Below, piece by piece: positions 1 to 64,000 of a stretch of 64,000 nt of DNA (position 1 is the stretch's first letter; each line of letters begins with the position of its first letter). The notes under the pieces are model-generated. The model was not told the origin of the DNA, ran no database searches, and saw only the letters and a program-made list of their open reading frames with translations. The DNA is taken from the NCBI GenBank assembly GCA_002238825.1, contig MPNC01000017.1:4324-68323 (forward strand). Reading direction: 5' to 3'. Source of the DNA: SAR202 cluster bacterium bin87. Lineage in GTDB: Bacteria > Chloroflexota > Dehalococcoidia > Lucifugimonadales > UBA3495. The position numbers and the translations under genes are program-made.

Positions 1-1478
1 GTGACCCGACTCCGCGTGCCGGCATGCCCGTGACTCCACATGACATCGCCCAACGACTGGCCTCCTTCCAACAAGCCTGGCACGACCCGAGTCGCGACCG
101 AGACCACGCCACCCAGCCCGACTTCTCCACCATCGAATGGGCCAATATCGTCAACACCACGAGGCGCAACTGCACCGCCCTGCCCATCGTGCGCATCCTG
201 AAAACTCCGCGCATCTCGGACGACACGGCCATAATCGCCATGACAAATCGCCGCGGACAAAATACCTCGCTGTCGCCTTCTTCAAACCGCTCAGCCACCT
301 CTGTTTCGTGATGCCTCCCCATCACCACCCCTACGCCTTCTACCCCGACGGCATCATGGATCACACATCACTCGCCGGCGTCATCAACACCACGCTCGCA
401 TGCCCCAACCCTTGGGTGCGACGCCCGGAATCACCGACGCTTGCCCTCAACAGTGACGGCTACACGATACCGCAACACCGCGGATCCGCGACGCCGCAAC
501 ACCACGTTTCCACGGATCCACGACTCCGAGTTTCCACGTTTCCGCGACTCCTCAACTCCGCATCTCCACGGCTCTTTGTCACCGTGGCCACGCCGCATAC
601 GACTCGCCCGATCACCATGCCCATCGAAGAACCCTCACCCTACCAACTCGCTCAAATGCTGCGCGACTTCGCCCAGGCCAAAGTCGACCTACACTCCATC
701 GCCGCCGCCGTCACTGCTGCCGGCACACTGCCCGAATACGAAGCCGCCATCTGGTTCGCCAGCTTGCGATCCGGCAACCTGCGCTGCTCCTTTTCCCCCA
801 CCCGATCAGCCACCCTGCACCGCTGACGCCACCGTCGCCGTCTCACAAAACCCAACGACCCCGACGGACAAATCGACTTCTCCTGCCGGCAAAACCTGGT
901 CTACTGCATCACCAAAGGACTCTCACACTCCTGCCCCGTCGGCCACAGAAACTCTACCCTGCGATACCACGCCTTCTCACTGCAGTCCGCCCAACGACGC
1001 CTGCGTCACGCCGCTGACTCCGCGCCAAATAATCACGCCCAGATCCGATACCTCAAAGGCCAAATCCAACGCCGACTGACCTCTCACCCGCTACTCACTA
1101 CACCAAGTTAGACCGTCATGATCCTTCCGTCCTGCCACTGCACCGCCATCCAGAACCCAGGCCCTCACCACCCCCACTGCCCCGCCGTCGCCGAGCCCCA
1201 GCCCCTCGACCAGACCCAAGCCTCGGCACACAACGCCTACACCCAACACTTCATCGCCCACAACATCGCACGCGCCATCGTCTTCCTCAAGAACGACGAC
1301 GGCTCCTCCTTTTCTCCATCCTGGCCGCCCACTTCGACCCCGCATAACCCCCTTCAGGCCCTGCCCTCAGCCCAAATGGCCCATGACGCCCAATGTACAC
1401 ACATTCCTGCCTGAGTAAGTAGCGTTCCTACTTCATCCCCCGTGACGGGACGGCCAGACGGCCGTCCCGGTGCCCAAC

Positions 1479-1605
1479 GTACATCCGGGCAAACTTACCA
1501 CCCCCCACTGTCCCGTAATGCGAATGATTGCAATAAGAGCCGTTTTTGGCCGTTTTGCGGGGATCAGTGTACATCCGGGCAAACTTACCACCCCCCACTG
1601 TCCCG
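1479..1605. repeat. two perfect 37-bp direct repeats (1479-1515 and 1569-1605) separated by 53 bp
   Basis: GTACATCCGGGCAAACTTACCACCCCCCACTGTCCCG read twice in the same orientation. Confidence 0.9.
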
Positions 1606-1630
1606 GAAAAAGATGACACAAAAAGCGTCC

Positions 1631-1652
1631 AAAAGGGCAACAGCCCTTTTTT
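1631..1652 (+). terminator. intrinsic-terminator-like hairpin
   Basis: AAAAGGGC-aaca-GCCCTTTT followed by TT. The A-run before and T-run after mean it could act in either direction. Confidence 0.45.
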
Positions 1653-2364
1653 GCGCGACACCCACGACCAAGGTCGTGTTCTATGCAGAACCGTGTTGGA
1701 GTGAGACAGGATTGGGTGAGTGTCGACAGGGGTTGGGTCGGAATTGGCGGCGGTGGGAGTTGATTTTGGAGCGGCCGTGACCGGGCCGCCCATGGCGGCT
1801 GCGCAAGCGGAGTCATGCTCTACACAGGCCCAAAGCCTGCCGCCTCAGACGACGCTCACGATATGGAAATGTCCGGCACGCCGGCCACAGAAGCAAGCCT
1901 TCCGGCAACCGAGAACCGAAAAGGAGGACCATCAGAATGATCAGCAGATTGCACAACTGGCGCGGCCCCGCAAGGTGATGATCTCCGCCGCCATCGCGGG
2001 GGCGTTCCTGCTCTCGGCAACCCTGGCCCTCGTCCTGAACAGCCAGGGCAACTCCGGCGAGCGGGTGGTGGAAGCCGCCAGGCCGGGTCAACCGGCAGGT
2101 GGATGACACCCAGGATGCCCTAACCGAAATCAGGGAACACATCCCCGAGGAACACCGGCTGCAGGCCGCCCCGCCCACGAACCACGAGCAGCAGCAAACG
2201 AGTGGATCGATGCCGCCGCAGCCCCAGCCGCCAGCGTCCGCCGGCAATCCGCCAGTCACCGGCGACGGCGCGTCACGGACTGCCGGCGACAGCTGCCCCT
2301 TCGCGGCGCCCCACCATTTTGCGCGGCAATTTGTCGACTTCCTGAAGCCACGAATGAAGCCGGC

Positions 2365-2522
2365 CGCGTCGCCAGGAGCTCATCCAAACATGCGGTATAA
2401 TGTTGTTAGCCTGCATCTTATAAATGACGTCATCATGCCCGATCGCGTCGCCAGGAGCTTGTCAATAGATACAGAATAATATTATTATACAGCATCTATT
2501 AAATGACGCCAGCGCCGCCAAC
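2365..2522. repeat. degenerate ~79-bp tandem duplication just upstream of the recombinase gene
   Basis: CGCGTCGCCAGGAGCT occurs at 2365 and 2444. GCATCT(TA/AT)TAAATGACG occurs at 2413 and 2492. Both pairs are 79 bp apart. The stretch is AT-rich and has TATAAT at 2396-2401. Confidence 0.7.
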
Positions 2523-2531
2523 GGACTGCCC

Positions 2532-3521
2532 ATGACACCCTCCATCGGACCGGAGAGACCCTCCCATCAGCCTGTGATTCCTCCGAAAGCGGAGGCTCGT
2601 GATGAGCGCGGAGCCGAGCTCTTGAGGGAAGCCCTGATCGGAACCGTGAATACCAGGAACACCTATATCGCCCGGTGGCGTTCGTTCACCGACTGGTGTG
2701 ACTCAACGGGCCTCAGTCCCCTGCCAGCCAGCCCCGATACCGTGATTCGTTACCTGGAGGCCCTCGCCGGTTCCACGTCCAGATCCACCTCCAGCCCCAG
2801 CTTCGCCACGCTTCGCCTCGCCGCCTCCGTCATCACGAAGGTGCACGAATTGGCGGGGTATCTGTCGCCCTGCAAAAACCGGAGCGTGAAAGAAACCTTG
2901 AAGGGATTGCAGTTCCAGTTGGCCAAACCCAGGGCCGAGGTCGGAGCGCTTACCCCCAAAAACTGCTGCGGGATTTTGTCAGCTGCGAATGTACCTCGCG
3001 ACCGTGGTCGCGGCCAGGAAACGTGGGCGCGCGTGGGCCAGCGGGGCCGGTTCGACGTTGCCCTGGTGCACGTCCTGTCCGAGGCCGGCCTGAGCGCGGC
3101 CGAGGCGTCGCAGCTGACTTGGGGCGACGTGCAGCGCTGGGACGACGGCAGCGGACGCATCACCGTGCCCGGCTCCCTGACCGGCGTCTGGACCGAGGAG
3201 GCCATCGTGGCCATCACCGGTAAAACCATGGAGGCGTTGGACGCCATACGCCCGTCTGAGTCGGCCAGCGATGTCAGGGTGTTTGGCCTTTCGGCGTCGC
3301 AGATCGTGAGGCGGGTGAAGGCGGCCGCCAAGGAGGCCTTGATTAAGAACTGGCAGGCTTTCAACGGAAGCAGCGGTCGGGTCGGCTTGGTCATGCGGCT
3401 GACCGAAAAGGGAGCTCCCGAGCATGTGGTCGAGCGGCAGGCCCGCAGGATGCAGCGCAATGGCATCGTGGGCCGCTACACGTCCGGGGAATGCGCCGCG
3501 GAAGCGCTGCAGTACCTGTAA
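2532..3521 (+). CDS. Cre-like tyrosine recombinase paralogue with degenerate catalytic residues (probably inactive)
   Basis: 329-aa ORF colinear with the paralogue at 9644-10627 (TYIARWRSFTDWC...VIRYLEAL; C-terminal GRYTSGE...LQYL). The aligned catalytic positions differ: GLSAAE vs GLRRSE, PGSLTG vs RSKTD, GSSGRVG vs GHSGRVG, ARR vs GRW. Confidence 0.75.
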   Translation: MTPSIGPERPSHQPVIPPKAEARDERGAELLREALIGTVNTRNTYIARWRSFTDWCDSTGLSPLPASPDTVIRYLEALAGSTSRSTSSPSFATLRLAASVITKVHELAGYLSPCKNRSVKETLKGLQFQLAKPRAEVGALTPKNCCGILSAANVPRDRGRGQETWARVGQRGRFDVALVHVLSEAGLSAAEASQLTWGDVQRWDDGSGRITVPGSLTGVWTEEAIVAITGKTMEALDAIRPSESASDVRVFGLSASQIVRRVKAAAKEALIKNWQAFNGSSGRVGLVMRLTEKGAPEHVVERQARRMQRNGIVGRYTSGECAAEALQYL

Positions 3522-3629
3522 TCGCACTGCCACGCCCTTCGCAACGCGCTCGACCGGGACCCGTTCCACCACTTGATGCTCACCGCCGACCACCTCACCA
3601 TCGCGGTGGGTAATGGCGCCGGCGGGGAG

Positions 3630-3680
3630 CCTCCGTCGACGTCAATCCTCCGTCGACGTCAATCCTCCGTCAACGTCAAT
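3630..3680. repeat. 3 x 17-bp tandem repeat CCTCCGTCGACGTCAAT
   Basis: Copies at 3630-3646, 3647-3663 and 3664-3680 (one G>A change in the last). Each contains overlapping GTCGAC/GACGTC palindromes. Confidence 0.9.
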
Positions 3681-3908
3681 GATGAGAGGCGGCAATGCGG
3701 CGTTGACGTACCCGGTGTCGTCGGGCAGGAAGTCCGCGTGGTGTACCGACATGTCGATGCGGCTGGTGGTTTCCGCGGTGATGAAAACGTGGGCGCCGCG
3801 CCATGATCGGGGAGGCCAACGATTCGGATGCCCGACCATGGATCCGCCGCACGTGGACGTCCGGATGCCCACTGGGCCGCCAGGCATCCCCAGCCAGGAC
3901 CATGATCC

Positions 3909-3944
3909 GGGCATGGAGCCGGGCATGGAGCCGGGCATGGAGCC
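3909..3944. repeat. 3 x 12-bp tandem repeat GGGCATGGAGCC
   Basis: Three perfect adjacent copies read directly. Confidence 0.9.
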
Positions 3945-4642
3945 GGGGACCCGTTCGGCTCCGTGATCTGGTCTCTTCGAGGGTCAATGCGATGTGTCGC
4001 GTCTCCGCGCCGGCCTTCATGCCGGCTCCGGTGGAACACCGCATGGTCGGCGGTCTCGTCATGGTCTGCCAGGATGTGGCGTGGCGTCGCTGATGGTGAG
4101 GCGACAAACCGGATATGACGCTCTGATCCACCTGTCTCCGGGGATGCCGGCGCACCCAGGGCGCCGCCATCGGTCGCCGATAGATGGGTTGGGCAGACGC
4201 TTCGCATCCGCCGTCCCATTCAACCCCACGCTGGCGGAATCCTGGCGACACAACACGGATGGGCGTGAAAAGGACCATGTGACCTCCGCGATGATGAGCA
4301 AGGCTGCGGGCGGAATGGCAGCCAACCGGTTGCATGACCGTACGGCCAGGATGGGGCGAAGTTCGATTGCGGTAATGCAGGTGCACGTCGCCGCCATGCC
4401 GGCCCACGGCGAGCGCCGGCTGCCCATCTTCAACACCGTGGACTTCCGGCCCTACGGAGGCCGCATTGAGCCGGCGGTTTCCTGAGCAGGTCCGGTCACA
4501 TTGCCCATCCGCTCGGGATACAATGTCGCTCCACCGGTCGGAGGTGTCATGAGAATCGAGGCAAGGCGGCGATCCTCAGACGCCGCACCGGCGGAGATGA
4601 ACGCCGGTTGCATCGCCCGAGGTTGATCAGGAAGGTAACCAA

Positions 4643-5500
4643 TTGGAAGAGCGCGCCAACGGCGTCCTGATCGCCATCGACTGGGAGAACATCCGCCGCG
4701 GCGCGTTGATGTACCAGACGGCGGTGACTCCTCAGGCCGTCGCCCAGGCGATGATCGCCGTCGGCCGAATCTTCGGAGAGGTGCTGGGCGGGAAGGCCTT
4801 CGGCGACTGGAGCCTCCGGCCCGAGGACGGCCGGGCGTTTACCGAGGCCGACATCACGCTCTACCACGCGCCCCGCACCATGGCCGGCAAGGACCGGTCC
4901 GACCCGTCCATCCTGCTGGAGGTCTACGACTGGGTTCGCGACCGTGAGGACTGTGGGTTCATCATCCTGGGTTCGGGGGACTCGGACTACCAGGTCCTGG
5001 TGGACCGCGCACGGGCGCGGGGTCGCCGGATCATACTGTGCGCCTTCAGTCAGGCCGTGGGCCGCGAGATGCTCGCTGCTGCGCCGCTCTTCCCGCTGGA
5101 GGCGGAGTTGGGAATCCACCTGGCCGAACACGGCGACGTGGAGGTCAGGACCGACGCACTGCAGGGAAACGTGTCGTCATCCGGCAACGACGTGGCCCTC
5201 GACACCTTCATCACGGAGATGGATCGTCTCGAGGAACGCATGAACTTCGTGGGCTACAGCATGCTCTGCAACCAGTGGATGCTGGAGTGGGGCATGGGCT
5301 GGAACGAACACGAATGCCGCAGGATGGTGGACGACCTGGTGCAGGCCGGTGTGGTGGAACGCCACGACGTGGTCAACCACAACAACCCGCAGTTTCCCAC
5401 CGCGGCGGTGCGGCTGGTGCGCGCCAATGAGACCGTGCGGAGCGCGTTGGGCTTGAATCGGCCGCCCATCAGCAACCCCGTCCTGCTGCCGTCAGGTTGA
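4643..5500 (+). CDS. NYN (LabA-like) domain protein
   Basis: 285-aa ORF with a TTG start preceded by GGAAGG. N-terminal VLIAIDWENIRRG ... FIILGSGDSDYQVLVDRARARGRRIILCAF is the NYN/LabA pattern. The C-terminal half is unassigned. Confidence 0.7.
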   Translation: MEERANGVLIAIDWENIRRGALMYQTAVTPQAVAQAMIAVGRIFGEVLGGKAFGDWSLRPEDGRAFTEADITLYHAPRTMAGKDRSDPSILLEVYDWVRDREDCGFIILGSGDSDYQVLVDRARARGRRIILCAFSQAVGREMLAAAPLFPLEAELGIHLAEHGDVEVRTDALQGNVSSSGNDVALDTFITEMDRLEERMNFVGYSMLCNQWMLEWGMGWNEHECRRMVDDLVQAGVVERHDVVNHNNPQFPTAAVRLVRANETVRSALGLNRPPISNPVLLPSG

Positions 5501-5841
5501 TCGTCGCTGCTACTCCCGGAGCTTCGGCAGAATGCACAACGCGCTTCATCCTTATTGCTGATCCTGCGTTAGCGTAGCGCGCGGATTCGTCAATCGGTGG
5601 CCTTTAGTTTGGAGCGGCAAAGATTGGAACCAAGCCGGTACGGGTCCGGAGGTTAATTGATCCACGTAATGGATGTTGGGCGAAACAAATCCAGTATCGG
5701 TAACGCCAATGTAAAACGATAGAACGTCCACTGTCAGCGTTATGAGCCGGCCCCAAACTGTGCCTGCACTTGACGTTGTGTTGTAAGGCCCTGTTGATCA
5801 TGGGCGGCCGTAGCCAAATGTAAACCTTGGAACCGGTGTCG

Positions 5842-6216
5842 TCAGACGTTTCTTCTACCAAGGACCTCCTCAAAATCCTGCGGAGTCGGCGGGAATATGT
5901 GGAACCATCTGTAATTGAATACACGCTCACGGTCCTGGTCTGTGTCCTGTAGAGCGTCCGCCAGGCCTGCTCCTGGCTTTCCTGTTTCTTGGTTGACCAC
6001 TAACACGGTCAGTGGCGGCAGGCTGTTGGCCTGGCAGTAAAGCATGACCGGGTCTAGGAGACCGGACATGAACTGGCCAGCTCCTTGGTACCCCAGTTTC
6101 TGGGCAAGAGCATTGTAGGTCGTAGTTTGCCGGTTGGCAGCCATCGCGATGAGTATCTGCCAGATCTGCAAGGCCCGGTTAGGTTGTGTCGACTCTTCCT
6201 TAAATCGTCTTACCAT
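5842..6216 (-). CDS. hypothetical protein, possible winged-helix DNA-binding fold
   Basis: 124-aa ORF in a lower-GC patch (TTYNALAQKLGY...LPPLTVLVVNQETGKPGAG). No family recognised with confidence. Confidence 0.45.
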   Translation of the reverse strand: MVRRFKEESTQPNRALQIWQILIAMAANRQTTTYNALAQKLGYQGAGQFMSGLLDPVMLYCQANSLPPLTVLVVNQETGKPGAGLADALQDTDQDRERVFNYRWFHIFPPTPQDFEEVLGRRNV

Positions 6217-6274
6217 GCTCTCCCTCTCGAGCAGATCGCATAGCCTCGGACACTCGATATGTTCTGGTCATGAT

Positions 6275-6412
6275 TCACACCCTACCTTTCCCCGATGTCC
6301 CCAGGTACCGCGGGTTGACCGACAAGTACTCTTGCGACCGGTGGCCCTTGACCCGGTTACAGTGAGCACACAACATCAGCAAGTTCTCGATGTTGTATTG
6401 ACCACCGCTGCC
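6275..6412 (-). pseudogene. 3' remnant of an HNH endonuclease gene
   Basis: The minus-strand translation is GSGGQYNIENLLMLCAHCNRVKGHRSQEYL...GRV*, which is the terminal N...CxxCN..K part of an HNH motif. An in-frame stop lies immediately upstream, so only about 45 codons remain. Confidence 0.5.
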
Positions 6413-6448
6413 TTATTGGACCAGGTTCAGAACCGTGCTGCTGGAAGG

Positions 6449-6952
6449 TTATGGATTTCGACGCGATGGCGGCAGGATCAGGTCCTCAACCTCGACTCCC
6501 AGGGTCCGTGCGATTGCCGTGAGGGTCTCGGTTCGCGGGCTATGCTCTCCATTCTCAATGCGGGTGAGCGTTACCCTGCCGATCCCCGCGCGGGATGAAA
6601 GGTCCGCCTGGGTCAAACCCGCCGCCTCACGACGCTCCCGGATACGCCCACCCAGACTCGCGCGCGCCTGCCTGGCCTGAGCCTCTATCCGCGGTCGGTA
6701 GGTCGGATCGCAGTAGTGGCGGGCGAAGTCCCAGGGGATCTCGGACAGATCGCCGCTAACCGTGATCAGGATCATCTCATACGGCGTGGGCAGTTCCAGG
6801 CCCTTGAGACCGTCGCCCTTCGCAACTTCGGGCAGGTCACTGAACGGGATCAGGCCGGAGCATCCATCCACGAAGGTGAGCTCGATTCCCTCGTCCAGCA
6901 CAGAGGCGGACGACATCATGCGGTCGGCGTTTTTCACCAGCGTCGTGGCCAT
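6449..6952 (-). CDS. DUF2442-like domain fused to an XRE-family HTH
   Basis: 167-aa ORF. The C-terminal LGGRIRERREAAGLTQADLSSRAGIGRVTLTRIENGEHSPRTETLTAIARTLGV is a classic XRE HTH. Its start lies 7 nt after the stop of the DUF4160 gene. Confidence 0.7.
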   Translation of the reverse strand: MATTLVKNADRMMSSASVLDEGIELTFVDGCSGLIPFSDLPEVAKGDGLKGLELPTPYEMILITVSGDLSEIPWDFARHYCDPTYRPRIEAQARQARASLGGRIRERREAAGLTQADLSSRAGIGRVTLTRIENGEHSPRTETLTAIARTLGVEVEDLILPPSRRNP

Positions 6953-6958
6953 TGTTCC

Positions 6959-7201
6959 TCACCTCGCGTGAATTCGGAACCACTCTTCCCGGATGGCGGC
7001 CGCGTGGGCGTCGAATGCCTCGAGGATCGCACGGTAATGCCCGGGCGGCGGCTCATGGGAATATTCGCCGTTGTCCAGGAGGATCCGTGCCCAGTCTTCA
7101 TTCCCGACGCGTACGTGGACGTGGGGCGGCTCAAAATCAAACTCCCTGGTGCGGATGACGAATTGGTACTGGCCTACGATGGCCACCGTCGGCATATCCA
7201 T
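6959..7201 (-). CDS. DUF4160 domain protein
   Basis: 80-aa ORF with the FEPPHVHV signature. Paralogous to 11926-12162. Confidence 0.7.
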   Translation of the reverse strand: MDMPTVAIVGQYQFVIRTREFDFEPPHVHVRVGNEDWARILLDNGEYSHEPPPGHYRAILEAFDAHAAAIREEWFRIHAR

Positions 7202-7239
7202 CTCCAGGAAGCCTGAAAGTCCAGGTCGCGCCGTCGCAA

Positions 7240-7260
7240 TTGTATCACGATGTGATACAA
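7240..7260. promoter_or_regulatory. perfect 9-bp inverted repeat, candidate operator of the DUF4160 / HTH-DUF2442 operon
   Basis: TTGTATCAC-gat-GTGATACAA lies 39 bp upstream of the 7201 start codon. Confidence 0.4.
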
Positions 7261-7385
7261 CTCTCGCCAGGGCCTCGTGCGGTTGGTAACCGGTGAGTTA
7301 TGCACCGTATGTTGGTTTGCTTCGGTTGCCCGCCCATCGGCTTTGTCCCATAACTACCGGTTTCGGAACAGGAACCACCTCTGCC

Positions 7386-8372
7386 CTAATGCACCTCCAC
7401 GTATGACCCTGGCAGGTTGCCGGGTCGGTAGCCGTTATCGGAGTCGGCCATGCGTTGCAAAACGCTCCGATGAATCTTGGCGCCGTCCGGAATTTGGCGG
7501 TCCTTCGCGCCCAGCCGCCATATATGCTGATCAGACCGTCGTGTCTCCCCTGAATGGTCGGCGTTCAGAGACTCCCTCCAGTCGGGTCTCAGTTTCAATC
7601 CCTTGTCCTCGGCGTGGCGCAGCATCCATTCCAGCGTGATGTCGGAGATGCGCCGGTCGGATTCCTGTCCTCCCACGTCTCCGTGGCATCCGGGGAACCA
7701 CACCTGCTCGATGGTCTGGCCGGCGGGCAGATCGGTCTCGTCCCACTGCGAAACCCTGAAGTGGCGGCGTCTTTCATCCAGGGCCAGCGCCTGGTATCCA
7801 TAGGTGACATCGTGGTTCAGACGGTTGTTGGAAAACTGTTTCCGCCTCACCCATCCGATCGAGGCCACGGTGTCCCATACGCCGATGAAGTGAGGCCTGC
7901 ACTGGCGGGAGAAACTGCGCTTGAACCCAGCGGCGATTTCATCGTTGCCCGCGCGGCGGTAGATGGAGGTCATGTAGGGGACCAGGTTCTCGCTCCCTCT
8001 GGTGAGCAGACCGCACTTGTGCAACATGCCGGCCAGCACCCGGACGGTGTGAGCGCCCCGGCTGTACCCAAACAGGTAGACCTGGTCCCCTGGCTCGTAG
8101 CCGGCCATGAGGTATCGGTAAGCTTCCCTGACATTCCCGTTCAGACCCTCGCTGGTTATCCCCATGCCGGACGCCGACGCGACCAGCATGTCCAGCAAAC
8201 CGATGGTCCCGTTCCGCAACGGACTGTGGGTTCCGACGCCCGGGTCGTAGTAGGAGATCTGCTCCGGACCATCCGGACCCAGACGCTCGAACAGGCGCAC
8301 TATGTTGGTGTTCTTGTCCGGGGCGTCGTACTTGCCCCGCGTGCCGTCGCAGCAAATTACGATTCTTTTCAT
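7386..8372 (-). CDS. DUF2235 (Tle1-like) alpha/beta hydrolase
   Basis: 328-aa ORF. It has IVICCDGT...NTNIVRLF, the nucleophile-elbow-like YLFGYSRGAHTVR, and FIGVWDTVASIG. Confidence 0.7.
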   Translation of the reverse strand: MKRIVICCDGTRGKYDAPDKNTNIVRLFERLGPDGPEQISYYDPGVGTHSPLRNGTIGLLDMLVASASGMGITSEGLNGNVREAYRYLMAGYEPGDQVYLFGYSRGAHTVRVLAGMLHKCGLLTRGSENLVPYMTSIYRRAGNDEIAAGFKRSFSRQCRPHFIGVWDTVASIGWVRRKQFSNNRLNHDVTYGYQALALDERRRHFRVSQWDETDLPAGQTIEQVWFPGCHGDVGGQESDRRISDITLEWMLRHAEDKGLKLRPDWRESLNADHSGETRRSDQHIWRLGAKDRQIPDGAKIHRSVLQRMADSDNGYRPGNLPGSYVEVH

Positions 8373-8397
8373 GATCCATTCCCGGTGAGCGGTTCAG

Positions 8398-8625
8398 CTA
8401 CTTATCGTTCATCAACGTCGTCCCCAGGCTCGATAATGCCGTGATCCCCACCGGCAGCAGCCCCACGAGCGCGCCGGTGACAAATTCCGAAATCTCATCG
8501 GTCGTGATTGCCAGGTAAACCAGATAGCCGATTCCCCCGTTCAGTATCGCGATCAAGAGCGCGATGACCAACAGGTTCACGCGCACGGGCGTGAACCAAC
8601 GGCGTTTCCCTGATTCCTCTGCCAT
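8398..8625 (-). CDS. small two-TM membrane protein
   Basis: Only the last 75 codons of the 358-aa ORF look real. The start MAEESGKRRW is preceded by AAAGGAGG. There are two hydrophobic segments. Confidence 0.5.
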   Translation of the reverse strand: MAEESGKRRWFTPVRVNLLVIALLIAILNGGIGYLVYLAITTDEISEFVTGALVGLLPVGITALSSLGTTLMNDK

Positions 8626-9005
8626 GACGATGCCTCCTTTTCCGGCGCCGCTCGTCAACCTCGACCAGGACGCAGCTGCCCTCACCTGGCCCGAGCAGTC
8701 CCCGGTGTTGATGCTTCTGCAGGGTTGACTGCCTCGCAGGTCCCGTCGGTGTGGGATGCTAACCCATGCGACCGCGACGGCGCCGACCACGCCACTGCGA
8801 GCGGGCCGAGCGACAGGTTGGCGAGCCCACAATAACGGGCACGAGTATAGTGCCCATTGGGTTGATATCTTCCACCTTGGCCATGCCGACCAGGACCATG
8901 TCTTGATGGTCCTGATCTCCAGGACATTCAGTGAGGTTTGGAACCGGTACCGGGCGCTGGCGTACATCACCCGTTGGCCTCGGCGCCAGGCATGCTCCGC
9001 AATGT

Positions 9006-9203
9006 TCACTCCCGGGATACGGACACCACCGGCCCCGCGCCGGCCCTGACCTCGGTGATGACGCCGGCGGCCACCGCAGCCCTGATGATGTGATGGCGGC
9101 AGTAGTCCTGGCCGGCGATGCGGTAGAGGGTCTTGACGTAGACGGTGTGGGGAGCGCGCACGGGCGGCTCCAGCTCGGCGCCGCAGACAACGCACCTGGA
9201 CAT
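9006..9203 (-). CDS. small Cys/His-containing hypothetical protein
   Basis: 65 codons from MSRCVVCGAELE, preceded by GGAGGTG. It is divergent from the recombinase at 9644. Confidence 0.45.
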   Translation of the reverse strand: MSRCVVCGAELEPPVRAPHTVYVKTLYRIAGQDYCRHHIIRAAVAAGVITEVRAGAGPVVSVSRE

Positions 9204-9308
9204 GGTTCTCACCTCCGGAGGTCTGGTTCGTTGCCGGAAGTGTAGTGGGCCGCCCCGAGGCTCGTTTTGTTCCCTTCCCCGGACAGCTGCCGGGTCGTGG
9301 ACTGGTTT

Positions 9309-9416
9309 CCATTGCATAACAATGGAGACCAATGCATTGGATACCAATTGATTCCACCTCGAATGCATTCCAATGGACAGGTATGGATACCATTGGAATG
9401 GATACCAATGCATTGG
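9309..9416. repeat. cluster of palindromes and TGGATACCA repeats
   Basis: The perfect 12-bp palindrome CCAATGCATTGG occurs at 9329-9340 and 9405-9416. CCATTG-cataa-CAATGG lies at 9309-9325. TGGATACCA occurs three times (about 9338, 9384, 9399). CATTCCAATGG and CCATTGGAATGG form an inverted pair. Confidence 0.85.
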
Positions 9417-9585
9417 TTGCCGTGGGCGCCGATGCGGCCCTGAGCGTGGTCACGGGGCGCGACCGGATGGTCACGGCGGGGCCGGCGGTATAAAACCCGC
9501 CATCGGGGGGCCTTTCAGCCCGCGGTGGTCAGGCAAACGACGGTGCAAGTGCCCCTTGCGCCCATCTTGCGCACATTTATTCGCC

Positions 9586-9609
9586 GCGCGATAATTACGG
9601 TTATCGCGC
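9586..9609. promoter_or_regulatory. perfect 9-bp inverted repeat upstream of the recombinase
   Basis: GCGCGATAA-ttacgg-TTATCGCGC lies about 35-50 bp upstream of the possible starts. Confidence 0.4.
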
Positions 9610-9643
9610 ATCTTTTACCCGCCCGGATCGCCCCTGAAATCCC

Positions 9644-10627
9644 TTGACCGGAGACCCCCAGATGACCACCGCCGCCGACCATCAGATCGTCCCGCGCCAA
9701 TCCTCACCTCTCCCCGAGCTGCGGGCCGCCGACCGGGGCGTCGCTGAGTCGCTCGAGTCGGTCCTCGCCGACAACACCCGCCGGACCTACACCACCCAGT
9801 GGCGCAGCTTCACCGGCTGGTGCGACGAGGTGGGCCTCCGCTCTCTGCCCGCCGAGCCGCTCACCGTGGCTCGCTACCTGGCCGCCCGCGCGGGCTCCGG
9901 CGCCAGCATCGCCACCATCCGGCTGGCCACGTCGGCCATCTCGAAAGCGCACGAGTGGGCCAAGCTGGAATCACCCTGCCGGGACCCGGGCGTGCGCGCG
10001 TCTTTGAAAGGATGGGGGCGTAGGCTTGCCAAGCCCCAGCGCCAGTCCGGGGCTCTGACCGCCGACGTGCTCGCCGTGATCCGGCTCACCGCGGTGCAGC
10101 CTCGCAAACGCGGCCGCGGGTTCGAGACGCCCGAGCAGGCAGCGGAGCGGGGGAAGTTTGACGTGGCGCTGGTGGCGGCGCTGTCCGACGCCGGGTTGAG
10201 ACGCAGCGAGGCCGCTGCGCTGATCTGGGGCGGCGTGCAGCGCTGGGACGACGGCTCCGGCCGCATCACCGTGATTCGTTCGAAGACCGACGCCGAGGCC
10301 CAGGGCGCGGTGGTGGCCATAACCCCCGCCGCCATGGAGGCGCTTGCCGCCATCCGGCCGGCGGGGGTTGGCGGTGGCGAGAAGGTCTTCAGACTTTCGG
10401 AGTCGCAGATCGCCCGGCGGGTGAAGGCCATCGCCCAGGCCGCGGGGTTAGAGGATTGGGAGTACTTCAGCGGCCACAGCGGGCGCGTCGGCATGGCCCG
10501 GCGCATGGCCCAGAACGGCGCCCCCACCCACGAGATCGAGCGCCAGGGCCGCTGGAAACAGGGCGGCGGCATGGTCGGCCGCTACACCCGCGGCGAGACC
10601 GCCGGCTCGGCGCTCAGATACCTGTAG
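9644..10627 (+). CDS. Cre-like tyrosine recombinase (catalytic residues intact)
   Basis: 327-aa ORF. An alternative ATG at 9661 follows GGAGA. GLRRSE (Arg), RSKTD (Lys), GHSGRVG (His-x-x-Arg), GRW (Trp) and GRYTRG (Tyr) line up with the Cre catalytic set. Confidence 0.85.
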   Translation: MTGDPQMTTAADHQIVPRQSSPLPELRAADRGVAESLESVLADNTRRTYTTQWRSFTGWCDEVGLRSLPAEPLTVARYLAARAGSGASIATIRLATSAISKAHEWAKLESPCRDPGVRASLKGWGRRLAKPQRQSGALTADVLAVIRLTAVQPRKRGRGFETPEQAAERGKFDVALVAALSDAGLRRSEAAALIWGGVQRWDDGSGRITVIRSKTDAEAQGAVVAITPAAMEALAAIRPAGVGGGEKVFRLSESQIARRVKAIAQAAGLEDWEYFSGHSGRVGMARRMAQNGAPTHEIERQGRWKQGGGMVGRYTRGETAGSALRYL

Positions 10628-10656
10628 CCATGAGCAGATGGGTGTTGACCGTCCAT

Positions 10657-11322
10657 TCATAATCCGGCATCGATTGCGCCATTCATAAATTGTTGGGCAC
10701 ATTGGTAGTGCCAATTGGTTCGCAATTCAGTCCTGAACCTACGTAACTCGCACCCCGGTGTATGGGGCGGATTACTGGAATTGTAGAACACAATCTTCCG
10801 GCAATCGAAAGGCCGGGTTAGTTCACGAAATAACGGCAAATAGCTCTTGCCGCCGAAGAATACTATTGGTTCGCTGCACTCTTCGGGAATCAGGCACAAA
10901 TCCCTAAAATCTGTGCTGGCGTCTCGCCTAATCCCGGTGCCACGCTTCGCAGAGAAAGTGACGTCGTATGGTGGCGTCAGGAATTCACTATTGATCAGTC
11001 CCCAACCGGCGGAGAGGACATAGACACGGCCAGGGCCATAGGTTTCGACCAACCTGGAATAGGCCGGGTTCCGGTAAAGTTGCCATGCTGGTAGGAGACC
11101 TAATGGATTGGAACCCGGGCTTTCGTTGTAATCCAGTAACCTACGCCGCCATGATTCCCCATATTCGGATATATCGTCCGGGTGCGCGTACACATACTCC
11201 GGGTGGTGATGGTCAGGCATCTCTGCGGGTTTGGCCACGAACATAACCGGCGAGCCGTCCCCTCGCGTCAGTGAACCCGCCCCGTGTCGTTTGTCTCCAG
11301 CACACTGGATAACGAAAATCAC
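10657..11322 (-). CDS. hypothetical protein, DUF6884-like pattern
   Basis: 221-aa ORF in a lower-GC block. The pattern VIQCAGDK ... LYRNPAYSRL ... YVLSAGWGLI ... PPYDVTF resembles my recollection of DUF6884-type proteins. Confidence 0.5.
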   Translation of the reverse strand: MIFVIQCAGDKRHGAGSLTRGDGSPVMFVAKPAEMPDHHHPEYVYAHPDDISEYGESWRRRLLDYNESPGSNPLGLLPAWQLYRNPAYSRLVETYGPGRVYVLSAGWGLINSEFLTPPYDVTFSAKRGTGIRRDASTDFRDLCLIPEECSEPIVFFGGKSYLPLFRELTRPFDCRKIVFYNSSNPPHTPGCELRRFRTELRTNWHYQCAQQFMNGAIDAGL

Positions 11323-11429
11323 CGTTTCACCTCCATCGCAGCCACGGTGGGAGCCAGGGGTTTTGCCATGATCGGCTGAGAACGCCTGTCAATGCGGCCG
11401 GGCTCACATGGCCGTACAGTTGGGTCCCC

Positions 11430-11528
11430 CACGAGATCGAGCGCCGGGACCGCTGCACACAGGGTGGCAGCATGGTCGGCCACTACACCCGCGGCGAACC
11501 CGCAGGGTCCCCGCTGCGCTACCTGTAA
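11430..11528 (+). pseudogene. 3' fragment of a third Cre-like recombinase copy
   Basis: It translates to HEIERRDRCTQGGSMVGHYTRGEPAGSPLRYL*. The end of the 9644-10627 product reads HEIERQGRWKQGGGMVGRYTRGETAGSALRYL*. Confidence 0.85.
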
Positions 11529-11585
11529 TGTCGGTAACGCTAAAACGAGCAGCGTTCTCTACCGCGCTTTCGTTATGTAATGCCC

Positions 11586-11945
11586 TCAGCTGCTCGCCCG
11601 TGGGTTTGAGTCGGCTGCCTTGAGTTCATACCAAGTGAGACCACCTCCCTCCTGCTTCGCTTCAAGCCACCGCTGCAACCATCTCGGGCTCTCTCCAGAT
11701 CGTCGCCCAGCCAGCAGCCCTTCCACGCTGATGTCCTCATCCAAGTCGGGCCAATGAAGATGTTGTCCACCGGCGTGAATCTCCCAGTTATCCCGCTCCT
11801 CAGGCGTCGCGTACACCAAACGAGGATACCAATCCAGCGGCACGGATATGGTACGACCGTCCATCAGGTCGGCGGTCAACGTGTCCTCGCTAACGGCAAT
11901 GGCGATGGCAGCCGGTGCCGCCAGTTCAACCGCTGAAGTGGTCAT
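11586..11945 (-). CDS. DUF2442 domain protein
   Basis: Internal start MTTSAVEL at 11945. It has the HLHWPDLDEDISVEGLL signature and overlaps the DUF4160 stop by 20 nt. Confidence 0.65.
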   Translation of the reverse strand: MTTSAVELAAPAAIAIAVSEDTLTADLMDGRTISVPLDWYPRLVYATPEERDNWEIHAGGQHLHWPDLDEDISVEGLLAGRRSGESPRWLQRWLEAKQEGGGLTWYELKAADSNPRASS

Positions 11946-12162
11946 GCCAAGCCTCCAAAAATAACGCTTGATTCCGTTCGACGATGCTCCCGATACGGCG
12001 TATTTCCGTTCTGCTGAAATTGCCGCTGTTCTGCAACTCGACCGGATGCAACCAGAATTTGGCGAAAGCGTTGTCGCGCCTGATGTGTACATGCGGCGGT
12101 TCATTCCGATCGCCCGATACGAAGTAGAATCGGAACGGACCTTCTCTCAATATCGTCGGCAT
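11926..12162 (-). CDS. DUF4160 domain protein
   Basis: 78-aa ORF with the EPPHVHI signature. Confidence 0.7.
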   Translation of the reverse strand: MPTILREGPFRFYFVSGDRNEPPHVHIRRDNAFAKFWLHPVELQNSGNFSRTEIRRIGSIVERNQALFLEAWHDHFSG

Positions 12163-12679
12163 CGCTGTCTTAGTATTTTACTGCATGGCATTCTGATTTC
12201 TCCAACTTTAACGTTGCCAGCGAGCGGAGCGGCGAAAACCACCGTGATACTGACGCCCGCGCGGTACATTTTCTCTCCGCCTTTTACAGAACACGTACCT
12301 GCGCCCGAAAATTGGTATCAAGAACGCTTTGGATCGCTGAAACCACACGTACGAACGACCGTCATGAATTCCGTCTCATTCGCCCTGCGGTCGCACCGCA
12401 ATAACGACGGATTTCAATCGTGCACGGATGCGGATGTCGTAATGCGAGAGCCGGAAGTTTGGGAGGCGAAAATCGCAATCGGTCCGGTCCCAGGATCTCC
12501 CGAACAAAACAGTTTACGTAACAAATCTTGCGTGAATCAATGGAGGTATCAAAATAGGGGAGATTGTTGCAGGCGACCGCATCCCTGAGTCATTTGGGCG
12601 CGCTTGCCACTTACTCCGCGAACATCCCCAAACGTTCAGGTAGTGACGACGTGTTATGTTGTTTCATCAGCTTGACCTA

Positions 12680-13654
12680 TCAATTGGATTGTCCGACCGG
12701 TAAGCTGAACTCAAGGATTTTGGTCGCTTTTTTGTCTAGATCGTCTTCTTTCGTTTCCGATTCACCAGGTTCCAAGACCGCTAAGCCTACATCTGTAGAT
12801 TCTGTCACGGTGGCCTTCTCGAAAGGCCTCATGCCTCTGCCTATCCGGATTACGTTTTGGTCGAACCGTATATGCCTGTCATGTGCATACACCCTGAAAT
12901 CAGATTCTCTAAATAGACGAACGGTCACGGATGCGATTCGGTTACCATTGAGACGGTAGAATGCCGCTTCGATCGCATTCTGTATCGTATGGAGGGACCC
13001 GTTTCGGCCGGGAGACGAATAAAGCGTGATTTCGCAACCTTCAGAATCACGGTCGCAAAAATTCAGCAAGCTAATCACACCGTCTATGTTGTTATTTTGC
13101 ACCGCATACTGATCCACGACCACGATCACATTGGCATGGCTCGCAAGCCGTTGAAAGCGTTGCGTCCAAATATCCTCCCTCAATTCGCCCTGCTCGATAG
13201 GCTTTGCACTAAGGGTCTCACAATGGCCGAATCGCAAGGACGCATCTATATCCCAGAGCCTGACACCCTCCACGGATCCCAGACACATACTCTCGCCGTC
13301 TGGGATTCCCAAAATCGTGGCTTGACCATCTCCCAAGAGAGCGACCTCAAATTTTTCGTCTGGCACGGTCAGCGCATCAGCGGTTACCAGATTGTTCCAG
13401 TCGAACGCGCTTTCATCGGTGGGAATCCAGCGGTAACGGTTGCCGTTGTTCTTTGCTACGCTGGACCAAGCCACGGTCCACAATTTACGCGCACGAGGAT
13501 TAAGTTCATGTAACCTCGCGATTATCGAACGATCGCTGCGCGCAGGGCAAGTCAAAATGCCGAACCGTTCCCAATTGACCAGCAGTCGTTTGACATGGCT
13601 TGGCGTTGCAGAATTGTTTATGGCTTGCGATTGAATCGCGAATGTCACGAGCAT
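12680..13654 (-). CDS. hypothetical protein, partner of the upstream ATPase
   Basis: 324-aa ORF. Its ATG lies 14 nt after the ATPase stop and is preceded by GGGAG. The region is lower-GC. I recognise no motif. Confidence 0.6.
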   Translation of the reverse strand: MLVTFAIQSQAINNSATPSHVKRLLVNWERFGILTCPARSDRSIIARLHELNPRARKLWTVAWSSVAKNNGNRYRWIPTDESAFDWNNLVTADALTVPDEKFEVALLGDGQATILGIPDGESMCLGSVEGVRLWDIDASLRFGHCETLSAKPIEQGELREDIWTQRFQRLASHANVIVVVDQYAVQNNNIDGVISLLNFCDRDSEGCEITLYSSPGRNGSLHTIQNAIEAAFYRLNGNRIASVTVRLFRESDFRVYAHDRHIRFDQNVIRIGRGMRPFEKATVTESTDVGLAVLEPGESETKEDDLDKKATKILEFSLPVGQSN

Positions 13655-13668
13655 ATTCCACTCCCAAT

Positions 13669-15237
13669 CTAGGCCATTAACTCTTCGAAGCCTTCCTCAA
13701 AGAATCCGCCGGGCCATGGGTCTATGAAGTCCCCATTCTCATCAAGGCGGAGTTGGGTAATAGCACTTCCTTCGGTGTCGGAGGCATTAGGATCCACGTA
13801 CAGGACGGACACGTCCGAATGTTTCAATTTACCTTCTCTGATGCCTCTCTGAATTCGGAGGATTATGAGTTCACTATGAGTTTCTATGATCCATTGCTTT
13901 TCTGATCTCCCAGAAATGGTTTCAATGAATAAGTCTGCCAAGTTAGCTTGCAACTTGGGGTGCAGGTGAATCTCTGGCTGTTCGACACACAATATCCGGC
14001 CTTCAACGCCCGTAAAGAAATCAACTCCCTCCACTATCACCGGTAGAATCTGGTTTATGCCAAATCCAACGTCTGGCAACGTTACGGCCGTGCCAGACTC
14101 GCGTTCGACGAGTACGACTGCAACGTGCTCCCCAGATACGGCTATATCGCCTACCTTGTGAATAGCCATTTGATATGGGATGCGGAACTCGTGAAACCAA
14201 TTGTTCACCAGACGAATGAGACCTGGTTGGTAATACAACCTATGGTGAGTGAATTCGCCACGCAGGCCCGAAAAAAAGGTGTCCACGCCAGGAATCTTAT
14301 AAAGTCTTTCGGGATAACTCCTTAACGGCCCCAAATACCTTACTGCACTCAATTGCGCCGAAAAAGATGATGGGATATTTTTCAGTTCTAGGATTTCCTC
14401 CCAGTTCAACCGCTCATCTATTGATTGGAGAAGTACCTCGTCAGGGTCACGAGCCAAAGCCCTCGCATTTGCACGTGCTCGGGGCAGGTCTCTATCCAAT
14501 GGGAACAGTTCGTTCAATTGTTGCTCTGACATTTGCTCCAATTCTTCGTATTGGCGTAACGTATTGTTGGTTTCCAACACCCTTTCCCTTCCTCTTTCCC
14601 GAACGAGGCCTTGTTCGCGTTCGGGTAGGAGCGGCTCGTCGCGTTCCAGGAGCTTCTCAATTTCCAATAGTTTGAGCTGTGGCACAAATTGCCTGTCGTG
14701 AGCAAAATCCAAAATCTTGGTATGGTAGGTAACGTCCGGGGTTGACACCGAGGCGTGCCACCAACTCCCTATATCATTGGTCAATTCAGTTGAAATGAGT
14801 CTCTGTCCATCCCGCGTCACCTCATAAGTAGCTGTCGTCAATATCCCTGAATCCTCTAATTGTTCGTCACCTTTCTCGTCGAAGTCCGACACGCTGTCGA
14901 AAGCCAAACGAACGTTTAGATGATTTCCTCTGCTGTCGAATTTCAAGCTCAGAGCGAGTTGGTTGTCCAAGTTGTGCCGGTGAAGCAAAGCCGGGTAACT
15001 GCCCAAGTCTATGTATTCTCCTCTTGTTACTAGCCCCCAAATTGTGGAGGCGTTTCCTGCTTCCAGCGCCGACTGCTTGAGCATCAAGATCGCCTGTATG
15101 ATCGAGCTCTTTCCGCCAGAATTGGGCCCGTAAATGAGGGTGATTTTTGACATCGGTGCTTTCTGTTCTACGTCGCCAAACGCTTTGAAATTCCTGATAC
15201 CGACTTCCAACAGCATTGAGTGCCCCCGGGTTCGCAT
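13669..15237 (-). CDS. AAA15/AAA21-type (ABC-like) ATPase with a DUF3696-like C-terminus
   Basis: 522-aa ORF, with an alternative start MLLEVGIRNFKAF at 15216. It has Walker A GPNSGGKSS, a Walker B/D-loop-like ILCVEQPEIHLHP, an H-loop-like IIETHSE, and the C-terminal LDENGDFIDPWPGGFFEE. Confidence 0.75.
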   Translation of the reverse strand: MRTRGHSMLLEVGIRNFKAFGDVEQKAPMSKITLIYGPNSGGKSSIIQAILMLKQSALEAGNASTIWGLVTRGEYIDLGSYPALLHRHNLDNQLALSLKFDSRGNHLNVRLAFDSVSDFDEKGDEQLEDSGILTTATYEVTRDGQRLISTELTNDIGSWWHASVSTPDVTYHTKILDFAHDRQFVPQLKLLEIEKLLERDEPLLPEREQGLVRERGRERVLETNNTLRQYEELEQMSEQQLNELFPLDRDLPRARANARALARDPDEVLLQSIDERLNWEEILELKNIPSSFSAQLSAVRYLGPLRSYPERLYKIPGVDTFFSGLRGEFTHHRLYYQPGLIRLVNNWFHEFRIPYQMAIHKVGDIAVSGEHVAVVLVERESGTAVTLPDVGFGINQILPVIVEGVDFFTGVEGRILCVEQPEIHLHPKLQANLADLFIETISGRSEKQWIIETHSELIILRIQRGIREGKLKHSDVSVLYVDPNASDTEGSAITQLRLDENGDFIDPWPGGFFEEGFEELMA

Positions 15238-15469
15238 GTGTTCTGTCTAAGCGTGTTTACGTTACTCTCGATCGCCAGAATAGATCATGGGACTCTGCGT
15301 ATGCAGGGATAGGCCGCCAAAGGAAACACCAGAAAACTGAAGGACCCTGGGTTGATGTAGCACCCGGCTCCTTCTCGTCATTGTAGATGGTGCCTGCAGT
15401 GATCGACCGCAATCGATTACGAAAAAGCGAGCAACCCCAATTGGCAAACAACGGGTTTCTGATAGCCTG

Positions 15470-16969
15470 TCATGCCTCTCCAAACACCAATGGAACCTCC
15501 GCTCCCAAATCCGCCGCCATCTCCTCCAACTGTTCCAGCGCGGCGCGCAGGTCCTCCATGATCTCCTCGGCGATGACGTCGGGCGGTGGCAGGTTTTCGG
15601 AATCTTCCAGGCTCTCGTCGCGTAGCCAGAAGATGTCCAGGTTGGCCTTGTCCCGCTGGGTCAGCTCGTCGTAGGTGAAGCGGCGGAACCGCTCGGACTC
15701 CTCCCGCTGCGTCCGATCGTCGGCGCAGTAGCAGGACACGAAGTCGTCCAGGTGCGCCCGGGTCAGCGGGTTGGTTTTCAGCGTGAAGTGCTGGTTGGTG
15801 CGCAGATCGTAGATCCACAGCTCCCGCGTCCACGGCGTCTCGCTGGCCGGCCTGCGGTCGAAGAACAGCACGTTGGCCTTGACCCCCTGGGCGTAGAACA
15901 CGCCGGTGGGCAGCCGCAGCAGGGTGTGTGCGTCGCATTCATCGAGTAGCTTTCGGCGGATGGTCTCGCCGGCGCCGCCCTCGAACAGCACGTTGTCGGG
16001 CAGCACGATGGCCGCGCTGCCGTTCATATTCAGCAGCGTGCGGACGTGCTGCAGGAAGCTCAGCTGCCGGTTGCTGGTGGTGGCCCAGAAGTCGGGGCGC
16101 TCCACCGTCAGGCTCTGCCGCTCCGTCCGGCCCTCCTCGTTGACAAAGGTCAGCGTGGACGTGCGGCCGAAAGGCGGGTTGGTCAGCACCATGTCGTAGT
16201 TGACGCTGGTCGGCGCGCGCAGGCTGTCGTCAACCCTGATGTTGGTGCGGTCACCGCCGATGCCGTGCAGGTACAGGTTCATCACGCCCAGCCGCGCCGC
16301 GCTGTCCACGATCTCCCAGCCGTGCAGCGCGTCGTTGCGCAGAAAGTCCGACTGCTCACGGTTCATGGTCGGATGATGCTGGACGATATAGTCGTGGGCG
16401 GCCAGCAGGAACCCGCCGGTGCCGCAGGCCGGGTCGCAGATGGTCGTGCCCGTTCCGGGCCGCATAACGTCCACAATGGCCTGGATCAGCGGGCGCGGCG
16501 TGAAGTACTGGCCGGCGCCGGTCTTCACGTCCTGGGCGTTGCGCTCCAGCAGCGACTCGTAGGCGTCGCCCTTCACGTCAGCGCTGAGGCCGTGCCAGTT
16601 CTCGCTGTCGATGAGCTCCTTGACCAGCCGGGTCAGCATGGCCGGTTCCTGGATGCGGCTCTGGGCCTTGCCGAAGATCACCCCCAGCGTGCCCGGCTGG
16701 TGGGACAGGGTTTCCAGGATGTAGCGATAGTGGATTTCCAGCTCCGCGCCGTCCCGGGCCAGCAGGCTGGGCCAGTCGCAGCCCACGGGGATGGGCGGCG
16801 GCTGGTAGTCGGGCAGAATGGTGAAGGGCGGCTGGGTGCGCTCGTGCATCATCTTGAGGAAGATGAGATAGGTGAGCTGCTCCAGGTAGTCGCCGTAGGA
16901 CAGGCCGGCGTTGCGCAGCACGTCGCAGTAGTTCCACAGCTTCTGGCCGATAGATGATGCAGTGGTCAT
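15470..16969 (-). CDS. hsdM: type I R-M N6-adenine DNA methyltransferase subunit
   Basis: Internal start MTTASSIGQKLWNYCDVLR at 16969. It has the HsdM N-terminal domain, the AdoMet motif DPACGTGGFL and the catalytic NPPFG. Its ATG overlaps the hsdS stop (ATGA). Confidence 0.9.
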   Translation of the reverse strand: MTTASSIGQKLWNYCDVLRNAGLSYGDYLEQLTYLIFLKMMHERTQPPFTILPDYQPPPIPVGCDWPSLLARDGAELEIHYRYILETLSHQPGTLGVIFGKAQSRIQEPAMLTRLVKELIDSENWHGLSADVKGDAYESLLERNAQDVKTGAGQYFTPRPLIQAIVDVMRPGTGTTICDPACGTGGFLLAAHDYIVQHHPTMNREQSDFLRNDALHGWEIVDSAARLGVMNLYLHGIGGDRTNIRVDDSLRAPTSVNYDMVLTNPPFGRTSTLTFVNEEGRTERQSLTVERPDFWATTSNRQLSFLQHVRTLLNMNGSAAIVLPDNVLFEGGAGETIRRKLLDECDAHTLLRLPTGVFYAQGVKANVLFFDRRPASETPWTRELWIYDLRTNQHFTLKTNPLTRAHLDDFVSCYCADDRTQREESERFRRFTYDELTQRDKANLDIFWLRDESLEDSENLPPPDVIAEEIMEDLRAALEQLEEMAADLGAEVPLVFGEA

Positions 16970-18540
16970 GCGGATGCCTCTTCGAGAGCTAGTTGCGGCG
17001 GCACCTTTTGGACCCGCCGCCGGCGCGACGGCTGTTTTTTGCTTGCGGATGCCGCCGCCTGCTCCGCCTCCCGCTGGGCGCGGATGCGTTCCAGCAGGAC
17101 CGACGCCGGCTCGTCGTCGGGATCCTGGGGCACCAGCTGGCCGGCGAAGGCGCGCTTGAGGATGCTCTGGCGTAGCCGCTCGGCTCGTTGCAGGCTGGCC
17201 TCCACCGCCGCCGCCGCCTGCTGGATTACCGACAGCCGCCGTTCCACCTCCGCTACGATGCGGCGCTGATCCGCGAGGGGCGGAATCCCAACGACCCATG
17301 TTTCGGCTCGCTGTGCGCCCAAGTGATGGATACCTACGCCTCTGGCCGCACGACCCAGCGCCCCTGACCGCGCATCGGATAACAGGTGATAAAACAGATA
17401 AGGGATTACATCAGATGCTACCCTGACACGTATCAACGTGTTCTGAAAACAACAGCCGTCTACTTCGCTGTTCCAGACTGCGGGTTTACCTACCTCGTCT
17501 GCGGTTCCCGATGCTTCGGAAAGTAAAATATCACCGGTCAACAATCCGTAGGTTTCGTATTCCGCCGACGTGAAGTCCATCTCTTTGACGTCTGATAGGT
17601 CTAGGCCGTCCCATGTGACGTTAGCCGCCCGCATATAGGGGCGCATGTTTGGTCCGGTGGCTCGTTTAGGCGACCGTTGCCGGCCCAACCGCACCTCACC
17701 GAGCTGAGCTAGAGTTGCCCACCCCCACCCTTCCGGCAACGGTGGCAGGTCGGACGTGTCAGGCGCGGCCGGCTCCTTGTACTTGCCCCGCCGTTTCTCC
17801 TGGGTCTGCCAGCGCGACCGCCTTTCCGCCAAGATGCGCTCCAGCAGGACATCGGCCGGCTCGTACTCCCGAGCCTCGGCGCGGGCCAGTTCTGCCTCGG
17901 TGGGCACCAGCTCGCCGGAGCACGCTGCCCGCAGGACGCTGGCCCGGTAGCGTTTCAGGTTCGCCTGCGTCCGCCGCAGCGCCGCCACCGACGCATCCAG
18001 GCGCGTGAACTGCTTCTCAATCTCCGCCACGATGCGACGCTGTTCGGGGAAGGGCGGGAGTGGAAATATGGCATCGCTCAGAAAACCGGGAGGCACACGC
18101 AGTTGCCCCGCCGTGCCCGCCATATTCCTCTGTGCTTCTTTACGAAACTCTTCTCGCAACAAAAAATACGCCAAGTATTCGTTGGAAAGCGCATCCGACG
18201 CACGCACCACGTGGAACTCAGTAGATCCGCAACCTGAACCATTGGTTAGACCCTTCGCTATCGCAATCTTCCCGTTTTCCATGCACGGGGTAATCTTGGC
18301 GAACAGTACGTCGCCCTCTGAAAACCGTGTGTAACCCTTGCGAACCTCGCTGTACTTCCTCACCTGCGAAGCATCCATCAGGCCAGTGCCGGCCTCTACA
18401 GCCGCCATCGGGACGAAAGATATGGGACAGTCGCCAACGATAGGATTCGTGAACGTCCGCGGGTTAACGGCGCATACGTCGGCAAGGGCGGCAGCCGACC
18501 ATCCTCGAGGCAGATCTCGTTGTTGAGAATTCAGTGTCAT
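16966..18540 (-). CDS. hsdS: type I R-M specificity subunit
   Basis: Internal start MTLNSQQRDLPRGW at 18540. There are two target-recognition domains, each followed by a conserved helix (FPEQRRIVAEIEKQF / LADQRRIVAEVERRL). Confidence 0.85.
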   Translation of the reverse strand: MTLNSQQRDLPRGWSAAALADVCAVNPRTFTNPIVGDCPISFVPMAAVEAGTGLMDASQVRKYSEVRKGYTRFSEGDVLFAKITPCMENGKIAIAKGLTNGSGCGSTEFHVVRASDALSNEYLAYFLLREEFRKEAQRNMAGTAGQLRVPPGFLSDAIFPLPPFPEQRRIVAEIEKQFTRLDASVAALRRTQANLKRYRASVLRAACSGELVPTEAELARAEAREYEPADVLLERILAERRSRWQTQEKRRGKYKEPAAPDTSDLPPLPEGWGWATLAQLGEVRLGRQRSPKRATGPNMRPYMRAANVTWDGLDLSDVKEMDFTSAEYETYGLLTGDILLSEASGTADEVGKPAVWNSEVDGCCFQNTLIRVRVASDVIPYLFYHLLSDARSGALGRAARGVGIHHLGAQRAETWVVGIPPLADQRRIVAEVERRLSVIQQAAAAVEASLQRAERLRQSILKRAFAGQLVPQDPDDEPASVLLERIRAQREAEQAAASASKKQPSRRRRVQKVPPQLALEEASA

Positions 18541-18563
18541 CGACCGGTCTAAACGACGGCTCG

Positions 18564-18794
18564 TTACGACACGAAAGGCGCCGGGGCTGGTACTTCTACT
18601 TCCACCGCGGCGCACGTCGCTTTGGGGATGGGGTCTCCGTCCTCAACCATGCCTTCCAGGTGGAAGACGGCAGCCTCCTGGATGAGGTCCCGGGTTTCCT
18701 CAAAGGTATCGGCGGCCGCAATGCAGCCTGGTATGTCGGGCAGATGCGCCGAATACCCGTTGCCGGTTTTGACGATAAGCGCCACGTATTTCAT
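18564..18794 (-). CDS. hicB: HicB-family antitoxin
   Basis: Start MKYVALIVKTGNGYSAHLPDIPGC. Its ATG overlaps the hicA stop (ATGA). Confidence 0.75.
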   Translation of the reverse strand: MKYVALIVKTGNGYSAHLPDIPGCIAAADTFEETRDLIQEAAVFHLEGMVEDGDPIPKATCAAVEVEVPAPAPFVS

Positions 18795-18997
18795 CGGTAT
18801 TCCCTCCTGTCCAGTCCCGCCTGGTCGAGGATGCTGTACCACGTTCGGATATCCAGTTCCTTACCGGGGTTCCCTGCGATTGTCACCCGACCCGGCTTTT
18901 CGGGGTGCCTGTATTGGCGATGGCTGCCTTTAGTCCTCACCCGGAACCAGCCGTCCTGTTCAACCATGCGGATCGCTTCACGTACTCTGGGAGGCAT
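18791..18997 (-). CDS. hicA: HicA-family mRNA interferase toxin
   Basis: 68 aa, with GWFRVRTKGSHRQYRHPEKPGRVTIAGNPGKEL. Confidence 0.8.
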   Translation of the reverse strand: MPPRVREAIRMVEQDGWFRVRTKGSHRQYRHPEKPGRVTIAGNPGKELDIRTWYSILDQAGLDRREYR

Positions 18998-19039
18998 ACG
19001 GCGGTTCCGTGATGGCCAACTCGACTTCGGCGACCGTGG

Positions 19040-19297
19040 TCATTTCCTTTTCTCCCCTTGCGCCAGGAGTCCCATCAGCTTGCGGTTGCGCTCCAAGCTG
19101 TGCCGGAAATGCGCGACCGCGTCGGGCTGCACATCATTGCTGCTCTTGCATTCGACATAAAGACGGATTGCGTCTTCCAGCACCGCCCCAAAATCCTGTC
19201 CTTCAGCGCGGGCTATCTCCCTTATTGAGGCCAGCAACTCAGGTGGTGCCTGCCCGGAGAATGGTTCTTTCGCGGTAACCATCCGGTTCTCTCCCAA
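19040..19297 (-). CDS. small RHH/antitoxin-like protein
   Basis: 85-aa ORF between hsdR and hicA (LLASIREIARAEGQDFGAVLEDAIRLYVE). The assignment is tentative. Confidence 0.45.
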   Translation of the reverse strand: MGENRMVTAKEPFSGQAPPELLASIREIARAEGQDFGAVLEDAIRLYVECKSSNDVQPDAVAHFRHSLERNRKLMGLLAQGEKRK

Positions 19298-19351
19298 ATT
19301 ATCGTGATGCCATTCTGCGGGTGACCGCGTTGGCGGGTCAAGGCTGACTGG

Positions 19352-22123
19352 CTACGTCACCAGCTCCAGGTTCAGCTCCTCTATGATGGCCTGCAAATCG
19401 TCGCCGAACAAGTCGTAGGCTGCAATCAAACCGCCCCGTTGGTCTAACGGCGAGTTCTGAAGGTCTCGCATCTCCGCGCTCACGTTGCCGGCGATGCGGT
19501 CGCGGATGGCCTCCAGCCACCACCGTTGCTCGTCGGTGAACTCCCGCCCCGCGGTTTCCTGCATGGCCAGCCAGCCTTCGAACCGTTGGTTCACATGGTC
19601 AGCGAACGGGGCCAGCTCGTCGGCCTCGCCGGTGGCATAGCGCACCAGCGCGACGATGTCCGCCAGTTGCCGTTGACCGGAGCCACGCACCTTGGACTCG
19701 TCGAGTCGCTGGTACGCCTGCCACAGCCGCTCGGTGGTCCACGACCGGGGCGGCGCCTGCATGGCATCGGCCAGCGCGCGGATGTCGTCCAGGTGCAGCC
19801 GTTGCCGGTAGGGCCGCTCGTACAGCACCTGCAACGCAGTGATCTCATCCCGGTTCTCCTCGATGAACCAGCGGAAGGACTGAATCTCGATCTGGGCGGC
19901 ATCCTCGGTGAAGCCGGCTTCCAGAACCACGTCCTTGCTCACGGTATCAATGGTCTGCTCGTGAGACTGGTGGATCGTCTCCAACCGCTGGCGCAGTTTA
20001 GGATTGGATGCGAAGGGTGCTGCGGCGTCTTCCCGCAGTTTCTTCTCCGCATCGTCGATCGCCTCGGACGGCGGTTCGTCCAGGCCGGTAGCCTCCTTCG
20101 CTGCTTCCAGCGCGGCATCGGGATCGGTGGCCCGCACCAGGTTGGCGATGAGGGTTTGCAGGGAGACGCCTTCAGCTGCAGTTTCTATGGCTTCGCGTTC
20201 CGCTGGCGATATCTTGCGTGAAAGGCGCGCCAAACGGCTGGCCAGCGATGACAGATGGTCGGGCTCGCGGCTGCCCTTGGCGATGAGGTCCAAGAGTTGC
20301 CCGAAGGTCTTCGTGGGTTCGCGCTCCAGCGAGTAGGAGTCCGACAGCTCCGACTCCGTAACGCCCACCGCGTCAATGATGACGAAACGGTCTTTGTTGG
20401 GCGCGTCGGGCGTGACTGCGTTGAAATCGGTGGGCGAGATCACGCGCACGCCGCGACCCTTCATCTGCTCGAAGAAGTTGCGACTCTGCACGTTGCGCAT
20501 GAAAAACACGACCTCAACGGGCTTGATATCGGTGCCAGTGGCGATCATGTCCACCGTCACCACGATGCGCGGGTGGTAGCTGTTGCGAAACGTCGCAATC
20601 AGGCTCTCCGGATTCACCCCGGTTGTGCGGTACGTGATCTTCTGGCAGAACTCGTTGCCCTTGCCGAACTCCGTTCGCACGATGTCCACGATGTCGTCGG
20701 CGTGGCTGTCGTCCTTGGCGAAGATGATGGTCTTGGGCACCTCGGTACGACCGGGGAATATCTCGGTGAACAGCTTGTCTCGGAACGTGCGGATGACGGT
20801 GCGGATCTGGTCCTCCGCCACCACGTCTCGATCAAGCTGGTTGGGTCTGTAGGTCAGATCCTCGTCCAACTCTTCGGCCCATCGCGCCTTCTTGGCCTGG
20901 CGGTTGCGGCGGTCTATATGCTGACCCGCCTCAACGCTCGATCCCTCCTCAGTGATCTGCGTGCGGATGCGGTAGATATCCGAATCGACGTTTACGCCGT
21001 CGGCCACGGCTTCCTCGTGCGTGTACTCCATCACCAGGTTCTGCTGGAAGAACCCAAATGTCAGCGCGGAAGGGGTCGCGGTGAGGCCGATGAGGAAGGC
21101 GTCGAAGTACTCCAGTACCTGCCGCCAAAGGTTGTAGATGGAGCGGTGGCACTCGTCGGTGATGATGAAGTCAAAAGTGTCGATTGAGATGTCGGGGTTG
21201 TACTCCACGGTGCCCGGCTGTGAGTTGACCTGGGCGAAGTCGAAGCCGGACAGTTCCTCCTTCTCCGGTTCGAGATCTTCTCCCCGTAGCATGGAATACA
21301 CCCGCTGGATGGTCGAAATGCACACCCGACTCACTGGGTCGATGCGTGCCGAGTCCATCAGCTGGACGTTGTACAACTCGGTGAACTTCCGGTTTTCCTC
21401 AGGCGTGCTGAACCCCTGGAACTCCCGCAGGGTCTGGCGGCCCAGGTTGTTGCGGTCCACCAGGAACAGCACACGCTTGGCTCCCGCGTGCTTGATGAGC
21501 CGGTACACCAGGTTGCAGGCGGTGAAGGTCTTACCGCTGCCGGTGGCCATCTGAATCAGAGCGCGCGGCCGGCCTTCGGCCAGCGACTGCTCCAGATTGA
21601 GGATGGCGCGTTCCTGCACCGGCCACAGAGCCGACGCGTCCAAGACCGGCATGGTTCGCAAGCTCCGGCGCAGGTTGGATTGGGTCGACGATGTCGTTCC
21701 TGAACCGACCCACCGCATCAGTGTGTCCGGCGTGTGGAAAGCGAACACGTTGCGACTGCGGGGTTCCGGGTCCAGCAGGTTGGTGAACCGTGTCTCCACC
21801 CCGGTGGTCTCGTAGATGAAAGGTAGCGGTTTACAGTGTGCGGGCAGGATGTCCGGTAACCCGTCGCTGTACTTGTGCGATTGGGTCTCCACACCGGTGA
21901 GGGTGTAGCCGGCCGGCTTGGCCTCGACCACGCCGGCCGCCTTGCCATCAACGTACAGTAAGTAATCGGCAGTACCGTGGCCCGGTTTCAGTCCAAACTC
22001 GCGCACCGCAACGCCGCTAGGGGCGGACAGGTTGACCGAGCCGGCGTCCTGCACCGCCCATCCCGCCTGCTCCAGGAGGTTGTCAATTTGGATGCGGGCC
22101 TTCTGCTCCAGTGTCATACTCAC
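19352..22123 (-). CDS. hsdR: type I restriction enzyme R subunit
   Basis: 923-aa ORF. It has an N-terminal nuclease-like region and the helicase motifs MATGSGKTFTA, TDECHRS and LIGLTATP. Confidence 0.9.
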   Translation of the reverse strand: MSMTLEQKARIQIDNLLEQAGWAVQDAGSVNLSAPSGVAVREFGLKPGHGTADYLLYVDGKAAGVVEAKPAGYTLTGVETQSHKYSDGLPDILPAHCKPLPFIYETTGVETRFTNLLDPEPRSRNVFAFHTPDTLMRWVGSGTTSSTQSNLRRSLRTMPVLDASALWPVQERAILNLEQSLAEGRPRALIQMATGSGKTFTACNLVYRLIKHAGAKRVLFLVDRNNLGRQTLREFQGFSTPEENRKFTELYNVQLMDSARIDPVSRVCISTIQRVYSMLRGEDLEPEKEELSGFDFAQVNSQPGTVEYNPDISIDTFDFIITDECHRSIYNLWRQVLEYFDAFLIGLTATPSALTFGFFQQNLVMEYTHEEAVADGVNVDSDIYRIRTQITEEGSSVEAGQHIDRRNRQAKKARWAEELDEDLTYRPNQLDRDVVAEDQIRTVIRTFRDKLFTEIFPGRTEVPKTIIFAKDDSHADDIVDIVRTEFGKGNEFCQKITYRTTGVNPESLIATFRNSYHPRIVVTVDMIATGTDIKPVEVVFFMRNVQSRNFFEQMKGRGVRVISPTDFNAVTPDAPNKDRFVIIDAVGVTESELSDSYSLEREPTKTFGQLLDLIAKGSREPDHLSSLASRLARLSRKISPAEREAIETAAEGVSLQTLIANLVRATDPDAALEAAKEATGLDEPPSEAIDDAEKKLREDAAAPFASNPKLRQRLETIHQSHEQTIDTVSKDVVLEAGFTEDAAQIEIQSFRWFIEENRDEITALQVLYERPYRQRLHLDDIRALADAMQAPPRSWTTERLWQAYQRLDESKVRGSGQRQLADIVALVRYATGEADELAPFADHVNQRFEGWLAMQETAGREFTDEQRWWLEAIRDRIAGNVSAEMRDLQNSPLDQRGGLIAAYDLFGDDLQAIIEELNLELVT

Positions 22124-22279
22124 TCAGTCGACGGTAAACCCAATCTATAAGATCGCATTGCCACCATCGTAGCCAATCGCCGGGCAGCAGTCCACCGCCG
22201 TGCCAGTCGAGGCCATCGGGACCCCGCGTTGCCTCATCGAGGCATGTTACCGAGACTTTAGCGCCTGGGGAGCAAAGCC

Positions 22280-23062
22280 TCAGCGGGAAAACTCACCGTC
22301 GAATCGCGGCGATCCGTCCAGCGCCCCTCCGGCGTCTTCACCGCCAAACTCCAGCAGATCCACAGCCTGCTCGTATCGCTCTTCTTCATACCCGTCCGGG
22401 TCAATCGCCTGGTACATGCGGTCAATGGCCTCGTGGGGAAGTCCGGCAGCGCGGGCCTCTCCCAGCAGGATGCTCACAGTAGTGTCGTCTGTCGACGGCG
22501 GAGTTACGCCCAACGCTTCCGCTTCATGACCCATGGCCGCCGCCAGCCTGGCCAGCTTCACCGAGTCCAGCCCCTGCCGCCGTGCCGTCGTGATGATCGC
22601 CCGCGCCTGCCTCAGCGTGGCGAATTCGGTGTCGAAGTCCGAGTTCCGCAACAGGTGTTCCGATACGTCCGGTTCATCCCGCGCCACCGCCGCCAGAACG
22701 TCCAGCATGGCGCCATGGCGTAGGTCCTGCTCTTGCAGCGCCGACACGAACTCGCTGAAGCGATCTATCGCCACGTCGTGTAGACCGGCGTCGGCCAGGT
22801 CTGACATCACCAGGGCATACGGCAGCAGGAGGTCCGACCATGCCTCCTCTTCCGGACCCATTGCCAACAGCGCGCCAATCACCCGGTCAACCTGCTGCTC
22901 AGCGGCCGCCGCCGGGAACCCCATCGGGTAGGTGTCCAGTATCGACTGGACCACTTTGGCCTCGCGGTAGTAGTAGACGATGTACAGTCCGCCCTCGGCG
23001 TGCGGCGGGTTGGGGTCCCACTCGTCGAAGCGTCCGCTGTGGAAGTCAGCCGGTCCAACCAC
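22280..23062 (-). CDS. hypothetical protein
   Basis: 260-aa ORF with a GTG start. It is acidic and helical-looking, and I recognise no family. Confidence 0.5.
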   Translation of the reverse strand: MVGPADFHSGRFDEWDPNPPHAEGGLYIVYYYREAKVVQSILDTYPMGFPAAAAEQQVDRVIGALLAMGPEEEAWSDLLLPYALVMSDLADAGLHDVAIDRFSEFVSALQEQDLRHGAMLDVLAAVARDEPDVSEHLLRNSDFDTEFATLRQARAIITTARRQGLDSVKLARLAAAMGHEAEALGVTPPSTDDTTVSILLGEARAAGLPHEAIDRMYQAIDPDGYEEERYEQAVDLLEFGGEDAGGALDGSPRFDGEFSR

Positions 23063-23781
23063 CAGGCGGCCGCGCGTTCGGTCACCGCGGGCAGTCCCTG
23101 CATGGCGGGCCGGATTTCCATCGGCAGGTCCTGGTTGAATTCGCGCAAATCCGCAGCCACCGTTTCCGCCAGCAGCGCCCCGCGGGCGTCGGTCAGCCCG
23201 TCGTCCAGGTCGGGAATAGCGGTGTCCTCAAGACGTTCCCGGCTTTCCTCGGCCTCTGTCGCCAGTTGGACCAGCACCACCAGGTAGGCTTCGCCCATGA
23301 GGTCCCCTTGCGGAAGCTCGGCCCGCTGGCGGCGGAACAGTCTCACCACCTGGAGGCTGGTGATGCACGCGAAGCGGGCAGCGTACCAGGGCTCGGCATC
23401 ATGGTCCGCAACCTCCGGCGCCGGTCGCTGCCGGAGCCGCGCCGCAGCGTCATTCAAACGCCCCATCAAACTGATGCGCCGCTCCGTCTCCGCTGCTGAC
23501 ATGGGCGTCTCCTCGCCCTGGTCCTGCTGACCCACTGCCCTTCCGACCATCGCGCCGGAGAGTTCGCTTTCCTTCTCCAGCATCAGGCCGGTCAACGCCA
23601 GCAGAGCCCCATCGGCTTCCGGCGAGTCGTGATGTCTGCCGCTTTCCACGGTATCCAGCCCAGCGCTGACCTGCTCCATGGTCGCTTCGCGGAAAGCCGT
23701 GCGCCACGCCCGTCGGTGAGGCGAGCGCTCGCGGTCAATCTCGCACCGCTCACAATCGCAGTAGGCCGGGTTGGCATTCAT
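22879..23781 (-). CDS. hypothetical protein with a Cys-rich N-terminus; the 3' ~180 nt overlap the next ORF and look out of frame
   Basis: 300-aa ORF (MNANPAYCDCERCEID...). After ...ERAAAWW the sequence turns into R/T/S-rich low-complexity text. At that same point the 22280-23062 frame opens. Confidence 0.45.
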   Translation of the reverse strand: MNANPAYCDCERCEIDRERSPHRRAWRTAFREATMEQVSAGLDTVESGRHHDSPEADGALLALTGLMLEKESELSGAMVGRAVGQQDQGEETPMSAAETERRISLMGRLNDAAARLRQRPAPEVADHDAEPWYAARFACITSLQVVRLFRRQRAELPQGDLMGEAYLVVLVQLATEAEESRERLEDTAIPDLDDGLTDARGALLAETVAADLREFNQDLPMEIRPAMQGLPAVTERAAAWWLDRLTSTADASTSGTPTRRTPRADCTSSTTTARPKWSSRYWTPTRWGSRRRPLSSRLTG

Positions 23782-24192
23782 GGACTCGCCTCCAGTTTGA
23801 TGGGCCCGGTTGGGACGGCGTTGTGGGAAACCGGATTACCCCGGCATAATGGCCGCACGCCGCGCGGGCCAGCTATATTTCGCATCAATCCGTCCGCAGG
23901 GCGAACAGTAGTGAGGCAGCCAACGGGTGAGCATACGTGCCCAATTCTACCTTGGCAGACTTCATTAGCAACTCTGCCATTCGAACGGCGAGTTTCGACG
24001 GCGCAATGGCGCCGGTAGCGGTTCATGCAATCTTTTGTCGCCAGCCCGACTAGGAATGGACCCTGCTCTGGCACGGCGTGGAATTCCAGCAACTCGGTTC
24101 CGTTTGAAATTGGGTGGTCATTGGTTTACTATCGCCCGCAGCTTTGATACCGGGGATTTTTGGCGCGGTAGTGCGACGAACGGCAGGCGATC

Positions 24193-24885
24193 GTGCCTTA
24201 CACGCACTTTCACAACTGGTCAATTCACACTCACCATCGCCGGCCTAAAGGCGGCAATCACGATCGCGCCATCCGCCGGAGGCAAAGACCTTGGCGCATT
24301 GGTTTCGTGGTGATCATTGTTGCGGCGATGCTCGGCGGTGCGGGTTGGCTCATACGATGGGAGCACGAAAACAACACCATCCAGTCGGCCGCAACCGATG
24401 CGCTGGAGGCCCAATCAGCCCGGCAGCAAGCGCAGCGTGAAACGCGAGTTGCTGAAGATGCTACACGACAAGAGCAGCACGAGCGGAAGGTGGTTGAGCT
24501 CATCAATGATGAACGCGCTCAACGTGGGATAGGGACGTTGACTTGGGATGCTCGGCTACAAGCCATCGCCCGGGCGCACAGCAGGGACATGGCGGATAAC
24601 GACTATTTCTCCCATACCAACAAAGCGGGTCAGAGCCATCGCGAACGCGCACTGGATGCGGGCTATCAATGCCGCAACCGGGTTTGGGGCGGAGTAGCGG
24701 AAAATATCTATTTCGGCACTACCGGGTATCGGAGCCCGCAGTCTGCCGTCACCAGTTGGCTGGGGAGTCCAGGACACCGCAGAGCGATGCTGGATGGAAC
24801 ATTCCAAAAGGCCGCCATCGGTATCCACGACGGATATTTGAGCGGATACGGGGACGGGTATTACACAACCTTAATGCTGTGCTGA
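24193..24885 (+). CDS. CAP/SCP (YkwD-like) domain protein with an N-terminal TM anchor
   Basis: It has the TM segment IGFVVIIVAAMLGGAGWLI, then LINDERAQRGIGTLTWDARL...AHSRDMADNDYFSH...GENI...WLGSPGHRRAML. Confidence 0.75.
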   Translation: MPYTHFHNWSIHTHHRRPKGGNHDRAIRRRQRPWRIGFVVIIVAAMLGGAGWLIRWEHENNTIQSAATDALEAQSARQQAQRETRVAEDATRQEQHERKVVELINDERAQRGIGTLTWDARLQAIARAHSRDMADNDYFSHTNKAGQSHRERALDAGYQCRNRVWGGVAENIYFGTTGYRSPQSAVTSWLGSPGHRRAMLDGTFQKAAIGIHDGYLSGYGDGYYTTLMLC

Positions 24886-24942
24886 GCCGCCGTATTATCG
24901 GCTGCACCGGTGCGTTCAGTGGACGTTAGCGGGGGGTGATCG

Positions 24943-25161
24943 ATGCCTCAGAAAAAACGTCGAGATACCCTGCCGGACCGGGCGGTGATACGGCTGCTTG
25001 TGTCCAGCAACCCAAAGCGGCGCCGTGGCGCCGCTTACGGACGGTTCGAACGATATCGGGATGGCATGACGGTGGGAGAATACCGGGAAACCGTCGGATA
25101 CAAAAAGGCCAACGCTGATCTGTGGTATGACCAGGATCATGGTTTTATCCGCGTCGTCTAA
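24943..25161 (+). CDS. small basic hypothetical protein
   Basis: 72-aa ORF. I recognise no motif. Confidence 0.35.
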   Translation: MPQKKRRDTLPDRAVIRLLVSSNPKRRRGAAYGRFERYRDGMTVGEYRETVGYKKANADLWYDQDHGFIRVV

Positions 25162-25304
25162 TTACATTGCTTGGTGCCAAAGGACCGTCCGTCAATTGCT
25201 CGGGTCCGCTGGAAGGTGTTTTCCCCAATGTCGGATCAATGCCGTGGTTTAGAGCCCCCGCAAAGTATGGAGCCCGCTAAGCACATGTAATCTGAGGAGA
25301 ACCC

Positions 25305-25787
25305 ATGAATTCGATAATCCAGGGCACTGTCGCTGGTTTAATCGCCGCTTTGGCAGCTACTGCGATTTTGGGCATTGCTAGTTTCGGTCATAATTGGTGG
25401 GCTAAGCACCAAGATGTGAAATATCTTCGCAGCCTATTGTCGGATGGACAGCAGCGAGTGATGGCAGCTGAAGACACGTTCCACAGCGGCATGAACGCAA
25501 CGATGCCTGCTGACGTCCTCCGCGCCGCACAATACAACTATATGATGAAGGAAGTCGGTCTCGCATTGGAAAGATGGACCGTTCATTTGTCTCATAACCA
25601 GAAGAAGGATATATACGACGCCTTGGACTGGTATAACCAATCTGGTTTGCACGCCGTGAAAAGGAACGGACAGGTGCAATTCATAGACCTCCCCGACGGG
25701 AGGTGGCCTACCACCGCCATGTCAGCGGAAGAGGCCAAGAGACGGTTTGAGAACCTGCGAGCCATCAAGTGGTTGAAGTTGCGGTAA
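25305..25787 (+). CDS. hypothetical membrane-anchored protein
   Basis: 160-aa ORF preceded by GAGGAGAA. It has an N-terminal hydrophobic helix and lies in a lower-GC patch. Confidence 0.5.
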   Translation: MNSIIQGTVAGLIAALAATAILGIASFGHNWWAKHQDVKYLRSLLSDGQQRVMAAEDTFHSGMNATMPADVLRAAQYNYMMKEVGLALERWTVHLSHNQKKDIYDALDWYNQSGLHAVKRNGQVQFIDLPDGRWPTTAMSAEEAKRRFENLRAIKWLKLR

Positions 25788-26072
25788 AGCCGCCGGCCTC
25801 GAGCATCGGCGGCATCCTGCCCGTCGCGTACGCCTCCTCAACCTGAGGCGCCAACCACTGTCCCACCGTTCCGCCGTCTGGCACCACGATGTTGGCCAGG
25901 AACTCGCTCTCCAACGTCGTGAGGCCGGACTCCACCGCCTCCAACTTGGCCCGGATGATCAGGAGCAACGCCCGCCAGCGCTGCCTGCAAGCCTGCTCCC
26001 ACGCCGACTGCTGAGCGACGGCCGTCCGCCTGGCCTTCCGCAGGGTGAGGGCGAAGTCGTCGATCGGCGGGA
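25765..26072 (-). pseudogene. 3' fragment of a paralogue of the 53925-54428 gene, truncated by the Tn3-type IR
   Basis: The minus-strand translation is IPPIDDF...QACRQRWRALLLIIRAKLEAVESGLTTLESEFLANIVVPDGGTVGQW. It aligns with LPDPGDF...QACRQRWRALLLVIKAKLEAVTAGISTVETEFLANIVLPDNTTAGEW. The homology stops at the IR. Confidence 0.75.
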
Positions 26073-26073
26073 T

Positions 26074-26110
26074 CGGGTCGATTCCGGTATGGGCAGGATC
26101 GTACGCTAGG
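26074..26110 (+). repeat. Tn3-family terminal inverted repeat (left)
   Basis: cGGGTCGATTCCGGTATGGGCAGGATCGTACGCTAGG. Confidence 0.8.
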
Positions 26111-26685
26111 GGGAGTGATGCCGGTTGAGTGTGCGATAGACGGTTGGTCTTGAGACGGAGAAGAGCTCGGCGAGGTCGCTGATGGAATACTCGCCGATGG
26201 CGTGCATGCGGCAGAGTTCCCGCTGCCGTCGATCGGACAACTTGGGCTGCTTGCCGCGCAACTTCCCCCGAGCGCGCGGGCGATGGCCATGCCCTCGCGG
26301 GTGCGCATGCGGATGAGATCGGCCTCGAACTCGGCGAAGGCGGCGAGGATATTGAAGAACATCTTTCCCATGGGATCGTCCGGGTCGTAGAGCGCCCGGC
26401 CCAGGGCCAGTTTCACGCCGCGTTCCCGCAGCCGGTCGGCGATGGCGCGCGCATCCGGGACAGACCTGGCCAGGCGGTCGAGTTTGGGCACGATCAGGGT
26501 GTCGCCGGAGCGCACGGCGGCGAGGGCCTGGTCGAGGCCGGGTCGGGCGCGGTTCTGCCGGTGAGGCCGTGATCAGTGTAGATGCGATCCTCGGCGACGC
26601 CGAGTTCCAGGAGGGCCTGGCGCTGGGCAGCCAGATCCTGCCGGTCGGTGGAACAGCGGGCGTATCCGATGAGGGTTGCGGTCAT
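26106..26685 (-). pseudogene. serine recombinase (resolvase) with at least two frameshifts
   Basis: Frame 1 reads MTATLIGYARCSTDRQDLAAQRQALLELGVAEDRIYTDHGLTG. Frame 2 reads NRARPGLDQALAAVRSGDTLIVPKLDRLARSVPDAR...FAEFEADLIRMRTREGMAIARA. Frame 3 reads RGKLRGKQPKLSDRRQRELCRMHAIGEYSISDLAELFSVSRPTVYRTLNRHHSP*. Confidence 0.85.
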
Positions 26686-26880
26686 GGGGGAAGTACACGA
26701 ATAGGGTCCCGCATCCGCAATAATTACCGTACTATTCATATGAGACGCTCCTGGTGCCGGTCTGGCGGAGGTCGGAGCGACGGTCTGGGCCGTACGCTGG
26801 ACGTTCCCCTTACGGACAGCGCCGCGCATGGCGGGATGAACGAATAACGGAGCGCAACTGGTGGCCGGACATCCTGCGGG

Positions 26881-27345
26881 TTGCTGCCACCCCTGACCAG
26901 CGGCGCCCAGCCTCCCAGCCAGCTGCTGCGAAAGTTCGCGGCCTATCCGCGCCAGCACGAACTGGCCGTCACTCTCCGCGAAATCGGACGGGTCGAACGC
27001 ACCCTCTTCATCGTCGACTGGATGCTCGACGCCGATATGCAGCGTCGAGCCAACACCGGCCTGAACAAGGGCGAGGCTCATCACGCGCTCAAGAACGCCC
27101 TCCACATCGCGCGCCAGGGCGAAATCCGCGACCGCTCCAGCGAGGGCCAGCATTACCGCATGCCCGGGCTCAACCTGCTCGCCGCCATCGTCGTTTACTG
27201 GAACACCGCCCACCTCGGCGGAGCGGTTGGACAGCGGAAACACGCCGGGCCGACCGTCGAGCCCGAGCTCCTGGCCCACATCTCACCCCTGGGATGGGCC
27301 CGCATCCTGCTGACCGGCGAATACCGGTGGCCAAAGCGCCGATAG
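26881..27345 (+). pseudogene. C-terminal stub of a Tn3-family transposase
   Basis: YPRQHELAVTLREIGRVERTLFIVDWMLDADMQRRANTGLNKGEAHHALKNALHIARQGEIRDRS...LNLLAAIVVYWNT...ISPLGWARILLTGEYRW matches the conserved TnpA C-terminus. About 850 upstream codons are missing. Confidence 0.8.
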
Positions 27346-27349
27346 CGAC

Positions 27350-27387
27350 CTTAGCGTACGATTCTGCCCCCTACCGGAATCGACCCC
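27350..27387 (-). repeat. Tn3-family terminal inverted repeat (right)
   Basis: The reverse complement reads GGGGTCGATTCCGGTAGGGGGCAGAATCGTACGCTAAG. Confidence 0.85.
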
Positions 27388-27629
27388 TTCCTGCGGTAGT
27401 TGAGCACCCTGAGCCCCAGCGGGAGTAGAGCTGGTTACCTCCGACGCTCACTAGGGGCTGAAAATGCCATCGCCGCGGTGTTCGCTGGGGCCAACTAGCA
27501 GCGCTGCCGCACCCACCTCATGATCAAACTCTGCTCGCGTTGGGGGGACGGTCGGCACCACCGGTCGCTCAGCGTCAGTAGTTCGCAGATTTCTACCGAA
27601 AGTCTGACAACAGATGACATTTCTCCCGC

Positions 27630-27920
27630 TTATAGACCCCAAGCATCTTTGAGGATGAGGTACTCTTGTTGATAGCCATGCGTCCGCAGATGTTCCAAGT
27701 AAACCTCTCGTGGGGGTATGTTACTGTAGTATGGGACCGAGCCCCTGGAAAGCCCTCCGCCAGTTCCCCTGGAAAGCCCTCCGCCAGTTCCCCTGGAAAG
27801 CCCTCCGCCAGTTCCCCTGGAAAGCCCTCCGCCAGTTCCCCTGGAAAGCCCCCCGCCAGGGCTCTTGTTCAGTCCCCCACCAGTTCCCGTGGAACTATTC
27901 CGTGACCATCCTTTTGACAT
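27630..27920 (-). CDS. small protein with GGGLSRGT tandem repeats
   Basis: 96-aa ORF. It has five 8-residue Gly-rich repeats followed by VPYYSNIPPREVYLEHLRTHGYQQEYLILKDAWGL. Confidence 0.45.
   Translation of the reverse strand: MSKGWSRNSSTGTGGGLNKSPGGGLSRGTGGGLSRGTGGGLSRGTGGGLSRGTGGGLSRGSVPYYSNIPPREVYLEHLRTHGYQQEYLILKDAWGL
27742..27861. repeat. 5 x 24-bp tandem repeat (4 perfect, 1 degenerate)
   Basis: CCCCTGGAAAGCCCTCCGCCAGTT at 27742, 27766, 27790 and 27814, with a degenerate copy at 27838. Confidence 0.9.
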
Positions 27921-28167
27921 AATTCCGCATTACCTCCTAGCTGAGTGCCGCTCCGCGAATCATACTACGGCAATCAAGCCGAATCGGGCGACCATTTACA
28001 TTGCCAGTCATCGCACACAGGACACCCGCCCACGGCAATCCCGACCTTCTTCGATTTGCACAACGCTCGTTACGTGAAGTAGTTTGTTGGGGACTGCAAC
28101 CGCCAGCGCGACTCCGTTTTCCGCCGCCCTCTATAAGACAACGTCGAATTTAGGCGTGGTATATGCT

Positions 28168-29703
28168 TCAGACCAAGCGTCCTACCCTGTCGAACGGTAC
28201 CTCGGCAATGCTCCGGTAGATATCGACCACTTCGTCATTGAATTCAAACCGATTGGCGAGCGTGTCCACAACCACTTGGACTATCAGGGACGCGCATCCT
28301 ATCACCGAAGCGGGCGGAGCGTTGTTGACCGGGGCCGAGCACCCCAGTGCGGGCGTCGCGAAGTCGTTACGTCCATCACCTCCGGGGATAACAGGATATT
28401 TGGCGCCTTCCTCCCTGAGGTGGATCGGAGTATCCCCTGCCAACACTTGACGCTGCACCCGTGCCACACTGCCCCCACGGTAAAGCGCACCGGATACCAG
28501 TGGCTTTCTCCATTTCTCGGCGACCATGGCCAACGCAGGTACGAATGCATCGTTGCCAGTAGCGTCGATCACGATATCCGCGCTCGAGATGAGTTCACAT
28601 ATCCTACCGGGAGTCATCGGAGCTTCCGGAAACTCGCCAACCTCGGTCCAGGGAGCGTGCTTTTCAATCACGTGATGGACAGCTTGCACCTTGGGCTTGC
28701 CCACCTGGTCATGGCCCGCGACGTGTCTGACCACGTTCTCGGGTAAAAGTACGTCGCCGTCCACGATGTCCAAGTGGCCGAGCCCGCTTTCCGCGAGCGT
28801 GGTCCCAACGTAACCTCCCAGAGCGCCGGCCCCGAACATAGTTGCCCTGATGGTCCGCAGCACCGGCGCGTCAGGGCCCGCGCGCGCGATCAGGTTGTTT
28901 TCATCGGTTGGTCCTGGCTGCAATGCGATCGCCTCCACATCATTATTCATTCCTGCACACGCCATCACCAGCGCGTCTTTCGCTTCGTACCGCTCCCAAC
29001 AGAATAGGATGAAATCCACTCCGCCGCTGGATACGAACGGTTCAGGCCTACGCCGGTCGTCCAATTGGCGCCTTAGCGGTTTGGCTTGGGCCCGGGATAG
29101 GCACCGGAACACTTCCGAAAGCTGACGGGGCGGCGGGGTGGTCAATCGGCTCGGGTGGAACCAGAGGCCGCGCAGATGATTCGACGACCTGGCGCGCCCC
29201 GGACCCACATCGATCCTTGGTGGAGCCCGGTTCACAACACCATGCAGATCTCCCCAACCGCCTCTGTGGATGCCGAGCTCATCACGGTCGAAGGTTACAA
29301 CGATGGGCAGTTTCCTCTGAAAGTTCAGGAAAGCGTCATATCCCAAGTCATCGCCTTCCCAGCCATGCTCTGCACTCTCGCACCATTCCTCAATACGCGA
29401 GAAAAATCCCTCTGCAGTCTCCCAATCGCGGCTGGAATCTCCGTCCTGCCACATACAGACAAACCCACCAAGCGTGGAGTGGTTGGTGTCAAGGCCATCG
29501 ACGAACAGGGCCGGAGGCCGAAATGGCCATCCTTCCACGATCATGATATCCATGGTCGTTGCCGCGGTCAGGGGCGCAAACGCCTCATGGATCGGGCCGC
29601 GCCAGCGCGATTGATTCACAGCCGATACCGGAGCGAAGCCGGCCGCCTTCAGATCGCACTCGAACGCTTCTAACGACTCCATGTGGAAATGGTCGTCCGT
29701 CAT
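28168..29703 (-). CDS. cap2: CBASS Cap2-like E2/E1 fusion protein
   Basis: 511-aa ORF. The N-terminal E2-like region has HSTLGGFVCMWQDGD. The C-terminal ThiF/E1 adenylation domain has MFGAGALGGYVGTTLAESGLGHLDIVDGDVLLPENVVRH. Its start is 5 nt after the CD-NTase stop. Confidence 0.8.
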   Translation of the reverse strand: MTDDHFHMESLEAFECDLKAAGFAPVSAVNQSRWRGPIHEAFAPLTAATTMDIMIVEGWPFRPPALFVDGLDTNHSTLGGFVCMWQDGDSSRDWETAEGFFSRIEEWCESAEHGWEGDDLGYDAFLNFQRKLPIVVTFDRDELGIHRGGWGDLHGVVNRAPPRIDVGPGRARSSNHLRGLWFHPSRLTTPPPRQLSEVFRCLSRAQAKPLRRQLDDRRRPEPFVSSGGVDFILFCWERYEAKDALVMACAGMNNDVEAIALQPGPTDENNLIARAGPDAPVLRTIRATMFGAGALGGYVGTTLAESGLGHLDIVDGDVLLPENVVRHVAGHDQVGKPKVQAVHHVIEKHAPWTEVGEFPEAPMTPGRICELISSADIVIDATGNDAFVPALAMVAEKWRKPLVSGALYRGGSVARVQRQVLAGDTPIHLREEGAKYPVIPGGDGRNDFATPALGCSAPVNNAPPASVIGCASLIVQVVVDTLANRFEFNDEVVDIYRSIAEVPFDRVGRLV

Positions 29704-29708
29704 GGCGC

Positions 29709-30743
29709 TTATCCGAACCTGCGCGCCTCATTCGGCCGCTGGGCTACCGGTGTGGAACCAGCACCAGCTGCGGCGGTGCGGGCGCTACGCCCCGAGCCTT
29801 GGCCAGCACGGTTTCCGCTCCCGACCGCGTTGGATCCTCCACCACCAGAACTCCCGCCTTTGCCGAAGCTATCGCCGAACAGTTCCTGCCAGATCTTGAT
29901 GGCCTTCTCAGCCGAAGGCTCAGCTTTCGCTCGCTTCGCGGTTCCCGCGTAAGACTGGACTCGGTTCCTGAAGTTGGCGTATTTACGCTGGTCCCAGTGC
30001 CGGTTGAAGTTCTCCGTCGGCAGCACCGGATTCTTGATCTCCGGCATATTGGGGTGCTGCTGCAGGTAGTTGTCCATCCGGGACAGGACGGTCTCCAGCG
30101 TGTCGGCCACCGTGCTCACCGCCGCGGTTCCTTTATCGGACGCCTTGATAGTGTTGCCGGCCAGGGTGGTCAGGAGAATCGACTTGGCGGTAAAGCTGTT
30201 CTTGTGGTCCCGAAGGTGCTTGAGCAACCTGACCACTCGCTTCAGATTGCCACCGGTGATGCGATTCTTTTCGTTGAACCAGTCGCGGTATCCGGTACCG
30301 TCAGTTTCTTCGAATTTGTTGTCAACCCGGTTGCAGACGTAGTGCTTACCACCGCTGGTCACCCGGGGTACTGTGTCGAGGTGAAAATCGCCGGCGTAGT
30401 CGACGGTCACGCACCTGGTCTTGAGCCTGAGCTTGTCGACGTAGTTCTTGTTACCAGCCAGCGTCTTGTTAATCGCGTGGACGTAGTCTTTGGCTTCCCA
30501 CTTGGGGTTCGGGTTCATCACGATCTGGATGTCGGCATCATACTCATCGTTGTCGTCCACCGGCTTGATGAGTGTACCCAGGGCATAGGACCCCTGCTTG
30601 TCCATTGTTTGGTACCCAGGCAGGTTGTCCTTGAGATAGTCGTTCACCGCGCCCACGGATGTTTCCAGTCGGTCCAGCCGGCTCTGATTTAGGTTCACCT
30701 CATCCCTGAGAAACTCGGCGAACTGCTGAATATTCTTGGTCAA
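29709..30743 (-). CDS. CD-NTase (SMODS-type cGAS/DncV-like nucleotidyltransferase) with a long Gly-terminated tail
   Basis: 344-aa ORF with a TTG start after AAGGAG. It has QGSYALGTLIKP...EYDADIQIV and DFHLDTVPR (GS / DxD / third-Asp pattern). About 50 residues of G/S/A-rich tail end in ...EARRFG*. Confidence 0.8.
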   Translation of the reverse strand: MTKNIQQFAEFLRDEVNLNQSRLDRLETSVGAVNDYLKDNLPGYQTMDKQGSYALGTLIKPVDDNDEYDADIQIVMNPNPKWEAKDYVHAINKTLAGNKNYVDKLRLKTRCVTVDYAGDFHLDTVPRVTSGGKHYVCNRVDNKFEETDGTGYRDWFNEKNRITGGNLKRVVRLLKHLRDHKNSFTAKSILLTTLAGNTIKASDKGTAAVSTVADTLETVLSRMDNYLQQHPNMPEIKNPVLPTENFNRHWDQRKYANFRNRVQSYAGTAKRAKAEPSAEKAIKIWQELFGDSFGKGGSSGGGGSNAVGSGNRAGQGSGRSARTAAAGAGSTPVAQRPNEARRFG

Positions 30744-30761
30744 TGTCCTTACTCCTTACAG

Positions 30762-31793
30762 TTATGCCAACGCCGTGAATGGCGCCGAAATGTGAGTTAA
30801 AAACGCCGCCGAAATCCGGTCGGCGTACTGCTCCGCGACGGCGCATGCTTCATCCGGCAGCAACCGTCTGGCCTTCTCCCAATCGTCCAGATCGACGCGC
30901 TCGGCTCCTTCCAGTCGATCCAGACGCGTAACCTTGTCGCGACCGATCAGCAGCCCAGCCTGATTGACCGCGGTGAGGGACTGGTAGTGCATGGCCACGT
31001 AGATGATCTCACGCCATTGAAACTGCCCGGCTCCGGCCGCCTGCTTGCTGCCAATCCGAAAACCGTCCTGTCCGCACCCGATGCTCAGGATCGCGATGTT
31101 CTCCCGTTGTACCGTGAAGCAGGTCAGAGCTTCGACCAAACCCATCATGGTCGGATTGTTAGCCCAGATGCCCCCGTCCAGGAGGATGTACCCATCTTGA
31201 ACCACCGGCTTCAGGTAGGTAGGAGCTGCCGAAGTCGCGGCCGCCACCTCGGCCATGGGCTTGTCGCCGTCCAGGAAATACCCGGGATGGTGGGGAGTCT
31301 TATACACCGCGGGGTCTCCATGCTTGGCCTCGGTCGCCGGTATCAGCAACCGATATCTGGATTCCCGAAGGGTTATCTCCCCCAGAGTCTCACGAAGCAG
31401 TTCATCCAGGGCGGCCCGATCGTATCGATTGCGCGACAACCGACTCAGTAATCGCTGACCGCTCGCACGTTGCTCCGGAGGAAACACACGGTGGCCCTCG
31501 TTGACGTACAGATCCAGCAGAGAGCGCGCCGTCAGTCCAGCGCCCAACCCCAGGGCTATGATCCCACCGGTCGAGGTGCCGGCAATCAGGTCGAAGTAGT
31601 CGCCGATTGGCTGACCGTCAAGGCAGTTCTCCTCCAGATAGGCCAGGATCGCCACCGGGAAAATGCCCTTGATGCCGCCGCCATCAATCGACAGGATCCT
31701 GAATGTGGCGTCGTCGGGCCAAGGCAATGGTTCCCGACGGGTCTGCAGGATCGTAGCCGACCTGCGTGCTGGTTTATCGCGCTCTGCATTCAT
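30762..31793 (-). CDS. capV: patatin-like phospholipase effector
   Basis: 343-aa ORF with ILSIDGGGIKG, the nucleophile motif AGTSTGG, and DGGIWANNP. Confidence 0.85.
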   Translation of the reverse strand: MNAERDKPARRSATILQTRREPLPWPDDATFRILSIDGGGIKGIFPVAILAYLEENCLDGQPIGDYFDLIAGTSTGGIIALGLGAGLTARSLLDLYVNEGHRVFPPEQRASGQRLLSRLSRNRYDRAALDELLRETLGEITLRESRYRLLIPATEAKHGDPAVYKTPHHPGYFLDGDKPMAEVAAATSAAPTYLKPVVQDGYILLDGGIWANNPTMMGLVEALTCFTVQRENIAILSIGCGQDGFRIGSKQAAGAGQFQWREIIYVAMHYQSLTAVNQAGLLIGRDKVTRLDRLEGAERVDLDDWEKARRLLPDEACAVAEQYADRISAAFLTHISAPFTALA

Positions 31794-31817
31794 GACATAA
31801 AAACCGAAATCAGCGGA

Positions 31818-31833
31818 TACGCTAATCAGCGTA
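31818..31833. promoter_or_regulatory. 16-bp palindrome in the capP-capV intergenic spacer, candidate operator
   Basis: TACGCT-aatc-AGCGTA lies within the 67-nt gap upstream of capV. Confidence 0.3.
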
Positions 31834-31860
31834 GCACAGCCCGCAAAAAATGCAAGCCAC

Positions 31861-32598
31861 TTACTTCAATCCCAGCGACCGTTCCTCAGGCCTGTCCGTC
31901 AGGTATCCCAACTGCGCCAGCCTCACCCTCGCCGCATCATTCGAGACTTCAAACTGGCCCGCTATCCTGGCGATGAGATCTGCCCCTTTGACAGACGCGG
32001 TTGGAACTGACCCAAAAGTACCCCATGCGTCAAAGGTCATCTGGACCAACCGTCCGAGTCGCGTGACCGGCATCAGGATGGCTCCCGATACGTACCCGGC
32101 CTGCCACTCCATCCAATCGACGCCGGATCCCCCGCTGTCTCCCGGCCTTTTACACCTGGGCCCGGGCGCTTCCTCCTCATCCGGGAAAAGCCTGGGCTGA
32201 TCGAATGGCCACAACCTCGCGTGCAACTTCACGTGGCCGAACTCGTGGGTGAGGGTCGTCCGCAACCGGTGTTCCCGGTGGCTTGCATCGGCCAGCTCCT
32301 GGGAGATTTTCACCACGGGTTTCTGGTCAGGATAAAACAGGGTCAGCCCCTGTACCTCCTCACCCTCCTCGCCTTCCTCACTGAGGTCGGCGTACTGGTC
32401 CAAGTCGGACGTATCACATTCGATCATGACGGTCAGGTCCTGAGTCGACACCGGGAACTCAGCCTTCCCGTACGTCTCCAGCAGGAAGCCAACGATCCAT
32501 TCCTCGCTCAGGCTATCCAGCTCCTCCTGACGATAATAAGGCCGCTCCGGAAAGCGGCCCGTCCGATCTTTGATCCATCTGATCGAGTTAGCGCTCAT
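31861..32598 (-). CDS. capP: ImmA/IrrE-family Zn metallopeptidase (CapP-like)
   Basis: 245-aa ORF with the HExxH motif (LTHEFGHVKLH). Its ATG overlaps the stop of the HTH gene (ATGA). Confidence 0.75.
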   Translation of the reverse strand: MSANSIRWIKDRTGRFPERPYYRQEELDSLSEEWIVGFLLETYGKAEFPVSTQDLTVMIECDTSDLDQYADLSEEGEEGEEVQGLTLFYPDQKPVVKISQELADASHREHRLRTTLTHEFGHVKLHARLWPFDQPRLFPDEEEAPGPRCKRPGDSGGSGVDWMEWQAGYVSGAILMPVTRLGRLVQMTFDAWGTFGSVPTASVKGADLIARIAGQFEVSNDAARVRLAQLGYLTDRPEERSLGLK

Positions 32599-32912
32599 CG
32601 GCTCCGGCCACTCAGGTTGCGCCGGAAGGCCTTCATGGCAGTTGTGATGCCTTCCCGGTCACGCGACATCTCGAGCATATCCGAGGGGAACCTCCCCGCC
32701 AGAAAGAGCAGATAGTCCAAGTCCAAGTCCAAGGTATCCGCCAACTGGCGAACGATATGTTCGCTGGGAGGATTGCGCCGGTCATGCTCAATATCGTTCA
32801 GATATTGAGCCGAGATGGCCTGGCCGTCCTCCTTCAAGGTTTCGGCCGCTACCTGCTTCTGGCTCAGTTTTCTGTCCTTGCGGGCCTGTGTGATTGCTTC
32901 TCCGAATGTCAT
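32595..32912 (-). CDS. capH: XRE-family HTH regulator (CapH-like)
   Basis: 105-aa ORF with LSQKQVAAETLKEDGQAISAQYLNDIEHDRRNPP. It is paired with the metallopeptidase directly upstream of CBASS. Confidence 0.75.
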   Translation of the reverse strand: MTFGEAITQARKDRKLSQKQVAAETLKEDGQAISAQYLNDIEHDRRNPPSEHIVRQLADTLDLDLDYLLFLAGRFPSDMLEMSRDREGITTAMKAFRRNLSGRSR

Positions 32913-33209
32913 AACGCCCGCTCCTCAATGCTGGTTCCACCACACCGCACCCCCGCAGTGGGACACTGGCAACCGTGATCTACATAGAGCGTAACACCTG
33001 CCCGGAGGGCGGTGTGCAACCTCCCAACACAACCGGTCAGTGGCATTCGAGACCTCTCCTGCCCGTCGATGTATTGCTACTGAACACGACGAGCGCCTCA
33101 CCATCACGATTGCCGCCAAGAATACCAACGGGGTGGATTCACGTAAAGACCGATCCCGCCCGCCAGCCCTGTCATCCCAACCAACTACAGCGCCGGTATC
33201 GCACGCGGA

Positions 33210-36170
33210 TTATCGGGAGCTGTCCCCGAACAGTTCCTGCCAGAGTTTGACGGCCTCCTCAGCCGAGGGCTTGGCTTTCGCCTGCTGCGCCGTCTGTGCG
33301 TACGATTGGATCCGGTCCCTGAAATTGGCGTACCTCCGCTGGTCCCAGTACCGGTTGAAGTTCTCCGTAGGCAGCACCGGATTCTTGATCTCCGGCAAAT
33401 TGGGATGCTGTTGCAGGTAATCGTTCATCCGGGAGAGGACGGTCTCCAGCGTGTCGGCCACCGTGCTCACCGCCGCGGTTCCTTTATCAGACTCCCGAAT
33501 CATGTTGCCGGAGAGAGTCGTCAACATGATCGACTTGGCGGTGAAACTGCTCTTGTGGTCCCGGAGGTATTTGAGCAGTCTGACCACTCGCTTCAGGTTG
33601 CCGCCTGTGATGAGATCCTTTTCATTGAACCAGTCGCGGTACCTATTACCGTCCGTCTCCTCGAACTTGTTGTCGATCCGGTTGCAGACGTAATGCTTAC
33701 CTTCGATGGTCACCCGAGGAACCACATCCAGGTGAAAGTCGCCGGCGTAAGCGACCGTTACGCACCTGGTCTTGAGCCGGAGCTTATCGGCATACGTCTT
33801 GTTGCCAGCCAAGGTACGGTTGATCGCGAGGACATAGTCCTTCGGTTCCCACTTAGGATGCAGGTCCATCACGATTTGGATATCGGCATCATACTCATCG
33901 CCGCCGTCCACCGGCTTGATGAGCGTATCCAGGGCGTAAGAGCCCTGCCTCTCCATCTTCTGGTATCCGGTCAGGTTGTCTTTAAGGTAGCCGTTCACCG
34001 CTCCCACGGCAGTTCCCAATCGGTCCAGACGGCTCTGGTTGAGATTCACTTCGTTCTGCAGTTTCCTGGACGTCAACTCGGCACTACTAGTTGCCTCCCT
34101 CAACAGCATATCGAAGCTGATCCCAGCCAAATCGCGCCGAACATCTTTCGCAACCGCATGCACTTCCTTGGCGACGTGCGTCTCCTGGCCTTGCTCTTGC
34201 TGCAGAGCGGTAATCAAGGGCAGCAGCAAACCTGCCGCCGGTGATGCCTGTATGAGTTCCAGAGCGCGGGCCACACCGAATATCACAGACAATTGTGTCA
34301 ATGCCTGGATGAAACCCGGGCGGAGTTCGCCCTCTTTGGCCAAACAGCCCAGCAACAAAGAGAAATCGTTCTCAGTAAGGTTTTTCCCTTGGAGGAGGAG
34401 GGCAGCCGCCTTGGACAACAGTGCGCTGGTCACTTTCCCAACCATGCTCTTCGCATTATCAGAGGCGAACCTCTCCACGACTGCGTCAAAAACGACCGCC
34501 GCTTCGCTTGGGTTTTGGTTCTGCATCAGAGCCAACCCCTTACGATGCATCGTGTCAGCTACCAGTTCGCTGAGTTCAGTGGTTGGCACGGTGGCCAAAC
34601 AGTCCAAAGCTTGGTCATACGCGTAAACAGCTTCAGATGCATTCCCGAGTTGAGACCACGCCCTTCCTTTGCTATCCAACGCTGTTCCGAGCATGACGAC
34701 CACCGCAGGGTCTCTGCTCGTTCCAAAGGTGACCAGCATTTGGTCGCACGCGCCGATGCCCTCAAGATACCGGCCCGCCCAGTTCAACCGCAGGACCTTG
34801 TTCAACAAAGCCACAGCCGCCTGGTGCCGATCACCTGTCACCTGGGACATCCGCAACCTATCTGCAACCTGCTCAAAGATGGCGACGGCTTCATTATCAT
34901 GACCAATATCGGCCAAGAGTTGCGCTTTTTGGATCAACACCTGGGCTACCGGCTCTTGAACGTCAGCCGTTTCAAGGCGGGATTCCCGGTAGATGTCCGC
35001 GACAATATCCCACAGATCTGCCGGTGAATAGAGGCAAGCCATGAAGTCTATAAGCGCTTCAACCACCTGACTGGACCCGCTGTCCCTTCGCAACAGATAG
35101 TAGATGTTGTAAAGCCGCTCGCTCAGGTAGTACTGCCGGCGCCGAGGCGTTCCCCCGACGACGACTACAGCCCCCCGTTCCATTAAGCGCGCCAACAAGG
35201 CGCTGCACTTGTTGATATCGAGACGAGACTGATCGGCAACCTCTCTGGCGGTAGCAGGTTTCCATAACCTGGCCAAGGAGAGATAAACCCGGCGCTCCAG
35301 TGCCGGCAACGATTCCAGGTGGCTCTTGAAATACTCCGTGTGGTCGTCAACCAGGTCCAGCAGATTGCTTTTTAGTTCACCGAACGACCGGCCGACGCCA
35401 AAAAGAGCGATGATAGTAAGCAATCTGGGATTGCCTCCGGTGAGGATCTCCAGGGGCCTGACCGCCAGGGTTGTGGACGGTTGTCCGCTGACAGCCTCCC
35501 ACAGGGCCACGCATTCTGGTGTATCCAGGGGATGTAGTGTGATTACCCGAAACAGATCGTATAGCGCATGATCGGGATGGTCGATTTCGTCGAACCGGCT
35601 GGTGGCGCTGCCCAGCAGGACAATGCGAGGCTCCGTCTGCAGGGTGTGGCGCAACCGCCATCCCGCGTCAGGATCATCCATGTCGGCGAACAGCATATTC
35701 AGGTTTTCCACCACCAACACGACCCGTTTCCCGTGGCGGTCCGCGAAATCCAGAACCGACCCCAGGCAGCGGTCGGCCAGGTCCCGGTCATTCCCGGTGG
35801 TCCTGAGGTCATCATAGGACAGGCGCAAATCGGCGCGCTCGTCGTCCGGAGCCTGCTCCACCAAACGGCCCACGCACTCCAACCAGAATTCCCCAATGGT
35901 GGAGATCTCGTAACTCTCCTCCGCGAACACGATGGGGTAGAATCCCTCCAGCGCGCCATCCCGGCGCGCCTCAGCCGCCACGCGTAGCAGCAAGTGGGTT
36001 TTTCCGCTGCCTCGCGGTCCGATCACCAATGCGTGGGCGTTGGATTGGCCGGTACTCGCGCGCAGGCATTCCAAGAGCGACTCGAACTCGCCGGTGCGCA
36101 CGCAGAACGACGCTACGATCTCATCGTCGGTGAGGAAGCCAGGGTTGTATTTCTTGACGCCGACTGCCAT
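33210..36170 (-). CDS. fusion protein: STAND/ORC-like P-loop ATPase + wHTH + TPR-like repeats + C-terminal CD-NTase (SMODS) domain
   Basis: The ORF is open to 36242. The likely start MAVGVKKYNPGF at 36170 is preceded by GGGGGA. It has Walker A VIGPRGSGKTHLLL and Walker B-like RVVLVVENLN. The last 280 aa are colinear with, and very similar to, the 29709-30743 CD-NTase (QGSYALDT...EYDADIQIV...DFHLDVVPR). Confidence 0.8.
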   Translation of the reverse strand: MAVGVKKYNPGFLTDDEIVASFCVRTGEFESLLECLRASTGQSNAHALVIGPRGSGKTHLLLRVAAEARRDGALEGFYPIVFAEESYEISTIGEFWLECVGRLVEQAPDDERADLRLSYDDLRTTGNDRDLADRCLGSVLDFADRHGKRVVLVVENLNMLFADMDDPDAGWRLRHTLQTEPRIVLLGSATSRFDEIDHPDHALYDLFRVITLHPLDTPECVALWEAVSGQPSTTLAVRPLEILTGGNPRLLTIIALFGVGRSFGELKSNLLDLVDDHTEYFKSHLESLPALERRVYLSLARLWKPATAREVADQSRLDINKCSALLARLMERGAVVVVGGTPRRRQYYLSERLYNIYYLLRRDSGSSQVVEALIDFMACLYSPADLWDIVADIYRESRLETADVQEPVAQVLIQKAQLLADIGHDNEAVAIFEQVADRLRMSQVTGDRHQAAVALLNKVLRLNWAGRYLEGIGACDQMLVTFGTSRDPAVVVMLGTALDSKGRAWSQLGNASEAVYAYDQALDCLATVPTTELSELVADTMHRKGLALMQNQNPSEAAVVFDAVVERFASDNAKSMVGKVTSALLSKAAALLLQGKNLTENDFSLLLGCLAKEGELRPGFIQALTQLSVIFGVARALELIQASPAAGLLLPLITALQQEQGQETHVAKEVHAVAKDVRRDLAGISFDMLLREATSSAELTSRKLQNEVNLNQSRLDRLGTAVGAVNGYLKDNLTGYQKMERQGSYALDTLIKPVDGGDEYDADIQIVMDLHPKWEPKDYVLAINRTLAGNKTYADKLRLKTRCVTVAYAGDFHLDVVPRVTIEGKHYVCNRIDNKFEETDGNRYRDWFNEKDLITGGNLKRVVRLLKYLRDHKSSFTAKSIMLTTLSGNMIRESDKGTAAVSTVADTLETVLSRMNDYLQQHPNLPEIKNPVLPTENFNRYWDQRRYANFRDRIQSYAQTAQQAKAKPSAEEAVKLWQELFGDSSR

Positions 36171-36190
36171 TGCGGTCCCCCATTCCTGAT

Positions 36191-37471
36191 CTATCGCCGG
36201 TTGATCGGGGTGAAGTATTGACCGTGCCGGGCGCGCCACCAATCCTCCAGCAGGCCGGACACGAAGCCGTAACCTCCGTCCTGGCCCTCCAGGTACCCGT
36301 CATGCTCCAGCGAATAAAGCACATGCTCGACGGGCACTCCTTCGTCATCTGAAGAGAGCGGCGACGACTCCCGGTAGCGCCGCGCGGTTTCGTGAGTCAG
36401 CAGACCGCCGTTGACCGCGGCTTCAGTCAAAAGGCCGAGAGCCACCGTATAGCTCTGGCCCCCCAGGACAGTTCGCAGACGGTCCTCGTAATGCACCAGG
36501 TCAACCTGTCCCCGCACGCTGAGCAGTTCGTGTTCGTACACCTGCGCCACGTCGGCCATGGTCGCCTCGCTCCTCTGATCCCTGACCAGGCGTTCGTGGA
36601 GGTGATGGAAAAACTGCTGGACGTGATGCGGAACGCAACAGCGCAACCGGCGACACATCTCGCCGCGCACCTCTTCGGAGAGATGTATCCCCTGCCCACG
36701 GGCCAATGCAGCCAGGCAGTCAATCGATATCTCCCGACTCCAAGGCTGCAAGTCGAAGGGCGCAAAAACGTTGGCCTGAGCGCTGAGGCCTGCCTGCCTG
36801 AGAATGGGGCCCAACCCGACGCTCCCTGAGATGATCAAGCAGACCCTGCCGGGATACGCCTGGCAATTTCGCCTCAGCCAGCTCATGAACCGGTCCGTGG
36901 CTGCGCGGCGCTCCGGAGTGATGCGGTAATCATGCCCCTTCAGCAGACGGTTTACTAGGATGGAAAGCTCGTCAATGGCCAGCACCACCGGCCGTTCGTT
37001 GGCTGCCAGAGCTTCAAAGAACCGGTCGCCATCACGCTGCCAGTTTCCGGCGTCCATTCCGGCGCGTAACCGCACCTTCAGCTCGGATACTCCCACCTCC
37101 TCCACATTGTCGCGGATGTCCCCCAGGCGGTTGGTGGACCACGTCTGGATACGCCTCCAGATGCTCTGGACCGATTGAGCCTGGATCGCCATCTCGGCGA
37201 CGGCATCAGCCCCGTCCATGGCGGCTTCCAGGTCCACGAACACGGTGGCAAACTGCCCCTCGTCATCCAATCGCCGCAGCAGTTCCCGCACCAGGCTGGT
37301 CTTGCCCATGCGACGCTGCGCGGTCAGGAGCGTGTGCGTGCCGTTTTCCACACGCTCCCGCAGCGCTTCGATCTCGGCCTCTCGATCAAAGAAACGGTCG
37401 CCGTAGACCCAGTTACTGCCGCCTGGGACGAGTTCCAGTTCGCCATCCGGTTGGGTAAAGTTGCTTGCCAT
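36191..37471 (-). CDS. archaeal-ATPase/ORC-like P-loop ATPase
   Basis: Internal start MASNFTQPDG at 37471. It has FFDREAEIEALRERV...AQRRMGKTSLVRELL (Walker A) and VVLAIDELSIL (Walker B). It ends 20 nt before the fusion gene start. Confidence 0.7.
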   Translation of the reverse strand: MASNFTQPDGELELVPGGSNWVYGDRFFDREAEIEALRERVENGTHTLLTAQRRMGKTSLVRELLRRLDDEGQFATVFVDLEAAMDGADAVAEMAIQAQSVQSIWRRIQTWSTNRLGDIRDNVEEVGVSELKVRLRAGMDAGNWQRDGDRFFEALAANERPVVLAIDELSILVNRLLKGHDYRITPERRAATDRFMSWLRRNCQAYPGRVCLIISGSVGLGPILRQAGLSAQANVFAPFDLQPWSREISIDCLAALARGQGIHLSEEVRGEMCRRLRCCVPHHVQQFFHHLHERLVRDQRSEATMADVAQVYEHELLSVRGQVDLVHYEDRLRTVLGGQSYTVALGLLTEAAVNGGLLTHETARRYRESSPLSSDDEGVPVEHVLYSLEHDGYLEGQDGGYGFVSGLLEDWWRARHGQYFTPINRR

Positions 37472-37533
37472 TGATAGATCGTAACACGCAACATATACGT
37501 TGGCAACAAACACGTTGGCAACAGCACCGGTTG

Positions 37534-37890
37534 TTTGCCGAACTGCGGCTGGCCGGCGCAACCACCCTGGAGCGGGCTCGGGCGGTGCTCGATGAGTTTG
37601 TGCCTCGGTTCAACCGGCGCTTCGGCGTTCCCCCGCAGCGCTCCGAGCCAGCGTTCCGACCGCTGGACCAGCAGTTGTGCCTAGAGCAGGTGCTGTGTTT
37701 CCAGCACCGCCGGAAGGTGGACCGGGACAACACGGTGCGGTTCCAGTTGCAGACACTCCAACTGCTGCCGGCGCCGGAACGCCCCAGCTATGCCGGGGCG
37801 ACGGCGGAAGTCCTGGAGGGGCTGGATGCTCAGCTCAAGGTACGCCACGCGGGACGCATCGTCGCTGCCCAGGAGGCCCCGCCAGGTCCG
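37534..37890 (+). pseudogene. C-terminal fragment of a DDE transposase (IS481/ISNCY-like)
   Basis: AELRLAGATTLERARAVLDEFVPRFNRRFGVPP...RKVDRDNTVRFQLQTLQL...AEVLEGLDAQLKVRHAGRIV. There is no catalytic N-terminal part. A separate HTH-like scrap (RERWKAIQQARRKGMSLRAIE) follows at about 38090-38160. Confidence 0.5.
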
Positions 37891-38195
37891 GTATCCCTCC
37901 GTAACGGCCACCAGCCTCCCGCCGTCTCTCCGGTTGCGCCCATCGGGGTAAACCACTGGGATGAACGCTGGACAGCGCACCTGGCTCCGCTGGTCTCAAG
38001 TCAGGAACCCGAGGCGGATCAACCGGACTTCACCGATGGTGAAGTCGCCGCCGCACCACCCGCAACCGTCGCCCCGCGCCAGCCGACCTTCCTGCAGCGG
38101 GAGCGCTGGAAGGCGATCCAGCAAGCCCGGCGCAAGGGCATGTCGCTGCGGGCCATCGAACCAAAGAATACATGCGCCGCCGAACCGGGGAGGGA

Positions 38196-38297
38196 ATGAG
38201 CAAACTCGAAGTCATGCGTTGCCTCAAACGTTACGTTGCCCGCGAGATCTTCTCTACCTTGCAGACTCCCGCAGGATTCGTCAGCAGCCCGGCTTGA
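38196..38297 (+). pseudogene. C-terminal scrap of an IS110-family transposase
   Basis: MSKLEVMRCLKRYVAREIFSTLQ matches the conserved IS110-family tail (..RCLKRYVAREVY..). Confidence 0.5.
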
Positions 38298-38604
38298 CAT
38301 CTATAGGAGCATCATTTTCGCTGAACACTTACCCGGACATTTTCCCTGACCTACGACATCCTTTATACCGGCACTGGTGAAAAGGGCGCGTCGCTGGCCG
38401 GACAGGGTCGTCAGAAGCCTACAGTAGCATAAGCAGATTGCCGACAGGAAACCATAGTGCGACCGACCGAAACGTGGATGGAAACGTGGACACCGCCCTC
38501 CCCGCCGACGCTGGCAACGTGCCGAATGGACGGCAGTGTACCGTAATCGAAAACCCGAACGGTGATTTCCTTGACCCGTCCTCCGAATGTGAGGAATCTC
38601 GCCG

Positions 38605-41600
38605 TTATTCCACACCCTCTTCGGAGGCCATCGTCAGCCAAAATTCGATATGAGGTTCGGTGAAAAACAAGCTTACGTGGGAATCCAGTTGGGGAGGTTT
38701 GACATTGACCAATCTGCCCGGCACGTCCCGAACTTTCCCGTCCGTCGATGCGAAAGCTATGATCCGGTCCGTCATATCGACAAACGAACGGAGAATCTCT
38801 GACCGAGTGATTGCGTCGCCAAAGTGCATATGATGATATCGGCATAGCAAAAGAATATTGCCCGCGTGGCGCGCGCCCCTTGCGTTTACGTGGTCGCAGT
38901 GATGGGCATGCATTACCTCCTGCCGATTTTGTGGTATCGACACGTAGCTCGATCCCGGGGCCAGCACCGAGGGCGCCCACGTGGCCAGGCAAATTTGGCA
39001 ATGCCAAGCGTACTGCACCTCCTTTAAGTTGGCTATTTGGGCATCTTCGGTCGGTATCCGGCTCCGACTAGGGGTTGCCGGCGGCCTGATCCTAGTCTTG
39101 CTGTTCGCACCAGAACCCCCAGGGATCGGTCCGGGACTAGGGATGTTTTTTGATCCGTCAATGATTTGAGCGGGGTGCACACCAGCGGTCTCGACGAGAT
39201 CTCCGTCGTCGTGCGCATGGTCAGAGGCTTCGTACGCTTCGTAATCGGTTTCCGACGCTGACTCGTCCACGCCGTAGTTGGGGTTGCGCTCCTTGAAGTC
39301 CAGTTTGTACGCGCGCTGCAGCACCGGGCCCAGATACTTTTGCGGCGTCTCGAAAATACGCTCGGCGACTAGGTCGAAGAAATTCTCTTCCAGATCCGAG
39401 TCTGACCTCAGATAAAGTGTTCCGTTTTCTGGGTCGATTTGGCCGCTTTCTTCTACCTCAAAGTTTCGACGGAATAGCCGGTAGGTGACAAAGACCGAGT
39501 CCGCGAGTTGGACCTTCTTGACGACCGACAAGCGTTCGCGCCAATTTCTCCTTAGTTTGTCCCGCCGGTCGTCCAGTCCCAGGTTATCCAGCCGCTTCCT
39601 TAATTGCTGCCCTTTCGCACCAGTTTGCAAAGACAAGATCACTCGACCAAATGCGTGATTTGGATCGTGGGCATCGAGGCCATCGGCCACCACCCGGGTC
39701 GGCTCTCCCGCTGCGTCCCTCAGCGTACGCAATCCCAGGGCACGCAATTCAGAAGTGATTGGTTCTGTGACTTTCTGACTTTCCACTATGGCGAGGCCAA
39801 CCGGTCGGTCGCTTGCATACAGCCTGATGCGTTTCTCAAGAGGCTCATGATCAGGGATCGCGATTCGAGCTCGGTTTTGGGTCGCTTCCGATTTCGTGAC
39901 CAGGCGCACCAGGTTCGTGTCGCATTCCACAGGGATAAAGGCAATCTCGGGGTTGCCGGCGGACCACGACCTAGGTCCATTCCCGTGTTTAATGTGGCGA
40001 AGGATTTGGTCGACGTGTTCGGCGATCACGTCCGAACTCTGGCATTGAAGCCAATGGAAGAAACGAAGAGAGTCGGTTTCCGTCGGCTCTCCGCCCACGA
40101 CGCCAATCTTTCGATAAAGTCGTTGAGTCTCAGCGTTGATGTCCGATAATTTGACCACCGTTTTCCACAGGCCCCAATAATCCCTTCTACCCTTCAAAGC
40201 CAACTGGGATGGTGAGAACAATTCACCCTCTACTGGTATGCACGGTAAATTCTGTATACCGGTCGGTGCCGTGCCTTCGCTTTCCGATTGCTTTACGTAT
40301 TCTCGGATTCTCGGAGCGTAAGAGTCGATGCGACCGCCGTCCTCCCGCAACGCATCAGCGATTTGCGTGGCCGTTGGGGTCTCTCTGGGCGCCCAGCCTT
40401 CGACGCGATCCAAAAGCTTTTTTGGACGGTTAATTTTGTGCCTTTCGAGGAGGTACAATCGAGACACCCAGCCTTCGGATCTCAACAATTCTGCCGGCGA
40501 TCTCAGCATCAGGTCTCCGCCTAATGCAACTGCGTACCGAGCGGCTAATTTGGCAAGGCTATCCTTCAATTCAGATACCGACGCGAGGGCCGCAAGGTCA
40601 TCTTCGAACGACAAGAACTGGTGCACTTCATCGGAAGTGAGTTGGCGATCTTTCGGGAACTCAACGGCCCGGTTCGACAAAAAGGCTCTGACTTCATGGA
40701 TGTTGGGAATGCGGCGGACGCTGAACTTGCCTCTCCCGTTCCTGGTTGCCATATCCGCAGTATAAATTTCTCGAGACGGCCTATTGATGTGCGCGCGCAA
40801 AATCGAGGAGACGCGGGAGTCCTTTGGTTCGCATAACGCCGGGAACGCAACCAAATCACCCGTTGTGGTCGGCCAGATAGGCAAGGTTAAGATGCGGTAG
40901 CGGACCGGGGAGGAGAGGGATGCCCAACTGCCGCGCAACCAACGCCAAAACTGCTTGCGGTAGTTCAATGAGGTTTCGTGAAAATCAGTTTCATCAAGAA
41001 AATCATCCAGGGTGTATTGTCGCGGCTTCCACCCACGGCTTTGCAGCAACGGATGATTCTGCAGTGAGGGGTGCAATATCGGTACTTGACGACGGCCCGG
41101 TAGGGAAGGCGGCAAAACCGTCGCAATGAACAAATCGGCGAGGGGTCGCGGCTCTGACTTGGCATCAGGCAGATGCAAATTAGGTTTGATGGAACTTGCA
41201 TTCCGCGATTTATCGTTTTGAATAGTTTCTTTCAAGACGTCCAAATTCCGCTTGGCAACCTCGGGATCCCCGAGGGTTTTTTTCCATTCGGCTTCGCTCG
41301 CCCATGGGAACCACCTTGCGGTTTGCAGCGGTTGCATGCGTTGTACGGCATCATTCTCATCGAAAGTAAAGATCAAGCCATCCGAATCAATGTCGGCTAA
41401 ACAGCGCAACACGGGTGCAGGAATCGACTCACTCACTTGGTCTTCGTTCTTTGGACAAATATTGGAGAGGAGGCCGGAAAACTCCGAATCGCTCCACGTA
41501 AAAGTTGGCAGGATTATCCTCCTGCTGCCGCCCGCAGAAACCCGTCTAGGACCCAAGGGAACCATCGGTCCCGATTTGGCTCGGCGTCGGACCTTCGGCG

Positions 41601-42852
41601 ATGATATTTTGGTACCGGCATTCTGGGTTTGGCCGCGGAGCGGGATAGCCCGCTTGTTCAGGGACCGCCGAACGATGTCTGGTAACCATTCGCTGTCTGG
41701 ATTGCCGTTGACCAAGTACAGTTCCAGGGCCTTGCCGCCGTGGCGTGGGATTAGATATCCCGCCATGATGTCCACCAAGGAGTCGCGACAGGATTCGTCG
41801 ATGCATGAATTGAACCGGTCCCGGTCGCTGATTCCATGCCTTCCCGCATCCGACCTGTACGGTCCCGAGAAGTGGACGCCCAGTCCAGTGAGCGCTGTCG
41901 CGAAACCTTCGTCGTACCCTATAGGATATCGCCTCAGGCCCTTGGTCGATTGAGGCCGCCCTTTCTTGTCGATGCTCCAAGCGATTTCGATGCGAAAGTC
42001 TTTGACGCCTGGATCGAAAAAACCGGGGATCTCCGGACGCGTCCCGTCCAGGAAAAGAGCCCGCAGCGTACATACATGTTCGTGAACTGATCTGGACTCG
42101 GTGGTCGGCGAATGGGACTCTACTTCACATTCTCGCCGAAACAAGCTAAAGCTTTTTCTGTTCCTCCCAGTCCGATGGGTAGGTCGTTTTGCAGTCCAAC
42201 CGATGTCCACCACGCCCAGTTGGTGATGTCTCAAGGTCAGGCGGTATTGGTTCCTGACACCTGGGGAGACCGCTCCCATCAACCTCTCCGGAAGACCAGC
42301 GCACGCGTCGCGATAGAGGCCGCGCACCAAATCTGGGCTCGTCGGCCCAAGTTCGAACGTTTCTCCCATGGTGACCATCAATGTGTTTGAGCGGTATGGC
42401 ACTTCCACTGAACATCCAAAGAGCGGCGCTTCTAAATCTGGCACGGGCGCGCCATAGGCGCCGGGCGAAGGTTCGGCATCTTTGCCGTTGCGGTACAAAG
42501 TTTTTTGTAAACGGACGCCATCGGAACGGATTATGATGTCGTCGCCTAGGCCGAAGCATGCGTTCAGACCATGATTTTTCACCCCGATGCCCGACCTTTT
42601 CGCTTCGACGTCTTCCCCAGCACCAAATAAGGTAGCCAGCCGTTCCCAACCCTTTTCCGAGACGGGCTCTCCGTCGCCTTGACAAATCAGTCGATCAGGA
42701 AGAAACGAAATGCTGGTATGGCTAGCGTTGGCGTCCAACTCATTCTGGATCAGCTCAATGATCAGGTCGTCGAGATTGAGGCCTCTGAAAAACTGCCAAT
42801 AAACAGGGATAACATCGACCTTCTGCTCGTATTCGACGGTTGACATGGTCAC
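38605..42852 (-). CDS. giant GHKL (sacsin/HSP90-like) ATPase protein with a C-terminal HNH-like nuclease motif
   Basis: 1415-aa ORF with visibly lower GC. The N-terminus has LIIELIQNELDANASH (Bergerat N-box), QGDGEPV, and SGIGVKNHGLNACFGLGD. The C-terminus has WHCQICL...MHAHHCDHV...AGNILLLCRYHHMHFG. Confidence 0.75.
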   Translation of the reverse strand: MTMSTVEYEQKVDVIPVYWQFFRGLNLDDLIIELIQNELDANASHTSISFLPDRLICQGDGEPVSEKGWERLATLFGAGEDVEAKRSGIGVKNHGLNACFGLGDDIIIRSDGVRLQKTLYRNGKDAEPSPGAYGAPVPDLEAPLFGCSVEVPYRSNTLMVTMGETFELGPTSPDLVRGLYRDACAGLPERLMGAVSPGVRNQYRLTLRHHQLGVVDIGWTAKRPTHRTGRNRKSFSLFRRECEVESHSPTTESRSVHEHVCTLRALFLDGTRPEIPGFFDPGVKDFRIEIAWSIDKKGRPQSTKGLRRYPIGYDEGFATALTGLGVHFSGPYRSDAGRHGISDRDRFNSCIDESCRDSLVDIMAGYLIPRHGGKALELYLVNGNPDSEWLPDIVRRSLNKRAIPLRGQTQNAGTKISSPKVRRRAKSGPMVPLGPRRVSAGGSRRIILPTFTWSDSEFSGLLSNICPKNEDQVSESIPAPVLRCLADIDSDGLIFTFDENDAVQRMQPLQTARWFPWASEAEWKKTLGDPEVAKRNLDVLKETIQNDKSRNASSIKPNLHLPDAKSEPRPLADLFIATVLPPSLPGRRQVPILHPSLQNHPLLQSRGWKPRQYTLDDFLDETDFHETSLNYRKQFWRWLRGSWASLSSPVRYRILTLPIWPTTTGDLVAFPALCEPKDSRVSSILRAHINRPSREIYTADMATRNGRGKFSVRRIPNIHEVRAFLSNRAVEFPKDRQLTSDEVHQFLSFEDDLAALASVSELKDSLAKLAARYAVALGGDLMLRSPAELLRSEGWVSRLYLLERHKINRPKKLLDRVEGWAPRETPTATQIADALREDGGRIDSYAPRIREYVKQSESEGTAPTGIQNLPCIPVEGELFSPSQLALKGRRDYWGLWKTVVKLSDINAETQRLYRKIGVVGGEPTETDSLRFFHWLQCQSSDVIAEHVDQILRHIKHGNGPRSWSAGNPEIAFIPVECDTNLVRLVTKSEATQNRARIAIPDHEPLEKRIRLYASDRPVGLAIVESQKVTEPITSELRALGLRTLRDAAGEPTRVVADGLDAHDPNHAFGRVILSLQTGAKGQQLRKRLDNLGLDDRRDKLRRNWRERLSVVKKVQLADSVFVTYRLFRRNFEVEESGQIDPENGTLYLRSDSDLEENFFDLVAERIFETPQKYLGPVLQRAYKLDFKERNPNYGVDESASETDYEAYEASDHAHDDGDLVETAGVHPAQIIDGSKNIPSPGPIPGGSGANSKTRIRPPATPSRSRIPTEDAQIANLKEVQYAWHCQICLATWAPSVLAPGSSYVSIPQNRQEVMHAHHCDHVNARGARHAGNILLLCRYHHMHFGDAITRSEILRSFVDMTDRIIAFASTDGKVRDVPGRLVNVKPPQLDSHVSLFFTEPHIEFWLTMASEEGVE

Positions 42853-43022
42853 TCCTTCATCGTCAGGTTATGGAGCATCTCATTCAGTGACACCGGGTCT
42901 AGAGCTGCAGCTCCATAGATGCACGATTCGGCCGAAGGCCCGCCTGGGGGCACTATCATGGAAAAGCGCGCCAAGGGGCGCATTTTACTGGTTGGCACTC
43001 GTCGTGGACAAACGAGCAGCTA

Positions 43023-43145
43023 CGGGTCGATTCCGGTAGAGGGCAGGATCGTACGCTATGGGGAAAGGCGCTGGTTGAGTGTGCGATAGACGGGTCCCCT
43101 TACGGATACCGCCGCGCCTGCCCGTATGAACGGATGACGGAGAGG
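43023..43145 (+). repeat. third (solo) copy of the Tn3-type IR plus about 85 bp of internally deleted element sequence
   Basis: cGGGTCGATTCCGGTAGAGGGCAGGATCGTACGCTATG is followed by GGTTGAGTGTGCGATAGACGG (as at 26122-26142). Then comes CCCCTTACGGA.A.CGCCGCGC......GA.GAACG.AT.ACGGAG (as at about 26806-26850). Confidence 0.75.
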
Positions 43146-43462
43146 TGGAACCTGCCGAGACGAAGCATCTGGAGCGCGCGGCTCGGTTCGACCTGTTGTT
43201 CCGCGTCAACTATTCTTGCCGACGCATTGCCTCAAATCAAATGTTACTGAACTCCGGTCGCACGAGTCTCCTGGCGAATCCAGCCACGAAATTGGAGATG
43301 GCTGGCCAGCACCGGCTACGGCTACGCCGCAGAACATCGGCGAACCCGATTTGGGCATCAATTCTTCCGGTGCCCTCCCCCTTATTGATACCCGCTGTGA
43401 TTCGCGCAACAGCCGTTACGTAACGCCAGAGTTCGTTATGCGCCTGGGCGTCTCTGCGACTG

Positions 43463-43711
43463 TCACCAAGGCCAAAGACGAACCCCAACTCCGATATTGC
43501 CATGTGCCCGACGGGCGTCGGGTGAAACTCCATTCTGGCCATCGGCATAACCGATGGTATAACCCTCTTCGACTCCGTGTCCGTATCCGTCCAGAAACCC
43601 CTGGGCTTCCCCAAAAGACCAGGCGACCCAGGACGCTCCCGCAACCACCAGAATTACCAGGGCGATGCCGGATGCCCATTTGAGTGGGACGTTACGATTC
43701 ATCGAGTTCAC
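43463..43711 (-). CDS. small membrane-anchored hypothetical protein (possibly frameshifted)
   Basis: 82-aa ORF with the N-terminal TM segment WASGIALVILVVAGASWVAW, then GY-rich text. The gene model is weak. Confidence 0.3.
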   Translation of the reverse strand: MNSMNRNVPLKWASGIALVILVVAGASWVAWSFGEAQGFLDGYGHGVEEGYTIGYADGQNGVSPDARRAHGNIGVGVRLWPW

Positions 43712-44656
43712 TTGGTACGCGTGACGATTGTTACGCCGTTGGCCATGACCACCGCCGTCCGCCGCTTTATTGATACCCGCCGTGGTTCACAAAAAAGGGT
43801 CATTACGTAACCTGGCCGCGAAGGATCAGGGTCCCCAGCGCATTCCCGATTTTTCACCGCCCTTACCAGACCCTCGTCCGCGCCTATTAACAGTACCGTG
43901 CGTGGTTGTCCCTGATCTCCGCCATCGTGATCTCACCTCGCGACAGTTGCGCATGCAACCTCCCCTCCACCGCGTCGGCGCTCAGCAACACGGTCCCGAC
44001 CGCTCCGGACACGGTCAGCCGGTGCAGCGCGGTGTTGGGATCCGTCATGCACTCGGCGTACCGACGCACCATCCGTTCGTCGGCGTCCATCCCGCAGGCC
44101 AGCGCCAGCCACACGCAGGCCGTCATCGTCAGCGCCTTCCACAATCGTCCCACAACCGACTCTCCCAGGCGCCCAACGACAGAAACCTTCAGGCGCAGCC
44201 CGCGCCGTCAGCCAGCCGGTCCGGCATCCCACCACCGAACATCTGGGAATCCGCCACCGCGGCGAATTCGGGATCGATGAAGTAGCTCTGCAGCGGGCTG
44301 TTGGCCGCCACCGGCCGGGACAAGATCATCCCCCACTCCCGCTGGAACCTTGCCAGCGCGCGGCCCATCCGCATCGACAGCGTGCGCAGCTCCATGGGCG
44401 TCAGCTCCGCACGCTGGCACAACGCCCTCCGGTGGATGCCCGCCGCGCCGGCCCGCCACACGTGCAGCACCATCCGCCGGGCCGCCGGCTACAGACCGGA
44501 CAGGAAATCTCGGGCGAGCATCTCCGTCCATTCCCCGGGAACCGCTTCGGCGGCTGGCGTGGCCTCCCTGACACCATCAGCAGGTTGCTCCGTTGAGACG
44601 ATGCCGACGGGTTGCGCGCTGGTGGAACCGAGCAGCTGCTGGGCTGCGTGGTCAAG

Positions 44657-44944
44657 GCGCCATCCACGCTGGGTACCTTTCTGCGCAGCTTCCGTTGGGG
44701 CCACGTCCGGCAGTCGGACCGGGTGAGCCGGGAGCTGCTGGCCCGGGCCTGGGGGGCTGGGGCGGGACCAGGCGATGATCCGTTGACCATCGACCTGGAC
44801 TCCACCGTCTGCGAGACCTACGGGCTCGCCAAGGAGGGCGCGCAGTGCCACAACTACGCCGGCCAGCGGGGCTACCACCCACTCCTCGCCGTCGCCGCGG
44901 GCACCGGAGAGGTGCTGACGGCCCGTCTGCGCAAGGGTCGGGCA
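44657..44944 (+). pseudogene. internal fragment of an IS1380-family transposase
   Basis: APSTLGTFLRSFRWGHVRQSDRVSRELLARAW...PLTIDLDSTVCETYGLAKEGA...YAGQRGYHPLLAVAAGTGEVLTARLRKGRA matches the conserved N-terminal third. The remainder is absent. Confidence 0.65.
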
Positions 44945-45201
44945 ACACCAGAATGTGCGCAACGTCATCGAAGCCATTCCCGAGACGGAGTGGACGCCCA
45001 TACCCTATCCAAACCTCTCATCCCTGAGCCGGCCAGTGCGACTGCATCCCTTCGGTGGATTCGGGCTTGGGCACAGCCGGGGCCTCTCGGCTAAGGGAGG
45101 GCCGGCGCCCCGTCCAGCCCCGGTGCACCTGCGTTCCGGTTGCCGGGCGAGACGCCGGCCTCGCCCGTGCGTCTGTGTGTGCTTGCTTTTGTAGTTGCTC
45201 C

Positions 45202-46323
45202 CTACTGGCCCGGCCCGCTGACCGTCAGCTCCAGCCTGCTGGATAGCATCCGCCCGTCCCCGGTGCAGATGGCCCCCTGGGCGTCGCAGTCGCTGGTCTC
45301 CGGCAGGACGATGACCACCTGGCCGTTGCCGTTGGGCTGGACCGTAATCTTCCACCCAATGTTGCTGCCCTGCTCCAGCCGCTCGGCCTTGCGCACCGTC
45401 CTGCCGGTGACCGTGAAGGCGTGGTCTCGCAGGGTCCGGTAGCTCAGGGCGAACTCCTCGCTGAAGCGCAGCTCGAAGGTGAATGCCGCTCCCCCGTCGT
45501 GGCTGTTAGGCGTGTTCTGCAGGCTGGCTATCAGAGGCGGGAGCGGAAGGGCTTCCACCGGAGCCGTGGCCGCACTGGTCAGCACCTCGTCGTTGCCCAC
45601 ATCGTCGGTGAAGCTCACCCTCACCCTGATGATACTGCCTACGTCAGCGGCCACCAGGGTGTACGTGGAGCCCGTCGCGTCCTGAATGTCCGCTCCATCA
45701 GCCTGCCATTGGTAGGCGAAGGTGGCGTTGTCCAGCCCGTCCTCGTCGGCAATGCCGGACGTGCCTGCCGTCAGGGTCTGCCCCACCTGCGCCGTGCCGG
45801 TTATGGTCGGCGCGCCCGTCGCCGGCCGCTCAGTTAGGTCGGTGAGGTTGATGGTCACTGTCACGGTATCGCTGGCCGTGCCGTCCCAGACCCTGATCGT
45901 GACCGAGTAGCTGAACTTGCTCTCGTAGTCGTAGCTCACCTCATTCTTCGTCTTGATCTGACGCGCCGCCGGGTCGAACGTGAACGAGCCCGCGTCCGCG
46001 CCCTCCATCGTGTAGGTCAGGACGTCTCTCAGGTCCCTATCGGTGGCCGCGGGGATGGCCGCGCCCACGTTGCGGTTCGCCACGCTGTTCTCGGCGACGG
46101 TGCGCGTCAGCCTTTCGTCCGGGAACTCCGGCACGCGGTTCGGCGCGTTCGTGGCGAACAGCCGCGGGGTCGACCACCAGCTGGGCGTATCGCCGTTGAG
46201 CGCCCGCACCTGCACGTCATACGCGGTGCCCGGCCTCAGGCCCGTGATCGTCGTGGCCGTGCCCGTGCCGCTGTGCGGCCAGGTCGAATACCCGCCGGTC
46301 CAGAAGTCGTCCCGGTACGTCAC
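45202..46323 (-). CDS. surface-type repeat protein (FN3, cadherin-like, Ig-like repeats), probably 5'-truncated
   Basis: 373-aa ORF that begins inside an FN3-like segment (ITGLRPGTAYDVQVRALNG) and has no signal peptide. It has a cadherin-like TVAENSVANRNVGAAIPATDRD..LTYTMEG, and a C-terminal domain shared with 46520-47929. Confidence 0.55.
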   Translation of the reverse strand: MTYRDDFWTGGYSTWPHSGTGTATTITGLRPGTAYDVQVRALNGDTPSWWSTPRLFATNAPNRVPEFPDERLTRTVAENSVANRNVGAAIPAATDRDLRDVLTYTMEGADAGSFTFDPAARQIKTKNEVSYDYESKFSYSVTIRVWDGTASDTVTVTINLTDLTERPATGAPTITGTAQVGQTLTAGTSGIADEDGLDNATFAYQWQADGADIQDATGSTYTLVAADVGSIIRVRVSFTDDVGNDEVLTSAATAPVEALPLPPLIASLQNTPNSHDGGAAFTFELRFSEEFALSYRTLRDHAFTVTGRTVRKAERLEQGSNIGWKITVQPNGNGQVVIVLPETSDCDAQGAICTGDGRMLSSRLELTVSGPGQ

Positions 46324-46463
46324 CTCGTATGGTGAAAATTGACATGGCGGGTGTGGTTGGGCGCCCTGCCGGTCTGCGCAGCATGAGGCCCGTCGTGGCG
46401 ACGTACAGCCAGGTTGCGGTGGTTGCGCACAATGCCCTGTAGCGCCGCGTAGTCTTTGCTCAA

Positions 46464-46485
46464 CCGCCCTCCCGAGAGAGGGCGG
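46464..46485 (-). terminator. hairpin downstream of the 46520 stop
   Basis: CCGCCCTC-ccgaga-GAGGGCGG lies about 35 nt after the stop codon. The T-tract is weak. Confidence 0.35.
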
Positions 46486-46519
46486 TGTTGTTTACGTAGC
46501 CTTGCGCGGGTTTCGGGGG

Positions 46520-47929
46520 TTACTGCTGCGCCGCGACCCTCAGGGAGACCGAGCCGGACAGCTTCTCGCCGTCTTCCGAGCAGATCGCCCCTTCGTCGCC
46601 GCAAGCGGGGAGGCTCTGGTAGCCCGTTACCCGGACAGCCTCCGACGCAGATGCTGGTCGGAACGTGATTATCCACCCCTGATTGTCGCGCTGCTTTACC
46701 CGCTTCGCCTTAATTATATCTCCGTCGCTGACGACAAAGAGGCGGTCCCGCACGGTCTTGTAGCTCAGGCCGTATGGGGATTCGCTGAACCGGTATGTAA
46801 CCCTGAACTCACCGCCGTCGTGATCCCCGGGGACCGTGGTGAACTCCCCGGTCAGGGGTTCCGGCTCAGACTTCGCTCCCTTTGTGTCCTCCTCCTCTTC
46901 TTCGTCCGACTTCGGAGCCGTCCCCGTCGTGGTAATGGTAACCTCCGGGCTTTGACCGTTATATCGCGCCGCGCCCGTTAGCCGCCAATTCGCCGCTCGG
47001 ACTTGGAAGGTGTGGGCCGTACCAGCCGTTAGCCCACTGATCCCGCAGGACTCAGGGAGGTCATAGAGGCGACCGACGGACCCCGACCCCACATTGCAGG
47101 GCACGATTCTCCAGTCGCCGTAGCTCCCGCTGCCCTCCTTGAACCGGTATTCATAGTGCGTTATGGACCCGTCCGCGCCCTGGGTCACGCTCTCGGCGGG
47201 CCGGTCCCAGTCCAGCCACGCGCTGTTGTCCCCCGTCGCCCCGACGCGGAGGGTAGTCACCACCCCAGGCGACATCATCCTGCGGTACTCGTTGGCGTAG
47301 ATCGAGAGGCGGAGGGACCTCGTGTCCTCCGCCTGGTCTTTGTCTACGTTCATTCCGTCTTTCCACACGATTTCGACGAAGTGGTAGCCGTCTCCGATAG
47401 ACCAGCCAGCGGACGGCCCCGCGTCTTCGTTGTTCGAAGCGGTTCTGTTAAACTCCGCGTTAGCACCGGTGTACCAGAATTTGAGGTAATACTCGGTGGA
47501 GTCACTAAAGAGGATGGTGTTCCCGCCCGACGTGGGGTAGAACCGCTTGACATTTTGATCGTCAGTGTCGAAGGGCCCCCACAGACCGACAACTTTATCG
47601 GTGCCCGCGAGGTCGGTGAAAAGGGCAGCACCTATCTCACCTTTCCCGACGAAGTTCCGCACCCTCACATCTATGTGTCGGATTACATAGCCCCTGCTGA
47701 AACTTCCGGTCGTGAACGGCTGGGTTAATGACCTGAGTTGGCCAGCACTGCCCGCTATCCGTGTGTTGCCCTGCCAAGCCTCGCCTAGGTTGCTTACCTG
47801 CTTGTAGGTAAGTTTGGTATGGCTCGAGAATGCGCTGGGGAGAGGCGGGCCGAAGGCCGCGAAAGCTATGGCGGTGAGCACCAGCAACCCACCGAGGGCA
47901 AGAATACCTGCTCGTATCCGGGTGTTCAT
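46520..47929 (-). CDS. secreted protein with an FN3-like domain and a conserved C-terminal domain
   Basis: 469-aa ORF with the signal/anchor MNTRIRAGILALGGLLVLTAIAFAAF. It has FN3-like LTAGTAHTFQVRAANW. The C-terminus reads DHDGGEFRVTYRFSE...YKTVRDRLFVV...GWIITFRP...CGDEGAICSEDGEKLS. Confidence 0.65.
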   Translation of the reverse strand: MNTRIRAGILALGGLLVLTAIAFAAFGPPLPSAFSSHTKLTYKQVSNLGEAWQGNTRIAGSAGQLRSLTQPFTTGSFSRGYVIRHIDVRVRNFVGKGEIGAALFTDLAGTDKVVGLWGPFDTDDQNVKRFYPTSGGNTILFSDSTEYYLKFWYTGANAEFNRTASNNEDAGPSAGWSIGDGYHFVEIVWKDGMNVDKDQAEDTRSLRLSIYANEYRRMMSPGVVTTLRVGATGDNSAWLDWDRPAESVTQGADGSITHYEYRFKEGSGSYGDWRIVPCNVGSGSVGRLYDLPESCGISGLTAGTAHTFQVRAANWRLTGAARYNGQSPEVTITTTGTAPKSDEEEEEDTKGAKSEPEPLTGEFTTVPGDHDGGEFRVTYRFSESPYGLSYKTVRDRLFVVSDGDIIKAKRVKQRDNQGWIITFRPASASEAVRVTGYQSLPACGDEGAICSEDGEKLSGSVSLRVAAQQ

Positions 47930-47935
47930 ACGAGA

Positions 47936-48110
47936 TTACCTCCTCAATTTATTGTTGTTCGTGATGTAGTGGGAGACGTCTCCGATCGACCAGCCGCTGG
48001 ACGGCGCCACGTACTCGCTGTCCGACGTCGTGCTGGACAGCGCCACGTTCGGGCCGTCGTACGTGAACCTGACGTTGTACCCGGTGCTGTTGTTGAAAAA
48101 GAGCAGTGGA
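47936..48110 (-). pseudogene. short fragment paralogous to the N-terminal domain of 46520-47929
   Basis: LLFFNNSTGYNVRFTYDGPNVALSSTTSDSEYVAPSSGWSIGDVSHY compares with ILFSDSTEYYLKFWYTGANAEFNRTASNNEDAGPSAGWSIGDGYHF. Confidence 0.35.
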
Positions 48111-48394
48111 TGTCCCCGCTCTGTCGTGCCAGTCCTCGTCCGTCGACTGCGGCCCGCTCCGGTTCCGGCCAGCACAGCTCTGCACACGAAGGGGCCGGCA
48201 GACGACGTAAAACAATACAACCATTGGGTGACAATACCGTGCCAATCAAACCCATTACGGTGACAATTACCGTGCAATCTGCTGCCTCTCAGTGGTATGC
48301 TTCACCCAGACGACGGCCCGGCTGGGCGCCGTTGCGCGGATGACGCGCATCCTACTGCCAGCCCATGAGCCGTCCGAGGTAAGGAGAGAATGTC

Positions 48395-50815
48395 GTGAAC
48401 GCTGCGGAGCACGAGTTGGAGACGGCGGCGCTGCGGGACCGCCTGTCGCGCCTGAGCGAGGCCAGCCTGCGCATCAACGAGAGCCTCGACCTGGACACCG
48501 TGCTGCAGGAGGTCGTGGACAGCGCCCGCGCGCTGACGGGCTCCGCCTACGGGGTGATCACCACCCTGGATGACTCGGGGCTCCCCAAGGACTTCGTCAC
48601 CTCCGGGCTCGTCCCAGAGGCCCACCAAGCGCTGGAGAACTACCTGCCGGAGGGCCTGCTGGTCTACCGGTACCTGAGCGCCCTGCGGGAGCCACTCCGT
48701 CTCGACAACTACGGGGAGCACATCGCGTCGCTGGGGCTCTCCGACTTCCTGCCCATCTCGGCCAGCTCCTTCCTGACGGCGCCGATCCGCCACGGGGGCC
48801 GGGCGGAGGGGAACATCTACCTGGCCAAGAGCGAGCCGGGGGACGAGTTCACCCAGGAGGACGAGGAGACGCTGGTGATGTTCGCCTCCCATGCCGCCCT
48901 GGTCATCGCCAACGCCCGCCGGCACCGCAGCGAGCAGCAGGCCCGGACGAACCTCGAAACCCTGATCGACACCTCCCCCGTGGGCGTCGCGGTCTTCGAC
49001 GCCAAGACGGGGGCGCCGGTCTCCTTCAACCGGGAGGCCGCCAGAATCGTGGACGTTCTGCAGGCCCCGGGCCGGCCGCCGGAGCAGATCCTCGAGGTCC
49101 TGACCTTCCGGCGCGCCGACGGGAGGGAGATTTCCCTGGAGGAGTTCCCGGTGGCGCAGGCCCTGAATACCGGCGAGACGGTGCGGGCCGAGGAGGTGGT
49201 CATCCAGGTGCCCGACGGCAGGTCCATCACCACCCTGATTAACGCGACGCCCATCTACTCGGAGGAGGGGGGAGAGCTGGAGTCCGTGGTGGTGACCATC
49301 CAGGACATGACGCCCCTGGAGGAGATCGAGCGGCTGAGGGCCGAGCTGCTCGGGGTGGTGAGCCATGAGCTGCGCACTCCCCTGGCCGCCATCCGGGGCT
49401 CGGCGACCACCATGCTGGACGACGGGTCGGCCCTGGACCCCGCCGAGGTGCGTCAGTTCCACCGGATCATCGTCGATCAGGCCGACCGCATGCGGGCGCT
49501 GATCAGCGACCTGCTGGACGTGGCCCGCATCGAGACGGGCACCCTGTCGATCTCCCCGGAGCCGGCTGAGGTCGCCGTCCTGGTGGACGAGGCCAGGAAC
49601 ACCTCCCTGAATGCGGGCGGCCGGAACAACATACTCATCGAGGTTCCACCGGACCTGCCGCTGGTGATGGCGGACCGGCGACGCATCGTGCAGGTGCTGA
49701 GCAACCTGCTGACCAACGCGGCGCGGCACTCGCCGGAGTCATCCCCCATACGGGTGTCCGCCGTCCGGGAGGGCGTCCACGTCGCGGTATCCGTGGCCGA
49801 CCAGGGGAGTGGCATCCCCCGCGACCGCATGCCGAGCCTGTTCCGAAAGTTCTCCCGGCTCAATGCCGGGGACCAGGCCGGGGACCAGGGAAGCCACACC
49901 GGCCTCGGCCTGTCGGTGTGCAAGGGGCTGGTGGAGGCCCACGGGGGACGCATCTGGGCCGAGAGCGAGGGGGTGGGGCGGGGCGCACGGTTCACCTTCA
50001 CGCTTCCGTTGACCGGAGAGACCGTGACCATTGACCCGGAGCCGGCCACCGGCCGCGCCGGGCGTGTCCCGCGGCCGGGCAAGATCCGGCCACAAATTCT
50101 GGTGGTGGACGACGACCCGCAGACGCTCCGGTATGTACGAGACGCCCTCTCGAAAGCGGGCTACGCGACGACGGTGACCGCCGACCCGGCCGAGGTGCCC
50201 CGCATGATGGAGGAGGAAGCGCCGCAACTGGTCCTGCTGGACCTGATGCTGCCGGATACCGATGGGATCGTCCTCATGCAATCCATCCGGGAGATGGCCA
50301 ACGTGCCGGTCATCTTCATCTCCGCCTACGGCCAGGACCAGATCATCGCCAGAGCCTTCGACATGGGAGCGACCGACTACCTGGTCAAGCCCTTCTCGCC
50401 CACCGAACTGGCGGCGAGGATCCGGGCCGCCTTGCGCCGGCAGGCTTCACCCGGCCTCGACGTGCCCGGTGAGCCCTATCTCTTCGCCGACCTGGCCGTC
50501 GACTACGCCCAGCGCGTAGTGACCATCGCCGGCGCCCCGGTGGACCTGACGAACATCGAGTACCGGCTGCTGACGGAGCTTTCTGCCAACGCCGGCCGTG
50601 TCCTGACCAATGAGCAGCTGCGACGCCGGGTCTGGGGCCAGGACGACTCGGGAGGATCGGGTCCGGTGCGGGCCGTCGTGCGCAGGCTGCGCCGCAAGCT
50701 GGGCGACGACGCGGAGCAGCCCACCTACATCTTCAACAAGCGGCGCGTCGGCTACTGGATGGAGAAAGAGGAGACGCGGGACCAGTACCAGCAACCGTGG
50801 ACAACCCTCACTTGA
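48395..50815 (+). CDS. soluble GAF-PAS histidine kinase fused to a complete OmpR-type response regulator
   Basis: 806-aa ORF with a GTG start after AAGGAGAG. It has the H-box VVSHELRTPLAAIRGS, the G-box GLGLSVCKGLVEAHGG, the receiver ILVVDDDP...LVLLDLMLPDTDG, and the winged helix LTNIEYRLLTEL...VRRLRRKLGD...VGYWM. Confidence 0.85.
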   Translation: MNAAEHELETAALRDRLSRLSEASLRINESLDLDTVLQEVVDSARALTGSAYGVITTLDDSGLPKDFVTSGLVPEAHQALENYLPEGLLVYRYLSALREPLRLDNYGEHIASLGLSDFLPISASSFLTAPIRHGGRAEGNIYLAKSEPGDEFTQEDEETLVMFASHAALVIANARRHRSEQQARTNLETLIDTSPVGVAVFDAKTGAPVSFNREAARIVDVLQAPGRPPEQILEVLTFRRADGREISLEEFPVAQALNTGETVRAEEVVIQVPDGRSITTLINATPIYSEEGGELESVVVTIQDMTPLEEIERLRAELLGVVSHELRTPLAAIRGSATTMLDDGSALDPAEVRQFHRIIVDQADRMRALISDLLDVARIETGTLSISPEPAEVAVLVDEARNTSLNAGGRNNILIEVPPDLPLVMADRRRIVQVLSNLLTNAARHSPESSPIRVSAVREGVHVAVSVADQGSGIPRDRMPSLFRKFSRLNAGDQAGDQGSHTGLGLSVCKGLVEAHGGRIWAESEGVGRGARFTFTLPLTGETVTIDPEPATGRAGRVPRPGKIRPQILVVDDDPQTLRYVRDALSKAGYATTVTADPAEVPRMMEEEAPQLVLLDLMLPDTDGIVLMQSIREMANVPVIFISAYGQDQIIARAFDMGATDYLVKPFSPTELAARIRAALRRQASPGLDVPGEPYLFADLAVDYAQRVVTIAGAPVDLTNIEYRLLTELSANAGRVLTNEQLRRRVWGQDDSGGSGPVRAVVRRLRRKLGDDAEQPTYIFNKRRVGYWMEKEETRDQYQQPWTTLT

Positions 50816-51402
50816 TGGCTGTCCAGCACTGCTCCGAGCATGACCAACCGGTCGACTTCAGGGACGCTGAAGTGCGGTGATAGGCTCGTTAACCCGAAAC
50901 CACCACCGAAGGGATATGGCCGTGCCGGTCAGGCCACGGGGATTATTGACATGGGGGCATCCCATTTGTGGCCCGCGGGGTGCGCCGCCACTTCGCACAG
51001 GGGTGGAAAAGGTCACGTTGGCCACCGCCACCCTTTCAACGAACCCTCGCCCTCAACGAGCACTCACCATCAACGAGCACTCACCGGCTACCTCATGCCG
51101 AAGACCGACACCGCAGAAACCACGATGCGCCCGGTGACGTGGCCCTGCACCTGCCGTAGAAACAACGACGGGATCAGGCGCTGTAGAGGCGATGCAACCT
51201 TATCCGGTTGTCCGCTGCGGGCAGAAGGCGGGGTTCGTCGGCCGCACTGCCCGCAGCGGTGAGACCATTGTATCGGCCCTCCCCGCGCCGGCGTAAGGCC
51301 CGAGTGGCATCAAAATGCGAACCTCCGGCCGCGGATCAGCCGGGAAACCGTGGCCGTGAAGTACAATTGCCCGCGCCATTCCCTTCCCAGGAGCTTCCGA
51401 CT

Positions 51403-51567
51403 ATGACCACCCCATCCGCGAGCGTTGAGATTTACTGCCTCAAGTGCAGGGCCAAGACCGCGTCCCAGGACATCGAGGCCGTCACCATGAAGAACGGCCG
51501 ACCCGCCACCCGCGCCGTCTGCGTGGAGTGCGGCACGAAAAAGTTCCGCATCGGCGTCCTCCCCTGA
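51403..51567 (+). CDS. small zinc-ribbon protein (DUF5679-like)
   Basis: 54 aa, with CLKCRAKT...CVECGTKKFRI. Confidence 0.5.
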   Translation: MTTPSASVEIYCLKCRAKTASQDIEAVTMKNGRPATRAVCVECGTKKFRIGVLP

Positions 51568-51589
51568 CCGACTCACTCATCCCACCGTC

Positions 51590-52816
51590 ATGGCGCTGGA
51601 CCTGGGCCTCACCACCCGACAGCTGCTGTCCACGCTGGACGGCGTGGTATCGGACGCGCATACCCGCGGCCAGCGCCTGGACGATGCCGTCGAACGAGCC
51701 CTCGACGTGCCCATCGACGAGGCCGCCTTCCGCACCGCCGCGGTGGGCCGCCGTCCCTACATCTCCGCCCGCACCGGCCCCGAGGGCCTGCTGGGCACCC
51801 TGCCGCCGCCGGAGGCTCCCCAGGATTGGGTCGCGCTGTCCGTGGACGGCTCCCACATCGACGTGGACCGCCACCTGCCCCTGAGCTGCCACCTCATCAA
51901 CCTGGGCGGCTGCATCATCACCTACGGGCGTGATTTCGGCTGCCGGCTGTTCAGCGAGCCCGCCCTGGCCGTGGAGGAGATCGACCTGTACCTCCGGTCT
52001 CCCGACGGCGCGCGCGGAGAGACCCTGATCGCGGGTCCCCTGCTGGGCGCGCTGCGCACCGTGCGGGAGGTGGAGCGCCTCGCCGACGCCGTCGAAAGCC
52101 TGCCCGACGACCGGCCGGCCCTGGCCCTGCTGGACGGCACCCTGGCCTTCTGGGACCTGCAGCGGGGCCAGTATCCCCGCCACGTCGCCGACCTGCTCAT
52201 CGGAGACCGCCTGCAGCCAGCCCTGGCGCGTCTGCGGGCAGCGTCCACCGACCGGCGTCCGGTGGCCGTGGCCGCCTACACGTCCCGGCCCCGCACCACC
52301 GAGGCGGCCGGCGCCATGCGTCTCATGCTCTGCGACCAGGGCGACGCCGACTGCAATCGGCTCTGCACCGCCCGTCATTCCCAGTCGGAAATCTGCGACG
52401 CCGCGGCAGGTTTCGACGATCGGGAGTTGTTTGAAATCCTGCTGGAACCGGGCCACCGCTCACCCCTGTACCGTTCCAGCCACCTGGCGGCCCGCTTCGC
52501 CCTGGGCCTGGCCACCGGCCAGGAGTGGAGCCATTTCTACTACCTGAACGGCGGCTCCGAAATCGCCCGCGTCGAGGTCCCCGACTGGCTGGCCCAGGAC
52601 CCCGAACTGCTGGCCCTCAGCCACGCCATGCTGGTGAAACAGTGCCAGCTGGGCCTGGGCTATCCGGTGGCCATCTCCGAGGCCCACGAACAGGCGGTGA
52701 TCACCGGCCACGACCGGGAGGAGTTCCGCCGCCTGACCCTCATGCTCCTGGAACAGCGTGGCCTGTCCACCACCGAATCCGCCAAGGCTTTCTCCAAGCG
52801 CCGGCCATGGGTGTAG
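51590..52816 (+). CDS. NurA-like nuclease domain protein
   Basis: 408-aa ORF. LSVDGSHID, ALLDGTLAFWD and GLGYPVAISEAHEQAVI fit the NurA Asp/Glu-His pattern as I remember it. Confidence 0.5.
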   Translation: MALDLGLTTRQLLSTLDGVVSDAHTRGQRLDDAVERALDVPIDEAAFRTAAVGRRPYISARTGPEGLLGTLPPPEAPQDWVALSVDGSHIDVDRHLPLSCHLINLGGCIITYGRDFGCRLFSEPALAVEEIDLYLRSPDGARGETLIAGPLLGALRTVREVERLADAVESLPDDRPALALLDGTLAFWDLQRGQYPRHVADLLIGDRLQPALARLRAASTDRRPVAVAAYTSRPRTTEAAGAMRLMLCDQGDADCNRLCTARHSQSEICDAAAGFDDRELFEILLEPGHRSPLYRSSHLAARFALGLATGQEWSHFYYLNGGSEIARVEVPDWLAQDPELLALSHAMLVKQCQLGLGYPVAISEAHEQAVITGHDREEFRRLTLMLLEQRGLSTTESAKAFSKRRPWV

Positions 52817-52844
52817 CAGCCATCCGCAGCGGCGTTGTTGCCGG

Positions 52845-53060
52845 TCAACCGCACAATGGTTCAGCCTCGAACATGGCGGCCGGCGTGCGGATACTGCCCG
52901 CCTCGCGCAGGAAATCCATGGCCAGCGACACGTCCCGATACACATCGCTCAACGCGCGTTCCACCACGCCGGTATCCACCGGCTCCCAGACGGCTTCGTC
53001 CAGGTAACGGCGCCAGTAGATATGCACGTCATCACGGTCCGCGCGTCGGTCGCCTTCCAT
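52845..53060 (-). CDS. small hypothetical protein
   Basis: 71-aa ORF, unassigned. Confidence 0.25.
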   Translation of the reverse strand: MEGDRRADRDDVHIYWRRYLDEAVWEPVDTGVVERALSDVYRDVSLAMDFLREAGSIRTPAAMFEAEPLCG

Positions 53061-53089
53061 AGGGTACGGCGCTCTCCGTCAGCAGAGTT

Positions 53090-53548
53090 CTACCGGTCCC
53101 TCGGCGCGCTCATTGCAGCCGCCCAGCCGTCAACGTCCACCGGATCCAGTCTCGCCACCTCCGGCAGTCGGTCAAAGTCAGTGTCCGCCGTGACGATGCG
53201 GCTCACCCCCACGCGCTGCATCACTGCCAGGTGCACCAGGTCCCGGGCGCTCACCCCCGGATTATCGTCGGCCAATCGCCCCGCTCGCCTGACGTCCTCT
53301 CCATGCACCGGCTCCACTCGGCCGTGCATCAGTTCCGCGAAATCCTCCAACACCTTCCGGCCCAATGACCATCGCCCGCTGGACACATACCGATGCACCA
53401 GTTCCTGCAGCACCTCGGCATCGGTCACGAACGCCCCGGGATGCTCGGCGACCATCATGAGAACACGGCCGCAGGGCCCCTTGTACCGATGTTCCCGGCC
53501 GGCCGCGTAGATGGGCACGTTGGCGTCAATAAAGACCACCCGGTTCAT
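53090..53548 (-). CDS. vapC: PIN-domain toxin
   Basis: Internal start MNRVVFIDANVPIYAAG. Acidic residues occur in FIDAN, TDAEVLQE, ARDLVHLA and VTADTDF. Confidence 0.8.
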   Translation of the reverse strand: MNRVVFIDANVPIYAAGREHRYKGPCGRVLMMVAEHPGAFVTDAEVLQELVHRYVSSGRWSLGRKVLEDFAELMHGRVEPVHGEDVRRAGRLADDNPGVSARDLVHLAVMQRVGVSRIVTADTDFDRLPEVARLDPVDVDGWAAAMSAPRDR

Positions 53549-53777
53549 GCGCCCCCTCCAGCTCCCGCGACAACTGGGCGGGTTCTGGCGGCTCCTCAAC
53601 CTCCAATGCCGCCAGGCGCCGCGCCGCGGCCCGGCGACGCTCCCGCATCACGTCCTCATACGCGTCGTCGATCAGGCCCCGCACCACCTCGGAGATGGGC
53701 CGGCCCCGCACCTCGACGATCTCGTCCAGGCGCCGCCGCTGTTCGTCGGCCAGCCGTACATCCAGCCTCGCCATCAC
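53526..53777 (-). CDS. vapB: RHH antitoxin
   Basis: 83 aa (ARLDVRLADEQRRRLDEIVEVRGRPISEVVRGLIDDA). It overlaps the vapC start by 23 nt. Confidence 0.75.
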   Translation of the reverse strand: MMARLDVRLADEQRRRLDEIVEVRGRPISEVVRGLIDDAYEDVMRERRRAAARRLAALEVEEPPEPAQLSRELEGAHEPGGLY

Positions 53778-53786
53778 TCTCCTCTC

Positions 53787-53818
53787 TGTACGTGATACTC
53801 TGTACGTAATTGAGTATC
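53787..53818. promoter_or_regulatory. repeat and palindrome cluster upstream of vapB, candidate operator
   Basis: TGTACGT occurs twice (53787, 53801). GATACTC (53794) and GAGTATC (53812) form an inverted repeat. Confidence 0.35.
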
Positions 53819-53924
53819 CGGCACAGGCACGTTGCAGTCAACTCCGCGGTCCATCCATCGCGCATGCCACCCGCGCTGCATCTCGTCCCAACTGAGCGGC
53901 GCCATATCCTGCCCGGTGAACACC

Positions 53925-54428
53925 ATGACCTACGCCCGCAACACCACCGTCAGCGCCATACGCACCCGCAACGAGATCGAGGAAACCCTCGAGCGCTACG
54001 GCGCCGACGGCTTCGCCTATGCCACCCAGGGCAACCTGGCCACCGTCATCTTCGCCATGGCGAACCGCCGCATCCGCTTCGTCCTGGAGCTGCCCGATCC
54101 CGGGGACTTCCGCCACACCAACCACAGCCCGCCCCGGGAGCGCAGCGACCGGGCCCAGCGGGAAGCCCACGACCAGGCCTGTCGCCAGAGGTGGCGGGCG
54201 CTGCTGCTGGTCATCAAGGCCAAGCTGGAGGCCGTGACCGCCGGCATCTCCACCGTCGAGACCGAGTTCCTGGCCAACATCGTCCTGCCCGACAACACCA
54301 CCGCCGGCGAGTGGATGCTGCCCCAGATCGACCGGGCCTACCGCACCGGCGCGATGCCGCCCCTGCTGCCGGCCGCCGGGAACCCTGATCCCCGGTCCTC
54401 CGGCCCCATTGCCCTGCCTCCGGCCTGA
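53925..54428 (+). CDS. hypothetical protein (a paralogue fragment lies at 25765-26072)
   Basis: Likely start MTYARNTTVSAIRTRNEIEETLERYGA. I recognise no family. Confidence 0.55.
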   Translation: MTYARNTTVSAIRTRNEIEETLERYGADGFAYATQGNLATVIFAMANRRIRFVLELPDPGDFRHTNHSPPRERSDRAQREAHDQACRQRWRALLLVIKAKLEAVTAGISTVETEFLANIVLPDNTTAGEWMLPQIDRAYRTGAMPPLLPAAGNPDPRSSGPIALPPA

Positions 54429-54546
54429 GCGCCTACCGCCCGTTGGAACCGGCGTTCCGCTGTGGCACAATGTCGCTGGCGGGCCGGTTGGCGCCCGTGG
54501 GCACGATGGGCGACCTCACCGCATATCTTCCGCCGGGGAGGAGCCC

Positions 54547-54807
54547 ATGGTTGAACAACAGAAGCCCGTGGTGACCGAGCTGGCCCTGGCCGACGCCCTG
54601 AACCGGCTGGTGAACCAGATCGAGGAACTCAGGGCCGACGCGGATCTCCATGTTGAAATCACCACCGACGAGACCGACCTGGTGAAACTGACCTTCTCCG
54701 GAACCCCGAGCGTAGGCTATCCCCTGCGGCGGGAAGTGCGCGACATTCCCGGGGAGGTCATTCGCCGCGTCTGGAACGAGGGCCTGCGCGACCACGAAAC
54801 CGTGTGA
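54547..54807 (+). CDS. small hypothetical protein
   Basis: 86 aa from an ATG preceded by GGGGAGGAG. A 3' paralogous fragment lies at 56257-56454. Confidence 0.5.
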   Translation: MVEQQKPVVTELALADALNRLVNQIEELRADADLHVEITTDETDLVKLTFSGTPSVGYPLRREVRDIPGEVIRRVWNEGLRDHETV

Positions 54808-54951
54808 CGCCGCGCATTGGGAGGCGTCGTCCAAGCCGCCCGTCGACGCAGCGCTTTTTCGCTCCATCCTGACGGTGGGGCTGGACACGACAATCGCGCC
54901 CTTCCCGTTTGGACGCTTCCGGACGCAACAGACCCCCAACGAGGTGAACCC

Positions 54952-56193
54952 ATGCCAGCAGGCGTGTATGGCAATCTGATCCGCGTGGACACCGCCATCG
55001 GAGCCGTCGAAGAGGTGCTGGAACGCCTTCCGCTCTACGCGGGCGTCGCCCAGGGCGGGGTCAGCGAGGACATCCTCCAGGACCTGCTGTTCCGTTTCCC
55101 ACGCGCACTTCCCATTTCCGCCGTCGACGCCACTTACGGCGAAGCCGTCCCGGTGTGCCGGGAACTGTCCACGCCCGCCGGCTATCTGGATGCGCTGTAC
55201 GTCAATCACCTGGGCCGGTTGACACTCGCCGAGTTCAAGCTGTGGCGCAATCCCCAGGCGCGGCGCGAAGTCATCGGACAGATCCTGGACTACGCCAAGG
55301 ACCTCGCTTCGTGGGGATACGAGGACCTGCAGAGCAGGGTATCTTTGGCCACCGGCAGGAAGGGCAACGCCCTCTACGACCTGGTCCGGGAGCATCACCC
55401 CGATTTGGACGAGGCGACATTCGTCGACAGCGTTACCCGCCACCTGCGGCGCGGTGAATTCCTGCTGCTCATCGTCGGCGACGGCATCCAGGAAGGCGCC
55501 GCCAACATCGTCGACTTCGTCCAGCGCCATAGCGGGTTGCACTTCAACCTGGCGCTGGTGGAGGCCGCGCTCTACCGCGACGGCGCCCATCGCCTCATCG
55601 TTCAACCCCGGGTCCTGGCCCAGACCGAAATCGTCCAGCGTTTCGTCGTCGACGGTAGCGTTGAACGGGTCGTCACTATGGATGATGACGACAACCAACA
55701 GGAGACCCTTTCGGACCAGGAGGAGGAGAACCTGCGGTTCTGGACCGCCGTGCTTCGGGACTACGCTTTCGCCGACATCACCGCAGAAGTTCCCGCGCCG
55801 GTCAAAGACTCATCGCTGTACGTTACCGTGCGCCATTCCGGCTTTTCCGGTTGGGGTCTCTGCTTCGGGGGATATATTCATCGCAGACAGTCGGCTGTTG
55901 GCTGTTACCTCACCGCGCGGAAGGACCAGGCACGCGACGTCCGCATCTTCGACGAGCTCGCGGCGTCCTTCGAGGAACTGCGGGCGGAGATGGGCGACGA
56001 CCTCCAGCACTGGACCAATGCGGCCGGCCGCCCCAGGATCGGCTTCAGTCGACCGGCCGGCCTGGCTTTTCTGGCGCATGACGAGGAGAGCAGCGATTTC
56101 CGTGACGCAGTCTTATGGATGCGCGACCGCCTGGACCGGCTGGTCAGCACGATCAATCCCAAGCTGCAGGCCAGGCTCGCCGAAGACCGGTGA
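54952..56193 (+). CDS. PD-(D/E)xK nuclease-like protein with a DUF4268-like C-terminal half
   Basis: Start MPAGVYGNLIR after GAGGTGAA. GYLDALYVNHLGRLTLAEFKLWRNPQARREVIGQILDY gives the D...E-x-K pattern. The C-terminal-half assignment is from memory. Confidence 0.6.
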   Translation: MPAGVYGNLIRVDTAIGAVEEVLERLPLYAGVAQGGVSEDILQDLLFRFPRALPISAVDATYGEAVPVCRELSTPAGYLDALYVNHLGRLTLAEFKLWRNPQARREVIGQILDYAKDLASWGYEDLQSRVSLATGRKGNALYDLVREHHPDLDEATFVDSVTRHLRRGEFLLLIVGDGIQEGAANIVDFVQRHSGLHFNLALVEAALYRDGAHRLIVQPRVLAQTEIVQRFVVDGSVERVVTMDDDDNQQETLSDQEEENLRFWTAVLRDYAFADITAEVPAPVKDSSLYVTVRHSGFSGWGLCFGGYIHRRQSAVGCYLTARKDQARDVRIFDELAASFEELRAEMGDDLQHWTNAAGRPRIGFSRPAGLAFLAHDEESSDFRDAVLWMRDRLDRLVSTINPKLQARLAEDR

Positions 56194-56256
56194 GGCGGCC
56201 ACAAAGCACGCGAGCATCCACCCCCTGAGATCTCCCCAGAACTCCGCAGGCCTCAG

Positions 56257-56454
56257 TTGTTCAATACCGACGTTCACGCGGAGACCACCACCGATGATAC
56301 GCAGCCGGTGAAGCTCGCCTTCTCCGGCACTCCTGATGTGGGGTTCGCCATGCGGCGGGAGGTCAGCGACATTCCTGCCAAGGTGGTTCGCCGCGTCTGG
56401 AACGAGGGTCTCCGCGGCTACGAGATCGTGCAGCGCCACCACGACGCCCGCTGA
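56257..56454 (+). pseudogene. 3' fragment paralogous to 54547-54807
   Basis: VHAETTTDDTQPVKLAFSGTPDVGFAMRREVSDIPAKVVRRVWNEGLRGYE compares with LHVEITTDETDLVKLTFSGTPSVGYPLRREVRDIPGEVIRRVWNEGLRDHE. Confidence 0.65.
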
Positions 56455-56465
56455 CCCTGCGGCGC

Positions 56466-57657
56466 TCATCCGTTGGCGCCGCCCTGCCTGCCGTTGTCGT
56501 CTCCGGTTCCGGGCAGCGCCTGGACCGCCGGCACGGACGTCAGGCCGTCGGGCAACTGCAGCTTGCGGACCGGGTAGTTGATCGTGATCCCCTCAGCCGC
56601 CAGCCGAGAGTGCAGTTCTTCGATCAGCTCGCTGCGCACCTCGAAACCCGCAACCCGATTGCGCGCCCGGATAATCATGTGGAAATTGATGTTGCTCTCC
56701 CCAAAAGCCTCGTACCGGAAGACGGGCTCGCTCTCCGGGTCCGCCCCCGGGCACTCCCGGCGCAACGTCTCCATCACCTCCAGGCTCACCGCCCTCACCC
56801 GCTTCAAGTCGCTCTCGTAGGCCACGCCGCAGGACACCACCACGTCCAGGGGATCCTCCGGCTTGCTGAAGTTCGTGATGATGGTCTCCGCAAACAGCGA
56901 ATTGGGCACCACCACCAGGTTGTTGGCCCAGGTGCGCAGCCGCGTGCTGCGCCAGCTCACGTCCACCACGTAGCCATCGATGCCCCACGTAGCCATCAAT
57001 GCCGTTGGACATCTCGACGTAGTCGCCCACGCTGATCAGCCCCTCCGTAACCACGTAGGTTCCGGCGAAGAGGTTGGCCAGCGTGGGCTGCAGCGCCAGC
57101 GCTACCGCCAGACCGGCGATGCCCAGGCCCGCCACCAGGGGACTGATGTTGATCCCCAGAATGTCCAGGCACACCATGGCCGCCACCGCGATCACAAACC
57201 CCAGCACCCCGCGGCGGACCAGCGGGAACATCCACCCCTCCCCGCGGTCCGGATGGGAACGATGCAGGTGGATCTGCAGCCACAGCAGGGTTGCCGAGGC
57301 GACGCCGTTGACCAGGGAGGCCCCGATCAGCACCGCGATCACCCCGCTGGTCTTGTTCACCACCACCTGCACCGCCGGCGGCGGCGACAGCACCGTCAGC
57401 GCCACGTAGATGCCCGACAGCACGATGAAGGCCGCAAAGGGCAGCCGGATCGCGGCCGCCGTCTTCACGTCGAAATCCACGCTGGACATGATCGAAAGCC
57501 GCAGCAGCCGTCGGAAGACCAGCGTGCTGAACAGTATGGCGATGACGATGGCCACCACCACGATGACGCCGCTGATCAGCAGGTCAACCCAGGTCGTGCC
57601 GGACCCGGCGGCCCAGTGGGACATGGCCTGCCACCAATCGCGGAAAAATTCGCTCAT
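56466..57657 (-). pseudogene. MscS-family mechanosensitive channel disrupted by a 19-bp tandem duplication
   Basis: The N-terminal frame reads ...LQPTLANLFAGTYVVTEGLISVGDYVEMSNGIDGYVG then nonsense. A second frame resumes at GIDGYVVDVSWRSTRLRTWANNLVVVPNSLFAETIITNFS. Confidence 0.8.
56967..57004. repeat. 19-bp tandem duplication (one mismatch)
   Basis: CCACGTAGCCATCGATGCC followed directly by CCACGTAGCCATCAATGCC. Confidence 0.9.
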
Positions 57658-57835
57658 AAGCCTCAGTCCCAAATCTCAGTCCCGATGCCTGGATTTGCTC
57701 AGCGACCCGTAACGCTGGCGGGTGAATATTACCCAAATGCCACGCTGCCGCGGTTCCGAGACCATCCACCGTCCCGGCAGAGCTTGTTGATCCTATGATC
57801 CGGGGCCCGACGATCCGGTCAATCCCGCGATCCGT

Positions 57836-59380
57836 TCAATCCAGGTAGTCCCGCAGCTGGCTCGACCGGGCCGGATGGCGCAGCTTCCGGATCGCTCTCG
57901 CCTCGATCTGCCGGACCCGCTCCCGGGTCACCCCGAACACCTTCCCCACCTCCTCCAGCGTCTGCGGGTCGCCGCCGTCCAGCCCATAGCGCAGCCGCAG
58001 CACCCGGCTCTCACGGTCCCCCAACGCATCCAGCGCCTCCCGCAGCTGTTCCCTCAGCAGGCTCTCCGACACCGTATCCTCCGGGGGCGGACTGCTCCGG
58101 TCCTCAATGAGATCCCCCAGGAACGCGTCCCCGTCCTCTCCCACCGGCAGATCCAGCGATACCGCCTCCCGAGCCGCCCTGCGCGCCTGCATGATCCTCT
58201 CCAGGCTCATTCCCAGCGCCTCGGCCAACTCACCGTCCGTGGCGTCCCGTCCCAGCTCCTGCGCCATGGCCCGTTCCTGCCGCACCAGCCTGTTGATGGT
58301 CTCCACCAGGTGCACCGGTACCCGTATCGTCCGGCCCTGGTTGGCCACGGCTCGGGTCACCGACTGCCGGATCCACCAGGTGGCGTAGGTGCTGAACTTG
58401 TACCCCCGCCGGTGGTCGAACTTCTCCACTCCTCGGATCAGCCCCAGGTTGCCCTCCTGGACCAGGTCCAGAAACGCCACCCCGCGGTTCTGGTACTTTC
58501 CCGCCACGCTGACCACCAGCCGCAGATTGGCCTCCGCCAGGTGGTCGTAAGCCCGCCTCCCCGCCTCACCGGCCCCCTCGAAGTGCCCGGCAATCTCATC
58601 ATCCGCTGCCTCCACCCGCTGGCTCAGCTCCGGATCCCCCAGCATTCGGGACAGCAGGGTCAGGGTGCACCGGTCCGAGTCCTCGGAGTTGTCGGGATGC
58701 AGCTCCGCCCACACCGGCACGTAGGCCGCGACAACTCCCGCCGCCGCCCGCGGCAGCGCCCGCGTGTCCCGGGACAGCCTCACCATGCGCTCGCGGGCGT
58801 CTTCCTCGGTCATGCCCAGATCCCTGGCCGCCCGTTCCACCAGCTCGGGGCTGATCACTCCGTCGATGGCGGCCCTGAACCGCGGATGCTCACACACGTC
58901 CTCCAGCGTCGGTGCGTCGCTCAACTCCAGGTGGCGGGCCACGGTCCGGGCCACCGGTCCGGCCCTGGCAACGCGGGCCAGGAGCAGCATGGCCTTCTCC
59001 CAGGGCGCAGCCGCAGGCGCGCCATCGGCGCCAGCATCCTCTCCGCAGTCGTCGCCCAGCCCCCGGGCCAGTTCCCGCTCCAGCTCCTCCAGGTGGCTGG
59101 CCAGTTCAATCTCTGCGGCCAGCGTGCTTTCCTCCGCCGCGGTCAGCAGCTCCACCCGGCCGATCTCCCGCATATACAAGCCCACCGGGTCCTCGGCAAC
59201 CTCGGCGTCAATGGCGGCAATCTCGGCCTCGAACCGGTCCCAGTCCTCCCCGGCGCCGCCTCGCCCCGCGCCATGGACGTCAGTTATCACCACCGCCTCG
59301 CCAGCCGGATGGCCGTCCCTGGCGACATCGGCAGCATCTTCCCGGGTAACCGCCACGTCGTCGACACCAACCCTAACCAT
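57836..59380 (-). CDS. sigma-70 family (group 1/2-like) RNA polymerase sigma factor
   Basis: Likely start MVRVGVDD after GGAGG. It has region 1.2 [16 protein letters not shown], an insertion, region 2 [37 protein letters not shown], and region 4 [23 protein letters not shown]. Confidence 0.85.
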
Positions 59381-60034
59381 ACGGTTTCGCCTCCATGGAT
59401 TTTTCGGCGCACTGCGACGACCGCGGATCCCTATCCGCACCCTTTTCCCACGCCGCTGTCGATGGCCGCCGTCCCTGGCAGTCCCTGCTTGGACTTGACC
59501 CATCTGGTCGATCCTCTCTGAAACGGGACACCAAAACACGCCTCTCTCGGGTGTGCGCCTCCGCCTGTCACAACGTCTCGTCGCCAATCTCCCGGTGATA
59601 ACGGGCCAGCCGGCGGCCGGCGAGCTCCGCCTGCTGCGCATCCACCATCACCCCCGTACTGATGTTGTGAGTTCGCAACTCCGCCATCTTCATGCGGAAC
59701 CCCTCGGGGCCCTGGGTCGCCTTCACACGGTTTCGGTAGCCAGGATACGTCCCAAGTGCTTAGCCATCACCCGTACGATGTGGGGCCGCAGGCTGGTGGC
59801 TGCCTTGACCAATTACATTCCTCCGTCGTCGCCGCGTCTTCGAGACAATCCCAATTTTAGTCACCTACTGACCAAGGTAGAGGGTCACCGATTTTCACGG
59901 TGGTGACATGAATGGGTGATACTACCAGAAGGTGAATCGGCCAGTTAGCCGAATCACGGCCTCATAGTTGTACCAAATCATGGTGCCACTTGGATTGGAG
60001 TATCCGGCACACTCGAAAAAGCGGTTTCGGAAAA

Positions 60035-60106
60035 GCCGGCCCGGTTCCCGGTCCAGATTGAATTAGATTAAGAAGATATGTTAAGTTAACCGGGAACCGG
60101 GCCGGC
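60035..60106. repeat. perfect 18-bp inverted repeat with a 36-nt AT-rich loop, followed by a (GC)n run
   Basis: GCCGGCCCGGTTCCCGGT (60035-60052) pairs with ACCGGGAACCGGGCCGGC (60089-60106). The right arm encodes the last residues of the 60081-61376 ORF. An alternating GCGCGCGCGCGCGCG run follows. Confidence 0.85.
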
Positions 60107-61376
60107 GCGCGCGCGCGCGTGGTGACTGTATTCCTCTAGCTCCCAAGGCATCGTTAAGTTTGCGAGGAGCTTCTGAGTAATTCAACTGCAGCTGGTTCGG
60201 CCCATAGAACTCCCCAACCAAAGTATTCCACAGGCGAGAGCATTTCCCTGTACCACGGCAGTAGTAAGTGGTCCCAGGCAGGGATTTCATGCATTCCCAA
60301 GTGGTTAACTCCATCGTCCCTTCTCCGCACTCGGGACATGGCGTTGGTGCTTTCTCGACTGGACCGGTAGAACTGATTTCCTGGTCTAGTCTCTTCGGGT
60401 CCAAGCACTTATCCGGTTGAACCACGTACCTGACTCGGAGGGTGCTGCCATAAATCTGTGCCACAGCATCGCAGACGATGCTGTGGTGGAGTGGTAAAGA
60501 CAGCCACTCCACGGCGAAGGATGACCGTGTTGCGACGACCAGTTCGTCGGTCGTTATCCCCACCCCGACCGTGGGCGCCACAAAGTCAGCGTAAGGCCCT
60601 GCAGGCAGAACTTGCCTGATCTCGGACAGCACTGCAAGCCAGGTACTGTCTGCTACTGGTGCAGTTTTCAACGCTTCTGATGGATCAATGGCACGGTTCG
60701 CCGGGGCTTCTCCGATTGTTTCTTCCGCACTGCGTGCCGGCTTCACCTGCGCTTCACCTGCGCTTCGCCCGCGCTTCGGGATCTCCCCGTCAACATTTGC
60801 TTCGTCGGCTGGACGCGGTTTATCAGGCATCCCCTCCGGAATGTGTTCTTCCGCACTGCGTGCTGGCTCCGCCTGCGCTTCACCTGCGCTTCGCCTGCGT
60901 TTCGGGATCTCTTCGTCAACATGTACTTCGTCGGGCTCTCCAGTTGATCGTGGTCCCTGGCCCTCTGGAGCGCTCATATCGGTATGTGGTTTCCGGCTTT
61001 CCCCTGCGGTTGCACCACCCGTATCCATTTCCTGCCGGAGCGCATGCTTTTTGGGAGACATGGCCGCTATCATTGGCATCTGGACATCTGCTTTTATGGT
61101 ACGGTACCCGTAGTCGTTACCACGCCGGATTATTTCCAGGCACCCTTCTACTTTCAATTGGTTTATGGCCGCCGATAAAGTCTGGGGCGCGACTTCCAAG
61201 AAATCCGCCAGGTCTTTCTGTATGAGCCACACCGGTTCTGACGTCTGCTCACACAGCTCGTCGATGACCTCGAGGACCCTGTCCGCCACTAGCCTACTGG
61301 GCGGTTTGGTAGACGCCACGAAGGTCTTGCCGTTCCTGGTAACCGAAACCTGGCTTACATCTGGGCGGCGTGTCAT
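60081..61376 (-). CDS. replication-initiator-like protein (wHTH, internal duplication, DnaA-N-like segment, zinc ribbon)
   Basis: 431-aa ORF. It has an N-terminal wHTH (IQKDLADFLEVAPQTLSAAINQLKVEGCLEI), an acidic duplicated linker, WLAVLSEIRQVL...FAVEWLS, and CPECGEG...YYCRGTGKC. The function is inferred from the plasmid-like context. Confidence 0.5.
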   Translation of the reverse strand: MTRRPDVSQVSVTRNGKTFVASTKPPSRLVADRVLEVIDELCEQTSEPVWLIQKDLADFLEVAPQTLSAAINQLKVEGCLEIIRRGNDYGYRTIKADVQMPMIAAMSPKKHALRQEMDTGGATAGESRKPHTDMSAPEGQGPRSTGEPDEVHVDEEIPKRRRSAGEAQAEPARSAEEHIPEGMPDKPRPADEANVDGEIPKRGRSAGEAQVKPARSAEETIGEAPANRAIDPSEALKTAPVADSTWLAVLSEIRQVLPAGPYADFVAPTVGVGITTDELVVATRSSFAVEWLSLPLHHSIVCDAVAQIYGSTLRVRYVVQPDKCLDPKRLDQEISSTGPVEKAPTPCPECGEGTMELTTWECMKSLPGTTYYCRGTGKCSRLWNTLVGEFYGPNQLQLNYSEAPRKLNDALGARGIQSPRARARRPGSRLT

Positions 61377-61610
61377 ATTGCCTTACCGAATTACGCCGCT
61401 CTGAGGTTCAAGAGTTGCCGGCGGCACCGCGGATCGCCCGCCCGCTCACTGGCACGGACCGACCCCGGAGTTGCCGCCAGGCTTGGGCACTTGCTACCCG
61501 GATTGCCCTGTGTTATCTTTGGCAATGAAATACCCTTTCTGAGCTGCGCATCAGGGTGCGAAAGCACTCCGACGGAGCACTCCTTTTACGCTTAGGGGGA
61601 GGGGGTATCT

Positions 61611-61650
61611 AGGCCAATCTGCCCTGGAAAAGTCGATTGGCCTTTTCTTT
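61611..61650 (+). terminator. rho-independent-type terminator oriented against the flanking genes
   Basis: AGGCCAATC-15 nt loop-GATTGGCCT followed by TTTCTTT. The T-tract is present only on the + strand. Confidence 0.5.
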
Positions 61651-61656
61651 ATGTCA

Positions 61657-61878
61657 TCACGGGTGGTGTCCGTTCAATTTCTCCAGCCCGGGCTGGCCGC
61701 CGTTATCCTGATCGCAATCCGGTTCGACCTCGCGCAGATAGTGGGCAATCGCTAGGCGAACTACCTCCGACGGCCTCAACCCATCGCGCTCTGCGATGCG
61801 CTCAATACGCTCGTAGCTTTTGATATCTACGCTGGCGCGCGCCTGTTTCCTTTTCGCTTTCGTGGTCGTCATCGTCAT
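61657..61878 (-). CDS. RHH (CopG-like) protein
   Basis: Likely start MTMTTTKAKRK. SVDIKSYERIERIAERDGLRPSEVVRLAIAHYL is RHH-like. Confidence 0.55.
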   Translation of the reverse strand: MTMTTTKAKRKQARASVDIKSYERIERIAERDGLRPSEVVRLAIAHYLREVEPDCDQDNGGQPGLEKLNGHHP

Positions 61879-62076
61879 ACTCGAGGATTGTTTCGCTAGG
61901 CCACTTATCCCTTCGCTGTCAAAATTTATCATAAACGCGCTAAAAATAGCAAAGCGTTCAGATGACATAAACGATACTAACCGCCCGGTTTTGCGCTGTC
62001 AACCTTCCGAAAAATGGTTCGCACATTCGAGTGTCCGAAAGCCCAAATTTAGGCGTTGCCAATCTTGTGAGGACGG

Positions 62077-62442
62077 TCAGGTACCGGGTTGGCTTAAGCC
62101 TCGTCTGTCCAGCCACTCTTGGAACGCTTCCTCCGCAATGGCTGATAGTTTCATGTCGAGAATGGTCCCAGCGAGTTGTACATCTCGGCGCAGCTGTACG
62201 GTAAGGTACACGGTCAATCGTCGTTTGTTGGCCACGTCGTCGGCCTTAGACATCAACCCGTAAGCCGACCGGCTTCTCCTCATCTCCCAGCCACGATTCT
62301 CCAGGAAGGCGCGGATGGTATCGTCATCCATCTCCTCAATCGCGTTGGGGACGGGATCTGCTTCAGGTTCTCCCAGTTCTCTTACTGCCGGCTGGCCTCG
62401 TTTCGTCAGGGCTTCCAGCGTCGTCACCTTTTCGTCAGGCAT
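62077..62442 (-). CDS. ParG/CopG-like RHH partner of ParA
   Basis: 121 aa. The C-terminal KRRLTVYLTVQLRRDVQLAGTILDMKLSAIAEEAFQEWL is RHH-like. Its start overlaps the parA stop by 8 nt. Confidence 0.55.
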   Translation of the reverse strand: MPDEKVTTLEALTKRGQPAVRELGEPEADPVPNAIEEMDDDTIRAFLENRGWEMRRSRSAYGLMSKADDVANKRRLTVYLTVQLRRDVQLAGTILDMKLSAIAEEAFQEWLDRRGLSQPGT

Positions 62443-63115
62443 GAATCGGCTCCTTCACCGTTTGATGTTTGCTGCGGATGTCTATCCTTTTTTCTAGCCA
62501 ACTCCAGAACGTCTGAATTTCTTCCGCCGCGGGGCTTCCGGGGGCATATTCGCATACCGCCTGTCCCGCTAGAGTGGCATCCCAGTGACTGACCCGTCTG
62601 ACCAAAGCCACGGGCGCAATCTCTATACCCATGCCCGTGAGCGTTGTCAGCAGGATTTGGCGTCGCGCCTTGATAGCCGGGAGGTTGTTCGGCACCAGAA
62701 TCATCTCCCAGTTATGTAATATTCCCTTGTGGACCAATTTGGCTGTGGTCATGATCTCGAACGGTGCTGCTGTGATCGGTATCAGCAACAGGTCCATGGC
62801 AGACAACGCCTGATCCATGGTGAATGTGTCAGCTCCCGGTAGGTCGCATATCACTAGGTCATACTTGTCGCCTTGCGATATCTGCCTCAGTGCCTCTATT
62901 CCTTCAATGGTGAGCGACCCTTTCACAACCTCGATCCGAGGCGCCTCTGGCCTCAGGCTGTTTCGGATGTCAATCTGCTCGATGATAGTCAACTGGGGGT
63001 CGAAGTCGCACAGTAGCGTTTTTAAGCCTGCAGATTCAGCCCGCTCGGCGGTGTTGAATGCCAGAAGGCTCTTGCCGGTGCCTCCTTTCCAGGAGGCGAA
63101 CCCTATTGTCGTCAT
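62435..63115 (-). CDS. parA: ParA/Soj-type partition ATPase
   Basis: 226 aa with the deviant Walker A SWKGGTGKS, then LLCDFDPQ. Confidence 0.85.
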   Translation of the reverse strand: MTTIGFASWKGGTGKSLLAFNTAERAESAGLKTLLCDFDPQLTIIEQIDIRNSLRPEAPRIEVVKGSLTIEGIEALRQISQGDKYDLVICDLPGADTFTMDQALSAMDLLLIPITAAPFEIMTTAKLVHKGILHNWEMILVPNNLPAIKARRQILLTTLTGMGIEIAPVALVRRVSHWDATLAGQAVCEYAPGSPAAEEIQTFWSWLEKRIDIRSKHQTVKEPIHA

Positions 63116-63589
63116 ACTCCCTGCCTTTGCCGCAGCTTTGGTGACTTGTCACCACGAATGGGTGATTAGGCCAATGTGCCATTTCGGCAGTTTGCCTGTG
63201 CTCAGTATCAACTGATGGCTTGTGGGTAGATTAGCAAGGAGGTTGATCGTTGCGCCTAGCGCGGTTGCTGCAAGTTTCGCGTATTGTCCAAATGCCAGTC
63301 CATCTACCGCCGGCACAGTTTGTCGGGAGCACTGCGACAATCAACTTCCGCCCGCGACGAGATCCCCAACTGATTACTGAACTGACCGGCGAGCATCTCG
63401 TACCAGATCGTGTTGTCGTCATACTCCCTGCCTTTGCCGCGACTTTGATGATTTATCACCATGAATGGGCGAATAAGCCAATGTGCCATTTCGGAGGTTT
63501 GCCTGTGTTCCGTATCACCAGTTGGCTTGCAGGTAGATTAGCAAGGAGGTTGATCTTTGCGCTTAACGCGTTTGCTGCAAGTTTCGCGT
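63106..63589. repeat. two copies of a 177-bp direct repeat (63106-63282, 63413-63589; offset 307 bp)
   Basis: Both copies begin TTGTCGTCATACTCCCTGCCTTTGCCGC and end GCTGCAAGTTTCGCGT, with scattered mismatches. Each carries a minus-strand ATG(MTT..) and a plus-strand AAGGAGG-n8-TTG start. Confidence 0.85.
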
Positions 63590-63900
63590 GTCATCCAAGG
63601 GCTCGGAAACGACCTCCCGCGCCGGAAAAATATCCCCTCATACAGGTCTGATAAGGGAGATTTATCGGATGTTTATCGGTGGGCTGGTCGAGCTGGGCCG
63701 GCGACGGGTCACGCGGAGGCGGACGCCGATGACCGTCACCTCGCCGACACCGTTCTGGGTGAAGCCGGCCACAAATCGCCCGTGCGGGAGGGGTGCGCGG
63801 CCAACGTCATCCACTTCCGGCCCCCCGCGACGTAAACGTTGGTAACATTGATTGATCAACCCGGTTTCCAACCACCGGGCATCCTCACCCAGGAGAGTGC

Positions 63901-64000
63901 ATGACCAATCGCACCACCCAGCGCCGAAAGGGCTCCGCCAACACCGACATGCCGCAGTTCCACGACCCCGACGACCAGGTCATAGGCTTAGATACCGACG
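63901..64000 (+). CDS. 5' end of an ORF running off the window
   Basis: ATG preceded by AGGAGAG; MTNRTTQRRKGSANTDMPQFHDPDD... Confidence 0.35.
   Translation, partial: MTNRTTQRRKGSANTDMPQFHDPDDQVIGLDTD

Follow-up and report, generated by a model that had tools for sequence, protein, structure and literature searches.

The closest validated analogue of the protein described here, a GHKL ATPase with a C-terminal HNH-type module (GHKL-HNH protein), is VcSduA of Vibrio cholerae, or GHKL-Shedu (type I-D Shedu, formerly paraMORC3), in which phage defense needs both ATPase and nuclease residues (PMC12137116; 10.1101/2023.08.10.552793). Both consist of one polypeptide with an N-terminal GHKL ATPase (motifs I-IV), a middle domain of the Hsp90/MORC type, and a C-terminal nuclease, and both lack a partner gene and are located in defense islands. 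They differ in that VcSduA, at under half the size, has a DUF4263 PD-(D/E)xK nuclease, whereas the GHKL-HNH protein has an HNH module, an ATPase signature of the sacsin type rather than the HATPase_c_3 type, an extra body of ~740 aa, and two disordered linkers. PADLOC models for Shedu had no match in the GHKL-HNH protein.

Other proteins share parts of this architecture. Sacsin joins Hsp90-like ATPase modules to a C-terminal domain of a nuclease superfamily (HEPN; PMC3710099). Its resemblance to the GHKL-HNH protein is in the Hsp90-like domain within its repeat unit, but sacsin is a eukaryotic chaperone, has this repeat three times, and includes DnaJ and HEPN domains. Hsp90, HtpG, and TRAP1 give the best fold matches (E 2e-9), aligned to the ATP-binding and middle domains over ~600 columns, but sequence identity is ~10% and TM-scores reach only 0.2–0.45; Hsp90 itself lacks a nuclease, has another C-terminal dimerization domain, and is a housekeeping chaperone conserved universally. 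MORC/paraMORC GHKL ATPases occur in restriction-modification (R-M) and defense neighborhoods, and some share an operon with an HNH nuclease (Iyer, Abhiman and Aravind 2008; PMC2292703); in structure, MORC2 is matched significantly (E 4e-7). The HNH of the MORC/paraMORC systems is encoded by its own gene, with helicases or methylases as conserved partners, whereas the GHKL-HNH protein carries it as a fusion and has no conserved partner. MutL likewise has a GHKL ATPase and transducer domain, then a disordered linker, then a metal-dependent endonuclease at the C-terminus, where the GHKL-HNH protein has its predicted nuclease, and the N-terminal region of the GHKL-HNH protein is matched by PMS2. 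Unlike MutL, the GHKL-HNH protein is not universally distributed, has no MutS partner, and has a different nuclease fold; no MutL C-terminal signature was detected in it.

Gene and Domain Architecture

The window, the whole 64,000-nucleotide stretch analyzed, is from SAR202 cluster bacterium bin87. As originally predicted, 38605..42852 on the minus strand is a real ORF, of 1415 codons counted from GTG. Translation probably begins two codons further in, at the ATG at 42846: GAAGGAG precedes this ATG, and an identical protein of 1,413 aa (P0001) is called in public assemblies on 20 contigs. A weak sigma-70-like site is present at 43011-42982, though such sites are not more abundant than shuffling predicts. 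The G+C content is 0.53–0.57 in the gene versus 0.62–0.69 in the flanks, bearing out an earlier remark that the gene is lower in G+C. The protein comprises an N-terminal GHKL ATPase and middle domain (~400 residues), a large body, and a C-terminal HNH-type module (~85 residues). Features of the locus are as follows.

38157..38294 (+), C-terminal remnant of an IS110-family transposase (tblastn with IS110 transposase L003, 74% identity, E 1e-16)
38605..42846 (-), coding sequence of the GHKL-HNH protein, 1,413 aa, from ATG at 42846 to stop at 38605-38607
38608..38805 (-), C-terminal α/β subdomain, residues 1348-1413 (helix, three strands, helix)
38806..39060 (-), predicted HNH-type ββα-metal nuclease module, residues 1263-1347 (model, profile matches, hhalign)
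39061..39291 (-), disordered acidic, proline-rich linker, residues 1186-1262 (low pLDDT, conservation, composition)
39292..41517 (-), conserved α/β body, residues 444-1185 (confidently folded in the model, pLDDT ~85–95)
41518..41637 (-), disordered basic linker, residues 404-443 (pLDDT, composition)
41638..42336 (-), Hsp90-type middle (transducer-like) domain, residues 171-403 (model secondary structure, Hsp90/TRAP1 alignments, conservation)
42337..42846 (-), Bergerat-fold ATP-binding domain, residues 1-170 (Foldseek, NF047352, invariant residues)
42730-42756 (-), N-box E31/N35/D38 within the ATP-binding domain
42852..42858 (-), Shine-Dalgarno-like GAAGGAG, 5 nt upstream of the ATG (read directly)
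44597..45091 (+), IS1380-type (DDE_Tnp_1_4) transposase remnant (Pfam E 2e-10; tblastn 84–100% identity)

The motifs on which the original prediction was based are all present. The N-box ELIQNELDA spans residues 31-39, QGDGEP spans 56-61 and includes G57-[D/N]-G59, and the lid GIGVKNHGLNACFGLGD spans 86-102 and includes G88-x-K-N-H-G93; at the other end are CQIC (1283-1286), HAHHCDH (1313-1319), and GNILLLCRYHHMHFG (1329-1343). These ATPase and HNH motifs exceed chance by far. Residues E31, N35, D38, G57, G59, G88, K90, N91, and G93 are invariant in 34 of 34 diverse homologues, and the residues for ATP binding are intact. A Foldseek search with the AlphaFold body model (pLDDT 87) matched full-length Hsp90/TRAP1/HtpG with E-values of 2e-9 to 1e-7 over ~600 columns, followed by MORC2, the N-terminal domain of PMS2 (E 8e-7), GyrB, and TopoVI-B; no sacsin structure was among the top 50 fold matches. 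The NCBIfam model NF047352 (“sacsin N-terminal ATP-binding-like”) matched all 34 members, in every case under its curated cut-off (31 bits for the GHKL-HNH protein versus 50 required), and HATPase_c_3 matched weakly in 4 of 34. The modeled structure and the profile confirm the predicted GHKL fold. Its class is Hsp90/sacsin-like and not MORC-like, so that of the sacsin/MORC-type assignment made earlier only the sacsin half stands.

Parsing with the AlphaFold model recognized an Hsp90-type middle domain next to the ATPase, which accounts for ~230 of the ~1100 residues formerly regarded as unassigned. Y307-P308 and R336 are invariant in this domain, R306 is present in 32 of 34 members, and a long helix (344-377) follows these residues in the model. 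The basic linker has pLDDT <50 at 408-426 and, across 34 members, a median of 29% K/R and a net charge of +8. The body that follows had no match in Pfam or PDB sequence searches and, to that extent, is unassigned as was claimed. Three or more helix/β-hairpin modules within it are weakly related to one another (~601-700, 801-900, and 901-1000; hhalign self-comparison, E ~1e-4). The acidic linker embeds a conserved motif, H1224 and N1234-x-P-x-P-G-P-I-P1242. Nucleotide-sensor domains such as SAVED, STING, and CARF were not detected in the protein.

An HNH ββα-metal nuclease very probably makes up the C-terminal module of ~85 residues, as predicted from residue pattern and structural model. In its layout, C1283-x-x-C1286 is followed by H1315-H1316 ending β1, N1330 before β2, and C1335-x-x-H1338-H1339 in the helix; the model has pLDDT 85 and a β(1312-1316)/β(1331-1335)/α(1336-1342) topology. 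Across the family the CxxC…H…N…CxxHH residues hardly vary, with H1316, N1330, and H1339 found in 33 of 33 HNH-bearing homologues. No curated threshold was reached, and two Foldseek searches gave no significant match. The only recurrent sub-threshold matches of the module are nevertheless to HNH-family models: HNH (10/22), HNH_2 (6/22), and HNH_5 in Pfam, IscB (8/34) and PT-DNA restriction endonuclease in NCBIfam, and IscB, Cas8f-HNH, and McrA in the PDB. The hhalign alignment to McrA is in register. Invariant catalytic and zinc residues, ββα model, recurrent matches, and McrA register together support the assignment, which agrees with the HNH-like nuclease originally proposed. In the terminal α/β subdomain, F1365, G1377, F1395, H1399, and W1403 are invariant; Foldseek returned only PAS-like matches for it, none significant.

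Nuclease Exchange in a Sister Clade

Protein P0130 is 33% identical to the GHKL-HNH protein over residues 6-1201, and in it and six genomic relatives (L068, L070, L071, L073, L075, and L077) NOV_C (PF13020, E 7e-9 to 3.5e-19) replaces the HNH. This sister clade has a homologous body of ~1,150 aa (by identity for P0130 and by profile matches), a total length of ~1,400–1,430 aa, and a nuclease in the same C-terminal position after the linker, but the nuclease is a restriction-endonuclease-fold NOV_C/DUF3883 domain. Because the same body has either domain at this position, the C-terminus appears to be an interchangeable nuclease effector. The clade shares the composition of its end domains with plant NO VEIN. 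An archaeal relative bears a more canonical HNH.

Genomic Neighborhood and Family Distribution

The IS110 remnant marks the downstream boundary of the module, separating the gene from STAND and CD-NTase genes, and the IS1380-type remnant marks the upstream boundary region. Of the flanking elements listed in the original prediction these two were found, but an IS481-like piece was not recovered with an rve probe, nor a canonical Tn3 inverted repeat at ≤3 mismatches. The next genes in the downstream direction, on the gene's own strand, encode a STAND ATPase, a STAND-TPR-CD-NTase fusion for which no dedicated effector is obvious, and a complete type II CBASS. The STAND ATPase and the fusion are ~1 kb from the gene, with an opposite-strand ORF and the IS110 remnant between. 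The STAND ATPase, the fusion, and the CBASS had all been missed earlier, and describing the gene as isolated understates this adjacent island.

That the gene stands alone is nonetheless borne out across the family. The most frequent neighbor family reaches at most 6 of 52 loci, and with no partner conserved the single-gene reading holds family-wide; a homologue with 84% identity occupies a different island. Defense, toxin–antitoxin, or mobile-element genes are within 10 kb at 9 of 11 Pfam-annotated loci. These nine include Type I R-M, AbiE, GmrSD, Hma, an Eco57I-type methylase with PLD-SNF2, CBASS, a HerA-like gene, an ICE, and integrases; neighbors at the other two are purely housekeeping. 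Across 38 genomes, nearest neighbors include SspG, Lamassu, Type III REase, CBASS, HerA/SIR2, PD-Lambda-2, DpdJ, BrxH, and DarG, and by raw counts the bulk neighbor set has many metabolic genes as well.

More than 580 relatives were found at 50% clustering, nearly all ~1,400 aa in length. A pattern scan of 185,579 species genomes identified ~45 full-length copies with a patchy phyletic spread, and no homologues were found in 72,556 plasmids and 50,697 phages. Low G+C, flanking IS remnants, and patchy distribution are signs of gene mobility. No Pfam, PADLOC, or NCBIfam defense model covers the protein, and it is not described in the literature library searched, which fits the view that this single-gene architecture is unnamed.

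Proposed Function and Alternatives

We suggest that the GHKL-HNH protein is probably a stand-alone, horizontally mobile immunity nuclease directed against phages or mobile elements; the defense role is suggested by genomic context, and VcSduA offers a precedent. The Hsp90/sacsin-class ATPase and middle domain would act as an ATP-driven clamp or switch that may dimerize. The repeat-containing body of ~740 residues and the basic linker could conceivably recognize a target, either nucleic acid or an invader protein. The effector would be the metal-dependent HNH nuclease on a flexible tether of ~75 residues, with the ATPase cycle licensing its access or activity, possibly through ATP hydrolysis. 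Its substrate is more likely DNA than RNA. Counting against a defense role are the failure of the defense-model library to recognize the protein, the two housekeeping loci, the many metabolic genes in the bulk neighbor set, the sub-threshold HNH, and the absence from plasmid and phage collections.

An ATP-gated nuclease could instead serve the mobile element rather than the host, for example as ICE or island cargo used when elements compete, as an addiction module, or as a nuclease for entry exclusion. One homologue is directly downstream of ICE relaxase, ParA, and coupling-protein genes, many copies are flanked by integrases or IS elements, with IS110 repeatedly adjoining family members in the 52-locus survey, and the distribution is patchy. 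Because ICEs commonly carry defense cargo, the ICE-borne homologue cannot tell the two readings apart. Absence from plasmids and phages, and the location of most copies in chromosomal islands beside host defense systems and outside recognizable element cores, make service to the element rather unlikely. CBASS effectors are known to include HNH nucleases, and the gene is upstream, on the same strand, of a CD-NTase fusion that lacks an obvious effector, raising the idea that the nuclease is activated by cyclic oligonucleotides and is not a single-gene system. That association, however, is missing from the homologue with 84% identity and from every other locus inspected, an ORF and IS remnant intervene, G+C differs between the genes, and nucleotide-sensor domains were not detected. 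The comparative data largely refute this idea, and we regard it as highly improbable.

The parallels with MutL and the match to PMS2, along with the two housekeeping loci, could point to a repair or genome-maintenance enzyme, such as a specialized nicking enzyme for repair or recombination. But so rare and patchy a family misfits core repair, the locus in the window has atypical G+C and IS-remnant flanks, no MutS-like or other partner is conserved, and Hsp90 proteins rather than MutL give the best structural matches. Its nuclease is also swapped between unrelated folds, which is typical of conflict systems, and a repair function is improbable. Scarcely more probable is a chaperone-like homologue of Hsp90/sacsin in which the Cys/His motif serves only as a structural zinc finger and lacks nuclease activity. 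Chaperones are the top structural matches and the HNH assignment is sub-threshold with no Foldseek match, but conservation extends beyond zinc ligands to the catalytic-type H1316, N1330, and H1339. This reading is hard to sustain given that, in the sister clade, a bona fide PD-(D/E)xK nuclease domain takes the module's place.

The family is large and unnamed and moves alone between bacterial immunity islands, making an uncharacterized single-gene defense nuclease the most likely reading. The GHKL-HNH protein is a real, unnamed variant of the GHKL-ATPase/nuclease defense theme, with a predicted function.

Gene Model and Flanking Sequence

The minus-strand ORF that the original prediction placed at 38605-42852 is present in the sequence. 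ATG 42846 lies two codons within this ORF, is preceded by GAAGGAG, and gives a 1,413-aa product that exactly matches P0001, a public protein called in 20 public contigs; residues are counted from this ATG. Every protein motif quoted in the prediction occurs in the product, and the gene is indeed lower in G+C (0.53-0.57) than the sequence on either side (0.62-0.69). Promoter and terminator scans returned sites not above shuffle expectation, which says nothing on operon structure. Upstream of the gene, a non-coding or small-ORF region holds a 46-nt direct repeat (43367-43412 and 43752-43797, 74% identity, common core TTATTGATACCCGC). The gene had been described as standing between IS and Tn3 debris, and two IS remnants are present:

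38157-38294: IS110 remnant, on one side of the gene
44597-45091: IS1380-type remnant, on the other side

The IS481-like fragment and canonical Tn3 inverted repeat also described were not found in the window with the probes used.

An Hsp90-Type ATPase Region

The target protein has no match in Pfam or PADLOC. Its sole NCBIfam match is NF047352, "sacsin N-terminal ATP-binding-like" (residues 29-108, E 2e-7), with a score of 31.3 bits that is below the curated cut-off of 50 bits. The same model matches all 34 diverse family members examined (best E 3.8e-8); the relation is consistent across members, and the curated model does not extend to the family.

Structure prediction gives a clearer assignment. 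From a 61-sequence alignment, AlphaFold2 modeled residues 1-1200 with a mean pLDDT of 87, and the best Foldseek matches of this model in the PDB are full-length Hsp90β, Hsc82, TRAP1, and HtpG (E 2e-9 to 1e-7, probability 1.0, ∼600 aligned columns). These are followed by MORC2 (4e-7), PMS2 (8e-7), GyrB, ASFV topoisomerase II, and TopoVI-B, such that proteins with the Bergerat ATP-binding fold, from Hsp90 through TopoVI-B, are matched at probability 1.0 with E from 2e-9 to 1e-5. The predicted GHKL fold is therefore borne out by Foldseek matches to the Hsp90 family and by NF047352 in 34 of 34 members. Of the original "sacsin/MORC-type" label, Hsp90/sacsin-type is appropriate and MORC-type is less apt.

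Conserved residues follow the same pattern. In motif I, the N-box, the putative catalytic Glu (E31) and Mg-binding Asn (N35) do not vary in 34 of 34 members, nor does D38, and all three fall within a predicted helix (residues 25-38). In motif II, which as DxGxG supplies an Asp that contacts adenine, G57 and G59 are invariant, and position 58 is D (13 members) or N (18). The glycine-rich ATP lid of motif III, G88-x-K90-N91-H92-G93, is invariant, and the lower pLDDT of this region fits a lid that moves. Farther along, Y307, P308, and R336 are invariant (34/34) and R306 is present in 32 of 34, in a model that includes a region aligning by Foldseek to the Hsp90 middle domain. R306 and R336 are candidates for the conserved basic residue that the middle or transducer domain of GHKL enzymes contributes to the active site. 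Because of these structural matches and invariant residues, we assign residues 1-170 of the model to a predicted Bergerat domain and residues 171-403 to a predicted Hsp90-type middle domain. The ATP site appears competent for catalysis, and ATP binding and hydrolysis are predicted.

Linkers and Central Body

Two disordered segments separate the predicted domains. Residues 404-443 are consistently basic across the family (median 29% K/R, net charge +8), and residues 1186-1262 form an acidic, proline-rich linker. The latter is poorly conserved except for one motif that precedes the nuclease module and may be a docking or regulatory peptide:

39121-39177, minus strand: linker motif H1224 … N1234-x-P-x-P-G-P-I-P1242 (residues 1224-1242)

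Between the linkers, residues 444-1185 are modeled confidently as mixed helix and β-hairpin units that match nothing in Pfam, NCBIfam, or PDB sequences. Phmmer and hmmsearch runs of the target and the family profile against PDB sequences likewise gave nothing significant. Internal repeats in this 740-residue body are weak. Profile self-comparison links 601-700 to 901-1000 and 801-900 to 901-1000 (E about 1e-4, 28 comparisons), which suggests that a ∼70-85-aa module is present at least three times. We infer that the body would serve in target recognition.

A Probable C-Terminal HNH Module

Conserved residues and predicted topology support the HNH-like nuclease signature originally noted at the C-terminus. 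H1316, N1330, and H1339, the putative general base, hairpin-stabilizing Asn, and metal-binding His, occur in 33 of 33 HNH-bearing members. The putative zinc ligands are also widely conserved (C1283 in 33 of 34, C1286 in 30, C1335 in 31, and H1338 in 31). In a model of residues 1215-1413 (pLDDT 85, pTM 0.82), a strand at 1312-1316 ends at H1316, N1330 precedes a second strand at 1331-1335, and a helix at 1336-1342 bears H1338 and H1339. C1283-x-x-C1286 and C1335 are placed as zinc ligands in the model, and the predicted layout is ββα-metal. Residues 1348-1413 form a further small α/β subdomain with invariant aromatic and His residues.

Profile matches are sub-threshold but coherent in sequence. 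Pfam HNH matches 10 of 22 C-terminal fragments (best E 0.0045) and HNH_2 matches six (0.0035), all sub-threshold. NCBIfam gives sub-threshold matches to IscB in 8 of 34 members (8e-4) and to a phosphorothioate-dependent restriction endonuclease in 5 of 34, and the C-terminal profile gives sub-threshold matches among PDB sequences to the HNH domains of IscB, Cas8f-HNH, and McrA at the same core. An hhalign comparison with the McrA HNH core, which is a lead only, is in register (probability 63%, E 7e-5), aligning CxxC, HH, GGA, N, and LCxxH. No curated HNH profile scores above threshold in members, and the target itself has no HNH profile match. In Foldseek searches of PDB and BFVD, the C-terminal model matched no HNH protein and nothing below E 0.02; the matches are PAS-like or unnamed and all non-significant. 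The HNH motif spans ∼35 residues of the 199-residue query. Because the motif is so small, we do not count this result against an HNH assignment, but it is nevertheless a failed confirmation. Taking sequence and model together, the C-terminal region is very probably an HNH nuclease, with predicted activity.

A Sister Clade with a Different Nuclease

The nuclease is modular. Among cluster representatives 1,100 aa or longer, 32 of 36 retain the HNH module. A full-length exception, P0130, is 33% identical to the target over residues 6-1201 and carries, after the linker, NOV_C/DUF3883 (PF13020, E 7e-9), a member of the PD-(D/E)xK superfamily (PMC3424549). By tblastn, 11 genomic loci match the N-terminal part of the query alone, of which eight encode full-length proteins of 1,285-1,431 aa with bodies that fit the family profile to about position 1150; NOV_C occupies the equivalent C-terminal site in six of these eight (E 5e-11 to 3.5e-19), and an archaeal one, from Methanoperedens, ends in HNH.

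The conserved cysteines and histidines could in principle form a structural zinc finger. Because the conserved body carries alternative nucleases of unrelated folds, the swap argues strongly that the C-terminus is a catalytic effector rather than such a finger. One body with alternative nucleases is a pattern characteristic of conflict systems.

Family Size and Distribution

A word-indexed search found at least 200 homologs. Among the 120 best of 200, identity to the target is 33-84%, most are ∼1,330-1,460 aa with 94-100% query cover, ∼20 are shorter and fragmentary, and no precomputed Pfam domain is assigned to any of them. An exhaustive search of 1.84 billion cluster representatives, using a profile from a trimmed alignment, gave 582 matches, 224 of them below 1e-30; among the 150 matches listed, all are family members or contig-end fragments.

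Across 185,579 species, each represented by one genome, a pattern scan detected 66 loci, of which ∼45 are full-length. The loci are in Chloroflexota/Dehalococcoidia, Latescibacterota, Actinomycetota, Gemmatimonadota, Acidobacteriota, Rhodothermales, Verrucomicrobiota, Myxococcota, and Alpha- and Gammaproteobacteria (Microvirga, Mesorhizobium, Sphingomonas, Agrobacterium, Aurantimonas, Pseudomonas, and others). With ∼45 full-length copies over scattered phyla, the family is rare and unevenly distributed, a pattern to be expected of genes that move horizontally. It also crosses the boundary between bacteria and archaea, because Candidatus Methanoperedens carries a member. This 1,417-aa protein (locus L074, 9959-14212) combines a highly acidic linker with a C-terminal HNH closer to the canonical form (CQICG…GHHLIPW…NGLLCLCQPHHHMIHH). 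No family homolog was found by tblastn in 72,556 plasmids and 50,697 phage genomes.

Genomic Neighborhoods

In the window, several defense and mobility genes are downstream of the target on the same strand:

36191-37561, minus strand: separate STAND-like ATPase, 456 aa, preceding the fusion below
33210-36242, minus strand: STAND-TPR-CD-NTase fusion, 1,010 aa
∼28168-32900, minus strand: complete type II CBASS
30762-31793, minus strand: CBASS patatin effector
29709-30743, minus strand: CBASS CD-NTase
28168-29703, minus strand: CBASS Cap2, E1/E2-like
25838-26515 and 26494-27279, minus strand: two adjacent ORFs, each a part-match to the serine-recombinase Resolvase N-terminal domain

In the 1,010-aa fusion, a STAND NTPase (AAA_16) is joined to a TrmB-like winged helix, to TPR repeats and, at the C-terminus, to a CD-NTase (SMODS; PADLOC cyclase E 3e-101). 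This CD-NTase architecture is unusual, and the gene has no obvious effector gene of its own. Ahead of the CBASS are genes for an HTH_3 protein and an M78-like peptidase (31861-32598), which resemble CapH/CapP regulators. The sequence of the two Resolvase ORFs suggests a frameshifted or disrupted resolvase gene. Elsewhere in the window, an ORF at 51590-52816 on the plus strand corresponds to a NurA-domain nuclease at locus L007 and may belong to a NurA/HerA pair.

The neighborhood differs among homologs, and adjacency to a CD-NTase is not conserved. The 84%-identical homolog adjoins an Eco57I-type methylase, HicAB, and a PLD-SNF2 helicase. Other loci have Type I R-M with HepT/MNT, TIR, and AbiE; GmrSD with IS elements; an Hma-type SNF2-NOV_C with a DUF1156 set (PMC11232893 for Hma); Type I R-M with antitoxins; AAA_21 with a HerA-like gene; or integrases with AAA_15/DUF3226 pairs. 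In locus L013, the homolog (10001-14164) is immediately downstream, on the same strand, of a coupling protein (T4SS-DNA_transf/TrwB, 8514-9929) in an ICE that also carries an integrase, TrwC relaxase, and ParA. In bulk annotation of 135 nearest neighbors from 38 non-redundant genomes, defense genes include SspG, Lamassu, Type III REase, a CBASS cyclase with phospholipase, HerA/SIR2, PD-Lambda-2, DpdJ, BrxH, and DarG, alongside integrase, relaxase, transposase, and ordinary metabolic genes. The expectation that homologs are in defense islands holds qualitatively, with defense or mobile-element neighbors in 9 of 11 annotated loci, and fails for the two whose neighbors are purely housekeeping. 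An anti-phage role is predicted from this context. When 775 neighbor ORFs of 52 loci were clustered, no family occurred in more than six loci and no conserved partner gene was found. The family is mobile as a single gene.

Two other features recur near members. IS110-family transposases are beside members of different lineages, as a remnant in the window and intact in four loci, which could reflect either chance, the islands being rich in IS elements, or a preferred setting for insertion:

L001, 15113-16462: intact IS110 transposase
L003, 2907-3977: intact IS110 transposase
L004, 1300-2340: intact IS110 transposase
L063, 17568-18608: intact IS110 transposase

In four loci, a family of ∼1,800-aa proteins is encoded ∼3 kb upstream of the homolog:

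L041, 4452-9737: ∼1,800-aa protein
L044, 4182-9434: ∼1,800-aa protein
L052, 1489-6927: ∼1,800-aa protein
L063, 1474-6927: ∼1,800-aa protein

Families of 519 aa and 624 aa are upstream of the large protein in L041 and L044 and are present without it in L065. Together, the three families may be another multi-gene system.

Comparison with Known Systems

The STAND-CD-NTase adjacent to the target raised the idea that the target is its CBASS effector. We reject this, since 52 loci have no conserved neighbor and the closest homolog is in an unrelated island; no cyclic-nucleotide sensor domain was detected in the target or members. Combinations of GHKL ATPases and nucleases are already known, in MORC and paraMORC operons (PMC2292703), in paraMORC-HEPN fusions (PMC3710099), and as GHKL-Shedu and MutL. 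Shedu, including GHKL-Shedu/paraMORC3, has a DUF4263 PD-(D/E)xK nuclease, whereas the target C-terminus is HNH-type. DUF4263 has no Pfam or PADLOC match in the target and none by Pfam in members. For MutL, the 34 members have no MutL_C or DNA_mis_repair Pfam match and the 52 loci have no conserved partner. The closest validated analog is VcSduA, a single protein with GHKL, middle domain, and nuclease, in which ATPase and nuclease residues are both needed for phage defense (PMC12137116).

ATPase-DUF3883 fusions were noted generically in 2012. In the literature searched, neither the ∼1,400-aa sacsin-type GHKL-body-HNH family nor its NOV_C sister clade is described, and none of the defense-model libraries detects the family. 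Because it is invisible to Pfam, NCBIfam defense models, and PADLOC, the family is missed by current surveys of defense islands.

Proposed Mechanism and Implications

In GHKL enzymes such as Hsp90, MutL, MORC, and GyrB, ATP binding closes the lid and dimerizes the N-terminal domains, and the dimer forms a clamp. From this behavior and the VcSduA analog, we infer dimerization, ATPase-nuclease coupling, a substrate, and a defense phenotype for the target. The protein would act as an ATP-gated dimeric clamp that contacts nucleic acid or an invader protein through its body and basic linker, and this contact would license the flexibly tethered HNH to cut.

A more ambitious reading, which we consider improbable, is that the family and its NOV_C sister clade are the prokaryotic ancestor-type of eukaryotic sacsin and NO VEIN. 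Here the whole ∼1,150-aa body, beyond the ATPase, would correspond to the sacsin repeat unit or the NO VEIN core, and the Hsp90-like clamp would sense infection by binding an invader protein as a "client" and then free the tethered nuclease. To our knowledge, such sensing by an Hsp90-like clamp has not been demonstrated for any defense system. Were this reading true, a bacterial immune nuclease made of a single protein would be the ancestor of both a human ataxia protein and a regulator of plant development.

The ATP-gated clamp itself would extend the prokaryotic immune repertoire with a large, confidently modeled single-gene system of distinct mechanism, one in which an Hsp90/sacsin-class ATPase would control a swappable nuclease of HNH or restriction-endonuclease fold. 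Plant NO VEIN has the same end-domain composition (GHKL and NOV_C) as the sister clade, and sacsin-like proteins are named by the same ATPase signature as the target family; for these reasons, the family would be a tractable bacterial model for the action of this poorly understood ATPase class. Such a model would also bear on how GHKL clamps gate nucleases in MutL, MORC, and GHKL-Shedu.
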